64,000 nucleotides of DNA from Sporopachydermia quercuum (Eukaryota), in contig BCGN01000004.1 of assembly GCA_001599295.1 (NCBI GenBank), forward strand, positions 438,138-502,137, written 5' to 3'. A program made the translations under genes and the position numbers. The notes beneath the pieces were generated by a model. It did not search any database, was not told the DNA's origin, and saw only the letters and a list, made by a program, of their open reading frames with translations. Positions 1-64,000 of this stretch are shown here, piece by piece. The first letter of the stretch is position 1. Each line of letters opens with the position of its first letter.

Positions 1-1941
1 CCTTTGGAATCTTATATCCTGAAAGAATTTCATCTAATTGACCTTTCAGCCATTCGACAGTAATATCTTCAGGATTGGCCTATTTAGCAGGACTTTGTTA
101 GTATAATTATTCCAATAGAACGTGTTTGTTATGATCAAGTTTACTCACCTTTTCCGAGACCTTGATTACAGCCGAGACCTGCTCACCCCATTCTTTCGAG
201 GGTAAACCGACTACTACACATTCGGAAATTTCGGGCCTAAAGGTCTGTTAGTAACGATTCAACAGAATATATCATAGTGCACTCTAACTAGCTGATTATT
301 AACTTACAAAGAAAGTATCTCCTTCTCTATTTCTAGTGCTGAGATTTTCTCTCCTCCTGACTTGATTATATCCATACTACTACGGCCAAGAATGACAAAT
401 GTACCTTCATTATCTACCCGAACGATGTCCCCAGTTTCAAACCAACGTACTCCTTGAGAATCATAATCAAATGATTCTTCTGTTGCTTTTGGATTATTGA
501 AGTACTTGGCAAAAACGGTTGATCCAGATATTTGCAGTTCACCCAGTACCTTATTGTCTACAAGGTTATCATAATAAGAATCAAAGTTATCTGACTGATA
601 TAACACCTCGCGAGGATTTTTGACCCCATCTTCATCACTTTGAACTACTCGAGCAACGACTCCAGGGACTGGAAATCCTACTGAGCCATTTTTTCTTTTC
701 TCTGCCACTAAAGGTTGAGACAAGGTAATACCAGTTTCCGTCATACCGTATCTTTCAAGTAACGGAGCGTTACCACCGGAAATTTTATCCCAGTTATCTC
801 TTAGTGGAGCAGGTAATGCAGCCGAACCACACATTACCAGCTTGAGGTTCTCTTTTAGTCCTGTTGTGATGGCAGTCTGTACTTCTGAAGAAGACTCCTT
901 CTCATACTTCTCAATCAATTTTGTATAAATAGTGGGCACAGCTGTATATGCATTTATTGGCTTTAAATCAAAAGCGCACATTTCAGGCTTGAGCTTAACT
1001 CCTTTAGGTGAGGATAAAATTTGCAACGCCTTAGAAGCCTCAAAAGGGAATAAAAAGTTGACAGAACCACCGCGCGTCAATGGAACAGTCATGGCATTCA
1101 AAATTCCATGGATATGATGTAATGGAAGATTATGTAGAAAGTTTGTTTCAGGATTGATTTTCCATGCCTGCGCTAAACCGTCGGCTTGAGCAAGGAATGT
1201 TGTTAACGGCGTTAGTACACCTTTGGGATTTCCACTGGTACCAGATGTATAAAGCATAAGACCGGAAGTAGCTGATGTAGGAATCGTTGCTGAGGTACTA
1301 TCTGAAAAACTAGGGATGCTTTTGTTGAAAACTTTCTCATAAACAATGAACTCAAATCCTTGGTTATCATCGACTAATTTATTGACAATTTTCTTCAAGT
1401 GCTCTTCAAATCGTGCTGTTGTAATTAGGATTTTTGCTTTGCTATGGTTTAATACATACGCAATTTCTCTGTCTGTATGTTTAGTACATAAGGGAACTGC
1501 CAATGTATGAGGAAGACTTAGGCAACCATAAAAAGATGTAGCAAACTCAAAGGAGTTTTCACCCATGATCGCAATTGGAATATAGTTTTGTTCTTTGGTA
1601 GTATCTTGTGATTCAGATGATGCATAAATTGGTCTTAAAGCTTCATTCCACTGTTTACTTTCATTACTGATATACTTATTTACTCTAATTGAGTTATCAA
1701 GCAGTTTTGTATAAGAAAAACAATTACCACTGTTGACATGAGAAATTGCAATCTTCCTATCATCTTTGATTGAATGGTCAATGAATGATGCTAAAATTGG
1801 GTTCTGGCGAAACTTATCTAAGGATTTGAATGATCTAGTCATTCTTGTATGAGAAAATAGTCTGTAAGAATAATGGAATGGAATCAATGCTTTTCTGGCC
1901 GTTATTTGAGTGGAATTTAATGATTTTACTACTAAATACAT
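1..1941 (-). CDS. Mitochondrial malonyl-CoA/acyl-CoA synthetase (ACSF3/MatB-like, ANL adenylate-forming family); exons 1941-308, 236-149, 79-<1; 3' end lies outside the window
   Basis: AMP-binding loop YTSGTSGNPKGV, ERYGMTE motif typical of malonyl-CoA synthetases, WFETGD and DIIKSGGEKISALEIE. Splicing two introns extends the frame through LPEISECVVVGLPSKEWGEQV...LSGYKIPK, the conserved C-terminal subdomain. The Arg/Ser-rich N-terminus looks like a mitochondrial presequence. Confidence 0.88.
80..148 (-). other. Spliceosomal intron 2 of the acyl-CoA synthetase (69 nt)
   Basis: GTGAGT donor at 148, TACTAAC at 103-97, TAG ending at 80; splicing removes an in-frame TAA and leads to YKIPK. Confidence 0.9.
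237..307 (-). other. Spliceosomal intron 1 of the acyl-CoA synthetase (71 nt)
   Basis: GTAAGT donor at 307, TACTAAC at 253-247, TAG acceptor ending at 237; splicing joins TT+G to give L-P-E-I-S-E in frame. Confidence 0.93.
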
Positions 1942-4900
1942 GATTGGTTTATTCCTGTATGTTTGTTTTCAATGGTTGGTACCTTTGTCGACTTGGTACA
2001 CTAGTACTAGTTGTATTAGTCAGTTGAAGCAAATCATGTAACAGAAATAGGAAAATCAATCAATCAATCAGCAATTTCTTCATCAAGTCATGGCAAAGTA
2101 TAAATAATAAATTCGTTCTTAATCTCCCCTTATTCCCCAAATATTTGTTAGGCTGATGTTAATTGAGTATGATTGAATAATGATGAATGGATGCTCCGGA
2201 GCTCAATGTTACCTAATTTGATAGTGGTTGGTCTTTTGTCAGGGGTTAGAAGGTTATTCCCACTTTCATAGTATATTTGTGATTACGTGAGATACAACAC
2301 ACTTTATTTCAGAGAGTATCTGATCTGATTCATTTTTATGTTCTAATTTTGAAATTTGTAGAGATTTCTGGGACATTGAAATTATAGCAATGGTAAGTTG
2401 ACAGTTCAGCTCTCACCACCATAATATTCTTCTTGAGGAGTAAAACATGATCATAGATAATACGTTGGTTGGTTGGAGGTACATCTAACAGAATAAATAA
2501 GGGAAAACTGGTAATTGAGCGAAATGTTTAGCAGCACTAATTCGCTATTTGTGGACATTCTGCTCAGCTCAAATTGGTTTCATCTCTAAGAACTGTTTGG
2601 AGTGCATCCTTTAACCAAAAATCTAGTTTAATCTCTCTTGAACAGCGATTATTAGCTTTGTTCTCAATTGTCCCGTAAGCTCGGAAAAAATTTCAGTTAT
2701 AACCCTTTGAACACTCAGGGAGATCTAAATAAATGATAGAGCATACAAAAAGGGGAATAAAATTTTGAGGAATGTCGACGAGTTTACTACATTAAATAAT
2801 CCCTATTGGATTTTATTTTTCATCGGAGTTTGCGATAATTAGAGTTAACCCGTTAAAATCTTCCAGATAAGCTTTTAATCTACCTGAGATTTACCAAATA
2901 CTCGTACTCTCCAGTGACCAAACAACTTACATAGTTGGTCTTCGAAAAATAATCTTGGTTTGTGGGCAAAAAAAACATCTTGAGTGTCATAAATTCTGTA
3001 ATTTAATGGTTAAACAGCTTTCACAATTCAATCTGAGTCTTGCTGAAGATCTAGCTTGTAAATAAGAGGATAAGTTATGCTTAAACCTTATTTCTTATTT
3101 TTCTGTTTGTCTTAAATAGGCAGTTAAATATAATATTTCCAAATTGAGACTCACATGGCGCTTCCGCTAATTTTCTCTTTCAGCTAATGAGTAGGGAGTA
3201 AGTAATCGACAGTTGAATAATCAATCATTGCCATAATATATTGAACTATCCGATGCAACTGAAAAGCCCCGTTGGATGCTGAAATTTTAAATAAATAAAT
3301 AAAAATAAAAGAAAAAAAGAAAAGAACGGTGAGATTATGTGCAATTGAAGCTAGTCGGGCTTTCCTATGAATTGTGGTATCGCAAAGACTTGTGTAACAA
3401 CTGGTAAAATCTCCAGTGGATACTTCCCTAAACTAAAAAAAATTTGCAATTTCATTAAGAAATTAGACCCGTAAGTCTGGATCCATTTATATTTAATAGC
3501 CGTTTCCACTTGTATTGTTCTGGACTTTAGATAAAGCACTTTGTTCTGACCACTCAATTGAATCATCTATAGTGTTTCTTGGTAGTTTCCCGTAAATAAA
3601 AAGCCATTCGTTGAATAGGGAAAACTAGGACAGCTTTATCTCGTAAACTATTCATCCCTCAAATGATATCGGAGCATTGTATAATGAAAGGGTTCTTTGT
3701 CAATTAAATGATAATAATTTTGTTTTATATAATTGCATACGTTATTAATATCAGTAATCATCTAATGAATCAGGCTGTTTCCTATGAATCAACTTCAATT
3801 GAATAAATGAATGAAACAACTTCAACTTTAAACAACATATGTTAAAGAGTTTCATAGAGTGAAGAGATAACATGCCTAATAAACTTTATTGACCTGCATC
3901 CAACGTAATGAATACTGGTAATGGGATTATGTTGGTCTTTCATATAAAATTTACTTTACTTTTTTTGCATGTAATTTATTTACATAAAGACCCAAATGAT
4001 GTGATTATTGTTGTATCTTTAATTAATGGAAACAGATCGTTGAATTGACGATATACAATTATTACTTGTCATACTTTGTGCGTTGGTTCGATCAATCGTG
4101 AACTTCAGCCGACCCTTTTCTTATTACCAATAACTCTGCAGACTATGAAAAATGAGTTCAAAGATGTTTTTTATTTATTTATTTATCTAGTGTCTTATAC
4201 GTTGAGCAATATAACTTTCTCATGTCGGTTAACATTTAATCAAGCGAGTAGATCAAAAAAAGGACTAGAGTGTTTTGTCCGAATCTCTGAAAATTCCAGG
4301 AATCTAGATTTATTTGAAAGACATCCGAACGAGATTGTTAAATCATCTTTTACGGACAACAGCATTCAACGCTTGACCTTTTCTGGGAAGTTTATAAACA
4401 TATATAGAATTAAGTTTATTTGAGATATTTCAATAGAGGACAATGGTTAATTCGTTATTTGTTGATCCGGTAGTTGACTCATGATGCACCTACAATATAT
4501 CAAACTAGCGATTGAACGAGGGATCAATTGGTTGAATCAATGGTGAAGCTAACCAGGAGACTGAGAAAATGATTTACCTCTCATTTGAACGAAACCACTA
4601 GCTATTTAGTGTGTTCGATTACATATAAATTAACCTTGAAGCTAGCAAATTGAAACAGGACGCTGTCGGTTCACTACGGATGAAGAGGCTGCTGTCGCTG
4701 AAACAATTGAACGACCATCAAATAATATGAGTTTTTCTGTTTGAGCATGAAAGCAAAAGGAATAGTAGTTAGTACGATTTNGATCACTATGATTTAGGAA
4801 AAGGGTGAAGAAAAGGAGACAAAGAAAATCTTTCATCTCACAATTTCCCTCTGGGACATTCATTTCAAGAACGTACATTATACTAGTTGCTGCTTTTGGA

Positions 4901-6057
4901 TATGAATAGTCACTTCCTCTCCTATTCATATGATCACTGACTCAAGAGAATGCAATCTCCATATTATCAAAAATTGAATTTAAATTGAACATCTACTTGA
5001 TGTACTTCATTCGACATTATGGGTATTAAATTGTAAACCCTGCATTGAAACCCTTCTACTACAAAGGTAATGATGTTATACAGTAATTTACCTTTACTTT
5101 CTTTCCTATGTTGATAAATCAACTGAAAAGTTTCAAGCTTATTCATAACTTCAGATTAGTTTGAACTCGTAGAATGAATGGATCTCCGAGAAGCAGGATA
5201 TGAGTAGTCTGAATGAGGTACTCCGCAGCCAAAAACTAACCCGTTCAAAAATGAGACAATAGTATTGAAGCTCACTATTCAACCACTCATGAAGTACCCT
5301 TTTTGTGCTTCGCAGTTCACAACTTTCCAAAATGACTTGAATAATATGTTTAAAAGACTTCATTTGATTCCCCTTTCGAACTGCTTCCAAGGATTGAATT
5401 ACCTGTATTAAGATAATGAAAGATCCTGTCTCATGAACTGATTGATGTTCATTAGTACTTTGTTCTCTAAGAGACTCTTCCTTCTACGACACAAAAAGGA
5501 GAAAACTCTAGGGTGAAATGTCCCAAAAAATAATAACTACAAAGCAAAAGGAAAATTAGCGATTTCCCATAGAACCACATGTACATAGTAATTGCTTTGG
5601 ACATAATTCAAAACAAACAATTGAGGAAAATATGAAACGTTAAAACTAACGCTAAAATCTGTAAATAAAGTCTGTCCGACAGTAGCATTTTGTTCTCTAT
5701 TACCGGTTTGGAACAAAGTTCAGATCAAATTTTGTTCCACACACAAACTGTTGCAGATTTTCTCAATCCATATAGTTTCTGGTGTCTGTCGATTTTCTTC
5801 CTTCGCTTGTTGGTTGCTATACTTCGTCTTCTATTACATCTTCTTCCTCTTCTCTTTCATATCTGAAACCATTAGGTATTATTGCTATTTGTTGAAAATA
5901 ACTTTTCAATAAATTTTGAACAAAGATCAAGTTAGTTTGACAAGCAAACACCCAACTTAAGTCATTCATTCATTGAACTGCTTGCCAACATAACCAGTCA
6001 TTCATTTGTAATCACTATTGTTCGAAAGATATAACAACATTCAACACGTATTTAAAG

Positions 6058-7137
6058 ATGAAATTTTCAAAAGCTTTGATTACTGCTGTTGCCGGTACCT
6101 TAGTTGGTTCCGCTATTGCTTCTCCTGTGCATATGCACAACTTTCACAAGAGGGAAGCTGAAGCTGAAGCCCAAGTTGTTGCTACTGTCACTGTTTATGT
6201 TGACGCCAACGGTAACATTGCTCCAGCTGCTACTCCCGCTGCGGAGGTTGCTGAGGTTGCTGAGGTTGCTGAAGTTGAGCAAGCCAGCGCAGCAGCAGCT
6301 TCTCCATCATCAACTTCATCACCAGCTAGTTCTTCAGGTAGCCAGGCATCTTCAACTCCTTCCTCCGGTAACTACAATGGTGGTGCTAAGGGTATCACCT
6401 ATTCTCCTTACACCGCTGACGGTCAATGTAAGTCAGCTGGCGATGTTTCTTCCGATTTGGCTCAACTTAGTGGATTTGAAATCATTAGAATCTATGGTGT
6501 TGACTGTAACCAAGTCTCAAACGTCTACAATGCTTTGGCTTCTGGACAAAAGTTATTCGCTGGCGTTTTCAACGTTGGAAACATTGCTGGCGATATTCAA
6601 GCCATTCACGATGGTATCAACGGTGACTGGAGTGTCATCCATACTATTTCTATCGGTAATGAATTAGTTAACAACGGCCAAGCTACTGTTGACCAAATTG
6701 CCGGTTATGTCACTGAAGCCAAATCTGCTTTATCTGGATTGGGTTATAGCGGGCCAGTTGTCTCTGTTGACACTTTCATTGCCATCATTAACAACCCTGG
6801 TCTTTGTGAACTTTCTGACTATATTGCATGTAATGCCCACGCTTTCTTTGATGGTAACATTGCAGCCGCCGATGCTGGTCCATGGGTTTTACAACAAATT
6901 CAGAGAGTGTGGACTGCTTGTGGTGGATCTAAGGAAGTTCTTATCACTGAAACTGGTTGGCCTTCTGCTGGTGATTCTAACAATATTGCCGTTCCTTCTG
7001 ACGAAAATCAAGCCGCTGCTATTGAATCTATTAAGTCCACCTGTGGCGACTCATCTATTTTGTTCACTGCCTTCAATGATTACTGGAAGCATTCTGGACC
7101 TTACAATGCTGAACAATACTGGGGTATTTTGGATTAG
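6058..7137 (+). CDS. SCW4: Secreted GH17 cell-wall glucanase/mannoprotein, Scw4/Scw10/Mp65 family
   Basis: Signal peptide, His-rich pro-region ending in KR, Ser/Ala-rich linker, KGITYSPY, IRIYGVDCNQV, catalytic IGNELV and ITETGWPS, C-terminal AEQYWGI; strongly biased codon usage. The SCW4 vs SCW10/MP65 name is not resolved. Confidence 0.9.
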   Translation: MKFSKALITAVAGTLVGSAIASPVHMHNFHKREAEAEAQVVATVTVYVDANGNIAPAATPAAEVAEVAEVAEVEQASAAAASPSSTSSPASSSGSQASSTPSSGNYNGGAKGITYSPYTADGQCKSAGDVSSDLAQLSGFEIIRIYGVDCNQVSNVYNALASGQKLFAGVFNVGNIAGDIQAIHDGINGDWSVIHTISIGNELVNNGQATVDQIAGYVTEAKSALSGLGYSGPVVSVDTFIAIINNPGLCELSDYIACNAHAFFDGNIAAADAGPWVLQQIQRVWTACGGSKEVLITETGWPSAGDSNNIAVPSDENQAAAIESIKSTCGDSSILFTAFNDYWKHSGPYNAEQYWGILD

Positions 7138-10100
7138 ATAAATGTTTAACGTTTGTTTTTGTTTGGGCTAGGTTATTCTATGGTTCTACTTTTATTTCTA
7201 AACGAGAAGTTAGTTCTCTAGTATATTTGCGAGGTGTATTGCAAAGTTTTTTATATAGACTTGTATGATACCAAAAATGCTTCCAAATATTGCTTTCTGT
7301 TCTTATATATGCACTTGTTTGTAAACACAATTTCTTTGAGGTTTCATTATCGGGTCATATTTTCTTAGAATTGATATTTTTAGTCTTATCTACATTTTGG
7401 AAGCGCGTAGTTTGTGAGAGTTATGTATTGTCAATCTGAGTTCAACACTGTGAATTGCCAATAATACCAAGCAAAGTGAACGAAGTTTGCGACAAGTGAA
7501 GTGCAGTAGAAAACAGAATCTTTTATGTATTCCATTTCACGTCGGAAGAGCTGATGGGAGGTGTTCAATAAAGACATTGGATAAATGTTTTAGACCCCCC
7601 AGGACTCGGATCTTGGCTCTTGTTCCAAAATGTTTTAAACATCACATAATCTAATGTTGAGAATAGTTGTTGGTTGCATGATCATTAAAATCATTTGAAT
7701 GAATACGTAATCAATATGTACTTCATTCAATTCCGAAAGTCGTGCTGTAATTAGTCAGGTGATTTAAGCGTGCCTGTAAGACATTAAGCCCTTCAAATAA
7801 TGAAACGAGCAGAAGATTTTAAGATCAGTGAAAACGTGTTATTATTTATCAAATTCTTATGTCCAACCGTCTTCACGTTAAATGTAGGGGTGTCTGAAGA
7901 TTGAGGTCGTAAGTATGGAATAGTTTCACATTCTCTTGTGACTTACACCGACGATTGATGAATCGTTCTTACGCGGTACCACTAGGGGGGTTTTAATTGA
8001 ACAATAACAACTTTGGACCTTACAATTTACATAATCTTGGTCAATCAGAAAATTTGAGCCATCTGATCTGCATATATTTTTTCCCTAATATGTCCCAATT
8101 CTCTTGCTCATTCCACAAGCATGATGATATAAACTGTTTCAATTTTGCACCGAGGCATTAGCAACCCGATGACAATTGGACTGTAACCTTTGACCAAAAC
8201 TTTAAAGTTTATTTGGGGTTTATATTTTATAATTTTTTTTTTCAACATCTTCATGTTCAAGTTGAGGAGGAGTACTGATTTTATTGAGATGCAGACACAA
8301 TCACTAAAGTGATTATTACATTTGAAGTGAAGCATATCTGGCGGGAGTTTCCTTTGATTTGATAGAATTTCAAACCACAAAACTAGGGTGAATTCAATAC
8401 ATTCAAAGCCATCTTGCTTCATATGAAACTGGAGAGGGACGGATTCCAAAAACTTTGCTCAATAATTGCAGAAGAAAAGGATTCGAGGGACGAAGCTAAA
8501 GCTGAGTATAAAACAGCATGTAAGGCTATGGTCTCGAATATAACAAAGTAAGAAAAGCCTTACTTTATTATAGTATTTCCTTTGTAAGATCGATCATAGG
8601 TATTCAGCATTCTGACAAATGAATAACTGTTTTGGCATTGAATAAAGTTTGAAAATTGAAATCAGAAAATGAATACAAAGAACTCGTAATAAGCCCATTC
8701 ATTAGCCCACAGTACTTAAGAAGGTAATTAATTAGGAGTGTGAGCATCAATACAGATTTACGAAGATAGAGAGGGTTGCTTACTCATTTTTTGTGCACAT
8801 TATCTAAGGCTAGACCAAAAAAGCAATTAAAGTAATAAATTATCTGCAAAATTTCCTAATAGGCTATTCAAAGTAGCGGATTATTGCTATGTATCCTCAC
8901 TGACATGGATTGTGATAAGAAGGTGAACACATGAAGAATTTGAGAAAAAAAATAAAAAAAATAACAAAAATAATAATTATAATAAAATTAACACGTATGC
9001 CATCCAGTGTTATTATTACATATCGTAGATTAACATACATGTCTATATAATCGATCAAACGACTTGATTTGTATGAACTAACTTCTGCTTATTAAACCAT
9101 TCCCAACCCACAATTTTGTCAATTTATTAACAGTTCAAAAAAAAAAGCTTTTTTGCAAAGTTTCATACGAATTTTAGTCGTCCTTTAATTCTGTACGCTC
9201 ACTTCTGAATGAATATATGATCTAGATCGAAAATAGCTCCAGTCTTCTTGCAAATATAATCTCCCACTGCTACTATAAGGAATAATGTTATCGCGCATCT
9301 ATGGTCTTAAACTTGAACTCTAAATGGATCTAAAATAGGGAAGGTGGAATAATAGTGGAATTATCTGACATGTAGGTGAAGCAATCATACAGTATTAAAG
9401 GACGTNAGAGTTTACGCATAAATTACTAGGAAAGCGTTTTAAGGACAAAAACAAAAAAAGAAGAAGAAAAAGACAGCTTACGCCCAAAGTTTAAGAATCG
9501 CATTTCAGCAGAATTGAAGAAAAAGAACTTCCCACTTCAAACAAGTGAAATATCCAACGAAGATTCTAGTTTGATGTACTTGGCGTAATCGGTGTAGTGG
9601 TAATGAAGTCCACCAAGATTATCTCCATTTGTTATGATCATACCTACCATAGGTTCTGTGATACTAATATTACACCAATATGCAAAGGTAATAAAATAAC
9701 AAACAGCAACAGCACCTACTTCTCCATTTGTGATGAACTAAGTAAACTGTCCATCCATAAGAAAAATAATATACTACATACTGTTTCAACACAATGACTA
9801 TTATGAGCTATAACAAAATCAATCTGACAAAAGTATAAATACGATGTGTTCCGGTGTTGAAAACTTCATATCTTGTCACAGAAGGATGCATACAATTATA
9901 TATAGCACTGGGATTAAGTGAAACTAACCGTTGGAAGAAGCTTCCAAACTTACTACTTAAACTTTACCTTGCATTAACTGTAACTTCAAATGTTATATTC
10001 TCACTACTAAACCTTAAATGAACCTTGTTAGTAAGCTTTATTAATACACTAAGTAATTTATCCATAATAGAGATAAGACTTACACATGAAAGAAAGCCCA

Positions 10101-11853
10101 CAACCAAAATAGATAATCTTTGCATTTACTTGAGCCAGTAAAGATCCCAGTTTTTGAAAAATAGACTTGAATGTGCCTGTTGTTTTATATTTATTTAGAT
10201 TGTATCAGTATCAATTGTCAAGTGAAACTCTATAATTAGGTGGACAAAATTGTCTTAAAACTATACGTTCCTCTTGTTTCAGTTCAAAAGAAGTAGTTCA
10301 ATTCGTTAAATGTGGATTATCCATTTACATCATTGATAAACTGAACAAGAGCTTAAATTCTTTCGTTCCAAATACAGAACTCATAATTTCAATACAACAA
10401 GGGTGAATTATATTTGGGAAATTTGAGAAATAAGTTCCGGATTCATTTCATTTGAGAACAATTTATTATGGGGAACATCTTACCATTGTCGGATGTTTTT
10501 TTCTTACCTTTATTTTCTTTCGGAGCTACACAGCTTACAACATAGTGGTATCATGCCCTTATCTCAACTGGCAAGTCGTGGGCCATTCTTAGATAGAGAC
10601 TTCAGTAACTGTATATAAATATGGGCCTTTCAACTGTCCAATCAAGAATGTCATTTTCATACTGCTTGTATTGATCTTCAGGTAGCTAATAGAAAAGAAT
10701 ACCCCAAACTACATCTTCAGACCAACAAGGAAGACATAGACGTTATCTACCAATAGATAACGCATATTCAAAGAGTAAAAAGCTCATAAACATAGCGCAA
10801 AACCCAGGTAAATTATCTACTATATAGGTATCTTTCAAACGTTCAAATTACAGCACCTGCGCTATTTCACGATAGTAATGACAACGCACTTTAACGGATT
10901 TTTTTATTTCTACTATATGGGCAAGGAATTCAAACTCCTATGAGACTCATAGTGAAATTCAAATAAAGGTTTACAACAATCTGTTAAGGTTAGTAGGCTG
11001 ACTCCATAATGCATGAGTTTGTCTTTTTAGCCTACGGATATTCTGGTTTTAGATGGGCAAAGCCTTAGAATAATTCTTCTTTCAAGGTAGCTGTACTGAA
11101 AGCTGAACCTTTTTCAAACTAAAACTGCAGTGAAATCATCAGACTGGTGCGCTAATCCGCATTTGGCTTTTCTCTAGTATTAAATATTCTTTTTGTAAGA
11201 GTTTCATATCACCTGTCATTGTACATGAATATTATTCATATCAATAATTCACAGCTATGTAACAATAAATCTATTATTATAATCAATAATAGTAAATTAC
11301 AATTTTATCATGAAATTGTATCTCTTTTGTTTCGGTTCGAAATGCTTTCGGCATTGTCTATTTTCTCCAGTAATTAGTTAAACTTTAAGGTTTCAACAAT
11401 ATCCAATTGAAATTAGTTGGCACAATGAAAAGAAACCATAACCTTATTCTAAGATATACGCAAGCTTTCGTTCTGCAATCTCTTTTATAGACAACTCATA
11501 GAGTTCCGCTATATTAACCATTAATGCTCCACACGAATACCGAAGTTACTCTTTTCTGTTCTTTGCAACTTACAAAATCATGAATACACACACACTTTCA
11601 CTTAGAATTGCACTTACTATTTTTTTTGCTGTAGAACTGGATTGTAAACGGATCACAATTTATTCTGCTACATATTTGAACACTTAAGCTATATAAACAA
11701 TCCGTTTTCAAGCCACATTTTAAGTGAAACTCGTGTTATCACAAAAACATCGATCACATTTCTTTATTATCAAGCCTCTGTTCAAGTCATACATACCATC
11801 AATATACTCGCAACTTGCAGGATTTTCAACTATCCGGATTTACAATATTCAAG

Positions 11854-13848
11854 ATGACGACAGAAAAATCCTCAAAATCACCGTCGTCGCTACAGGAGCT
11901 TCTCAAGAAAGACAAGAAACATAGAATTTCTTCTATTTTATCCGAAGCTGAGCACGTTGGAAGACATAATGACCGAGGTTCATCAAAGCGTCAAAAGGCC
12001 AACAAGATGCCAGCAAGTGCAGGTGCATCAAAAGTACTTGACTTTTCAGGAGGTCCCAACAGTTTATTGAACCCTTCAGTTCATGAAACTAAAGCTAAAG
12101 GTAACTCTCAGTATTCTTCGGCATCCGATAGTGACGACAGTCAAAGAGACTCTTTAATGGAAGGACGACGAGGAACTTATTCTATCTCAACTTCGACCTC
12201 AGAAGTCGATGAAAATAAAGCAGCAGCGGTGTCCGCAGCTTCAAGATCATCGACAAGTCAAAATAGCCTATCCGCTCTATCATCTATAGCGAGACCTACA
12301 GTTCTACTTCCTCAACAACAACAAGCAGCTGCTCCCCAATTGTCGAATGGACAATCTGCTTGCGACAAAATCCCTTATATCTACCCTACTCAAACAAAAG
12401 AGCAACGGAAACTTCCAAATTGGACCCAGGAAGGCAGTAACGTTCCACCACTTGTTCTTCCTCCTATTTCGTCTGGCCTTACATACAGTCGGAATGTGTC
12501 ATCCTTTATATCACCTTCAATGCCTTTCCAACCATCATTTCATGTTCAATCTCCTTTATTAGGTTCAACCCAATTAACTCAGGTTCAAGGTAGAGCGCCA
12601 ATGGTTTCAGAAACTCAACAACAATTACAGTACCAAGCACCGCCAATAACTCTGCCTTATCAACCTTATCAATATCAATTCCAACAAGAGCTACAACCCC
12701 AGGAACATCCTATTCCACCATATGTATCCAACGGAGAATATCCAAAGGTTAGTCAGCCATATCCCTCATCTATCCCAGCCCAAGCTCAGTCGGAAATTTC
12801 CAGACTTCCAGTGAATGGAGCTACGTTTGAGATTACACCGGCGTTCAATGAACACACTGCTTACAACAGTGGTCCAGTACGTCCAGTACTAAGACCTCAA
12901 ATAATTGGAACCACCTTTGTTCCTATGAATGTATCTACAGAAAAACCAACTGAAGATGAAAAGTCTCATTTCAATGATAAATCGAGTAGAATAAACGATA
13001 ATTATTTGAATCAATCAAAAGCAATTATTCCTATGAGTCAACTACCTAATCCAAGTTCTGAGTCCAAACTGAAGTTTACTATTTTCAGAAATATTGCGAA
13101 AACATCTCCAGGCAGAAGTGAAGTCTTTGATAAAATTGAACTTCTGATGGATTACCGAAGTATATCGTTCGAAGACGTTTTGGAAAAACCATGGACTGAG
13201 GAAGAAAAGAAACAAGGTAGAAGAATAATCAGACTGAACAGGTATCAGGTTGAGAATAAGCTATATATTCTTGTATCAATTGTTCTGCCTTCAACTGGTG
13301 AAACTAATAACAAGGATAAGGCTGGACTGGCGGCTGTAGGAAGTGATTCTTTTATTGATGTATCTTGTATTGAATTCAGTAAAGATCCAAGTAAGCCTCG
13401 ATATTGGATTACCAGTATTGAAGTTATTACTATTATTGAATTCTTGTCCGGTCAATACCGACGGCAATTTGACGGAAGATTAAATTCTACAACTGTTCTA
13501 AAACACAACCGGTATACTATTTACAAGGATCAGCTATTAGCTTTGAGAAACGAGAGAAGACGAATTGCTTCTAATCTGATGGCATTCTACGACCATGCTG
13601 CCTTAAGGAAGACAGTTCCTGATAGTGCAGCAGATCATAGTTCTATTATCAAAAACGAAAATAGATCTATGGACGAGAATACCTACAGATCTCAGTTGTA
13701 CTCTAGAGTTATGGATTACGACAAAACTGATAGGCCTCCTACAAATTTTGATAAACCTTTTAAAGTAATGAGATGGGAAAGACTTAATGAAGCCGTTGTT
13801 AAGGCAATGTCTTATTATACTGTATCTGTTCAAAATGTCGAACAGTGA
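11854..13848 (+). CDS. MedA/ACON-3-like (DUF7082-type) putative developmental regulator with a long S/Q/P-rich N-terminus
   Basis: First ATG at 11854. C-terminal blocks WTEEE..GRRII, VSCI, YWITSIEVITIIEFL, ERRRIASNL and NFDKPFKVMRWERLNEAVVKAMSYY resemble the conserved MedA domain (WT.EE...RR, VSCI, TSVD.I.LLE.L, EKNRIRRNL, RNIEKDVKVFPW..L..ALKKII.KY). Confidence 0.7.
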   Translation: MTTEKSSKSPSSLQELLKKDKKHRISSILSEAEHVGRHNDRGSSKRQKANKMPASAGASKVLDFSGGPNSLLNPSVHETKAKGNSQYSSASDSDDSQRDSLMEGRRGTYSISTSTSEVDENKAAAVSAASRSSTSQNSLSALSSIARPTVLLPQQQQAAAPQLSNGQSACDKIPYIYPTQTKEQRKLPNWTQEGSNVPPLVLPPISSGLTYSRNVSSFISPSMPFQPSFHVQSPLLGSTQLTQVQGRAPMVSETQQQLQYQAPPITLPYQPYQYQFQQELQPQEHPIPPYVSNGEYPKVSQPYPSSIPAQAQSEISRLPVNGATFEITPAFNEHTAYNSGPVRPVLRPQIIGTTFVPMNVSTEKPTEDEKSHFNDKSSRINDNYLNQSKAIIPMSQLPNPSSESKLKFTIFRNIAKTSPGRSEVFDKIELLMDYRSISFEDVLEKPWTEEEKKQGRRIIRLNRYQVENKLYILVSIVLPSTGETNNKDKAGLAAVGSDSFIDVSCIEFSKDPSKPRYWITSIEVITIIEFLSGQYRRQFDGRLNSTTVLKHNRYTIYKDQLLALRNERRRIASNLMAFYDHAALRKTVPDSAADHSSIIKNENRSMDENTYRSQLYSRVMDYDKTDRPPTNFDKPFKVMRWERLNEAVVKAMSYYTVSVQNVEQ

Positions 13849-14055
13849 TTCAAGTCTTTTACAAACTCCTTCAGAACTTCTCCATATAGATATTCTTTAA
13901 CGATTCATGATATCTTTTTTTCTCGAATCCGTGATACTGTAGTTCATTATTTGCCTTTAAACCCATAGAAGCTTGATCAATAAGAGGCTGCTATTCTCCT
14001 CTTCTGTTGTTTTCCGCTTAAGTCTCTTCAATCACATGGTTTACATTGGTTTTCG

Positions 14056-14076
14056 AAGGTTAAGGTTAAGGTTAAG
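14056..14076 (+). repeat. Short tandem repeat (AAGGTT)x3.5
   Basis: aaggttaaggttaaggttaag read directly. Confidence 0.7.
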
Positions 14077-17000
14077 TTTGAAATTAAGCTTCAAAATCCT
14101 GGAATACTTTGAACTTAAGCTATACTGAAACTGCAGTGGCATTGTTTCAGATTTGTTGTATAAAGTGCATGATATGACGAGAGAAACAATCATTTTGAAT
14201 TGGACCTAAGTCAGTCCAGGTTCCCTTAATCTTTCTCAGTTGTTTAATATATTCTAGAAATCATCATTCACTATCAAAGTACGCCGTTCACCCTCATACA
14301 GACCAAGGATAACTTCTTCTTTCAGAACCACCTATTACAGTTGAACTGTAACAACCATATTATCTTCAATTACTTGTATTATCATAGTTCACTTACAAAC
14401 TATACTAAACTGAAAGCAAAACTAACTTAAAGTGTAACTTGTGAGGGGTAACCAGAAATTATTATTATAGATGACGCGTTTCTAGAAATCTAGTGTTGCT
14501 GTAAACATTATTTTCTTTCCTTCCTTCATTATCTGTCAGCTTGCAGTCTCACTAGATAGAACAATGAAATAGCGACGTAATCATCAATCATTATCTAGTT
14601 TATAGTGAACTTCCGTTTATCAATTGTCATTCAATTGTGATGCTCTAAGAGGTGCTTTAATATCTCTTATAATAGTTCTGATTATATCTATGCGAAAGTC
14701 ATAACAGTCTTCTGATTCCATCAGTACAAGTAACAGTGCCTTTATCTTAAGTATCTTCCCAATTCAGGTAATACTTAACTCCTTCTTGATGTGACTTAGT
14801 CTCTAGGGTGGAACACTGAAATAGTCGGAAGTTAGATCTAACTAATAAACGAGCGGCTACGCAGGAGAATTGAATACTGTTATTGCTATTTAAAGCCGGA
14901 GAATCTTTTGACTATTTCATTACACCAATACTGCGGGATTACAATATGTTGTTTCTTTAATCCAGCATATTTAGCATTTTCTTTCATCGATCTAACGTTC
15001 TGGGGTAGATTTATAACACCTGCTTGGAATGTAGACCAGAAATTGCCTTACCGTTTATTTATATCGGTAATATTATTCACACTTGTTCCGGAGTTTATTA
15101 TGCATCCAGTTTATGAATCGAGAACAAAGGAGTTTCCTATTTCTTTGCTGACAATCACCCAGATCAGAAAGTGGGAATTTTACACACTGTGGTGATTGTC
15201 TCCATCAATGAAACTGTGTACTTTGATCGCGATTTGTCAAATTAAACGGTTGTTATTGTTGTTGTTGTTGATAATATACTTTGATTCTCCAATTATGGTA
15301 ATCCTTTATTAAAAAATTCATTGCAATAATCACTTCGTCTCCACATAATTATTTCTATTACTGTAACGACGGACTTCGGATTAATTATATCTTCTCTAAC
15401 TTTATTTGGTAACTCTACAACGTAAGAGTGACGAAAAATTATCCGATGAGAACGGAGCAGCTGGGCGCAGAAAACCTATCAACATGTTGCTATACAGTGC
15501 TTCTGAATGTTTCATTGAAATATTCCAATCGAAGAATTCATTAAAAAAGTGTAATTATTGCTGCTTTTTTTCACTTGGTTATTTATAGTGTGATGAAAGA
15601 AAATGTAGGAAGGCGAGCATGGTTTCCCAGGAAGGTCGTTGCATTGAGATAGAAAAAAATGGATTACTAATATAAACCACGAGTGTTGAGCTTTGTGATT
15701 TGGTTTGAATAGATTGCTGGAAAACTTTTCTAGATTAGCTATAAATATCAGCTGTGGAAAATACTAATGTTCTAAAGTTTTGGTCATAAATATATATATG
15801 GAAAAAAACACAGCAGTAATATCATATATCATATCAATTGACATTCCCAATGTGATTGAAACTACTTGTTTTCTTTCATTTTTTTTCTTCTTTTATTACA
15901 CTTATTTTTTCTTGTAGATCATCAGAGGAGCACCGAAGCAACGTCAACGCCATTGGTGACCATTTTATTGAATTATTCCAGCTTTCATTCTCCAGCTCTT
16001 CCTCTAACTCGTATCTTGAATTTCAACCATGATACCACCAGGTACCTGTTTCTCAGCCGTAGTACGTACTTCTAAGTATTTAGCTATTAGTAATACTCCC
16101 AAATTCTTCTTTTGAAACCAATCAACAGCCTATCTCATGTTGACCTGAACCTTGTATTAGTTTCTAAATCCGAGAATCCTATTGGATTAACAAATCAATA
16201 ATCTTCTATTCTATATCTTGCTTGATGTTCTTCCATAATTTATCGAACTGTACCAAAAGCTATAAAACGCCGAAGCTAAGAACAGATAATTCTCATACTG
16301 GATCTACGGACCATCAACTAACTATTTCTTTTATTTCCTATTTCATGCATACTTATGCATATTAATAACGACTATCTTTTCTGAAAAACGGTAGCAAGTC
16401 AAGTCATATATAACCCATGGTTTTTTTATACGGTTTCTTTCAATCAGAGTTTCTAATTAGAATAAAATACTGTCATTTGCTGTTATTATACACCGCTAGA
16501 GAGAGCGGATGATATGCCTTATAATTGCCATCGTTTATGGTACCGCCAATTACAGTCCTTAACGGAAAACATACTTCTACATTGCTATATAAATATATGG
16601 GCCGAATACCGTTACGTATCTTCTACTATAAGCAATTAGAAAAAGCAAATAAGTAAACTGTTATCATGTTAATTGGTTTAATTCTAACCAAATCAGATCT
16701 TTCCTTCTCGTTTGTTTATTTTAACCGACTGTGTTCGTTTGCTTTTCTTCCGTACATTTACTTAACTCTTTTCCACCTTTTGATCTTCTAGGGCAGAACG
16801 TCAGATAGTTTTAAAGTGTTTCGACCTGAGAGCAAGAAGAATAGAGAGGGAATATCTACTAACTTATTATTGTTGCAACTGATATTTCTTATTTGCAAGA
16901 ATATGATTAGTCATAAATACAATAAACTGAAACTAAGAATGATCGGAAAATGATGAGAAAAAATCTGTCAAGCAGCTGCTACCGTCGAAAGCCTTTATAA

Positions 17001-17404
17001 CCATTTTTAACACCTTTGAAAAACTTTTGGATTGATAACCTATAACTGACTGTTGAGTAAATAGCAGTGTTAGTAGGTTTGAATATCGAATGAGTATTAG
17101 TAATATTACAGAGGATTATAGTTCATTATCAGATTTGTTATTTATTTAGTAATTGGGAATACTGGTAGAATCAGCTACTAAGACCACAGGGTTAGATATA
17201 TAAAGAGGAAACAGAAGGGAAATCCAGTTAGAGAAACATCAAAACTACAACCATTCAGTTGATAAACTATTTATTATGACCAACAGAGCATCGATAGATT
17301 TAGTTTTGTTTTATTAAGTTGAGGATTGAGTTATTTTGTTCTTGACTGTTAAGCAAAAGCAAATAGATTTCAGGCTATTACAATATCACTGAAGTTCGAT
17401 CAAG

Positions 17405-19054
17405 ATGTCTAATCCAATACCAGAAAATACTACAGAAGAAGTATTTTCCTTTCAGAATAACGAAGAGAAAAGCATGAGTGAAAATGCAACAATTGATGAT
17501 TCTGAAATTCCTTATAATAACTTGGTTCGAAGACAGTCTACTTATTCTCTATACCCAGATGAAGCAGATGTTCCGGGACTCAATGGAGAATCAAATATTG
17601 AAGGACAGAATTCAAGACATGGATCAAATTACAGTAGCAAATCTGAAAATCTTGATAAAACTTTTGAAGTGAAGTTCGATGGTACTGATGATGCAGAAGA
17701 TATGAGACTTCTTCCATATTGGAGGAAACTATTAGTAGGTATTGTTCTATCATTCATCTCATTAATGATCACCATCCTATCTTCTATTTGGAGTATGGCC
17801 GCAACACACATTAGGGAACAGTATCATGTAGGCCACACTGTTGCAGCATTAGGAATCAGCTTGTATATATTTGGGCTTGGGCTTGGGCCAATGTTTCTTT
17901 CTCCAATATCTGAATTTCATGGTAGAAGAATAACATACTTAGCGGGATTAGCACTATCATTTGCATTTCAGTTCATGACAGCATTTGGTAAGAATTTGCA
18001 AACTATTCTAATAGGAAGATTTCTATCAGGATTTTGCGGATCAGCTTTTATGGCCGTTGCATCAGGAACATATAGTGATATTTTTTCGAAAGAGGAGATT
18101 CAAATCCCTTTGACTATTTACACTTTATCACCATTTGTAGGGCCCGCACTGGGACCACTCATGGGAGGCTTTATCGATTACAACGTTGGTTGGAGATGGT
18201 TGTTTTATGTTATGTTGATTTATACAGCTTGTGTTATGGTGATGTTATATTTTCTTATACCAGAAACGTATCAACCTGTGTTGCTACAAAAGAAAGCGGC
18301 GAGACTGAGAAAAGAAACCGGAGATGATAGGTATTATGCACCTCTTGATAAGGTAGACCAAACACTGTTTCAAACAATAGTTTTATCGTCAAAGAGGCCT
18401 TTTCTATTAATTGTTTTCGATCCAATGATGTTCTGTCTTTGTTTCTATACAGGATTTGTGTTGGCTATTGTGTACCTGTTTTTTGTTTCGTTTCCTTATA
18501 TATTTGAAACAGTATACGATTTTAGCGAATGGCAAGTGGGGCTTGCCTTCCTGGGTTTACTGGTTGGTCTTCTATTAGGTGGGTTAACATCCCCTGAGTT
18601 TCAGAAAATATATGGGCGTTTAGTGAAAAAGAATGGTGGTAAAGGGGAACCAGAGTTCAGATTGCCCCAACTTATTATTGGTGGTATGTTTGCTCCTATA
18701 GGATTATTCATTATTGGTTGGACTTCATATTCGCATGTTCACTGGATCGGACCGATTATTGGATCAGCAGTTTATGGCTTTGGTACATTACTAGTATTTT
18801 CTGGGATTTTCACATATACGGTTGATGGCTATAGACTATATGCTGCAAGTGCAATGGCAGCCAATTCTTTCATCAGAAGTGCAATGGCCGGTATATTCCC
18901 TTTATTTGGTCTGCAAATGTATGAAGGCATGGGAATTCAATGGGCAACTTCTCTTCTAGCTTTTGTTGCCATTGCATTAGTACCTTTGGGGTTCCTTTTC
19001 TTCAAGAAAGGCAAACTACTAAGATCAAAAAGCCCTTATGCTTGGGATGATTAA
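17405..19054 (+). CDS. MFS drug:H+ antiporter, DHA1 family (Yhk8/Tpo-like)
   Basis: About 12 hydrophobic segments; SPISEFHGRR, GRFLSG, GPALGPLMGG, PETYQPVLL.KKAARLRKETGD, PEFRL, ASAMAANSFIRS, FPLFGLQMY. Confidence 0.92.
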   Translation: MSNPIPENTTEEVFSFQNNEEKSMSENATIDDSEIPYNNLVRRQSTYSLYPDEADVPGLNGESNIEGQNSRHGSNYSSKSENLDKTFEVKFDGTDDAEDMRLLPYWRKLLVGIVLSFISLMITILSSIWSMAATHIREQYHVGHTVAALGISLYIFGLGLGPMFLSPISEFHGRRITYLAGLALSFAFQFMTAFGKNLQTILIGRFLSGFCGSAFMAVASGTYSDIFSKEEIQIPLTIYTLSPFVGPALGPLMGGFIDYNVGWRWLFYVMLIYTACVMVMLYFLIPETYQPVLLQKKAARLRKETGDDRYYAPLDKVDQTLFQTIVLSSKRPFLLIVFDPMMFCLCFYTGFVLAIVYLFFVSFPYIFETVYDFSEWQVGLAFLGLLVGLLLGGLTSPEFQKIYGRLVKKNGGKGEPEFRLPQLIIGGMFAPIGLFIIGWTSYSHVHWIGPIIGSAVYGFGTLLVFSGIFTYTVDGYRLYAASAMAANSFIRSAMAGIFPLFGLQMYEGMGIQWATSLLAFVAIALVPLGFLFFKKGKLLRSKSPYAWDD

Positions 19055-20323
19055 CCGTGCCAAATTTAAAGATAGAATAGACATTGGATTGTGAGAACAT
19101 GCAAAAAGCTATACATATCTATGTATAACACACACCCTTGGGACAACCATAGTATAGGAGAATTTTGGAGTCGCCTTGCTCTTTACATATGAATGAGTAT
19201 AATCTCAGGATGAAAGCATTGCACGACAAGAACATTTTGACTTTGTCAATGAGTCTTTCGACTCTTGGCTTCCAACTGATTGATGGTAAGATAGTTAAAA
19301 TGATATTAATCTAACGTTCTGATAAGAAATCATCATCGAATTCTCGCCAAAGCGTACGTAGGACATGATGGCACATTCTAAGCTGTTGCTGTTAATTTAT
19401 ATCAAATGATTAAATATGAATCCCTATTACATATTTTAGAATTTATTGGTACCATGACTATTTCATTCCATGGGATAGACAGTTCTGCACGTACAAGAGG
19501 CCAAGCCCATTATTTTTCTATTTATTAGTTGTAAACTTAATACCATAGTTATAATTAGGATCATCTACTTATCGTAATACTAACCGTGTTATTTTATTTT
19601 ATTCACTATAAAAGATAATATTGATAATAAATAATATACATCAAGAGTATGTTTAATTAATTTCATTATAGATATGTTAATCCTCCATGATATAGTACGC
19701 CCAGCGTGCTAGTTTTATCTTATGACCACCATGATACTATTAACGTATCAATCCAATACAATACTACTAATAACTATCAATCAGAACATTTCTATACAAT
19801 TTACATCCGGTATGATCTGGATTATAATCTATTAATTATATTAAAATATTTGTCATGAATCCTTGCTTATCATTGATTATCATTGAATTANNTATTATCA
19901 AACTCCTGCATTTTGTAAGGAAGTCAAATCTTCTCAAGTTATGCACTCGCATGAATCGTAATGAACTAGTGTGTAATTTCAGTTGTACTTTCAAGTTTAA
20001 TCCAAACCTTAACCTTAGTTCGTTCCATATTCCATTGTTCTACTGTTCCCCGCCTGCAGAATAAATCACTGGTACATTTATTACACTTGTGCACCACCAA
20101 TTAAATTCTCCTATTTACAACTACACAGACAACCACACTAACACAGACATCGCAAGTACAACATGAATAAATAATTCAAACTGATTACATAGCAGCAATT
20201 TATGATTATTATTATACATAATATTCCTTGAAGTTGACTTATTTCTTTTGATAATACCGATTACTGTATAGAAAGAACCAGCATATTGGATATTTATTTA
20301 TTCACACATTTTCCTTCACCGAA

Positions 20324-20736
20324 ATGGCTCTAGACAAAATACCACCTCTCTGTAAGTTTAGCTTAAGTCATCTTGTTGATGATTGAGAAGAGTTGATTGA
20401 AGGACCGATCGAAAATTTGATGGGAAAGTTGAATGAAAGATTAAGTAAAAAGAGTTTTTCTATGAAGAACGCAGAGATCCTCGATACTAACTGGTCAAAA
20501 TAGTGTCTGAACAAGAAATGAAAGACAACAAAATTCCTTTAGCATATAGAGACAGATGTGCACGATTATGGGTTCCTCTAAACAAATGTCGATACGAACA
20601 ACACTTTTTGCCTTGGAACTGTCAACAAGAACGTCACGATTACGAAGAGTGCGAATATCTAGATTTCAAAAGAAGAGTTGCCGAATTCAAGAAGATAAAA
20701 GCTGCCGAAGCTGAAGCTGCCGCTGAAGCCGAGTAA
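20324..20736 (+). CDS. NDUFB7: NADH:ubiquinone oxidoreductase B18 subunit (NDUFB7/NB8M), 86 aa; exons 20324-20351 and 20504-20736
   Basis: Spliced product MALDKIPPLLSEQEMKDNKIPLAYRDRCARL...; twin CX9C motif, PLAYRD.CA and C..ERH.YE.C signature. Confidence 0.9.
20352..20503 (+). other. Spliceosomal intron in NDUFB7 (152 nt)
   Basis: GTAAGT at 20352, TACTAAC at 20485-20491, TAG at 20501-20503; T+TG gives Leu in frame. Confidence 0.93.
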
Positions 20737-21512
20737 ACTAATTAGGCCGAGTGTAAGAGAAGGAGAGAGAATATAACTAGGTGTTTGATTAAGTGGGAGC
20801 AGTAGAAATTCATACGGGAAAGATAACAAAGACCAGGAGAAAGATAGAAGGAATTGTAGAGGTTTGGGAGTTTTTTTGCATAATATTATTAACATGAATA
20901 AATTAAATATTTATTGATTAAACGATCAGTTTCACAGCTATGATTGACGAACAGGCTTACCATGATAGAATTGTTTTCTTTATTTCATTTGATTGAATAA
21001 ACCTCTATTCAAATTGCAGTTCGGCTGGCTGATCAATTGATTTTCATTGTATTTTTTTCGGGCGGTTTCAACATAGACGGAAATGGTCGTTATAAATACG
21101 ATATTCGTCCATATCTTCACTAACTACCTGAGATATTGTAAAATATCTGCTATAATATAAGTCAATGAACCGATTGCTATTTTTCAAAACATGGCGGTAC
21201 AGATGACATGTGAGCTATAATAATCTCTCAAATCTCTGACTCGAAATACAAAAAAATTCAGTATCTTACAGTAATTTTACTATTAATGCCAATTTTTCCT
21301 GCAAGTGTATACAATTTGTAACGATATAAGTAATTTTATAAAAATACATGTTGCCTGTTGATACTCTAACCTGAACCTAAAGATATACTCTAATATACTT
21401 ATAACTGAACTGGTACCTATTAATCATACCACTGTATCGAATAATTGACACCAATCATACAAATCATAATATCATCACCACTTTTTTCGTTTCTTTACTT
21501 TCTTCACTTTCT

Positions 21513-23381
21513 TCACTTTTCTTCACTTCTATTTATTGACTCAGTGATAATATTCCCACTTATTCTACGTATTCCAGGTGATTTAGAAAACTGTGTCTGA
21601 TAATTTAGAACCATATTAGCTGCTTTCTTTCCTTTCCTTTTGACTAGCTTTGCATGAAACAATCCACAAGCATTGCAGAGAGTTCGGGCACCATTTGGAC
21701 CTCTTCTCCATTCAGGAGTATCTTTAATACCACATCTTTGACACCTTAAAGGTTTCCCTGTATCGGAATCAGTTCTTCTAGGTTTCTTTGAGATAGGTGT
21801 AGTAAGCAGAACAATATTATTTCCAAATGCTGGTTTATTTCCTTGGGCAACATCGGCACTTCCATTACTATACATGTCTTTTTTCACTTCATTGTTATCC
21901 ATAGAACCGTTTTCTGACATATCTGCTGGATTCCTCGCCTGATAAGGAATACGGGTGTTTTTCTGCTGCTCGACAGCCCTAGGTGATGAACCATAAGGTA
22001 CCTGAAGACTTGGAACACCCTGCAGATTTGGCAGGATTGAAGCACTGCTCATAAAAGGTGGAATTTGGTGAAGAGGCTGCTGCGTGTCCGGCTGCATTGA
22101 GTACATGAAGTTACTCTGTGGATGCATTTGAGGTTGGGCAACCTGGTAAACAGCTGGCACTAATGATGATTGGATGAAAGTTGGTGGAAGTGGAGCATTT
22201 GGTAATTGAGGATTCTGTTGAACGAGAGAAGGAACTCCAGAATATTGTATTTGGTTAAGAGGAGGAGGCGGTGGGGGCCCCTGAGCTTGGGGATGAGCGA
22301 CTGGCATCGGAATTTGGCCCTGGGAATGAGATAGCACCAAATTGTGATTATGATTCAGGGTTTCCGCCTGTTGAATTTGACGCTCTGAATTGCTTGAAGA
22401 GTTAGGTAAAGTAGCTAGTGATGGCTTTCTTTGATCCCTCACAGATGACTGTTCTGCTTTCAGTTGTTTCCAGTCCTCGAAGTACTTTAAAATCTCTTTG
22501 CAATAGTCTATAGACGTGTTCAAAGTTTCATTTGGGATATCAAGCATTAGCTTCAAGTATTTATTGAGCTCTTCCTTACTTAATTGTCCTTGAGCTGCGA
22601 TTTGCGCGTCATGTTGTAGTTTAATAGGATACCAATTGACAACTGTTCTCAAATGACCTAATAGTTCATCGATTTGAGGGGCGACTTCTCCCAGTTCCGT
22701 AGTAGATTTTCTGCCCACCACCATCGGTGATTTCTGTTCTAATTTATATGATCCGCTGGCCTCTCCCGAAGTTTTGTCATCATTGATTACTTTAGGATAG
22801 CCGTGAGGAGTCAAAGGAGCACTTTCCTGTTTAATATTGGCGTTGTTACATAGGGATGAAGAACTGGAGTTATCAGAAGATGTTGACTTATCAGTACTAT
22901 AGTTGGAACTGGAGACAGATGAAGACAATGGTAAGGAACTAGATTGGTTAAGAAAGCCGGATACAGCTCCCAAGTGTTGATGTTGATGTTGATGTTGAGG
23001 TTGTGGCTGCTGGCTCACAGGCGTTGGATCTGAGCTGCTATTTGTCTGTTTGCTGCTTAAAACACTAGGACTACTGGGATTTGACATTGTTGGCTGAACG
23101 TTTCCATTTGTTGGAGTATCGAACAAAGAATTGCCGTTATGATTTGCCGTTGAATTCGGATTTGAATTGGAATGTGAATTATTTAATGTTATATGTGAGT
23201 TGAATGGCAAATTTAACGATGGATTGGTTAAATGAGAAATCGGAGGTAACCTGATGGTTGTTAGTATTTAGGAAGATTCAATAAAAACGCTCAAATTCTG
23301 TGCTTGCTTCTCTACAGTAGTTGAAACATACCTTATAGGAGCTTGAGGACCAACTCGTGATCCTCTTAGACTGGAGGACAT
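21513..23381 (-). CDS. GATA-type zinc-finger transcription factor (Gat2/Brg1/NsdD-like), about 595 aa; exons 23381-23332 and 23250-21513
   Basis: CQRC-X18-CNAC finger with TPEWRRGPNGARTLCNACGLFHAKL; Q/P/S/N-rich activation regions; true ATG at 23381 recovered by splicing (MSSSLRGSRVGPQAPIRLPPISHL...). Confidence 0.88.
23251..23331 (-). other. Spliceosomal intron in the GATA factor (81 nt)
   Basis: GTATGT donor at 23331, TACTAAC at 23266-23260, CAG ending at 23251; AG+G gives Arg in frame. Confidence 0.92.
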
Positions 23382-25445
23382 TTTCAATCTGATTTCTCGA
23401 AATGGAAGGAAACACCTTATATTTTCATTGGCTTCTTAAACACTTTATATTACAGTTGAACGGGTTAATTGTGTTCCATAACTAACGATAAAATAATGAT
23501 TTGTTGATTTGTATCCAAAAGATCAAGTAATATATGTTCTTGCTGGATCAACTTTTGATATGAAATGAGTACTGTTTGCTCGTAGTGCGTCACTTGCTTA
23601 GTTCTATTTTAGTTCTCTTTCCTCTGAAAAATAAAACGTTGCAAATAATGATAATAAAACAAAGACAAATGTTGACGATCTTAGCACTTTCCCATCAAGT
23701 CGAAACAATAAAAATCTCTGTAACACAATAAGGCGAAGCACCAAAATAAGAGATTGTGCAATATTTCCCCTTTCGATATTAGAACAACTGTTTAAAGAAA
23801 AGACCAAGTAAACAGGTAATCCTCTATTAATCAATGGTGATTGTTGACGATGTTAACAGGGAAGCAAATTTACTGGGTTCAAAGTCGCTTGTTCAGATAC
23901 TTCTCAATGTTACCTCTTCCTCACTTCTCAAACCTAGTAATAAACAATACGTGATTTGAAAGAAACCAAGACGAGCCCAAATGCCTGTAGATGATAAGCT
24001 TGATCTGATTGAATTGTAGGAAGAAAGAAATTCCTAAGTTCCCTAAGTTTCTGAGAAAATGAAAACAAATCATAAAAAGAAAGGATCGGCGTTTGTTGAT
24101 TGTTTGGTAGACAAACAAAGCCTCCAAATAATAAGGAATAGACATTTGAGAGAAATGATCTTTTTGAAGAGTTCCTAATTAAGATTTGAGTTAAGGTTTT
24201 GTATTAGGCAAGTCAGAATCGGTGTAGTCTAAACTTAATTGGATTAACTTAATGCTAGATTCTGGTAGGGGAAAAAAAGGTTTTGTATTACCTTTTCCAC
24301 TTTCTTTATAAGGTTAAACTTTAAATGGTTTTATTCACTAATACCAACCTTAAATGTATGTACAGAAGTATACCCTTCAGAATATATGGATTCAGGCATG
24401 AAAGATTCTGCTTCGATCAAACGAACGGCTTTTCTGAGGCTCAAGAGGTCTAACGAGAAAGCTAACGATAGTTAATTAACTCTCTTCAACAGCTAAAAAT
24501 ATGATTACCTTCTTTAAAGGATATAAAGAAAATCGATGAAATCAACATTGGAACGTGTATTGTAACTATGTTACTAGTTAAACTACTGACTATCTATCAT
24601 CGATGTATTCTTTCCAATACAATGTAATATCTATTTTTTGCCCAGGTCTTTTCAATCTAAGACATAACATAAACTCCACAACCCGAAAATATCATATCAT
24701 TCATCGTTGTCTGTTTAAATCAACCCCAATCTTGATATTTTGCTGCTATTTGTCCTGTTTAAAGTTAACTATGTACCTACATAATTATTAGATCTAGATT
24801 TATACTTTCACTATAAAGTCTTGAAATTCTTAGTGAAACCTTCCCTATGACTTAGAACTTTATTTCTCGTTTCAAGCAGCTGATTTTTCCCTTTAAATTT
24901 AAGTTGTCGTTAGACTGTAAATATATGAGACTATGATGACACCTTCGACAACGAACGCAACGACGAGACGTCTGCTCTGATGCCGAAGCTTTTCTATGGA
25001 TTGAATTAATAAAACTGGCTTTTCGACGAGATTCAGTTGATGATTACGGTAATTGATTAAATTAACGAAAAAACCAAGGATAGGGTATTTGAAAGAAGTT
25101 GCTACAGGATATTGAGATTGCTTAGAATACAGATAAAAAATAGAGTATAAACTTGCTATTAGCCTGGTTATCGAACCGATCTTGAGGAAGAGGAAATTGG
25201 AAAAAGACGTTTATCTGTCTGTTTCATTTCATGAATATGTACAATTTCATAGCAAGATCCGGTCTCGATCTTGCTGACTCAAATTTCATTATTTCATTTC
25301 TAAGTTCGGTACATCTATTCGAAACACCTATTAATACTCTCAAACTAACAAAATTACACTAGCTGCAGGACATACTTGAGATATTTGCATTCTAGATATC
25401 TACAAGAATTTCAAATATTTATACCTACTGATAAATATCTATATC

Positions 25446-25465
25446 TATATATATATATATATATA
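25446..25465. repeat. (TA)10 microsatellite
   Basis: Read directly. Confidence 0.9.
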
Positions 25466-25844
25466 GAATAATAAAGTGATTATTGTAGCTGGAGATAAGT
25501 ATGATCAAGGATCAGAAGTATTGGAACCCAATATACAGCTGAGATACAATGTGTGAAGGTAAAGAATGGCTGGAACACAGTGATTTGATTGTTTTCAGGG
25601 TGACTTGGCTGTAAGAAGCTTCCGATTTAGAAGTTTTAGATGATACTTGAGCCAGATTAGTCGATTTCAGATCAGAATTCAGCTCTACCTGTATCTTGCT
25701 GTTTCAGTCTCGTACTACTCCCTTATAGCCGGCCAGTATTAGTGGTACCTTAAAAGATTAGGTAATCCTTCAAATCGACTGTTGACTGGTAGTAGAAGGA
25801 TAAAGGTGTATAAATATATATACGTTAAACTGGGACTATGTAGG

Positions 25845-25874
25845 AAGAAAAGGGTAAGAAAAGGGTAAGAAAAG
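25845..25874 (+). repeat. 11-bp tandem repeat (AAGAAAAGGGT)x2.7
   Basis: Read directly. Confidence 0.75.
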
Positions 25875-26429
25875 TGGTGATTGTAGTATAGTTTCAGTTC
25901 AATTTTTGTCTTATAACCGTATTTTATTTATTTCAATTGGGCACTCATTTGTTGCTTCACTTAATGATTAATGATCTGCCTGAGATGAAATAGGAAAAGA
26001 TTAGGTAATCCAAAATAGTCAAAGGGTCATGGCAAACAATTAATGATTATAATCATGATTATGTAATCTATGATATACTCCGGTCAATAATCGACTTATC
26101 CGCTTTATTCGGCTTTTCCAGCTTTTTCCAGCTTTTTCATTGATATTGCCCAAAAAACTGACAGTTTTCTAGCATTTTCCTTGTTCTCAGCACATTGAGT
26201 TATCTTTGCTTCCGCTTTCAACCGTGATTGTTTTATTTCACCCCACTCTGCTATATGAACGTATGGATCGTAACATTTGCTTATATAATGAGATATATCC
26301 AATAACAAGTCCATTAAAATAATACACATAAGGTTAAAACTCTAATAAAAGTATCTAGTCTTTTCTTTTTCCATTTTCAGCGATTTTACCGAAAAGCCTC
26401 GGCTGAAATCAAAACCTTATCTTCTATCC

Positions 26430-29400
26430 TTACTCCTCCAAACTTGCTTCTTCATTACCTTGCTGTTCTTCATCTTCATCCTCATTTTCGTCGTCCCTCG
26501 GTAAAACCTCCGCAATAAACTCAATTGTTTTCCGATCTTGTAACCTCAAAATCTCATTCTCAGCGTTCTCTGGAAGACCCAGCCATGTAATCGGCTCATG
26601 ATCGGGAAGGTTATAAATCCATGTGTTATAATCATCAAAACTATGCTTTGATTCTGGGGGAATCACGTGTTGGGTCAATGAGCTAGTGAATTTGTTCTCA
26701 ACAAGATTAAACTCGGCACCAAAAGCTTCCGATCGGAATATTTGGTCCGAAAGATCCCGGATAAACCTTAAATCTTCCCCATCGGTTATTTTTCCTCCAT
26801 ATAGAATTGAACCAATCAAATTAGCAATATAATCCCAAGGAATAGCTTCGGGAGTTAAATGGGCTTTTTTACCTGCAGTTTCATCTATCAGTCGGGTAAT
26901 TAGCCTAGTTGAGCAATAAACATCCGAGTCGTTAAACTCATATTCCGTTTTCCACGCTAATGGAACGTAGTTTAACCGCTCCGTTACTAATGAATGAAAC
27001 CATGCTATTAGGAAACAAATAAACTTTTTCTCTATCGGCCCGTTATTGCCTGTTTGTGAATTAAACTCTCGGGAAATCTCGGATCGGATTAATCCAGTTG
27101 ACAATACTAATTCTTTCATACTAGCTTTAATTCCTCGAGCGTTTTCAAACATATAAACGCGACAGTTCTGTAAAATAGTACTTGGCATTTCTTTAAAGCC
27201 GAGGTCGGAGGTGAGAAACAGGCGGAACTCGGAATTGACCGTTGAACCTAATTTGGTCAAATTATCAAGCCAACTGGGCCACATATGGACGTTTTGAACT
27301 AGAAGCCAAGTTCCGTTTCGAGCTGCGTTCTTCAGTCCTGTTTCCGCCGTGATTAAAGTTTCAGAGGTTCCCAATGCGGCGATTTCTAGTCTCTTTCCCT
27401 TGGCCTCGGCTAAAGTTTCTATTGCGGAACTAGCGTCAAAACCTTGTTGAGAGCATAAAACTAAAGGCGTTTCCGAATTGAGGTAGGATTCGACAAGAAT
27501 AGGCAATGGATAATGTTCTAACTCATCAATAGGAGACTGTGTTAAAATAGATAATTTCTTGTATAACATTTCCGAAACTCCATTTACAATCTCTGGATTA
27601 TTTCCGCTATTGTTGTAAATAACACTTAAATGCCATAAAATTTCTAAGACTTCGATTTCTGGTTTGGCCAAATCAAAGAAGATAGTTTGCATTATCTCTG
27701 AGATATCTTTATCTTCATTATTATCTCCGCTTTCCACCTGTTTAAATCTTACATCGGCATTTACTAACCAATCTTTTCCGAAACTGCCTTCCGACATCTT
27801 ATTTAAGCTTTCGTGAACTAAATCTCGGATATAAGTGCCCGATTGGGCGCTACCGAAACTTAAAATCAAACATCCAGCTAAAACGGATCGATGATGGTGT
27901 AAAACTGCCGAGGTTGCCTGTTTAAACGTTTCAACGATAAATAAACGAGCTAAACTTTCCGAATCTTCGCGAGATTTCCCATTTAAGCCTTGTTCTCGAG
28001 CTTGTACCATGACCTTATCCAATACAACCTTAATCCATTTAATACTAAATTTGTACCACCCATTCAAGCTTTCAATTCTTTGTAACACTCGGAATATTTT
28101 ACCAACGATAACTCCGAAATCTCGGAACTTATCAGAAACTGCTTTAAGACTCTCAATTAAACTTTCCGCTTCCGTCTTCTTTTCGGTAACTCGTTCCGCT
28201 TCTGATTTAAGTTCCGCTAACGTCTCGGCAACTTTATCCTCTTCCAGTAAGTTTCCCTCCGAGATATTCAATTGCTGTAGTAGGTCTTTCTCTGTCTTCG
28301 TTAATCGGGCTGAGTATTCGCTTAATTTCACAAAAACTGTGCGCTTTTGAGTTTCCACTTCGGGGAAGAACTCCGCTAAGGCTCGGTCCGAAGCTTCCGA
28401 AGCTAGACTTCCTGGAGACACCGAAAAGGTGATAATTGTGGCTCGGCTAGTAATAAATTGGGGCCATTTTGCGTATTGATCGTTTGTGATCAAATAGAGC
28501 TGGAATTGATCAGAAACGTCGATTTCCCGAGCTCCAAGCCGAACCAGCCGTCTGCCTCCTACGTACCGATACTCTTTGGCTAAGATGGGGGAGATAACCG
28601 CGTCTAAAATCTCGGCATGATTTAGAATCAAGGTTCCACCAAACCTTAACGCGTTTTCCACATGCTTAAGTAAATTTGGGTCCTGAAATGAGGATAAAGT
28701 TAAAGGTTTATCCGGGGAAATAAGGTTGTGGCGTAGAGTTAAAAATTCGCTAGCTGCGCCACTAGGATCAACTATCAACGGATATTTTGGGGGCTCAGCC
28801 ATAATATAATAATTCTCAACTGCTATTGTGCTAACGCTGATTCCGTGTTTCCTCCATTCGGCAATATCTCCACTAGCTAACATTTGATCAACGTTTAAAG
28901 TTATGGATCTGATGGGGATACTCCGTAACTTTAATTCCTGGCGCCACATTTTCTCCATTTTCTTCCTTCCGGGTTCATCCGCACTTCCGGCATAAACTTT
29001 AAATGCGGCTTTTAATATGCAATCACCAGCTAAAGTTTCCGTGTTATTATCGGCTTCCTTTAAAGTTTCTGCCCACCGGTCAGTTTCCGCTTTAAGAGAA
29101 TTAATTAGACTTTCACTTCGGTTAACTTTATCCTGAATAGACGAAATTTCCCCCTTAATCCGTTCCGATTCGGCAATGACTCGACTATAATTGTCCCGAT
29201 AGCTTCGAATTGAATCTTCAAGCTCGGTTATCATCTCTTCTACAGCTTTCAGTTTAGCCTGATTATCCCGAGCGACTCTTTCTAGGTCATCAACCTCGGC
29301 TCGGAGAGGACCGACTTGTTGTAAAGCTTCCGAATATGTAACTTGAGCTCTAACCCAAGCACAAAGTGGACCACATGCTTTAGATGCTCGGTTAACAGTC

Positions 29401-32400
29401 TCAATCTGGAATTCCTTCCGAGGCAAGAAATTCCTCACCATTTCGGCTCGAATAGCCAGAGTTAATTGTTTCTCACAGTTGAAATAAACTATATTGGGGA
29501 TAAAATCCTCAGCACGGATAATCCCGATAATCTCCCGCCAGGAGTTAGGTTTAAACCCTAATAAGGTTACTACTGCTTCTAGCGTTAATTTCACCGCTTC
29601 GGGCGGATTAGCCATGGATCTAAGTTCCGTCAGATGCTGCTTTTTAATATTTAAAACACCAGCTTCTGCAGCTTTAACGGCCGGCTCTGCTCGGGATAGT
29701 TCGGACAACACTTCCTGTTGCCGGACGGACAGATCGGCTTCCTGTTTCTCTAAAAGCTTCCGGATTTCATGCGAAGCTTCCTGTTTGCGTTCGGCTTCGT
29801 TTTGTTCCGAGATCATATGTGTTAAGGTTTGCTGCGCCTCCTGAGCTTTTAAACTTAGTTCTGTTTCCTGAGTGGCTAAATGGCGGCGCAAGAAATTAAC
29901 TTTGGCGGTTGTGTCGCGGATTTTTCTTAATCCGGTATGCAAATGGTTTTGCGTTTCTCTCGCTTGACTTTCTGCACTTGTAAGTTCTGTAGTGAATGTG
30001 GCCAAAAAGGCTAAAAACTCTCCTGGGGTGGCAGAAATTGTGCCTGAATATGCGCCACCCAAATCTGCATTAAGGTGTTGGTTGCGCTGGTGAATTGTTA
30101 CAATCGCGTCTTCGATAAACGTTCGGAAATCGGCTTCTGATTCTTGTTTAGGCGATTGCAGCGCCACAGATGAGACCAGCTCTTTAGCAACAATTCTAAG
30201 CGCGGCTAATGACCAAGTTCCGGTATAATTAACGACACAACGATTCAATAAAGCCGGTGATGAGGCTATACTTGAGTTTATAGCCGAGGTCTCGGTTGAA
30301 TTTCCCGGTTCAGCATTCTCATTACCATTAGCCTTCGCGTTTGGCTTATTATTTCCTTCTCCGCTTAAAGTCAAAATCACATGCAAATTCTCAGATATTT
30401 GTTCCGTAAACCATCGGTAAAGCTCCTCCTCGGAATCTATTAGTAATCCTCGGCTTAATGCAGATTCCCGACATGCCGTAATCAATGCCGAGTATTCCTC
30501 GCCTAAATATAACCCAGGAATCTCAGAATTGGCTAATAATGTGTTCATCCGTTCTAGGAAAGCCGATTCGGAAATACCTGATTCGTCAATAAGTAAACAT
30601 ACTCTTGTTCCAGAAACACCCGCTTGAAATAGCACTGTACGCAGAAACTGGTCAAATTGAGTTAATCCGAACCCGGAATAATGAGGAAGTTCTCGCAGAC
30701 TTAATCCGTTTAACCAAGCCACAAAACGCGCCACAGTAGTTTTCCCTGTGTGGCTTTCTCCCATTAAAATTACATGACCTTGCCGTTGTCTTAAAACTCG
30801 GTCCACTCTAAGAATATGATCCAAGAACTCGGGAAATAGCACTAAATTTGTTTGCACTTCCTCTTCGGAAAACACCGCTAGCCGCTGGGAGATGAAATCG
30901 CGGAGAGCTTCGGAAGAAACTTCGGAATAAACTCCTGACATGTAATCTGAAAACAGTAATTCGTCGGACGATTTCGGAATGGGGACTCCGGGGAATTCTC
31001 TTTGTAAAACGGAGAAGATAATTGACCCGCATTCGAGTTTTTCCGATGATGTAATCAGTCGATCAGAAAATAACCGACGAGCTTCATGAGTTAAGATTCG
31101 CACCAAGAAGTTAATGTTGACGCTAAGAGTTGAACCCAAATCCCCATTGGGCTCGAAGCTCCCCAATTGGGATAAAACTCTATCTAAGCCACGCACCCAT
31201 CGGGTAAGTTCTCGAGGAGAATAGATGTAATGGGGCTGAACTACGGCGGAAAACTCTGTCTTGCATCGGGTATAAATGCCGAGCATTGCCTCAGTAACAT
31301 TCNGAACAAATCCTCGTAGATCCGGTTCCGATCGGAGGACTGCTTCGTTGAAAGTTTGATAGATTTGACGCAAAGAGGGAGTTTCTGGATAATCTACAAA
31401 TATGATTGAGGTGTGGCGTAAGAAACGGGGTGCCAGCGGGATTCTTCCAATATCAGAGGGAGGGTTACAAGCAGCCACAAATTGAATGTGGTTTAACCAA
31501 ACCCAGCTTTTATGCCGAGGGCTCCAAAACCGTTGTTGAGCCACACACTGTCGGATAAACGAGATTACATGTTGAGTTCCAAATTTATCCGTTTGAGGTA
31601 AGTTAATTTCATCACAAAAGACAATGAGCCATACTCCGGGGTTTTCCGGATGAAGCTTAAATTCTCCGTTCGGAGTTTTCCGGTATCGACATTTCTGCTC
31701 TAATACTTTAATTAGACTTTCGGCGTTTGTCTCCTTACAGAAGTTCAAACTTAGTAATTCCAATCCCGGTTCTTTCCGAATAGCATTCATTAGCGTCATA
31801 GTTTTTCCCGAACCAGGCGGGCCACATAAAACAACTGGTTTGTGTTCCGAAATCATTCCGAAAAGTAAATCTTCATGGCGCGCAGTGTCCAATGTGGGGA
31901 TAACAATTGAAGGATCGGCTAAGCTAGCCGAATTCAAATTGAGTTTCGGGATGTTTCGGGACCATGACTTAAAACTACCAGAAGGAGTTAGTTCAAAGTC
32001 TAATATGGAGTTTGCCGTTGCAGTTGCAGTATTAGTTGCCATTTCTGTCCCTTCGGAAGGCTGAAATATAGCTAATTCAGCTAATTCGGCTTCACTAGGG
32101 AAAAATTGTTCCAGTTCTGACTGTGCCAATAAGAACGCGGCTAGTTTCCTTCTATTTGAGAAGTCACAATCACCTGAATAGGCCCAAATAAGCGCTAATA
32201 AAGTAGCGCGGCCTGAATAAAGTTTAGAAGCTTGCTGAGCCACAAAGTTAGGCTTTGTGGAGTAGAATTTAACAAAGTTCTTTAGAAATTTAGTTACAAA
32301 CGCGAAAAAAGAGTCAATATATCGATTATTTATCCTGTTTGTGTCCATGATATGACTCAAATTCTCAATTGAATAGCGCAAAACCCGGTTAAGGAAATCT

Positions 32401-35400
32401 CCTGTGATTATCTGCTGAGCTTCTTCTATGAAAAATGTCACAACCTCCTTCCGAGCTTCCGTTCCGTCCTGAAATTCCAGTTCTTCCGTTTCTAACCGTT
32501 TCCAGTATTGGGCCACTCTCATATCCTCGGTTACAGTTCCGTTTCCGATGAAAATCATACCACAACGGGAAACTGTGGCTGGTGTAGCGTACGATAATGA
32601 GTCTGTTTCAAACACAAACTTGATGTTTGCCGGAATAGGCAATCTTTCACCATTGGCTAAAGTTAAGGTCTTGTTATCGTCCAAAACACTATTTAAGCTT
32701 TCGGCCCAATCGGGATCAATGTCACCGTCAAACAAAACCCAAATCAGCTGCTGCGCCTCCCGCCGAACATTCTCTCGGACTCTACGCACCAATGAGGAAA
32801 TAATTCCGTCTGTCCATTCTCGGGTAGTCGAATCCAATTTGCCAAATAAGTGCTCCTTGCCGATGATTTTCGCGTCTAAGCGAATAATTACAGGATCTAG
32901 ATTCAAGGTTTCCGCTAGTGACTTTAACGTTAGACTTCCGATTGCAGTTTTGCCGCTTCCAGAAGGTCCCACCAACACTAAACCGGTATAGAGCTTATGG
33001 ATTCGGGACAATTGAATGGCTTTCCAGGTGAATTGTGGCGCAGGAATGAGATGCTCCGTTTGGCATAGTTGGAGTAAAGTTTGTTCAAATTGGGAAGTCG
33101 TTTCAGTTAGTATTTCCTGTTTAGGGAAATATTCCTCGGTTAATTGATTGAAAACAGCTAAATCTGCTTCCGTTAACTTGGGAGCAATTGTGTCATCAAT
33201 GCTTTTAGCAACTAACTCTAATTCCAATTGGGGAACATATTCGGCTGCATTAGAGCTTTCGATATCAGAATCACCGTTACCATTTCCAGTAAGAAATTCC
33301 TTCCGCAATGAANCACAATAACCTAAAACGGATTTAACAGCCCGTAGCCCGAAATCATAATGCTTTTGCTCACTTAACCGGGCTTCTAACGCCCCAAAAA
33401 AAGGAACAATAATTTTGCTTAGCTTCAAGCCGGTCAAAAACCCTAATCCTGTTAAAACTACCTCAGCTATCGTTTCCTTATCAGGAGATTTAACCGAAAA
33501 GCTTCGGAACAACTTCTTCAGATTCTCGGGTAATTCGCTTCTTCCTGCATATCCGGGATTCGTGGTGATGAATATTCCCGAATACCTATTAGATTTAAAC
33601 GTTTGTCCCATCAATTTAATATCCGTTTCGGCTAGATTCTCGCTTAACCCAAACTCTATTGCCTCAATATGCCCGGAAACAGCTGAGAGAACTTTCCCGT
33701 TTAGGCGATTGAATTCATCAAAACAGCAAAACGCCCCTAACCTTAATATTCCAATGAGGATTCGGCCCACGGCTTGAAAATCAAACGATTCGTCACAATT
33801 GAACACTAATACTAATCTCCCAAGATTTTGCCCAAGCATTTTTATCGTTTCCGTTTTTCCCGTGCCTGCTGGACCGAACGGAGATCCTCCCATGTTTAGT
33901 TGTAAAGCGGAAACCATAGCTTGGAAGATATCCGAAGTTAATTTGGTATATACTAGCCGTTCCGGTATTCCAAGATATTCCAGGCCGTAAGGAATTGAAT
34001 GCCCTAATTGGGATATTGTGATTCTTTTGCATGAGGGGAAGGAGGCGTCGTAATAGAACCGTTGGTATTTGAGCCATGAATACGAGTACGAATTCGGTGA
34101 ATTAAGCGAGTGACTGCTGAGATCCCCAGAATCTCGGAGCTCCCGTAATATTCCTAATTGGTGCACAGCTTCTCCAACTAGAGTTTCGATTTTCCTATTT
34201 AGGATATTTGTAGCAGACCTATATTCTTCATTCTCGGTATCATTTTCGGTAATTTTGACCTTCTTATGAGAGATTTCGGCTAAAAACTTTAAAATATCTT
34301 CAAATTGCTGTGTCACGTTATCAATTGCCCCTGCTTTTCCATTTTCAGCAACACCAGTTTCCATTTTAAGCCAGTTTTCCGTTTCTTGTGTCCAGAATAT
34401 CTGCAATGCCACTAATAATGCCTGATAAGGGTATGAATTTATCCATTCTAGGAAGTTTTGCCAGTCCCAGTTTGTTTCTGATTGTCTGATTCCGTATAAT
34501 TTATCTAGCGCGTTCCCTATTTCGGATTCAATAGTGGCAGATAAGGTTTCGCCCAATTTACCTAGCCACTCGGCTACATTGGCATATTGGCTAATATCTA
34601 TCACGTCTTTAAGCGCAATTCTTTCCCCTTCTGGTGAGATTACTGAGATTACTTTCCCCTTTTCAACCTCTTCCACCCGGGAAATCCCCGGATAAAGTTT
34701 TCCTAAATGTTTCTCCGTCCCTAGCGTCCGATTTCCGGTACCAAGGATTTCCAATAAATCTTCATTACCCACGAAATAGAACCGCGGAAACTCGGCCCGA
34801 GCTTTCTCCAAGTATTCCGCTAACGCCCGTTGAACTCTATTTAGAGCGTCCCGAGCCCGCTCTGCTGCTTCTTGGATTCCAAGAACTTCCGCTGCCGCTA
34901 TGACATTACCCGCTTTTAACAAATTTCGTTGCTGCGCCATCCATTCTGAGCTGATTGTCCTGAATCGAGTAGTCTCCCGAGGTTGGAGCCGAGATACTTC
35001 CGAGTTCGAACCCAAAACTCGGTCCAAGTAAACCCATTGCTTTTGTACGTCCACCCAAACATCCAATAATTGCGCCACTTTCTCTAATCGTTCCGTCCAT
35101 TCGCGAGCCTCAGTGGCTATTATATGGAAATAAGGGGAACTCCGCATAGCTTCCAGCTCCGCTAAATCGTCTCGGCATGCAGAGAAAAGTTCGTCCCATC
35201 CTCGGACTAACGGAACCAAACCGGAAGGATTTGGAATCGTTTCAAACCTTGTTTCTTCCCATTTATTGGTCATTTTTGCAATTGACTCTTGTAAAATGAG
35301 TTCTCCTTGGGCCTGCGCGACAATTTCGGATATACGATTTTTGTGACGCAGGAGGTCTAGTTGCCACACTGAGTTCAAGGTTAGAATTTGAGCCGGCGGT

Positions 35401-38400
35401 GGCGTCTGTGGTTTGAAAATAAGGTTCCAATGCCGCTGTTTCAAAGCTTCCGTTCTAAGCAAAGTCAAAATAGGTAACGTTTTCAATAGGATTTTAACGG
35501 ATTCGGATAGATTGCCATAAGCGGAATATTGACGCACAGAATTGGAAACGTTCCGAAGCTCGGCTTGAATGTTTTCCAATTTAGTGCGAATATCTCGAAT
35601 TGGAATTAGGGTGAAAACTTCGGCTTTCAGATCCGATAGTCGGGTTGAAATCCCGTCCAATTCTTCCCAAACAGCTTGTAATTCGGAGATTTCATCGAGA
35701 ATATCGGATAAACTTGGAATAGCGGGAATTGATAAGGTTAATTGCGTTGCTACTGATGAGAGCAACCGTATTTTTGCAGCCAAGCTGTCCGCCTCTGACT
35801 TAAAGAAAACTAATACTTCTAAAGCTTGAGCTGAAGTCAAGTCGGCATTAATCGGTTTATCGGAGTTCCATTGCACGTGTAAATCTCCCACTTTTTCAGA
35901 TAAAGTTTGAGTTTCGGAGTTGAATTTTTGCGTGATTAGTCCGAGTTTTTCCGAAATGGTCTGTTTCTTCCCGAGGATTTCCCCTTTAACGTTTTGAACT
36001 AATGAATCAGTGTGTTCCGGATAAATCCATTCCGAATTAAACCGGTACCGGTTTCGGGATAATACGGAATAGCTTTTTCTTAGTAGCTGAGCCTCATTTT
36101 CCCATGTAGGTAATTGTGATTCAATTCTGAATACTTCAGCCACAGTTTCTGCCGTCTCAAACACTCTTGAGGCATCTATCGTTCTATATGAAATAGACTT
36201 TAAAGCCGGCTTGATTTCAGAACAAAACTTCCGGGCCACTTCAGAGACAATTGTTCCGAATTGCGCCACAATTGCTGCCTGTAAAGAGTCATATTTCAGC
36301 GCAACTCTTCCTGCTATTTGTTCATAACTGATCCTAATTCTTCCTATTCTCTGTCCCAATTCCAGAGTGTCTAGCCTGAGCCGAGCTTTTCTTAATTCAG
36401 CAACAACGGATAACCATTTCGAAACATTTGTACCCAGTTCCTCAAACAAGGTTTCGAAGTTTAGATCCCAAAGAGTTTGAAACTGTTTCCATTCTTGGAA
36501 ACAACTAGTCAAATCATGGCATATTTTGTCTATTTCCATATAACATTTAGTGATTGAAGGAGAAAGGTTGGTTTCCAATTGGGAAAAGTTCTCAGCCTTA
36601 TTTATTCCGCTTGTGAAGTTTCCCGGAATACGAAGCTTCTGTAATTGGGTTACAGTTTGAACTATATTCTGCACTTCTCGGATTAGTTTAACCCTGATTG
36701 ATTGAATGCTGGGTACTAAGTTTACCGAGTTCTCGCTTATAACTATTTCAGTAGATATCACCGAGTCNTCGGCAGTTGAGTTATCCTTTTTGGCCCATAA
36801 TTCTTCACACCAATTACTTAGTTGGGTAATANTTCTTGAGCTTAGCTGCGAAGCTAATTTTAGATTCAACTCTAACGTAAACTGCACAACGGCTTCGGCT
36901 TTGATTCCTATCCGAGATAAACTTAAAATTTCTTCCGTTAGTTCCGAAATCTTCTCTTTGACTACAACTAACTCCGTGTTGACATCTCCTATTGCTTGCA
37001 ACGCCGAGTTTATTCGGAGAACCTCGGAATCAACATATTGAAAGTGCTCATGCAAGGTAAACATTAAGGATAACAATTTTAGTACTAATTCTGCTTCTGT
37101 GGCTTCCGTCTCCGTTCCGGTAATTTCCCCGCCTACTATTGACCTACTAGTGCTTACCCCTCCAATTATGCTGTCCCATGACAGACTTGCCACCTCTTTA
37201 AGTAACGACAGAACTGTTTGCATTACCGGATCAAGCAATATCTTCCCAATTGATAACTCATCACAAGCTTTTAGAGCTTGCCACAAGACTCTAAACCCAT
37301 CTGATAAGCCGAGATACGTCGGAAGAAGCTTAGCCACAGTCCTAGATGTAGATATAATATTGTGGGGTACCTGAAATCCAAGCCATGCTAGATTCCGAGC
37401 TTCGGAAACTAAATTTATATATATGCTATCAAAATTCGGGTGTATTCGGAATTTTTTATCCGAAGATTTCCGGATTGCAAGTATTGGGGACGACAACGGG
37501 AAATATTTACCAGAATGTTTACTCTGCCATTCTTGAAACCGAGATTCGGGCCGAAGTGCAGCTTTCAGGTTTGTAATTTCGTTGTTTAAGGTTTTCCCTT
37601 CGGCATAATTCGGCCAATTTGTTCCCAAAATCAATTCAAGCCGAGTCACAATCCCGTCAAGCCGAGAATCTAATTGTTGAAGCCATCCGATTTGGGCCGC
37701 TGCAGCTGGAATTCCGTGTAGTTGTCCCATTATCAGCGTCTTCTCGGGAAAGTCTAATTGACCGTGTAAAACCTTAATATCCTGCTTAACATTAGCTAGT
37801 AATACAGTTTGGTATTCCGCTACCGCGCCTCGAATAGCTGGTCGGGCAAGTAAGGTTCGAAACCGGGAGAAAACTCGGAACATTTCGTCTGCGTTCCGAG
37901 CTTTTCCTAAAGCACTTCTCAATGTGGCTATAACTGAGATTTCCACCTGCGCCACTCTTGATTTATACTGCGCCTCGGCTGTAGACCATTTGCGTAACCC
38001 TTCTTGGGACAGATCTAGAATATCTACTGGTTCTACTAGTGAATAAGCCTCCTGTAACTGGACAACCAAATCGGGAACTTCCGGAGCATGAATCGTGACT
38101 TGGTGGGCTTGGTGGACTTGTTGCTGAGCCGCAATTAACGTATCGAGTAGCTGCTGGTGCCTTTTCCGGAAATCGGAGAAATACTCAAGCCGGTCTTGAA
38201 GTTCTGAATGCCGAGCTCGGATCCGAACAAAAATAAACTTCTCAGCCCGTTTCCGAAGGATTTCTCGGGCCATGTTAGTAAACTCTTTAGCACATTTGTC
38301 CCAGGTTCGGAAAACTGGCTGAACCTGGGCCACAGTTTGCGAATATTCGGAATAACCCAAATGGGAAATCCCTGATTGGGCAAGTAATTCAGAGAGTTTG

Positions 38401-39785
38401 CGAGCTAGGTCTCCTGACAGTGCTTCACAAAGAGCAATTGCCCGAGAAACAGGATAAATAGTGAACCGAAGTTTTTTCAGATGAGTGAAAATATCGGAAA
38501 TGGCAGTTTCTGTGGCGGAGAAAGTCGGAGCAGCCAAAAGCTCTTCAATAGGGAAATCTCGGAGAAGCTGGTTGTAGCCTTCTGCTCGAGTAATAGCCTC
38601 GGAAATTCCCGTATCGGATAAAAAGCTTATTGTTGAGTGGAACCGTTTACCCTGTTTTAGGACATCTAAAGTTAATTTGATACTTGGATCATTGAGCCGA
38701 GCTTGCAGTGTTTGTAACGCTTCTTCAAGGGCAATCCAGAAATGGATTTCGGAAGCTGCGGAGTCATCGTCGGCATTGCTGCGATCAAGCCGAGATATTT
38801 GCCGAGCCGATTTGACCCAGATGTTAACGGATGTTTGAAGGTTATTAAGAAACACCGGATCGGATATAAGATCATCCGCTACGGAGGAAACCGGAATAGA
38901 GATATCCGAAGATACAAATTGAGTTTGGGATTGAGACTGTGATTGAGCCTGTGCTTGTGTTTGTGTTAGTGCTAGACGGGAGTTTTCGGCATAGTAAGAT
39001 TCTACGACAGATCTAATAGTAGGATTCACATGCGACAGTAGGTCTGGAACCGATATTCTCCGTTCTAACGATTGTAGAGCCAACGCTAATTCCGTGATTT
39101 TCCTTCGAGCTGCTTTTGTCCCCGAATTTGTTTCTTCTGTTGATTCCGATCCCGTCGTTGTTCCCGTTCCAGTTCCAGCGCCGGCGCTAGTTTGCTTCAC
39201 CGAAGCTTCTTCCGATAATATATCAAAATAAGGACCTAAGCCGAAATTCACCATGGACTTCAATAAATCATACGGGGAATAAGATAGATCGGATGTTTGT
39301 AGATTACTCGGAATGTTGAAAATCTGCATCTGCGTTTCTAATGGTTCATCCGAATAAATCGGTGCGGAGCCTTTGATTATAGCTAACGCTATTTTGAACA
39401 GGTGAGGCAAATTATGCTGAACGCTATAGTGGAGCTCGGCTCTCTCTTCCGGCTTTTTGCTTTCCGTCTCCTCCTCTTTATGTTTTATTATGTACAATAC
39501 CGATGCTGTGGTCTCTTTAGCGAACACTGAACAAAAATCCACATTTTCTAACCATTTGGTGTCACCAGTAGGATCGGAAGAATGAGTAACAAATCCACAT
39601 TTAACTAAATCGCCATTTTGAGCTTCAAGGAACACTTTGGTCCACATGACGATCGTTTTAAGTAAATCGGAACCAGATATAATGTTTCGGCTGTTTCCAG
39701 TATTCTCGGGATCGGAATTGGATTCCTCCAGCCGGTTTTCATCCCTTGGCAATTTTCGCGCCGTTAGCGGTTGCTCAATATCCAT
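26430..39785 (-). CDS. DYN1: Cytoplasmic dynein heavy chain (4451 aa, no introns seen)
   Basis: Walker A motifs GPAGTGKT (AAA1), GPSGSGKT (AAA2), GPPGSGKT (AAA3) and GESHTGKT (AAA4); CFDEFNRL, HYDFGLRAVKSVL, FPRFYFVGNEDLLEILG, LIVFCDEINLP; stalk/MTBD ELRSMANPP...VNRASKACGPL. Confidence 0.98.
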   Translation of the reverse strand: MDIEQPLTARKLPRDENRLEESNSDPENTGNSRNIISGSDLLKTIVMWTKVFLEAQNGDLVKCGFVTHSSDPTGDTKWLENVDFCSVFAKETTASVLYIIKHKEEETESKKPEERAELHYSVQHNLPHLFKIALAIIKGSAPIYSDEPLETQMQIFNIPSNLQTSDLSYSPYDLLKSMVNFGLGPYFDILSEEASVKQTSAGAGTGTGTTTGSESTEETNSGTKAARRKITELALALQSLERRISVPDLLSHVNPTIRSVVESYYAENSRLALTQTQAQAQSQSQSQTQFVSSDISIPVSSVADDLISDPVFLNNLQTSVNIWVKSARQISRLDRSNADDDSAASEIHFWIALEEALQTLQARLNDPSIKLTLDVLKQGKRFHSTISFLSDTGISEAITRAEGYNQLLRDFPIEELLAAPTFSATETAISDIFTHLKKLRFTIYPVSRAIALCEALSGDLARKLSELLAQSGISHLGYSEYSQTVAQVQPVFRTWDKCAKEFTNMAREILRKRAEKFIFVRIRARHSELQDRLEYFSDFRKRHQQLLDTLIAAQQQVHQAHQVTIHAPEVPDLVVQLQEAYSLVEPVDILDLSQEGLRKWSTAEAQYKSRVAQVEISVIATLRSALGKARNADEMFRVFSRFRTLLARPAIRGAVAEYQTVLLANVKQDIKVLHGQLDFPEKTLIMGQLHGIPAAAAQIGWLQQLDSRLDGIVTRLELILGTNWPNYAEGKTLNNEITNLKAALRPESRFQEWQSKHSGKYFPLSSPILAIRKSSDKKFRIHPNFDSIYINLVSEARNLAWLGFQVPHNIISTSRTVAKLLPTYLGLSDGFRVLWQALKACDELSIGKILLDPVMQTVLSLLKEVASLSWDSIIGGVSTSRSIVGGEITGTETEATEAELVLKLLSLMFTLHEHFQYVDSEVLRINSALQAIGDVNTELVVVKEKISELTEEILSLSRIGIKAEAVVQFTLELNLKLASQLSSRXITQLSNWCEELWAKKDNSTAXDSVISTEIVISENSVNLVPSIQSIRVKLIREVQNIVQTVTQLQKLRIPGNFTSGINKAENFSQLETNLSPSITKCYMEIDKICHDLTSCFQEWKQFQTLWDLNFETLFEELGTNVSKWLSVVAELRKARLRLDTLELGQRIGRIRISYEQIAGRVALKYDSLQAAIVAQFGTIVSEVARKFCSEIKPALKSISYRTIDASRVFETAETVAEVFRIESQLPTWENEAQLLRKSYSVLSRNRYRFNSEWIYPEHTDSLVQNVKGEILGKKQTISEKLGLITQKFNSETQTLSEKVGDLHVQWNSDKPINADLTSAQALEVLVFFKSEADSLAAKIRLLSSVATQLTLSIPAIPSLSDILDEISELQAVWEELDGISTRLSDLKAEVFTLIPIRDIRTKLENIQAELRNVSNSVRQYSAYGNLSESVKILLKTLPILTLLRTEALKQRHWNLIFKPQTPPPAQILTLNSVWQLDLLRHKNRISEIVAQAQGELILQESIAKMTNKWEETRFETIPNPSGLVPLVRGWDELFSACRDDLAELEAMRSSPYFHIIATEAREWTERLEKVAQLLDVWVDVQKQWVYLDRVLGSNSEVSRLQPRETTRFRTISSEWMAQQRNLLKAGNVIAAAEVLGIQEAAERARDALNRVQRALAEYLEKARAEFPRFYFVGNEDLLEILGTGNRTLGTEKHLGKLYPGISRVEEVEKGKVISVISPEGERIALKDVIDISQYANVAEWLGKLGETLSATIESEIGNALDKLYGIRQSETNWDWQNFLEWINSYPYQALLVALQIFWTQETENWLKMETGVAENGKAGAIDNVTQQFEDILKFLAEISHKKVKITENDTENEEYRSATNILNRKIETLVGEAVHQLGILRELRDSGDLSSHSLNSPNSYSYSWLKYQRFYYDASFPSCKRITISQLGHSIPYGLEYLGIPERLVYTKLTSDIFQAMVSALQLNMGGSPFGPAGTGKTETIKMLGQNLGRLVLVFNCDESFDFQAVGRILIGILRLGAFCCFDEFNRLNGKVLSAVSGHIEAIEFGLSENLAETDIKLMGQTFKSNRYSGIFITTNPGYAGRSELPENLKKLFRSFSVKSPDKETIAEVVLTGLGFLTGLKLSKIIVPFFGALEARLSEQKHYDFGLRAVKSVLGYCXSLRKEFLTGNGNGDSDIESSNAAEYVPQLELELVAKSIDDTIAPKLTEADLAVFNQLTEEYFPKQEILTETTSQFEQTLLQLCQTEHLIPAPQFTWKAIQLSRIHKLYTGLVLVGPSGSGKTAIGSLTLKSLAETLNLDPVIIRLDAKIIGKEHLFGKLDSTTREWTDGIISSLVRRVRENVRREAQQLIWVLFDGDIDPDWAESLNSVLDDNKTLTLANGERLPIPANIKFVFETDSLSYATPATVSRCGMIFIGNGTVTEDMRVAQYWKRLETEELEFQDGTEARKEVVTFFIEEAQQIITGDFLNRVLRYSIENLSHIMDTNRINNRYIDSFFAFVTKFLKNFVKFYSTKPNFVAQQASKLYSGRATLLALIWAYSGDCDFSNRRKLAAFLLAQSELEQFFPSEAELAELAIFQPSEGTEMATNTATATANSILDFELTPSGSFKSWSRNIPKLNLNSASLADPSIVIPTLDTARHEDLLFGMISEHKPVVLCGPPGSGKTMTLMNAIRKEPGLELLSLNFCKETNAESLIKVLEQKCRYRKTPNGEFKLHPENPGVWLIVFCDEINLPQTDKFGTQHVISFIRQCVAQQRFWSPRHKSWVWLNHIQFVAACNPPSDIGRIPLAPRFLRHTSIIFVDYPETPSLRQIYQTFNEAVLRSEPDLRGFVXNVTEAMLGIYTRCKTEFSAVVQPHYIYSPRELTRWVRGLDRVLSQLGSFEPNGDLGSTLSVNINFLVRILTHEARRLFSDRLITSSEKLECGSIIFSVLQREFPGVPIPKSSDELLFSDYMSGVYSEVSSEALRDFISQRLAVFSEEEVQTNLVLFPEFLDHILRVDRVLRQRQGHVILMGESHTGKTTVARFVAWLNGLSLRELPHYSGFGLTQFDQFLRTVLFQAGVSGTRVCLLIDESGISESAFLERMNTLLANSEIPGLYLGEEYSALITACRESALSRGLLIDSEEELYRWFTEQISENLHVILTLSGEGNNKPNAKANGNENAEPGNSTETSAINSSIASSPALLNRCVVNYTGTWSLAALRIVAKELVSSVALQSPKQESEADFRTFIEDAIVTIHQRNQHLNADLGGAYSGTISATPGEFLAFLATFTTELTSAESQARETQNHLHTGLRKIRDTTAKVNFLRRHLATQETELSLKAQEAQQTLTHMISEQNEAERKQEASHEIRKLLEKQEADLSVRQQEVLSELSRAEPAVKAAEAGVLNIKKQHLTELRSMANPPEAVKLTLEAVVTLLGFKPNSWREIIGIIRAEDFIPNIVYFNCEKQLTLAIRAEMVRNFLPRKEFQIETVNRASKACGPLCAWVRAQVTYSEALQQVGPLRAEVDDLERVARDNQAKLKAVEEMITELEDSIRSYRDNYSRVIAESERIKGEISSIQDKVNRSESLINSLKAETDRWAETLKEADNNTETLAGDCILKAAFKVYAGSADEPGRKKMEKMWRQELKLRSIPIRSITLNVDQMLASGDIAEWRKHGISVSTIAVENYYIMAEPPKYPLIVDPSGAASEFLTLRHNLISPDKPLTLSSFQDPNLLKHVENALRFGGTLILNHAEILDAVISPILAKEYRYVGGRRLVRLGAREIDVSDQFQLYLITNDQYAKWPQFITSRATIITFSVSPGSLASEASDRALAEFFPEVETQKRTVFVKLSEYSARLTKTEKDLLQQLNISEGNLLEEDKVAETLAELKSEAERVTEKKTEAESLIESLKAVSDKFRDFGVIVGKIFRVLQRIESLNGWYKFSIKWIKVVLDKVMVQAREQGLNGKSREDSESLARLFIVETFKQATSAVLHHHRSVLAGCLILSFGSAQSGTYIRDLVHESLNKMSEGSFGKDWLVNADVRFKQVESGDNNEDKDISEIMQTIFFDLAKPEIEVLEILWHLSVIYNNSGNNPEIVNGVSEMLYKKLSILTQSPIDELEHYPLPILVESYLNSETPLVLCSQQGFDASSAIETLAEAKGKRLEIAALGTSETLITAETGLKNAARNGTWLLVQNVHMWPSWLDNLTKLGSTVNSEFRLFLTSDLGFKEMPSTILQNCRVYMFENARGIKASMKELVLSTGLIRSEISREFNSQTGNNGPIEKKFICFLIAWFHSLVTERLNYVPLAWKTEYEFNDSDVYCSTRLITRLIDETAGKKAHLTPEAIPWDYIANLIGSILYGGKITDGEDLRFIRDLSDQIFRSEAFGAEFNLVENKFTSSLTQHVIPPESKHSFDDYNTWIYNLPDHEPITWLGLPENAENEILRLQDRKTIEFIAEVLPRDDENEDEDEEQQGNEEASLEE

Positions 39786-41194
39786 TATGAATCAGTTGTA
39801 AGATATTGGTTTTGGATCTGGATTTGGATTTGGACCTTGTGATAAATTATGTCACTCTTATCAGGAATAATCAGATTAATGATACAATACTGAAATGACG
39901 ATAAGAAGCAGTTGGTACTAACTGTGGTACCAATTGATCGTAATAATAATAGTAGTCACACTAGGAATACTAGCAATACTATTGATGGTACGTTTGTAAT
40001 GGCGATGATTTGGTGTTAGTGTCAACAAATGAACTCACAAATACGTCAATTGCTGATTGATGACGGAAAATGGTGTTTGCGTGACTAGCTGTTCTCGCAC
40101 CTATTTGACTCACTGACGGGTGGTTTTTTTAGTATCTGCTGATAGTTTTATTGTCACACTTTCATCGGCAGATGTGTGGTAATAGTATTCGGGGTAATAG
40201 TATTTGATTGAAGAATGGGGATTCTGTATACTGAAGGGCATTGAAGGATGGGAATTTTCTCGTGTTCGCGTGGGATTATAATTTTGTACCCTAATTGGGA
40301 AACTATGCAGGAAGTTCGCATAAGATTTCGGAGTTTGATGATGCTGACGGAAATGAAGTAGAAATAAAAGTTAAACCAAAGCAAATTATACATATTATAG
40401 GATTAAAGGGGCGAGAGACCCACTAATTATTTTGATATATCTTTATGAGCTTTATAATACTTCTCATATGTAAAAAATAGTATGCATAGAATGAGATGAG
40501 GAAAACAGTTAAAGTTCGAAAGTTTTCTTAAAAATCTGAACTTTATTTCTATCGATAAGCAATGGTTTAATATATCTAGCTTGATTTAAATCTAAAGTAG
40601 TATCTTTATGTTATTTTAAAGTAATTTATGGTTTACTATGATGATTTACCATAAAATTATTACTTTTCTACAATTGAATACGAAATATCTCATCTATATA
40701 CTCATCGAGGATGATTTCATAAGAAAGTTCGCTCTTATTGCTGCAAAAATCTGTAAGTACATGTATGAATAGCATATGTAAAATCCAGTGAAGGGAGACA
40801 TAATGTACAGGCAACAAGATAAGATATTACCATTGAATTTAAGCAAATTGTAAATTAGAGGTGTATCCTTTTTAACAAGTATNATCGAGTACGAAGAAGG
40901 TTTTCTGGGCAAATTAGAGAAAAATTTGGCAATAATTCATTGTCAATTCCGTTTCATCGCATTACATAATCACGAAAGTGGGCTCTCACGTATAGCTTCC
41001 GACTACTACAACTTCTAATATACTTCCTTTACTGATACTAGTACAAACCCTCAAGAACTTCCAGCCAGATTCAATTAAATTGGTTTCTTCCAAAGCATCA
41101 AAATCAAGATGGCATTTATTTCGACATATTCACATGCAATTGCCATACATTCAGTTACATTTTGTGGTCACCGATGAGCGGATTCTTCATCCAA

Positions 41195-41204
41195 ATCACG
41201 TGAT
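41195..41204. promoter_or_regulatory. ATCACGTGAT palindrome (Cbf1/bHLH E-box) in the divergent DYN1-SRO7 intergenic region
   Basis: Perfect match to RTCACGTG about 360 bp upstream of the SRO7 ATG; single site, function not shown. Confidence 0.4.
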
Positions 41205-41567
41205 CTAGTGTATCTATTCCGGAGACTATCCTTTTTATGCCTTCTCCGCTTTTATTTTTATTAATTACAGTTGTGTTTTGCTTGAACGTAGCAAACAGCT
41301 GTATCTAAAGATGCTTTGTCCAACAGTATTGAAATTGTCTGGTTGACCGGTTGATTGAACATGTGATTGATCGATTGTTAGAGCGTGTGTTAATGTACAT
41401 TCAGTTGGACGTATTAAGTAACAATTTGGTTATAATTGAATACCANTTTTAACTCTTGTTTGATTTGGATGTTTTCTGGAAACATCGTTCTGGTTCTTTA
41501 GTTGTTGCTCGTTTGTTTATCGGTTTTCAGACATTGGATCCTATCGTAGTACTCGAAACTATACCTA

Positions 41568-44500
41568 ATGTCGGGCAAAAAGGTATTCAAATCAGTAGCA
41601 AACGCTATAAACTCCATTGGTGAGTCTGACGTTTCAGTAGGTCTGTCGTCAAAGAGATTTGAGCTAGATGATCTATATCGCTATGGTATTGATGGACCTA
41701 TAGTTGCTATCGCTTATGATGCCATCCAATCGTTAATTGCAGTAGCCACAGCTGGTTCTACTTTATATGTCTTGGGACAACAACATGTTAGAGTGGAATT
41801 CAAACTTGACACAGCTTTAATCACCAATGTGGCATTCGTCAAAGGTGTATATTTAGTTTGTGCTGATGTTAAAAACACAGTAACAGTATTAAGTGTTGAT
41901 TTGAAAAGAAAAATTAGCTCTTTCGCATTACCTGGACAAGTGACCAGCTTTCATTGTGATCCAGCTATTGAATGGGTACTATTTGGATTACATAGTGGAC
42001 AAGTATACTTCTTTGACGTTACCACATGTCAAGGATCAGTGTATAAGATTGACAATCTTCAGAGAAGAGTGTTAGGACCAAGGGCTATGATATCACCAAT
42101 TGTCTCGGTATCTTATCATCCTCGTGATCCCGGCACAATTATACTGGCATATGACTCGTTTGCTGCTGTGTACTCATTGGCAACAAATGAAGCTGTAAAC
42201 ACATTTGTATATACTACGTCATCAGGTTCTTCACCATCTATTACTTCCGCTTCCTTTCACCCTAGCGGCTCCCATATTTTAACCACACATTCTGATGGTT
42301 CAATGGTATTTTGGGACCCAGTACAAGCTGTCTTACTACAAGCTCGAACTCTGTTTGATGTCAACATTAACGAGAAACCTGATGATGAGTCAATGAAACA
42401 TGCTATTATAAAGGCATCTTGGGTTTGTTTTGGTAATCCTGATCACACAGGATTGATAATTGCTTCTCAAGATATGTCAACTGGTTGCTGTGCTTTGAAT
42501 TTTTTGGAATTTGGATCAACTCCTCCTTTGGTCACTACTTCGTATCAGAAAATGGGCCTTTTTTATGCTTATCCCAAGACTCAAAAAAGAATTGAGTTCT
42601 CTGAGTCTCAAATCATTGTTGATGTGTTGTTGATCCCCAAATTATTTCCTTTCTTTGGTGGTGGCCTTGATCCTTCAGCCGCTATGTGTCTATTTTCCTC
42701 AGGTGAGATTTCTACTACTTCGTTNCCCCAGTTCACAATATTAGTGAATCCTGCTGTTCTACCACCAGTGTTTTCTTGGTTCATGTCCAGAGTAACATCT
42801 ATTGAGGCAACCCCTGTGAGAAGAACTCAATGGATTGGTATGCTCACAGCATCAACTTCTCCCATCACTGAGGATAAAATTTTGCTGCAAGGAGGTGCGC
42901 CAGTAGTGACAAAACGTAGACAACGGGAAACTCGTACTGCTTTACTGCTGGGACATGAAAATGGCGTTGTGACTGTTTGGGATGCAGCCCATTCTGAATT
43001 AAAAGATGTCACCTCTNTAAGTGCATATTTAGGGCCGTGCCTCAACAGAACAAATGATATATCCGTGATAGCAACNTCGTTTGCTCCAGAAAATGCAGAT
43101 TTGACTGTGGCTTGTTCTGGTGGTGAAACTGTTCTATTCAGGTTTGGTCGTAATACGAATTACAACGGTTCGTCAATGGCTGATATTAACCAGTCATTTA
43201 CTAGCCATAGACCGGATACATCTTTGGGTTTATTATCACCTGTCACAAACCGTGCTTTACCACCAGAAATCAAGGACGGATTTGTACCTACAACTATAGT
43301 TAATCCAGGTCCTGGTGTACATGTCACTTGTCTTAAGACAAGTAATATTGGATTCATAGGTATAGGATATTCTACTGGCAGAATTCTTATTGTCGATAAC
43401 AGAGGGCCAGGAATTGCTTTGGATGCTAATATCCATGATTGTTTTGCAGNAAAATCATCGTCATCAAAGCTACCTTTCAGAAAAAACAAGAAGAGTGCTC
43501 ATCAACAAACTGGCCATTCAGTGGTCACTTNGATTGATTTTTCTGTGTTTGCGTTTGAAGGTGAGAGTTATAGTAGTATTGTCATGGCAGTTGGAACGTC
43601 ACATGGCGAAGTCGTATTGTTTAAGATACTTCCGCTTGCTAGTGGAGCATTTCAAGGAAGCTTGGCATTCTCAATAGCAGCTGATAACAGTAAAGTTATA
43701 GAGNTTTCAAGTTATAATCCAACTGATGGAAGTCCTGTTTTCGCTCGTATGAATGTGATGGAGCAATTGAGTCAAGGAATAGTGATTCCTGGTGTCTTAG
43801 CAATAACTACCAACAGCGGTGTGAAAGTAATTAGAGCAACAACTTCAGGATTGAAAATAATATCAGAAAAAGATGTCGGTTCAACTTGTGGTAAAGTTCT
43901 TTCTTCTGGCCTGTGTACTATCAGATTAGAGAACAGGCTGAGTAGCTGTATGGTATTACTACTAGAAAATTCTCTGTTTAGGATTTATTCACTACCCGAA
44001 TTGAAAGAAATAAGTTCGATTACACTACCATTCATAATTGATCCTAGAATAGCAGAGAACACTACAATTATCAATTCTGGTGATGTAATTTTGCCTTTGA
44101 ATCGTGTTGAAGCTGCTTTGCTTTCAGTAGTTGGAACAGGTATTAAATACACTGATTTCCGCACTGATGAATTATACGATATCGTGAAAGAATTCCCCGG
44201 CAGACCTACGTTTTCTGCAATTCAGAGAGCTAAAGGATTCAAGTACTTTTCTATGGAAGAATTGAATAATTTACTAGCAGGTCCTGTGAGAAGGAAACCG
44301 TTGAAAGTATTCAAAGACAGAAGTGAGCAAGAACTAGCAGCTTTAAGGCCTAGACCTTCCAGAACCAACACAGGAGGATCTGCAACAAGAGGTCGGCAAC
44401 AGCCTGGATATCTCGATTCTGTAAATAAAACAGCTAATAATTGGATGCAATCAGTTTCTGATTCTTTGAATGACATTTCAGAAGGATTGAATGACAATAT

Positions 44501-44570
44501 GGAGTCTACTTATAGTAGTGGGCAAAATACTATATATAAAGAAATGTTTAAAAGCAAGTTTGGATTTTAA
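41568..44570 (+). CDS. SRO7: Lethal giant larvae/tomosyn family WD40 exocytosis factor (Sro7/Sro77)
   Basis: RYGIDG..AIAYDAIQSLIAV, FVKGVYLV, YHPRDPGTII, FHPSGSHILT.HSDGSMVFWD, GHENGVVTVWDA, SNIGFIGIGY.TG, IVDNRGP. Confidence 0.92.
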   Translation: MSGKKVFKSVANAINSIGESDVSVGLSSKRFELDDLYRYGIDGPIVAIAYDAIQSLIAVATAGSTLYVLGQQHVRVEFKLDTALITNVAFVKGVYLVCADVKNTVTVLSVDLKRKISSFALPGQVTSFHCDPAIEWVLFGLHSGQVYFFDVTTCQGSVYKIDNLQRRVLGPRAMISPIVSVSYHPRDPGTIILAYDSFAAVYSLATNEAVNTFVYTTSSGSSPSITSASFHPSGSHILTTHSDGSMVFWDPVQAVLLQARTLFDVNINEKPDDESMKHAIIKASWVCFGNPDHTGLIIASQDMSTGCCALNFLEFGSTPPLVTTSYQKMGLFYAYPKTQKRIEFSESQIIVDVLLIPKLFPFFGGGLDPSAAMCLFSSGEISTTSXPQFTILVNPAVLPPVFSWFMSRVTSIEATPVRRTQWIGMLTASTSPITEDKILLQGGAPVVTKRRQRETRTALLLGHENGVVTVWDAAHSELKDVTSXSAYLGPCLNRTNDISVIAXSFAPENADLTVACSGGETVLFRFGRNTNYNGSSMADINQSFTSHRPDTSLGLLSPVTNRALPPEIKDGFVPTTIVNPGPGVHVTCLKTSNIGFIGIGYSTGRILIVDNRGPGIALDANIHDCFAXKSSSSKLPFRKNKKSAHQQTGHSVVTXIDFSVFAFEGESYSSIVMAVGTSHGEVVLFKILPLASGAFQGSLAFSIAADNSKVIEXSSYNPTDGSPVFARMNVMEQLSQGIVIPGVLAITTNSGVKVIRATTSGLKIISEKDVGSTCGKVLSSGLCTIRLENRLSSCMVLLLENSLFRIYSLPELKEISSITLPFIIDPRIAENTTIINSGDVILPLNRVEAALLSVVGTGIKYTDFRTDELYDIVKEFPGRPTFSAIQRAKGFKYFSMEELNNLLAGPVRRKPLKVFKDRSEQELAALRPRPSRTNTGGSATRGRQQPGYLDSVNKTANNWMQSVSDSLNDISEGLNDNMESTYSSGQNTIYKEMFKSKFGF

Positions 44571-45169
44571 GTGATGTTTGAATGAATGATTAGATGCTTG
44601 GATGATTGGATAATTAGGATTGAAAATCAATGAATGGATGAATAATGATTTTATGTTGAATGAATTATACACGTAGTGCTTTATGATGTGTGTTATTGAT
44701 GGTAAAAATATAAAATTAGTATTGAAAATGATGAAATGTGAAACATGAAGTCATTCTTCATTAGGTCATAAGCTAGAAAACAGTTAGTAACAAGAACTGA
44801 TAAGACAAGTTTCAGTAGTTATAAACTATTGAATATTGTTACTCTGTTAGCTGTCAAGCTGGCACAGATTGGATTGNTATCTAAGTAGTACCAAACAGTT
44901 AATTAATCAACGTTTCAAGTTCATTCTATCAGAGAATTAAAATGTGAATGTGAAATGTGATTCCTCATTACAAATAACAAATACTAGCATAGGAATTGCA
45001 GATTTAAATTCATCATCATTCAAATAAACCCAAGAGATTGTTTAGAGTGTGTTAATGGTTTATGATAGTGTAGCAACTGATTGATCAATGGACAATTAAT
45101 GACAACTTACTTTGAAGATGAAACGTGCTCTGCACTTGTGTTGGTGTGTGTCTATGGACCAGTAATTGA

Positions 45170-47341
45170 TTAATCAAGGTCATCAATATGGACATCATGA
45201 TTAGAGCTATCATTTCCGTTATCTGATTCGTTATTTCTAACGTTTATTTCATTATTTGTCCCGTTAGTTCCACTATTTCCATTGTTTCCGTTATTGTTTC
45301 TGCTACTTCCANTGTTTGTTCCGTTACTATGACCAAGTACTTGCGTAATGAAATTAGCTACTTGTGCTCCGAAAAATCCAATATTTCCACCTCTCTGTCC
45401 GTTTCCGTTTCCATTATTATTTACATTATTATTTCCACTATTTCTTGTTCCTGTTGCTGTTCCATTATTTCCGTTTGGCGTTTCAACTTGAGTACCCCCG
45501 CCTAAAGGGACAAATGATCCGTCTTCATTAACCGACATAACAATGGACTGCTGTGGGCTAATGAATTCATCAAGAATCGTATCAAATATTGTTCCGAACA
45601 CATTATTCTGTGTATCTGATCTCGGATTAAGAATATCAGCTGCCGAGAAAGAAGCCGAAGCTGCTTCGGAACCAGTTCCAGAAGCAGAATTTGCCGAGGC
45701 TTCATGTCTTTCTGCAGCACTCCTGAGTCGCTCCCGGATGAAATCAGTATATGCGTCATTATCGGAATTATTAGGAACAGAGACATCGGGATCTGATTCG
45801 GATGAGGTATTAGCATTTGTAGTTGTATTTGCATCAGGAGACGTGGAAGTAGAGTTTGAATTTGAGTTCGATTCTGTGGACAAATCGGAGTTTATCCCCG
45901 AATTGGGATTGGGTTCATTGCTACTGTTTGGTATATTGCTATTCCACGTTCGGGTATTATTGTTCAATGCAGAAAGATGGAAAGGTCTAATCCCGGGAAA
46001 TAACGGTAGTTGAGCATTTGCTTCGATATTTGTATTAGAATTCGTACTAGNTATTCCGGTATTTTCCGTATTATTCCGAGTCAAGTTGGACCGAGCTCGG
46101 GTAATAAATGCACTATTCCCTCTTCTAACGGTTCTAATGTTTCCTCCGAAATTGTTTCCAAACANGTTTCCAAGAGGATTTCCGTTCACACTGACATTTT
46201 CTCCGTTATTTCTTCGTTCTATCAATCTTCGGATATCTTCTGACGTCTTCTTCATTTTCTCTAGATCGGTATCCGTGAAACTCTCATACGGAAGAATGAT
46301 CTCTTCCTCGCAGTCCTCGGCATGTGGTTGAGAAGCCGTTGATTGTTCCGATTTGGCTTTCGATTCTCCTTCCGAATCTTCCCGACCAATTGTCCGTTTC
46401 TTTTTCCCGTTATAAAATTCATCCCGGAGATTTCTTTTTTCAAAATATTTTTCCGCCACTCGGATTCCACGGTCGTAAGCTTCTACAGCTTCAGTTAACT
46501 TTCCCGCTCGAAATCGGGCAAACCCGGTTCTGGCCCAAGCACAAACGTAATATTGTTTTATTCGCGAACGTTTTATTCCGTTAGTTTCCGAAGTGTCATC
46601 ACTCGCTTTATCAACACTGGTTGATCTACTACTAGTACTGGTACGAGAAGTTCCGTCTTCCCCATTATTTTCTCCTGAATCATTTACACCGATAACTTTC
46701 ACTGGGCGGACTTTTTCTACTAACTCAATAGCTGTTAATGCATCATCTTCGGCGGCTTCGAAATCACCAATACCTAAAAAAGCTGCCGATCGGTTTGAAT
46801 ATAAAACGGGATTAGCGGGCGTCATTCCTATACCTCTTGAATAATGAGCGATAGCTTGACCGAACTTTTGCTGTTCCATTGCTTGGTTACCCTTCTTTCG
46901 GAACGATCCCGCGCTTGAAATCGTAGAAGGTGTTCCGTTCCGAAAAGCGTCAAGAAGGATTGTGCCGAGATACTCTAACTTTTCGGCAGATGCGGAGTCT
47001 GAAGCAGTTTCCGCAGAAACTATACCAGAGTGATCACCGAAAACATGCGCAAGCAAATCTCGAGCTATNGCAATCTTCCGATCGTTTCCGAAGCTAAGAA
47101 TGCCACTTCTTGGAGTCGATGCATTACTATTGCTATTGCTATTGTTACTGGTACCGCTTGTACTTGCAATCTCATCAATAACTGTGCTTCCCACTCCGGT
47201 GGAACAATCGGAATCCAGAGTCATATTATCGACCAAAGAGGTCAAATATAAAATAATAGCTTGCTCTACATCAGTATGGGCGCCGGCACCCGTTCCGAGA
47301 TTCGATCCCGAGATTGCGCTTGTGTTCCGTAGTGATGCCAT
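45170..47341 (-). CDS. Divergent Sgt2/SGTA-like TPR co-chaperone with an Asn/Gly/Ser-rich C-terminal half
   Basis: First ATG at 47341. Three TPRs (FRKKGNQAM...AIAHYSRGI, NPVLYSNRSAAF...AEDDA, AWARTGFARF...EAVEAYDRGI); N-terminal AIILYLTSLV...IARDLLAHVF resembles the Sgt2 dimerization helices. Confidence 0.65.
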   Translation of the reverse strand: MASLRNTSAISGSNLGTGAGAHTDVEQAIILYLTSLVDNMTLDSDCSTGVGSTVIDEIASTSGTSNNSNSNSNASTPRSGILSFGNDRKIXIARDLLAHVFGDHSGIVSAETASDSASAEKLEYLGTILLDAFRNGTPSTISSAGSFRKKGNQAMEQQKFGQAIAHYSRGIGMTPANPVLYSNRSAAFLGIGDFEAAEDDALTAIELVEKVRPVKVIGVNDSGENNGEDGTSRTSTSSRSTSVDKASDDTSETNGIKRSRIKQYYVCAWARTGFARFRAGKLTEAVEAYDRGIRVAEKYFEKRNLRDEFYNGKKKRTIGREDSEGESKAKSEQSTASQPHAEDCEEEIILPYESFTDTDLEKMKKTSEDIRRLIERRNNGENVSVNGNPLGNXFGNNFGGNIRTVRRGNSAFITRARSNLTRNNTENTGIXSTNSNTNIEANAQLPLFPGIRPFHLSALNNNTRTWNSNIPNSSNEPNPNSGINSDLSTESNSNSNSTSTSPDANTTTNANTSSESDPDVSVPNNSDNDAYTDFIRERLRSAAERHEASANSASGTGSEAASASFSAADILNPRSDTQNNVFGTIFDTILDEFISPQQSIVMSVNEDGSFVPLGGGTQVETPNGNNGTATGTRNSGNNNVNNNGNGNGQRGGNIGFFGAQVANFITQVLGHSNGTNXGSSRNNNGNNGNSGTNGTNNEINVRNNESDNGNDSSNHDVHIDDLD

Positions 47342-48032
47342 GATTATACCACGGATGTTATTGATGGCTGACAAATCTGGCAAAATCTGCCGATTCAGTA
47401 AATATAATTACCCAGATTAAGTAATTCTTCACCTGAATTGGCTAATATATGGCTATTTTGGGCTATGAAATAAGCATTCTGGCTGACATCCCGATGTTAT
47501 CGGCAAATCAAATTGTACAGAAATACAAAGAGAAAAGAGAATTTTTCTTTTGGNCAAGTTTTGTGGTTGAGGAAAGGGTGTCTTAAAATGGGTAGGATTC
47601 TTAAAAATAATGTGTCCGGGAAAGATTGCCGAATAAGGGACGGAGTGGAGATGAGGATAGCGCACTGAAAATACTGTTGATTGTGATGGGAGATGTTGAG
47701 ATCCTCTGTTTCTTTGGAAAGATAATTGCTTGTAGTCAATTGTTTATGTTTGATGAATTTTTTGAGCCATGAAGATTATTATACCATTGGAACTGACTAC
47801 TCAGGTGGTAAAGCAAAGTAGGTATGGCATGCGGTATACGTGAGTAGGAAATTGTCCAGACAGAACCTCTGCATTCACTCTATTTGATTACCATGTAATT
47901 CTACTCATTTGTTGAACTAACACATAAACAACAGTGCTTGCATTAATCACCCTCATATATTATGATTCCTGTTTATTCTTCTTTTAAATCAGCCTGTAAA
48001 TATCAGGAAAATCGCACGCTTAATTCTACAGA

Positions 48033-48132
48033 GCTCATCNCTCATAAGCCCCTTCTTCATTCCACTTTCCATACATAAATGATCACCTAATCAGAAATTA
48101 TAAATCACATGCTTACATCAAGTGAAAATTTT
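48033..48132 (+). promoter_or_regulatory. PAC-like (GCTCATCNC, 48033-48041) and RRPE (TGAAAATTTT, 48123-48132) ribosome-biogenesis elements upstream of TRM732
   Basis: Match to the yeast PAC (CTCATCGC) and RRPE consensus upstream of a tRNA-modification gene, a typical RiBi target. Confidence 0.55.
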
Positions 48133-48296
48133 CGTTTACTATGGAGCAAAAATTTTGAATCAAGTGTCGGAAGGAAATCTCGGGTGCTTGATCAAATCTC
48201 GGTAATATGAACCTTCAGAAGGCTTAGAGAACACAAAATCCCGATATTGAGTTTTTGGCACGTCTGCTGACAATTGGAAGCCTCAACCTACCGAAA

Positions 48297-51200
48297 ATGT
48301 CTGAAGGTCTTCAATCGGTCGTAACTGTTTTACTGAACAGTTGCCCTGATGAAATATTAGATAAAGCATCAATTGAAAGCCTTCGTAGTGTTTTGATCAA
48401 ATTCAAAGCTACTGATTGCACTGAAGAGGACTTTGCTAGCTTCCTGGACCTTTTTAGTGTCTTGTTCAACACACTACAACATGGCTATACAGGAACCGGA
48501 GGACTTGATGTGGCCTATATTACCATGATATCAGATACACTAGGAATATATCTACTACGAATCAACCAGATGCTCAGCANTGTTTTCTGTGATATTGAGG
48601 AGGAGTTCTTTGAATTTGAATCGAAAATCACTGAAAAATTATACCATGACAACTATTCAAGCGTTGATTTAATATTCCGATTTGTGCGAGAGTTCTGGAC
48701 TGACTCGGGAGCAGCATTAGGTAACTCATTAAGAGAACTAATGGTTAAACTCATTAATCTACTGAACCAACTTGATAATGAATCTGACACCAAGCAAGTT
48801 CTCTCTAATTGGTTAAGAGAGATTCTTGCACAACCACCAACATTTAGAGTTGTTTATTTTATGGTTGAATTGTTATGCAAACAAGTTGACGGTTATGAAG
48901 TGCTTAGCATCAAGCCAGATTTCACTGAAAGTTCACTGAAATTACTTTATTCTAGCCCTTTAGCAAATCCTGTATGCAAATCGGTTGCTGCTGTTTATCG
49001 TTCCATTAAACTAAACAATCCTCATTTGACTTCTCAAGAATGGACTTCACTATGGGCCAAACCAATCATTGATAATCTATATAGCGATAATCCCACAACT
49101 AGGAAAAATACTGAGACATATTTGTTACCGTTAATGTTTAAGATCGATGCAGAATCATTTGAATTTTTCATTGGTTCTATTCCTGCTAATGATCTTTCAA
49201 TATTAGTTGGTGTCCTGAAAATTGGTCAAGCATTAAGCATTATCAATGATCCTTTTGATAGTTCATTCAAATCTATTGACACGCAGTTTCTTATAGAAGC
49301 ATTGCACCATAAACAAGGATCTGTTAGATTATCAGTTTTATCGCTATTTATCTCGAGTAATAAAGGAAGCAAACCTGTTGCTTTGCCAGTATTGGAACTA
49401 GCGAAAAACTCATGGGACGATTTCTTCCTAGAATTCGATGTTGAGTTGCGAAATGATTATTATGGATTAATGAGACAATTCATATTCAGATTAAGAGACT
49501 CGGCGTACGGGATTTCTCGCGAGAGAACAAGACTGAATAAATCAATTCTCAAAACAAATACAACTAATGAAAAAGCTGAAATACTGAAATCAAAGATCGC
49601 TGAAGCAAATGAGTATTTAACGTCAATTCAGTCATTTTTCCGATCGTTTATTTTATATCTCTCTAAACAAATTGCACCAAACTCGGCATACAGAAGACGT
49701 CATTTGGGTATGAGGTTTATTCATTTATTATTAAGATCAGGTCTTGATGATAGCATTTCTGGCAAGTTTCATGAAAAACAGCATATTGATTTTCCTTTCA
49801 GTATCGCAATTTTCGATAAAAAGTACTTAAGATTGTTATTTGATAATGTGATTAATGATTATGAAGATATTAGAGAGTTATCACGACAGATTTTGAATAT
49901 GTGTCCTAATTTGACTGATTTANTAGGTGTTGATGAAATCAATGTTTTATGTTATCGAGCTATCAGTGAATTGAACGGTATTAGAGGCAGAGGAGCAGAT
50001 GGTTCGGCTAAAGTTCTACAAGTTATATTTCAACATAATTTGAACCAGAATCCAAATGATTATAAATTACTGGAAAAGTTAATTGTCAATTTACAGCAAT
50101 TGGCTTTATCAGCAAAGGAAAGTTTATCTTTAGCGGTTAGAGAGAAAGCGTTACATGGATATTTCATTGCTATCAAATTGATGATTGAATCGATTGATTT
50201 CGATTCAAATGAATCCAATGGAAATAGCTCAGAGGTAAGTGCGATCATAATTAAACTGTTAGTTATTATTGAAGATACCTGGTTGATTATTAGACCAATT
50301 CTTAGTCATGATTCACCAGAAGGTAATTTACCAGAAGAGCTAGGAGATGGCTATTTACCAGAACTTGAGGAACAATTCGGACCAGCATCACAATTAATTC
50401 TTAGTTATAGTTGGAGAGCCGTTAAAGAATCATCAGGTTTGTTGGAAATGATATTAAACAAAATACCTGAATATAATGAGAATGATCCCCGGTCAGAAAT
50501 ATTAACTGATTCTACTATCCTACAATGTGGAACCTTAGTTCTGGATATGTTAGCGACAGTTCGACATCGGGGAGCATTTTCATCAGTTTATCCGACGTTT
50601 ATTTCGCTATGTAGGAGATGTTTCAATTCCAAGCATGAGAAATTGCGAGAAATGCCAAAAGAATGGTTGAATGAGAATATTAAATTAATAACAGCAAAAG
50701 CTCAATTTATTACTAGAAGATCTGGTGGTATTCCTTTCCTTATCACTGGTATTCTCCAAACCGAGAAAGATGTGTCAAGACCCTTGCTAAAATCAACTAT
50801 CAATGAGCTTTTAAGAATAGCTGAATCACCAATATCTCATGATTCAATTGTTCAAGGTGAGAAAATGGATTTACCTCAAGTTCATGCGTTCAACTGTATT
50901 AAAGCAATATTCATTGAATCAGAGTTATCAGCACCGGCAGCACAATACGTTGGAATAGGCCTTTCCTTAAGTTTAAAAGCATTTTCTCATAACATTTGGG
51001 CAATCAGAAATTGTGGTGTTATGCTTTTTTCATCATTATTAACAAGAGTATTTGGAACCAAGAAAGTTAAATCTTCGAGATTATCACCGAATTCAATTTC
51101 TGCAGTATTATTTTTTGCAAAATATCCAACGGTGAGAGATGAATTAATCCGAGTTTTACAAAACGGAACAAATGAAGTTCCGGATAGATTATCTGATTCT

Positions 51201-53009
51201 CATGTTGAATCAATGTTCCCAGTTTTAATATTGCTTTCAAGGCTTGAATCAAGTGAGAGTGATGATGTTTTGAATGTATTTCAACCGTTAGTTAGCAAAT
51301 GCTTGAATGATAAAAGATGGAAGGTAAGAGAGATGGCAGCAAGAATTATACCCAATTTATTCCCTGGTAGTTTATTAAATACTACAAAATTGTTTTTGAA
51401 AGAATGTACTGAGATAACTAGCCAGAATCAATTACATGGTAAATTATTAGCAGGCTTTGAGTTATTGAACAAATATCTGAACATTAACAGTAATTCTGTT
51501 AACGGAAAAGATTCCGAGGAAATCTCAGAATTATGGCAATTTGTTGTTGATAATTTAGCAGTTTTCGTTTATGAAAATAAATGTTATTCAACTGGTTTGG
51601 TTTACCTGAGGATATTGCATTTAATATTAATGGAAACCATTAAAGTTTCGAATAAAAAAACGAAGATAGAAAAAATGAATACAGAATTGAAAGCCTGGTT
51701 ACTTGATACGTTATTAAGCGTTAATAATTCATTAGATTCAACGAGATCTATGATAGTAGCGAAAAGTGCAGAAATCATTTTTGACATAGAATTAGAATTT
51801 GAGNTAGAAGAGAAATTAATTGATAATTTGCATTTATTCCTAACTGGGCCACCAATAGTGTATGACATTCAACTGCAAATATTGAGCAAATTGCAAGAAN
51901 GAATAAATCGGGTTAATGAAAATATTACCAAAAATGTATTTTATTGCATTAAACAATTGTTGGAAGATAACGATATGAAATATTGGAATCATGTTAAAGC
52001 TTCAGCGGGCTTATTATTATTAGATATTAATCTATTGTCAGTACATGAATTCTGGGATAACAATACTACTGATAATAATAATGAAGGGTTCTATCAAATG
52101 ATTTATAATACTCTTGTTAAGTACACCAATGAGAATGAAAGCATCGAGATGCGTATTTCAGCATTACAAGCATTAGGGGCCAATATTGCTGGAGTATTAT
52201 TAGAAAATGAAAATTTTCCATTTGAGTTAACTAATCAATGGTTTAACCTTACTGAAAGCTTTGCTGATGAGTTAATGCCTTTTGAAGAGCGACTGGCCTC
52301 ATTAAATAGTTTCAAAGCTTTTATTACGACAAGTTATGGATTGAATGTTAAAAACATTGATTCTTATTTGGCAAGGGCATTTATTGGTGTGTTCAAAGCA
52401 TTGTCTGATGATGATGAAATTATCCGTGATGAAGCATCAGAATTAGTAGCAAAATATTTGCATTTGAATGTTGTGCCAACTCCTGTTTTTGCTGAGAAAT
52501 TGTTCCTTAAAATGTTTGAAAACCATTTAGATTCAAATTTTGTATTGGTTAATCCTGAAGGAAATCCAATTGTGGGAGATATTAAAGAGGCTGCAAAGGC
52601 TGTTTTTGATAAGGAAATTAGCTGTAAAAAAAGAATCGATAATGCATTAGCAAGTGATGATGTCTTATTTACAGTTGAGAAGCAAAACTTGTATAGAAAT
52701 TCAGTTGAAATGTACGAAGCATTGAGACTTATTGTTGGTGAAGATTATATTTTACAGCAACAAAATGTGATTGATGATGTTATTGATAGTATAAAGAAAC
52801 AAGGTACTGATGATACATTAGGATACTTGAATCAAGATGATGCATACAGTGCATTCAGTGTTTGTCTTGTTGAGATCAAATATGGAATCAAACAAGATAT
52901 AATAAATGTGAAAGATTGTGAGAGAGTTAAGGAAATTTTAAAGAAGTATAAGGTGCATGAAATGTTGAAAGAATCATTGGAAAGTGTGATGGAAATATAT
53001 AAATTGTGA
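48297..53009 (+). CDS. TRM732: Trm732/THADA, HEAT-repeat adaptor of the Trm7 tRNA 2'-O-methyltransferase
   Basis: DUF2428 signature motifs SHDSPEG, SYSWRAVKESS, RHRGAFSSV, TRRSGGIPF, PQVHAFN, WAIRNCGVMLF, WKVREMAAR, LF.VEKQNLY. First in-frame ATG is 48297; the exact start is uncertain. Confidence 0.9.
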   Translation: MSEGLQSVVTVLLNSCPDEILDKASIESLRSVLIKFKATDCTEEDFASFLDLFSVLFNTLQHGYTGTGGLDVAYITMISDTLGIYLLRINQMLSXVFCDIEEEFFEFESKITEKLYHDNYSSVDLIFRFVREFWTDSGAALGNSLRELMVKLINLLNQLDNESDTKQVLSNWLREILAQPPTFRVVYFMVELLCKQVDGYEVLSIKPDFTESSLKLLYSSPLANPVCKSVAAVYRSIKLNNPHLTSQEWTSLWAKPIIDNLYSDNPTTRKNTETYLLPLMFKIDAESFEFFIGSIPANDLSILVGVLKIGQALSIINDPFDSSFKSIDTQFLIEALHHKQGSVRLSVLSLFISSNKGSKPVALPVLELAKNSWDDFFLEFDVELRNDYYGLMRQFIFRLRDSAYGISRERTRLNKSILKTNTTNEKAEILKSKIAEANEYLTSIQSFFRSFILYLSKQIAPNSAYRRRHLGMRFIHLLLRSGLDDSISGKFHEKQHIDFPFSIAIFDKKYLRLLFDNVINDYEDIRELSRQILNMCPNLTDLXGVDEINVLCYRAISELNGIRGRGADGSAKVLQVIFQHNLNQNPNDYKLLEKLIVNLQQLALSAKESLSLAVREKALHGYFIAIKLMIESIDFDSNESNGNSSEVSAIIIKLLVIIEDTWLIIRPILSHDSPEGNLPEELGDGYLPELEEQFGPASQLILSYSWRAVKESSGLLEMILNKIPEYNENDPRSEILTDSTILQCGTLVLDMLATVRHRGAFSSVYPTFISLCRRCFNSKHEKLREMPKEWLNENIKLITAKAQFITRRSGGIPFLITGILQTEKDVSRPLLKSTINELLRIAESPISHDSIVQGEKMDLPQVHAFNCIKAIFIESELSAPAAQYVGIGLSLSLKAFSHNIWAIRNCGVMLFSSLLTRVFGTKKVKSSRLSPNSISAVLFFAKYPTVRDELIRVLQNGTNEVPDRLSDSHVESMFPVLILLSRLESSESDDVLNVFQPLVSKCLNDKRWKVREMAARIIPNLFPGSLLNTTKLFLKECTEITSQNQLHGKLLAGFELLNKYLNINSNSVNGKDSEEISELWQFVVDNLAVFVYENKCYSTGLVYLRILHLILMETIKVSNKKTKIEKMNTELKAWLLDTLLSVNNSLDSTRSMIVAKSAEIIFDIELEFEXEEKLIDNLHLFLTGPPIVYDIQLQILSKLQEXINRVNENITKNVFYCIKQLLEDNDMKYWNHVKASAGLLLLDINLLSVHEFWDNNTTDNNNEGFYQMIYNTLVKYTNENESIEMRISALQALGANIAGVLLENENFPFELTNQWFNLTESFADELMPFEERLASLNSFKAFITTSYGLNVKNIDSYLARAFIGVFKALSDDDEIIRDEASELVAKYLHLNVVPTPVFAEKLFLKMFENHLDSNFVLVNPEGNPIVGDIKEAAKAVFDKEISCKKRIDNALASDDVLFTVEKQNLYRNSVEMYEALRLIVGEDYILQQQNVIDDVIDSIKKQGTDDTLGYLNQDDAYSAFSVCLVEIKYGIKQDIINVKDCERVKEILKKYKVHEMLKESLESVMEIYKL

Positions 53010-53685
53010 GAGTTGAATGATTTGAGTGATGTCCAAAAACATTAGGTATCCGTTCATATAGAAAAACAAAACAAAATCAAGTTCACTGCGTTTGATTCAG
53101 TTGTAAGGTTTCTCTTACTTCCCCATATAGCTCTCTTTGGTTCCCTTAGTCTTCCAGTACTCCCTCTTCGTATCAGATAAGGTTTATTTGTTCGTTTAAT
53201 TTTCCCAATACGGAAGGTGAAATATATCTAATTCTTGCTAACTCTCCCATCCACTAAACCCTAACCTGTAACATCAAATCTCATTTCACTTCATTCTTTA
53301 CACTGAACGAATTCAACCGGGTAATCCACATAACAAATCTTCTGAATTACCTTCATAATGTTTTACTATTCTCATTCAACATTTGATTATTACATTATAT
53401 TAAAGATATTGATATGTTAGGTTTGTTTCTCTTAATGAAAGCAATTCTAACTGAGATTTATCCCATTGATTATATTAAACACTGCTAAATGCAATCATTA
53501 AATTTCTGATTATTCCTGCAAGCTGCTGAAATAGGATTGAATTACAAAGTTCAGTATTCAAAACAGCCCTTTCAACAGTAATCACCAAACTGGTTGTTTG
53601 TGTGGTGTATTGATCCGTTTTTTCTTATTTTTGGATCTATTACCTCACTCGGAAATAGAGAAGGTGAGACGCTCAAACGAACATT

Positions 53686-56343
53686 ATGTTTGAGTTTTCT
53701 ACTCTCCGGCCAGATGAAGTTTCTGGGAAAGACGGCGGTGGGAAATTGAGAATCTCGGAATGGGATTATGCAGGAATATATCAGTCATTGCTTACATTTG
53801 ATTCAAGCTTGAACATCCTTATTGACGTTGGATGGGATTCTGCTTTATCTTTACCATTAACGCATTTAGAATCAAAAGCAGAATCTATTCATTTGATCCT
53901 TTTAACACATCCAACTATTAGACATATTGGTGGTTATGCTATACTATGTAAACGATGTCCTCAATTTGCTCAAATTCCCGTATATGCAACAACTCCTGTA
54001 GTAAGTCTTGGAAAGCTCGCTGTTATAGATGCCTATCGATCCTTTGGCTTATTAGGTCCGATTCCCAATGTTGAGTTAACTATTGCCGATATTGAGAGTT
54101 ATTTCGGGAAAATCTCACCTTTGAAATATTCACAACCAACCACTTTATCAGGACAATTCCCTGATTTGACTATCACAGCATATAATGCAGGTCATTCACT
54201 TGGTGGAGCAGTTTGGCAACTACAGAAGAATCAAGAAAACGTTGTTTATGCTGTAGATTGGAATCATACCGGTGATTCATTTCTAGCTGGTAGCAGCCTA
54301 CTAGGTCCTAATGGTACAGTTCCTAGTCAATTGGCAAGGCCATCAGCATTCATAACTTCCCTAAATACAAGTATTGGTGGTAAAAATAAGGAAAAACAGT
54401 TTATTTCTGCAATTCTAACTGCAATTGCAAGAGGTGGTAATGTTTTACTTCCTACGTCTCCTGGGGGGAGATTATTAGAACTGGTTCACGTAATCAATAA
54501 TTTCTGGATAAGCAAAGGGTTGACAATTCCCGTGTTTGTGGTAACTAATGTTACCCGCAAAGCATTGTCCTTTGCGTCGGCAATGCTCGAATGGATGGCT
54601 CCGGGAATTATTCGAGAATGGGAAGAGCGAGATGTTTCTCCATTTGAACTCGGATCTTATTTCTATTTATGTACAAGTTTAGATGAGATTCGAACTCGAT
54701 ATGGTAGTATTACCGGGCCGAGGGTTCTTATTGCTTCCGACGAGACATTAGAATCGGCCTTCTCTCGGAACCTATTTGCTGGATTATGCGGAGATGAGAA
54801 AAGCCTAGTGTTGCTAACGGAAAGAAATTCGGGTAAAACTTTAGCTCGCAAGCTATATGAAATTTGGCAATCAAATTCTAGTTCCGGCACAGGTGAAAAA
54901 GAAGTAGCAGTGAAACTTAATTTGGAGCTAGCGTTTGAGGAAGATTTAGAAGGCATAGAGTTGCAAAACTTTTCCCGGGAAGTCTCGGAACGGAAGAAGC
55001 AACGGGAATTAGAACAAGTGCTTGAATTACGGAGTAAATCCATTTTAGATCAAAATCAAGATGAAGAGTCGTCTTCAGATGAAGATGACGATGGATTGAT
55101 TCCAGCTTCGGTTACTGGTTCCGCGGGATTAGGTATCCGAGGTGCGGAGCGAGGACTGTTACTATACGGAGATAATGTATACGATGTTCAGGTCAAAACT
55201 CTCCAAACCGGAAAAAATAATGCAAATGCAATGTTTCCATTTCTACAAAAATCAAGAAGAGCGGATGATTACGGAGAACCAGTCCGAATAGAAGATTATA
55301 AACGAACCGAAGAATCGGATGCTATACATGTTCGAACGGGTAAACCCGGAGGCCGTCAAGAGTTCCGAAAAGGACCTGATGGGAAGTTCCGGAACGGGAA
55401 TGATCATAACGATAATGGTGATTTCGATTCCGACAACGAGAATAATAATATTAATGGCTCTACAGCAATCGGAAAGAAACAAAAATGGTCCGATATACCA
55501 AATTCTGAACACGATATTGATGAAATGGCTTTATTAGATCCATTAACTGGGTCAAAACCAAGGAAAGTTTCCAGGCAAAATGTTGACTTAACGTGTATAT
55601 GCCGAGTGGATTTTGTGGATATGGAAGGTCTAGTTGATAAACGGTCATTACAAATGATTATTCCGCAAATAAATCCGAGAAAAATAATAATTATTGATGC
55701 TGATTACGTAACCAATGCTACTCGAACATCGGAAGGAACCGGAATTGAGAATAAAGAAAAAACAGAAGCTTTGGCGTTGATTGAATCCATAAAATCCAGC
55801 TGTGGAGCATCCGAGTTAACTGTGATAAATAAAGGTAATGAGTCTGTCGATGCAAGTGTTAATATTAGTTCGTTTTCAGTGACTGTTGATTACAATTTGA
55901 TGAAATCAGTTGAATGGCAAACTGTATCAGGAGGTGCGTCAATTGCCCATGTTACTGGGGAAGTTGTATTCCGGAAGAAACCGGAATCTGAGATGGAACT
56001 AGATTCGGAGACTATGGATATTAGGGCTGACGAAAACGGAAACAACACTGAAAATGGAAATAGCACTGAGATCGTTCTAGAACCGGTGAAGCCTTCTGAC
56101 TCGCTATTGACAGCTTTTAAATCACAATCTCTTGTGGTTGGTGATGTTCGGCTTAATGAAGTAAGATCTCGGTTGATTTCTCTCGGACATAAAGCCGATT
56201 ATAAGGCCGAAGGTGTTTTGGTGTGTGATGATATTGTAGCTATTCGAAAGGTGAATGAGGGTAATATTGTTATTGATGGGGGTGCTGATTCTGAGTTCTA
56301 TAAAGTACGACAAACTGTTGGAGAGCTATTAGCTTATTTATAG
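53686..56343 (+). CDS. CFT2: Cleavage and polyadenylation specificity factor subunit 2 (CPSF100/Cft2/Ydh1)
   Basis: ILIDVGW, degenerate MBL motif LTHPTIRHIGG, LKYSQ, AYNAGHSLGGAVW, VVYAVDWNH, SAMLEWM, MFPF...DDYGE, FVDMEGLVD.RS, GDVRL, EGVLVCD. Confidence 0.95.
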   Translation: MFEFSTLRPDEVSGKDGGGKLRISEWDYAGIYQSLLTFDSSLNILIDVGWDSALSLPLTHLESKAESIHLILLTHPTIRHIGGYAILCKRCPQFAQIPVYATTPVVSLGKLAVIDAYRSFGLLGPIPNVELTIADIESYFGKISPLKYSQPTTLSGQFPDLTITAYNAGHSLGGAVWQLQKNQENVVYAVDWNHTGDSFLAGSSLLGPNGTVPSQLARPSAFITSLNTSIGGKNKEKQFISAILTAIARGGNVLLPTSPGGRLLELVHVINNFWISKGLTIPVFVVTNVTRKALSFASAMLEWMAPGIIREWEERDVSPFELGSYFYLCTSLDEIRTRYGSITGPRVLIASDETLESAFSRNLFAGLCGDEKSLVLLTERNSGKTLARKLYEIWQSNSSSGTGEKEVAVKLNLELAFEEDLEGIELQNFSREVSERKKQRELEQVLELRSKSILDQNQDEESSSDEDDDGLIPASVTGSAGLGIRGAERGLLLYGDNVYDVQVKTLQTGKNNANAMFPFLQKSRRADDYGEPVRIEDYKRTEESDAIHVRTGKPGGRQEFRKGPDGKFRNGNDHNDNGDFDSDNENNNINGSTAIGKKQKWSDIPNSEHDIDEMALLDPLTGSKPRKVSRQNVDLTCICRVDFVDMEGLVDKRSLQMIIPQINPRKIIIIDADYVTNATRTSEGTGIENKEKTEALALIESIKSSCGASELTVINKGNESVDASVNISSFSVTVDYNLMKSVEWQTVSGGASIAHVTGEVVFRKKPESEMELDSETMDIRADENGNNTENGNSTEIVLEPVKPSDSLLTAFKSQSLVVGDVRLNEVRSRLISLGHKADYKAEGVLVCDDIVAIRKVNEGNIVIDGGADSEFYKVRQTVGELLAYL

Positions 56344-56561
56344 TCTTATTTGTATATAATAATTGTATGGTTAAGATTCAAATGATTATGTCCTTCTTCC
56401 GAGGTTTTGGGTTCGGACTGGTTCCTAATAGTTCCGAATATATTCGAAACGTATGCAGTAATATGTTATTGTATGCTATGTAAGTGTTCATGCTATGGAA
56501 TTAATGATTGGAAGTTTTCCGAATATTCCGGACATCTCAATTCGGAATTGTGCTTTCAGGT

Positions 56562-58385
56562 TTATGACCTAATCTGATTACTTTTGGACAGCCGAGATTT
56601 CGAACCTTGTTTATTGACTCCCTTAGTATTTCCGACTTTCTCCGGAACATCCGTCACCAGCGAAGGTTTAGAATGCCCGTGAGGTTCCGGAACGTTGGTA
56701 TTTGTGCTTGAAGTCTCGGAATTACTTTCTATTGAAGATGGAGGCAACGGAACACGAGAAATACCCTTCGGAACATAAATTGACCATCGGGAGTCTCTCA
56801 CGGGCAACAACGAGCCAGTTCGGATAGTTTCCCATAACCATTCAACGGAAACTACAGGAATTGACCATGCTACAGCATAGTGGACTTTTTTCGCGTTCCG
56901 TGATGACGCAATCAATAAATCACAATCTTTAGTGAAAACTGTCCTATAAGCACAAGATACTAGAACTGTTTGGAGTAATCTTTCTAAATGAAGTAATTCT
57001 ATTCCATGGAATCCCGACATCCCAATTTTCACTTTGTGTAGTCCGGGGATCAGTCGGTTATCAATAAACTTGCCCCATATATCTAAAGATATCTTTTTAT
57101 AATGTAAAGAGCGTTCAATGAACCATTCTGTAACTATTTCGCAATATTGGGGAAAAGATGTCGGAACGGAATCAAGGTCAATTACTGAATTAAGAACATA
57201 ATAATTAATCGGTGCCCCATTATCGGAGCTAATAACGGAACCACCATGAGATGTAATTACCGCTTTAAGCGTTGCTATTTGCTTTTCCGAGAATCCAAAT
57301 AAGTAGAAAACTTTATCTACGAATATCCCCTGTTGGGAATTAGGCTCAGATGTTGATTTGAAGCTTCTTGTATTAGGTTCAATTAAAACAAGTTGTGTTT
57401 TGGTTGCTTCTCCGATGGTGTTAGAGCGTTTAGACAGTGTTTCTTGGTTATGTCGATTTATTCCATCGAGTTCAGTTTCGATTCCGGTTTTGTCCGACCA
57501 TCGGTTTACCTCGTTTGAGCTGCTATTCAGGTTCTTCCCGGATTTCCCCACAGATTGCATGATATTATTCCAGGTTTCAGATGTTTTAGACATATCTCTG
57601 ACTCTTTTTATTCGTTCCGCAGGTAATTGACCCGGAGTCTCTCCATAATCGGCATCTAATTTCCTTTTTGAAACATCTGAGTTTTTTCCTTTCTCCTCGT
57701 TAAGCTCTGCTAACTGTTCTCGGTAAATCTTCAACTGTTTCCAACATTTACATGCTTTTAGTCCGATTTGTTCAGATGGTAATGATAATATATCATAATA
57801 TTCTTCACCTAAAGTTACATCCCGCTCCACAGATTGCAAAACCCAATCAGGGTGTACAATTGGGATTTTCTGTTGAGCTGCAAATTTCATCCGTTCTGAA
57901 GATCCGCTCCGATCATCAGTAACTAATTCTGTTGTTTCAGATGATATCCTCCTTTCAACTTCTCCTCCGTGTTCTTCAATGAGCTTTCCGAGATTGGAAA
58001 CAGACACGTCATCGGCATTAATTCTCCCGAAAACGACCACAAGTCCTTCAAAGACCCGTAATTTCCCGTATTCTTCCATATCTCGGAATAAATCAACTGT
58101 GTCACCTTGAATCCATCGGTTATGAAACTCATAAAGGAAAGACGGCCGGAGAAAGTTCATATCGTAACGATAACGAACGCTATAATTGTACTTTGGTGTA
58201 TGTCTTTCCCCAACAATGAGAAACTTAATTTCCTGGGTCAAATCGCGATAAAACTCTCCGCCCATTGACTTAATTTTCTTTGCTAATACTTCCATGATTT
58301 CCGTTGGAATGGATGTACAGCAGAATTTATGTCCAAGCAAAGGCTTGTTGGCTCTGTCGATGGCAGAATCGGATTCCTCATTCAT
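56562..58385 (-). CDS. DPB11: Dpb11/Cut5/TopBP1 BRCT-repeat replication/checkpoint scaffold
   Basis: First ATG at 58385. Four BRCT repeats: KPLLGHKFCCTSI...MGG...DLT..LIVG...TPKY, HGG...IVHPDWV, GIF...F...GF...HGG...VTEWFIERS, SGFHGIELLHL...W.IPVVS.EWLW. Confidence 0.85.
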   Translation of the reverse strand: MNEESDSAIDRANKPLLGHKFCCTSIPTEIMEVLAKKIKSMGGEFYRDLTQEIKFLIVGERHTPKYNYSVRYRYDMNFLRPSFLYEFHNRWIQGDTVDLFRDMEEYGKLRVFEGLVVVFGRINADDVSVSNLGKLIEEHGGEVERRISSETTELVTDDRSGSSERMKFAAQQKIPIVHPDWVLQSVERDVTLGEEYYDILSLPSEQIGLKACKCWKQLKIYREQLAELNEEKGKNSDVSKRKLDADYGETPGQLPAERIKRVRDMSKTSETWNNIMQSVGKSGKNLNSSSNEVNRWSDKTGIETELDGINRHNQETLSKRSNTIGEATKTQLVLIEPNTRSFKSTSEPNSQQGIFVDKVFYLFGFSEKQIATLKAVITSHGGSVISSDNGAPINYYVLNSVIDLDSVPTSFPQYCEIVTEWFIERSLHYKKISLDIWGKFIDNRLIPGLHKVKIGMSGFHGIELLHLERLLQTVLVSCAYRTVFTKDCDLLIASSRNAKKVHYAVAWSIPVVSVEWLWETIRTGSLLPVRDSRWSIYVPKGISRVPLPPSSIESNSETSSTNTNVPEPHGHSKPSLVTDVPEKVGNTKGVNKQGSKSRLSKSNQIRS

Positions 58386-58475
58386 TCTGAGTAATATTAT
58401 GATGTTAGAATAAAGTTCGGAACATTGGATCGGGTGCAATATCGGGATCTAATATTCCGCTCGGATGGTAATGGA

Positions 58476-58595
58476 GCGCGTCGAGAAGTTTCGTGTTCGT
58501 TAGTATGTGATATCTACGTAGGTATGTTAACACGAATCACAAATTAGTTTACATCCGCGAGCTCATTTCGTGTTTTAACTTGTGAGAATTTCGTG
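58476..58595 (-). promoter_or_regulatory. G1/S element cluster upstream of DPB11: three CACGAAA (SCB) boxes and one ACGCGC (MCB-like) site
   Basis: TTTCGTG on + at 58489-58495, 58566-58572 and 58589-58595; GCGCGT at 58476-58481. Confidence 0.65.
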
Positions 58596-59212
58596 CAAAT
58601 TTATCAAAATTTCCGATGGTATCGGAAGCAGAGGATAACGGAAGTAAAAGTGGAAGTCGTTCAATAATATGATTCATTGAGGCCGTGATGAATATATGAT
58701 TATATAATATTATATTATCATGATAACATACATAACATGATCATGGTTATGTAATCCTTTTGATTCTTCGTTATGGGGCTCGAGTCTAGGGGGCATCCAT
58801 AAGATTTTCCTATATCATCTTCTCCGGATGATTGGGTTTATAATTATCATTGCCGAAATTTTAACACAAATTCATCAATCGAAGTCTCAGCAAAATCACC
58901 ATCGCATCAATATCAACAATAATCTAATAATGGATCAAGAATCAACGTTGACTTCTCTGTTATATTTTNTNCATATCTAAGAGAAAAATTCTATATAAGG
59001 AAGCTATTGGGGGCCTTAGGGAATTTCTGAAGATTTGAATCACAGATCGTCAAGGTGATAGCCCTAAAAGCTGGAAACGAAAACTAGTCAGGCCGATTGT
59101 AATATATTGTGTTATTCATCAATTTGCTTATTTTACCACATTATCACAACAAGGAATCTAGGGGAATTATTTGAAAATCGAATCATTTATACCTTGAATT
59201 TTTTTTATAGAG

Positions 59213-60466
59213 ATGAAATCTATCAGACAGGAGTATATTTCCAAGGTGAAGTATACTAATGCTTTGCCAGCACCAGTGAATGCCCCTAAACTAGTGAAAG
59301 TACCAATAGATCAAAATGCATTAATTGGTACAAATTTACTTTCATCCATGTTACCAAATCAAGGGTTCCGCAATTTGCTTGAACTTGATAACGAAATTGC
59401 AATGCCTTTGAATCTTCTCAATGATCGAACGATATTTCATTACTATTCTAACGTTGATGATAATACAGGAATTGATCCTCTATCACTTAACTCACCAGCG
59501 TTGGAAGATATCGCATTACATCCAAAAGATAAGGAGTTGCTTTATTTCCCTGGAACTACTAACAGGGCAAGCAAATCATTAGAATCTGTTTCATTTTTAC
59601 GACGAACAGAATATATCTCAGATGTTCGTAATGTAGCAGAACCAGGGTCTGTATCACCAAGTAAACCCAAAGCACCAAAAACTGATATTGAGGAGATGGA
59701 TCCTTATGCGAGACTACAAGCCGTTATCAACACTTTTGAAGAGTCAAATATTGAAGATATATCGAAACTGGTTCATCCAGTGAAGAAGTTGAGTGCTACT
59801 GCTGTTTATCCTATTCTACCGGATGCCAAGATGATGGATTTAACATATTTGTCGATGAAACTTGTACCTAATGCAAACCAATCGGGTAAGGAAGAAAGAT
59901 CGGCCGCTCTGGATCAAGCAGTATTTAGACCAGTTGCTTTAGATACAGACGAATGGATATCTTTATATAAAACTGATGAGAAGAGTGCTGAAACATTAAA
60001 GAGGAAAGCATCTGAATTAGAAGAAGCGCCAATAGAAAATGAAGCAGACGAAACGTATAAATATAGACATATTAAGGATTATGATATGAAATTTACCCAA
60101 CATAATGATCCTTGTGAAGAGATAGCTATCAGTTTTGAAAGCAAAACTGATAAACACGGTAATTCCAATCCAGTTGCCTACTATATTCCTATTAACGGAA
60201 AGATTGAGTTGAAAAGAAGAAGAGTTCATAAACAATTGCTATTATTAGCTCAGCAGCATGATGTTGATGTTATCCAATTAACTCGTCGTGATCCTACTAC
60301 TGAAGAAGTTATTGCAAGAGATAATGCTAGAAGTGCTTATGATCCTGTGAATTTCACTGAGATTCAAGAGATGGAGGAAAAGGATGAAGAAGACGACAAT
60401 GAATTTGAAAATGATAATACGGAGAATGACGATGAGGAAAAGGAGAATGATGAAGATGATGACTAA
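59213..60466 (+). CDS. PAF1: RNA polymerase II-associated factor Paf1
   Basis: RQEYI.KVKY.N.LP.P..PKL, LHPKD..LL, VSFLRRTEYIS, HPVKK, YPILPD, AYYIPI..KIELKRRR, acidic tail. Confidence 0.95.
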   Translation: MKSIRQEYISKVKYTNALPAPVNAPKLVKVPIDQNALIGTNLLSSMLPNQGFRNLLELDNEIAMPLNLLNDRTIFHYYSNVDDNTGIDPLSLNSPALEDIALHPKDKELLYFPGTTNRASKSLESVSFLRRTEYISDVRNVAEPGSVSPSKPKAPKTDIEEMDPYARLQAVINTFEESNIEDISKLVHPVKKLSATAVYPILPDAKMMDLTYLSMKLVPNANQSGKEERSAALDQAVFRPVALDTDEWISLYKTDEKSAETLKRKASELEEAPIENEADETYKYRHIKDYDMKFTQHNDPCEEIAISFESKTDKHGNSNPVAYYIPINGKIELKRRRVHKQLLLLAQQHDVDVIQLTRRDPTTEEVIARDNARSAYDPVNFTEIQEMEEKDEEDDNEFENDNTENDDEEKENDEDDD

Positions 60467-61267
60467 GACTTTTGTATAATAAATATTATTTTAATAGAGT
60501 AAATAATAAGTGGGCAATCAAATCATTATCAACTGTATATGCTGCATGCATATCTGAAAGGAATGAGGTAGAGAATAATCTTAAATATGTAATAATTCGT
60601 AAAAAGGAGATGATCAGTTTTTTCCCTCATTATGATATGACATGACATTCAATAGCTTTCTGACGGTTGATAATAGGTATTTTCATGGTATGTTCAATGC
60701 TCAGCATTAAAACCATAATACTACTGCAATAACTACTCTAATTCACACTAATGTACGTTAATGTAATTACTGAAAATCTAGAAAGTCTCTATTCTCTAGG
60801 GTGTTTTAGATAATAGTACAATTAGGCCATACACATTTGGAATACACGTGAAAGAAATTGATTAATGTAAGTACTCTTCTTAATTTCTGTTGCGGCAGAA
60901 AATACTAAAAATCAACTATGTAATTGATTTAAGTAGCTATCAAGACGATCCAATTGATATAGTAGTGCATGTAACATAATTTGTATTCAGCAGAAACAAC
61001 AATCTGAGTAACTAGAAATTATCAATCTACTTCTTTACATTTTTTTACTTGATAACAGATTGAGTTAATTACTTGAATTAACAGGATTCAAGAATGAGAT
61101 CACTAATAACAGTTAATCCTGATCTTTACCTACAGACTCATGTCTTCCAAACTTTCAATGGATCCTACAAAATTACCTTTTCATTAAAAATCATGTCTTA
61201 AATTAGTTAATGTAACTACTCAAATGTCTTTCAAGACCAAACGAAGTCACCTACCAAAGGGATAAAA

Positions 61268-61984
61268 TTAGATGAGAAGGGCAACGGCACCAGCAATAAA
61301 AGCACCAGCAGCGCCGATAGTTGCTTTCTCAGCACCACCAGTGTAGGTAGGAACATCAGCAGTAGTAGGGGCAGCTTCGGTAGAGCTTGGGGCTTCAGTG
61401 GTTTCAGGAGCTTCGGAAGATGATTCTTCAGCAGGAGCTTCAGAGGTTTCTTCAGCGGGGGCTTCGGTGGATTCTTCAGCTGGTGCTTCAGATGATTCTT
61501 CAGCAGGAGCTTCGGAAGATGATTCTTCGACAGGGGCTTCTGAAGATGTTTCTTCGGCAGGGGCTTCGGTGGTTTCTTCGGCAGGAGCTTCAGAAGATGA
61601 TTCTTCAGCGGGGGCTTCGGAAGATGATTCTTCAGCAGAATCCTCAGTAGCAACTTCATCTTTACAGGTAGTACCAGTAGGATCAGAAGGCAAGTCGCAA
61701 AGAGCAAGAGCGTCTGTCAAATGTGGGAAATAACTGTCGTACAAGCACCAACCGCAGTCTAAACATCCAGGAATCAAACTCATGAATTGAGAGTCGTCAG
61801 CACATAAACAGTCGCTGTCACCAGCACAGTTTCTGGCAGCAATGATAGCATAACCACAGTCAGAATGGCATTGATAACTAGCACTTTGAGGGTTAGCCAT
61901 AGCATCAGCAAAAGGAAGAGGAGCTGGGTTGGCGTTGGCCTTTAAGGCAGCCAAGACTGAAGCGAGAAGGACAGTAGAAAGCAT
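61268..61984 (-). CDS. GPI-anchored cell-wall protein with a Cys-rich N-terminal domain and Glu/Ser/Pro/Ala repeats (possibly Ihd1/Pga36-like)
   Basis: Signal peptide, CHSDCG...C...CLC...CLDCGWCL..C domain, EAPAEESSS repeats, PTYTGGA omega region and hydrophobic C-terminus GAAGAFIAGAVALLI. Confidence 0.8.
   Translation of the reverse strand: MLSTVLLASVLAALKANANPAPLPFADAMANPQSASYQCHSDCGYAIIAARNCAGDSDCLCADDSQFMSLIPGCLDCGWCLYDSYFPHLTDALALCDLPSDPTGTTCKDEVATEDSAEESSSEAPAEESSSEAPAEETTEAPAEETSSEAPVEESSSEAPAEESSEAPAEESTEAPAEETSEAPAEESSSEAPETTEAPSSTEAAPTTADVPTYTGGAEKATIGAAGAFIAGAVALLI
61390..61640 (-). repeat. Coding tandem repeat, about 9 units of 24-27 bp encoding (EAPAEE(S/T)(S/T)S)
   Basis: Repeated gcttc(g/a)g...ttcttc(a/g)gc units on the + strand; boundaries approximate. 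Confidence 0.85.
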
Positions 61985-63479
61985 CTTTACTAAACTATTT
62001 GTATTTGAGGTATCAAGCGAGAGAATTCAATGCTGTTAATCTTGTTAGTTGGTTACTCAATTGACAATTGATATAATAAATTAAACATCTCAATTACTAA
62101 AAGAAAGAAAAAAATATATATATGGGGATATCATCAGTTTAAATAATTCATACAATTATAATCATTTAGGGAGGCTCCTCCCTATCGGGGAAACTTTCCA
62201 TAGTCTGGGCCTCAGGGCCAAACTATGAGAAAAAGTTAATTTTTAAGGGAAAACTAGTTTCATCTAAGATCTGCAGGGAACCAGGCAATCAGGGAATTCG
62301 ATAAACAAAGAAAGCAGTAGGAAAAAGATTAAAGTTGAAAACCTACTAAGGTTTCACTCTGGGTGCTTGTTAAAGTACTACTAGGTGATTCATAGATACT
62401 GGTAATAGTATCTATAGAACTCGAGGTTGAAGAAGGAGAAGACAGTCTACTGTTGATTGATATAGGATTGGAACGATGGTAATGCTAGATGGTGTGAAGA
62501 GCTGACTATTTATAGTAAAGATGAGAAAAAAATTAGGAAGCAAGTTTATTTGACTATTAATTGAATGAATCCTCGAGCAAGTTTCTATGGGATGTATATT
62601 TACGGAGTTAGGCTAGATAGACATGATAGTATCTAGTAGGATGGTCGAATACAAGGCCCCAAGCTATAATGTAGTTGATCGAGCGAAGCAAAAAGAAGTC
62701 GATTGAAAGATGTTGGAATCATATTAGTCAAACTGTACCGCTGTTGCATATTAGGGGTTGACAAGCTTTTGATTATTATAGATCTTTTTTTCTTTTCTCT
62801 TTTCTTCTTTCTTTTTTTGATCAAGAGTCCATATTTTGCCCTTATTATGAAAATTAGGCTAAGAGTATAAAATAAAATCAGAATTAATAGAAGTATGAGA
62901 AGTAGGAAGACTACCTATAAAAGGATTATTTTTTGATGATGATGAAGAAATTAGTTAAAAAAGGCTTAATTAGTAGAAAGAAAAATATGAAAAAGGGATG
63001 AAAGGAATGAATTTATTATGGGGATTTGAGGGAAAAACATAGAAAAGCGGAAGAGAGGAGAGAGAATACCTGGGAAAGATATGAATAGGGGCAGATTATG
63101 GGAAGATTTATCTAAGAAACTTTTGAAAAGGGAAGAAAAAGGCCTGAAATAGCTGGTAATGGCAATTAAGTTGGGATTTAGTGTGATGTAGGGTTAAGGT
63201 TTTCAGACTAATTGGTGATTTAAGTTGATGTAATTACCAACCAGTAGAGTTTAATGACTTTCAATAGTTATCTACTTGATCAGTAGATAATTGCCGAAAA
63301 CTGACTGGGTAATGATGACTCCTAAACAATAATTTAATAGTTCTTGGTTGTTCTCTGTTTTCGGTTGAACGATTCTCTCTTACTGGTATTTAGACTGTAA
63401 CAGAATGTGCTCAGTTGAATCCAGCTTTCATCCCCCAGGTTATTGTTACATACAAAGTATATGACTGTAGAACCAAGCT

Positions 63480-63505
63480 CAAAGAACAAAGAACAAAGAA
63501 CAAAG
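63480..63505 (+). repeat. 7-bp tandem repeat (CAAAGAA)x3.7
   Basis: Read directly. Confidence 0.8.
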
Positions 63506-64000
63506 TTTAAGGGTTTTCAAATATTCCAGACTTTCGATTATTTAGGGAAGTCTAAGTTGCTGGTTATCTCTAGGGAGTCAAAGCAATAAATTTATGAGGA
63601 ATTGGTGATGAAGTCAAACAACGTTTTTTTAATTCACTACATAGTTATTTTGAAACTTCTTCCTAGCAACTACAACTCATATTCAATAAATGATTAGTTT
63701 CACAATAAACCTATGCGTTTATGATTAATGACTCCGTATAGAAGGTAAGTCCAGAGAGAGAAGGAAAACCATACATGGTAAATAGGGATAGTTTTAAGGT
63801 TTGCTTGATCCTAAAATAGCCGTATGGGTTAACCACTACGTCCGGGATTATACCATTCTAAGATAATCTACTCGTAAATTACATTTTTCTAGCTTTCTCA
63901 AAACAATGTATAAAGCGCTAAAGGGCCTCTTGTTATAAAATCAATTGGAATCATACCGATGCTAGTTAGACAATGAATAGCAGCTGAATGACTTCTAACA

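Follow-up and report, generated by a model that had tools for sequence, protein, structure and literature searches.

Sharply bounded, gene-sized stretches rich in CCG/CGG words in a 64-kb window of the Sporopachydermia quercuum genome

Three CCG/CGG-rich domains

The right-hand part of the analysed DNA carries the CFT2 (CPSF100) open reading frame (53686..56343, plus strand, 885 aa; Pfam Lactamase_B_6, Beta-Casp and CPSF100_C), which converges across a non-coding gap of 218 bp (56344..56561, 34% GC) with that of the BRCT-repeat gene DPB11 (56562..58385, minus strand, 607 aa; Pfam BRCT). Non-coding DNA upstream of DPB11 (58386..58640) and the PAF1 frame (59213..60466, plus strand; Pfam Paf1) lie beyond. 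These three names had been given in an earlier note made from the letters alone, and the Pfam matches (CPSF100/CFT2, BRCT/DPB11 and Paf1) agree with them. Further to the left lie a dynein heavy-chain frame (26430..39785, minus strand, 4451 aa) and a TPR-repeat frame (45170..47341, minus strand, 723 aa).

Within the window, that is, the one AT-rich stretch of 64 kb that we analysed, we found three sharply bounded, gene-sized stretches in which CCG/CGG triplets are about four times (4.2-fold) commoner than outside. Likelihood change-points place domain D1 at 26498..39733 (13.2 kb, 36.9 CCG/CGG per kb), D2 at 45215..47642 (2.4 kb, 40.4 per kb) and D3 at 54529..58640 (4.1 kb, 34.3 per kb, with 9.0 and 7.7 per kb in its flanks). 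The left edge of D3 has a 2-lnL support interval of 54479-54577 and the right edge one of 58624-58879, in good keeping with the CCGA/TCGG-rich domain that the earlier note had drawn at 54590..58860. That note had described one regional domain starting inside CFT2; D3 does start there, but there are three domains, D1 and D2 being further ones of the same kind that it had missed, and their edges are linked to the ends of open reading frames. The limits of D1 differ from those of the dynein coding sequence by no more than tens of bases (on visual inspection, the words start at ~26389 and stop at ~39775), while D2 covers the TPR-repeat gene plus about 300 bp upstream. D3 takes in CFT2 after its first 843 bp, the convergent gap, all of DPB11 and the non-coding DNA upstream of it, and ends before PAF1, which lies outside the domain and shows the background state. 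The scarcity of the words early in CFT2, remarked on before, is real: over its first 843 bp the frame shows the background state, with 11 CCG/CGG (13 per kb). That D3 leaves them out speaks against equating a domain with a gene.

The excess outlasts correction for local GC and CpG content, both of which are held fixed in dinucleotide-preserving shuffles (n = 200). For the interval 54590-58860 we counted 83 CCGA, TCGG and CCGG words versus 43.4 ± 5.3 in the shuffles, 143 CCG and CGG versus 87.9 ± 7.6, and 39 TCCGA and TCGGA versus 12.8 ± 3.2, and in each case 0 of 200 shuffles reached the observed count. The gap at 56344-56561 contains the six TCCGA/TCGGA/CCGG matches previously noticed in it (at 56398, 56413, 56433, 56518, 56528 and 56542); its TCCGA/TCGGA count is 5 versus 0.5 ± 0.7, and that of 58386..58640 is 4 versus 0.9 (0 of 200 shuffles for both).

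The feature is not common in fungi, as judged from 31 CFT2 loci. One metagenome scan yielded 58 CFT2 loci, none of them close, and the domain feature was absent from the 31 that were at least 9 kb long and from the seven nearest, which were profiled. The highest CCG observed/expected ratio of any 1-kb segment among the 31 loci was 1.36, versus 2.54 here. Our searches of open-access full texts turned up no account of CCG/CGG-word domains on the kilobase scale in any yeast.

Word specificity of the enrichment

The strength of the rise depends closely on the word. TCCG and CCGA are up about 5.5-fold in the domains and TTCCGAA/TTCGGAA about 18-fold, with 41 occurrences in the domains versus 5 in a background that is 2.2 times larger. 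Observed/expected ratios inside versus outside are 3.30 versus 0.89 for CCGA/TCGG and 1.99 versus 0.96 for CCGG, with 0.77 in both compartments for TCGA, 0.59 versus 0.64 for ACGA, 0.50 versus 0.55 for GCGA and 0.45 versus 0.58 for ACGT; TTCGAA is not enriched either. CCG exceeds its dinucleotide expectation (z = 12.3) and CCGA its trinucleotide expectation (z = 8.4). Around CCG, the favoured bases are T at positions -1 and -2 and A at position +1, so that the preferred unit is T-CCG-A / T-CGG-A, in its extended form TTCSGAA. CCG/CGG make up 10.3% of the domain bases and 2.4% of the background bases, and once they are masked the C/G share differs by a factor of 1.05.

Taken over all contexts, the CpG observed/expected ratio is about 1.1-1.2 in the domains versus 0.6-0.7 in the surrounding CpG-poor, AT-rich DNA. 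However, A/T-flanked CpGs do not rise in the domains, their ratios being equal or lower inside; since they are as depleted there as elsewhere, the domains are not a mere absence of CpG decay. We therefore rejected a CpG island or unmethylated domain, as only CpGs of the CCG/CGG type are up, and the usual CpG or modification landscape, one of the options raised earlier, does not hold given the like ratios of TCGA, ACGA, GCGA and ACGT in both compartments. General GC-biased conversion, another of those options, fares no better, because synonymous sites unable to form CG, CC or GG show no difference between domains and background (chi2 12.0, df 19, p = 0.89). With no context-free shift from W to S and with two-fold codons unchanged, a GC-biased conversion tract or GC3 peak was rejected. 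A single mutational step from TCWGA to TCSGA was rejected as well, the precursors showing no special depletion (ratio 0.85) and total TCNGA being up 2.7-fold.

A broader neutral account, in which a regional bias of mutation, repair or gene conversion without function favours C:G as the central base pair of CWG and of neighbouring contexts, seems to us rather improbable. Such a bias would operate only where chromatin, replication or transcription provides a particular setting, as in recombination-hot units or in units whose transcription runs head-on into a replication fork. It draws support from tetramers containing CTG/CAG, which are commoner outside (observed/expected 1.18-1.54) than inside (0.83-0.96), the mirror image of the CCG/CGG gain, and from the strand symmetry and coding independence of the signal (below), which suit a process at the DNA level. 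Physically clustered gene classes of non-adaptive nucleotide bias, with GC3-rich peaks, are moreover known from the chromosomes of budding yeasts (Saccharomycotina), according to Cope & Shah (2022, PMC9246145). Yet there is no general W-to-S shift here, the CpGs are paired at exactly 10 bp, the profile is a flat plateau with step edges instead of a peak, and several positions move together towards one composite word, with total TCNGA up 2.7-fold; the pull acts on these positions at once, as would be expected of a binding specificity. We know of no fungal enzyme of such specificity.

Independence from coding sequence and codon usage

The signal was found to be blind to strand, frame and gene limits, as had been claimed: there is no clear strand asymmetry, all three codon phases are up, and the intergenic gap is crossed. 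Word density is alike in the coding (35.2 per kb) and non-coding DNA (35.3 per kb) of the domains, and the 907 bp of non-coding domain DNA hold 32 matches versus 5.7 expected (Poisson P = 2.5e-14; 6.3 per kb outside). The codons chosen for E, K, Q, D, Y and C are the same in the domains as elsewhere, and the codons CGA, CGG, CCG, TCG and GCG are enriched (CGA and CGG make up 56% of Arg codons versus 17%). Synonymous shuffling cuts the word count in domain genes (e.g., from 442 to 344) but not in background genes. As the signal ignores frame and strand, crosses an intergenic gap and survives correction for GC and CpG, these data support a signal that resides in the DNA itself and does not stem from codon choice. 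The assertion that codon usage cannot be the cause was thereby upheld, and a codon-usage class due to translational selection was rejected.

The codon enrichment could in principle reflect an RNA-level or translational feature, such as rare-codon recoding or a motif or structure of the mRNA, and the non-coding domain DNA, 907 bp in total, could consist wholly of untranslated regions. This reading is largely refuted, and we regard it as barely credible: read along the mRNA, CCG and CGG rise to a similar degree, every codon phase is affected, the words outnumber those that codon usage would produce, the CFT2 transcript lacks the feature in its first 843 nt, and a spacing of 10 bp does not keep the reading frame. 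In windows of 120 nt, folding z-scores range from -0.09 to -0.46 inside and from +0.26 to -0.69 outside; there is no folding excess in the domains, and RNA secondary structure was rejected. Searches for Rfam families and tRNAs gave no match. A dispersed repeat, satellite or mobile element was also rejected, as the repeat search returned only families of 14 to 27 nt at chance level.

Pairing of the words at 10 bp

CpGs of the CGG type are paired in the domains at a distance of exactly 10 bp, with 57 pairs at lag 10 versus 21 expected and 18 each at lags 9 and 11 (21 expected). Outside the domains there are 3 pairs at lag 10 versus 3 expected, and no lag-10 excess was found among other CpG types. 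Direct (46 versus 13, z = 8.7), inverted (17 versus 7) and everted pairs (19 versus 6) are all enriched, 2.4- to 3.5-fold, at one shared CpG spacing; the dominant pair is CGG-N7-CGG, the zinc-cluster dyad form, and the lag-10 pairs together give the composite YCGGRAAAWWYCGGAA. The excess recurs gene by gene, with 40 pairs versus 10.6 in dynein (D1), 8 versus 1.3 in the TPR-repeat gene (D2), 4 versus 0.8 in DPB11 and 5 versus 0.9 in the fourth domain gene (0 of 200 synonymous shuffles each).

A spacing of one helical turn brings to mind a nucleosome rotational code, that is, a CG-containing positioning pattern of the CGGAAATTTCCG type that would fix the rotational setting. The composite is close to that published pattern, which Bettecken, Frenkel & Trifonov (2011, PMC3117857) give together with a CG periodicity of ~10.4 bp and a mention of CG periodicity in the honeybee. 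The CpG spacing is common to all orientations, and SS and WWW autocorrelations oscillate at ~10.5 bp for about three turns, inside the domains only. We nevertheless consider this account very unlikely. The peak lies exactly at 10, with nothing at 9 or 11, and lags 20-21 and 30-31 show no more than weak harmonics. Beyond neighbour pairs there is no coherent periodicity at 8-12.5 bp or at 60-400 bp, where a nucleosome repeat length was sought in the domains. TCGA and TTCGAA, equally good pyrimidine-purine junctions, are not enriched. A 115-bp probe of the form (GGAAATTTCC)n with a 10.4-bp period scored 38.26 inside versus 37.70 outside, and its purine/pyrimidine form gave no difference; the domains thus have neither the ~10.4-bp periodicity sustained over at least ~100 bp nor the match to an RRRRRYYYYY probe that define strong or positioned nucleosomes.

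Domain edges and ancestry

The domains have only two states, with step-like edges and a flat plateau without peak shape, and D1, D2 and D3 are alike in intensity and k-mer profile. They cluster within 26.5-58.6 kb of the window, and the 26 kb to the left are without any. An ORF end lies at most 70 bp away from three of the six domain edges (P = 0.0037 under random placement), and two further edges fall in non-coding DNA, where they precede the start codons of genes on the minus strand by 255 and 301 bp. The three genes that are covered in full all belong to the minus strand. The sole intragenic edge is the left edge of D3 in CFT2, where the state switches at about aa 265-297, within a block of invariant residues that is the most conserved of the gene.

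Several of these features would suit an ancestry mosaic, in which D1-D3 are introgressed, hybrid-derived or technically patched DNA from a close, CGG/CCG-rich lineage; the donor would share the AT bias and codon preferences, and later recombination or gene conversion would have left three patches within 32 kb. Equal intensity and two states only are what a mosaic predicts, and as such they count against a zinc-cluster carpet. The steps at the edges, the equal effect on coding and non-coding DNA, the clustering of the patches and the position of the intragenic edge in the best-conserved block of CFT2, where diverged copies could readily recombine, point the same way, and regional composition derived from introgression does occur in yeasts, chromosome C of Lachancea kluyveri being an introgressed or hybrid compositional block according to a figure legend (PMC9246145). 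We still find this reading doubtful, although it merits serious attention, because recombination of diverged genomes would not choose the ORF ends at which half of the edges lie, nor the coding sequence of dynein, and because context-free codon usage is indistinguishable inside and outside. The two parts of CFT2 do not differ in their nearest relatives, and scattered N positions are equally frequent in D2 and its flanks, so that D2 is not heterozygous for ancestry. A mosaic would also merely shift the CGG force to another lineage. The best named relative of both dynein and CFT2 is Trichomonascus (44% and 41% identity); the best dynein matches are 44% and the best CFT2 matches 37-41% identical, with none above 52%, which indicates that there is no sampled donor. 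Foreign origin from a distant or sampled lineage was rejected, since the CFT2 halves and dynein share their top relatives, and no phylogenetic discordance between domains and flanks was found at the depth that could be tested.

Discussion

We propose, with a probability of roughly 40%, that the domains are a carpet of CGG half-sites that acts at the DNA level, is kept in place and is read by a CGG-binding protein. They would then form a second "dialect" of the same genome, with base composition and codon choice as elsewhere, and a fixation bias would maintain the half-sites along these transcription units. The likeliest source of such a bias would be a CGG-reading protein marking the units, either through selection for its binding or through an asymmetry of repair or mutation that the binding produces. 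Among the options raised earlier, Zn2Cys6-type CGG half-sites are the one most strengthened, as the T-CCG/CGG-A unit and the exact 10-bp pairs suggest. The domains have the CGG half-sites and the one fixed pair spacing of a Zn2Cys6 array, though not a single orientation per factor. A real zinc-cluster factor has one orientation, and three orientations at one CpG spacing are fitted better by helical geometry than by one factor. Zinc-cluster sites are, furthermore, usually located in promoters and not spread over 13 kb of coding sequence, and we can name no function for such a carpet, which we count against it. TTCCGAA is also the CCG core of the Saccharomyces cerevisiae centromere element CDEIII, which is read by the zinc-cluster protein Cep3.

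Possible as well, if questionable, is a sequence-encoded chromatin compartment, in which a zinc-cluster-type architectural protein would read one-turn-spaced CGG half-sites across selected transcription units and the marking would serve replication or recombination control, silencing or pairing. If true, this would be a eukaryotic counterpart of bacterial word-based chromosome architecture, rewriting the synonymous sites of a 13-kb gene of essential type.

No described system that we know of explains the domains. Compositional heterogeneity in yeasts usually means GC3 variation and is ascribed to recombination or introgression; here it comes from a single short word that has a set flank, is paired at 10 bp and switches at gene ends, and it leaves other site classes untouched. 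If the pattern is maintained in place, an undescribed DNA-reading process shapes about 30% of the window with a force equal to that of translational selection on codon bias, and analyses of codon usage and selection in the lineage are confounded. If it reflects ancestry, a sister lineage with its whole genome under this force must exist, equally undescribed. On either reading the signal is easily tested genome-wide.

CpG islands and gene classes with bimodal CpG observed/expected ratios are found in vertebrates and the honeybee. The domains resemble the former as kilobase stretches of raised CpG ratio within a CpG-poor, AT-rich genome, and differ in that A/T-flanked CpGs stay depleted. Like the Cope & Shah classes (PMC9246145), they are physically clustered and differ in synonymous composition for non-translational reasons; those classes, however, differ in overall GC3, whereas here only words of the CCG/CGG type differ, the edges are steps at gene ends, and non-coding DNA is enclosed. 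With introgressed yeast blocks such as L. kluyveri chromosome C they share two states, sharp bounds and the inclusion of intergenic DNA, but they are 2-13 kb long, tied to gene ends and identical to their surroundings at context-free sites. As in the CGGAAATTTCCG pattern of PMC3117857, CpGs lie one turn apart with pyrimidines before and purines after them and with a local ~10.5-bp oscillation; unlike that pattern, the domains are without nucleosome-length periodicity, match the probe no better than background does, and are specific to CCG/CGG. Compared with known zinc-cluster sites, the putative sites fill whole coding sequences, at about 33 per kb, without clustering in promoters, and inverted and everted pairs share the CpG spacing. 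They nevertheless have the CGG/CCG unit, the dominant CGG-N7-CGG arrangement and the T-rich 5′ and A-rich 3′ flanks of the sites of the Zn2Cys6 pair AcuK/AcuM (Rds2/Ert1), whose published site is CCGN7CCG (PMC12719309).

Three domains of CGG-type words and their edges

A two-state Poisson HMM combined with likelihood change-points separated a background state with about 8 CGG-type words per kb from a domain state with about 33 per kb. The domain state occupies three blocks, D1 (26498-39733), D2 (45215-47642) and D3 (54529-58640), the last being the finding under study. In 1-kb windows these blocks have CpG observed/expected ratios of 1.0-1.5 vs 0.3-0.9 elsewhere and 25-50 CCG/CGG per kb vs 2-16, and their CCG/CGG intensity is equal (36.9, 40.4 and 34.3 per kb in D1, D2 and D3, respectively). 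An earlier note had described a CCGA/TCGG-rich domain at 54590-58860; the domain itself stands, with its exact limits shifted to those of D3, and the observation is confirmed and extended to three domains. The note had also named loss of the enrichment after local GC/CpG correction as evidence against it. CCGA, TCGG and CCGG occur 83 times in its interval vs 43.4 ± 5.3 in 200 dinucleotide-preserving shuffles, none of which reaches 83; the signal therefore survives correction for local GC and CpG. As it had further described, early CFT2 is poor in these words, the low state covering the first 843 bp of the gene as well as both D3 flanks, and six matches lie in the 218-bp gap between CFT2 and DPB11 (56344-56561). 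The signal does cross this gap and the DNA upstream of DPB11, as TCCGA/TCGGA is significant separately in the gap and in the 255 bp upstream (0/200 shuffles each).

The support intervals of the domain edges are 50-250 bp wide. Distances from the six edges of D1-D3 to the closest ORF end are 68, 52, 45, 301, 843 and 255 bp, and at least three within 70 bp were found in 0.37% of 20,000 random placements. By eye, D1 tracks the dynein coding sequence (26430-39785, minus strand), starting ~40 bp beyond the stop codon and ending ~10 bp short of the ATG. All three fully covered genes are on the minus strand, and the background state prevails in the plus-strand genes that separate them, except for the 3′ two-thirds of CFT2 (53686-56343), which faces DPB11 (56562-58385, minus strand). 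The intragenic D3 edge falls in the most conserved block of CFT2. An AT-only palindromic stretch at 58686-58721, with overlapping 17-nt arms 88-94% complementary, sits in the DPB11-PAF1 intergenic region ~50 bp outside the right edge of D3. Two small clusters of eight CGG-type words each are found in background-state promoter DNA, at 40064-40348 between dynein and the SRO7-like gene and at 48167-48291 directly upstream of TRM732; both may simply be sites for zinc-cluster factors of the usual kind.

The enrichment is specific to words built on CCG/CGG

The domain/background ratio rises from 2.5 for CG to 4.2 for CCG/CGG, 5.7 for TCCG/CGGA, 5.6 for CCGA/TCGG and 7.7 for TCCGA/TCGGA, and TTCCGAA/TTCGGAA occurs 41 times in domains vs 5 in background, an 18-fold difference after scaling. 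Against local base composition, observed/expected ratios inside vs outside are 3.30 vs 0.89 for CCGA/TCGG, 1.99 vs 0.96 for CCGG and 1.31 vs 0.67 for ACGG, and do not differ for TCGA (0.77/0.77), ACGA (0.59/0.64), GCGA (0.50/0.55) and ACGT (0.45/0.58). Since these CpG tetramers outside CCG/CGG are unchanged between domains and background, a general CpG effect is ruled out. A GC effect is ruled out as well, because masking CCG/CGG (10.3% of domain and 2.4% of background bases) leaves just a 1.05-fold difference in C/G share between the two states; what then remains is chiefly CGC/GCG, at 2.5-fold. CCG is more frequent than its dinucleotides predict (z=12.3), as is CCGA relative to its trinucleotides (z=8.4), and the bases preferred around CCG are T at -1 (0.49), T at -2 (0.47) and A at +1 (0.48). 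CCGG and TCGA, both even palindromes, are rarer than expected.

Part of the traffic is CWG/CSG exchange, as CTG/CAG-containing tetramers are relatively commoner outside domains. One-step mutation at the TCWGA centre is opposed by the precursors, which show no special depletion (ratio 0.85), and by the 2.7-fold rise of total TCNGA in domains; several positions are therefore pulled to one composite word. From these word counts the pull looks like recognition specificity rather than point-mutation bias. A regional bias of mutation or conversion that serves no function is regarded as unlikely.

The signal lies in DNA and not in codon usage

Within domains, the four tetramers counted reach 35.2 per kb in coding and 35.3 per kb in non-coding DNA (907 bp), and 6.3 per kb in coding and non-coding background alike. 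The domain non-coding DNA has 32 tetramer matches vs 5.7 expected (P=2.5e-14), CpG is raised in all three codon phases, and both strands carry similar numbers of words, in agreement with the earlier note's view of a signal independent of strand, reading frame and codon usage. Codon shares do move from background to domain (Arg CGA+CGG 17% to 56%, Pro CCG 7% to 28%, Gly GGA 35% to 48%), and those of E, K, Q, D, Y and C are the same in domain and background genes. In tables conditioned on both neighbours, the third position shifts solely where CC, CG or GG results, and synonymous sites unable to form these dinucleotides are alike in domain and background genes (chi2 12.0, df 19, p=0.89). In each of the four domain genes, synonymous-codon shuffling cuts the number of words (442 to 344, 84 to 54, 57 to 42 and 51 to 36), and it produced no drop in the two background genes tested (observed 32 vs 35 shuffled, and 21 vs 30). 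Non-coding density, the all-phase rise, the context-free sites and the shuffles together rule out codon usage as the cause. RNA folding z-scores do not differ between domains and background, and an RNA or translational feature is held to be highly improbable.

Pairs of sites at 10 bp

Anchored on the C of each CCG/CGG-type CpG, pairs at a distance of 10 bp number 57 vs 21 expected inside domains, where lags 9 and 11 have 18 each, and 3 vs 3 expected outside. CpGs of other types have no lag-10 peak. By orientation, with CCGG entered in both classes, direct pairs are the most numerous (46 vs 13 expected, z=8.7), followed by everted (19 vs 6) and inverted (17 vs 7). In each domain gene the lag-10 count was reached by none of 200 synonymous shuffles (dynein 40 vs 10.6, TPR 8 vs 1.3, CFT2 3′ part 5 vs 0.9, DPB11 4 vs 0.8). 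As 10 is not a multiple of three, the spacing is out of codon register and protein repeats are excluded as its source. The aligned pairs give the composite YCGGRAAAWWYCGGAA, and a few chains of three sites in 10-bp steps occur.

Source organism and ancestry of the domains

The window has a GC content of 37% and holds ORFs for an AMP-binding enzyme, an MFS transporter, a GATA factor, a 4451-aa dynein heavy chain, an Lgl/SRO7-like protein, a TPR protein, TRM732, CFT2, DPB11 and PAF1. The nearest relatives of CFT2, including Trichomonascus, Sugiyamaella, Blastobotrys, Geotrichum and Lipomyces, are only 37-41% identical, which indicates from sequence that the source organism is a budding-yeast-like ascomycete without a close relative in databases. 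The dynein motor region is 43-44% identical to budding yeasts and to filamentous ascomycetes alike, no closer to the former, and the C-terminal tail of the protein is acidic and Glu/Asp-rich. The TPR protein of D2 (45170-47341, minus strand) has an unusually high content of Asn (12.7%), Ser (12.4%) and Gly (9.3%). A 238-aa ORF at 61268-61984 (minus strand; Ala 19.7%, Glu 13.8%, Ser 13.0%) has no Pfam match; its codon positions 1 and 2 are GC-rich, yet it is in the background state and every CpG spans a codon boundary. Gene density is low for a yeast in the first 26 kb, with 3-5 kb stretches devoid of ORFs of at least 120 aa (1942-6057, 7138-11853, 13849-17404, 23088-26429) that may hold small or intron-containing genes. 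No repeats, Rfam families or tRNAs were found in the window. Its 28 isolated N sites (27 single N and one NN, 29 letters; e.g., 4781, 9406, 19891-19892, 31303, 40883, 51900, 58969 and 58971) have the appearance of ambiguity codes that were masked where a diploid is heterozygous. Eighteen fall between 40.8 and 52 kb, with D2 and its background flanks equally affected, none lies in D3, and a TTCNGAA word is centred on the one at 31303.

CFT2 has the same top-ranked relatives in its background-state N part as in its domain-state C part, and the dynein motor region, whose best named match is Trichomonascus (44%), shows the same affinity. These common relatives and the identical context-free sites exclude a distant donor. 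A mosaic in which the domains come from a CGG-rich sister lineage differing only in its CGG force would fit the strict two-state picture, the equal intensity of D1-D3 and the CFT2 edge within a conserved block; the proximity of edges to ORF ends and the match of D1 to the dynein coding sequence speak against it, and we consider it possible but doubtful.

Rarity and comparison with known systems

Among 58 fungal CFT2 loci from metagenomes, the 31 that span 9 kb or more reach at most 1.36 for the 1-kb CCG observed/expected ratio, with an SD of 0.11-0.27, vs 2.54 and 0.61 in the window, and the nearest partial relatives have nothing like the domains. Regional GC3 classes are described for yeasts in PMC9246145; we found no word-specific domains of this kind in the open-access literature searched. 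The evidence is best described by a two-state domain at the DNA level that is tied to gene units and marked by CCG/CGG half-site words, T/A flanks and 10-bp pairing over otherwise unchanged sequence. Tentatively, with a probability of roughly 0.4, a fixation bias connected with a putative CGG-reading protein may maintain the domains in place.

The pair composite resembles a CG-containing nucleosome pattern, CGGAAATTTCCG, published in PMC3117857. Only inside domains, SS and WWW autocorrelations oscillate at ~10.5 bp over about three turns, and the 3-bp SS signal is weaker there. SS power at 10.0-10.7 bp is modestly above synonymous shuffles (reached by 6, 7, 153 and 20 of 200 in the four genes), neither the 8-12.5 bp nor the 60-400 bp range has a coherent peak that goes beyond the neighbour-gap effect, and the scores of a 115-bp periodic probe are 38.26 for domains vs 37.70 for background, its purine/pyrimidine form showing no difference. 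On these results, a nucleosome code is treated as a resemblance and not as an explanation, and we hold it to be improbable. The CGG-reading protein proposed here has a published parallel in arrangement: according to PMC12719309, AcuK/AcuM (Rds2/Ert1), a conserved pair of zinc-cluster proteins, has CGG-N7-CGG / CCGN7CCG as its site, as does the Neurospora pair Aod2/Aod5, and the lag-10 pair CGG-N7-CGG of the domains has the same arrangement as the AcuK/AcuM site.
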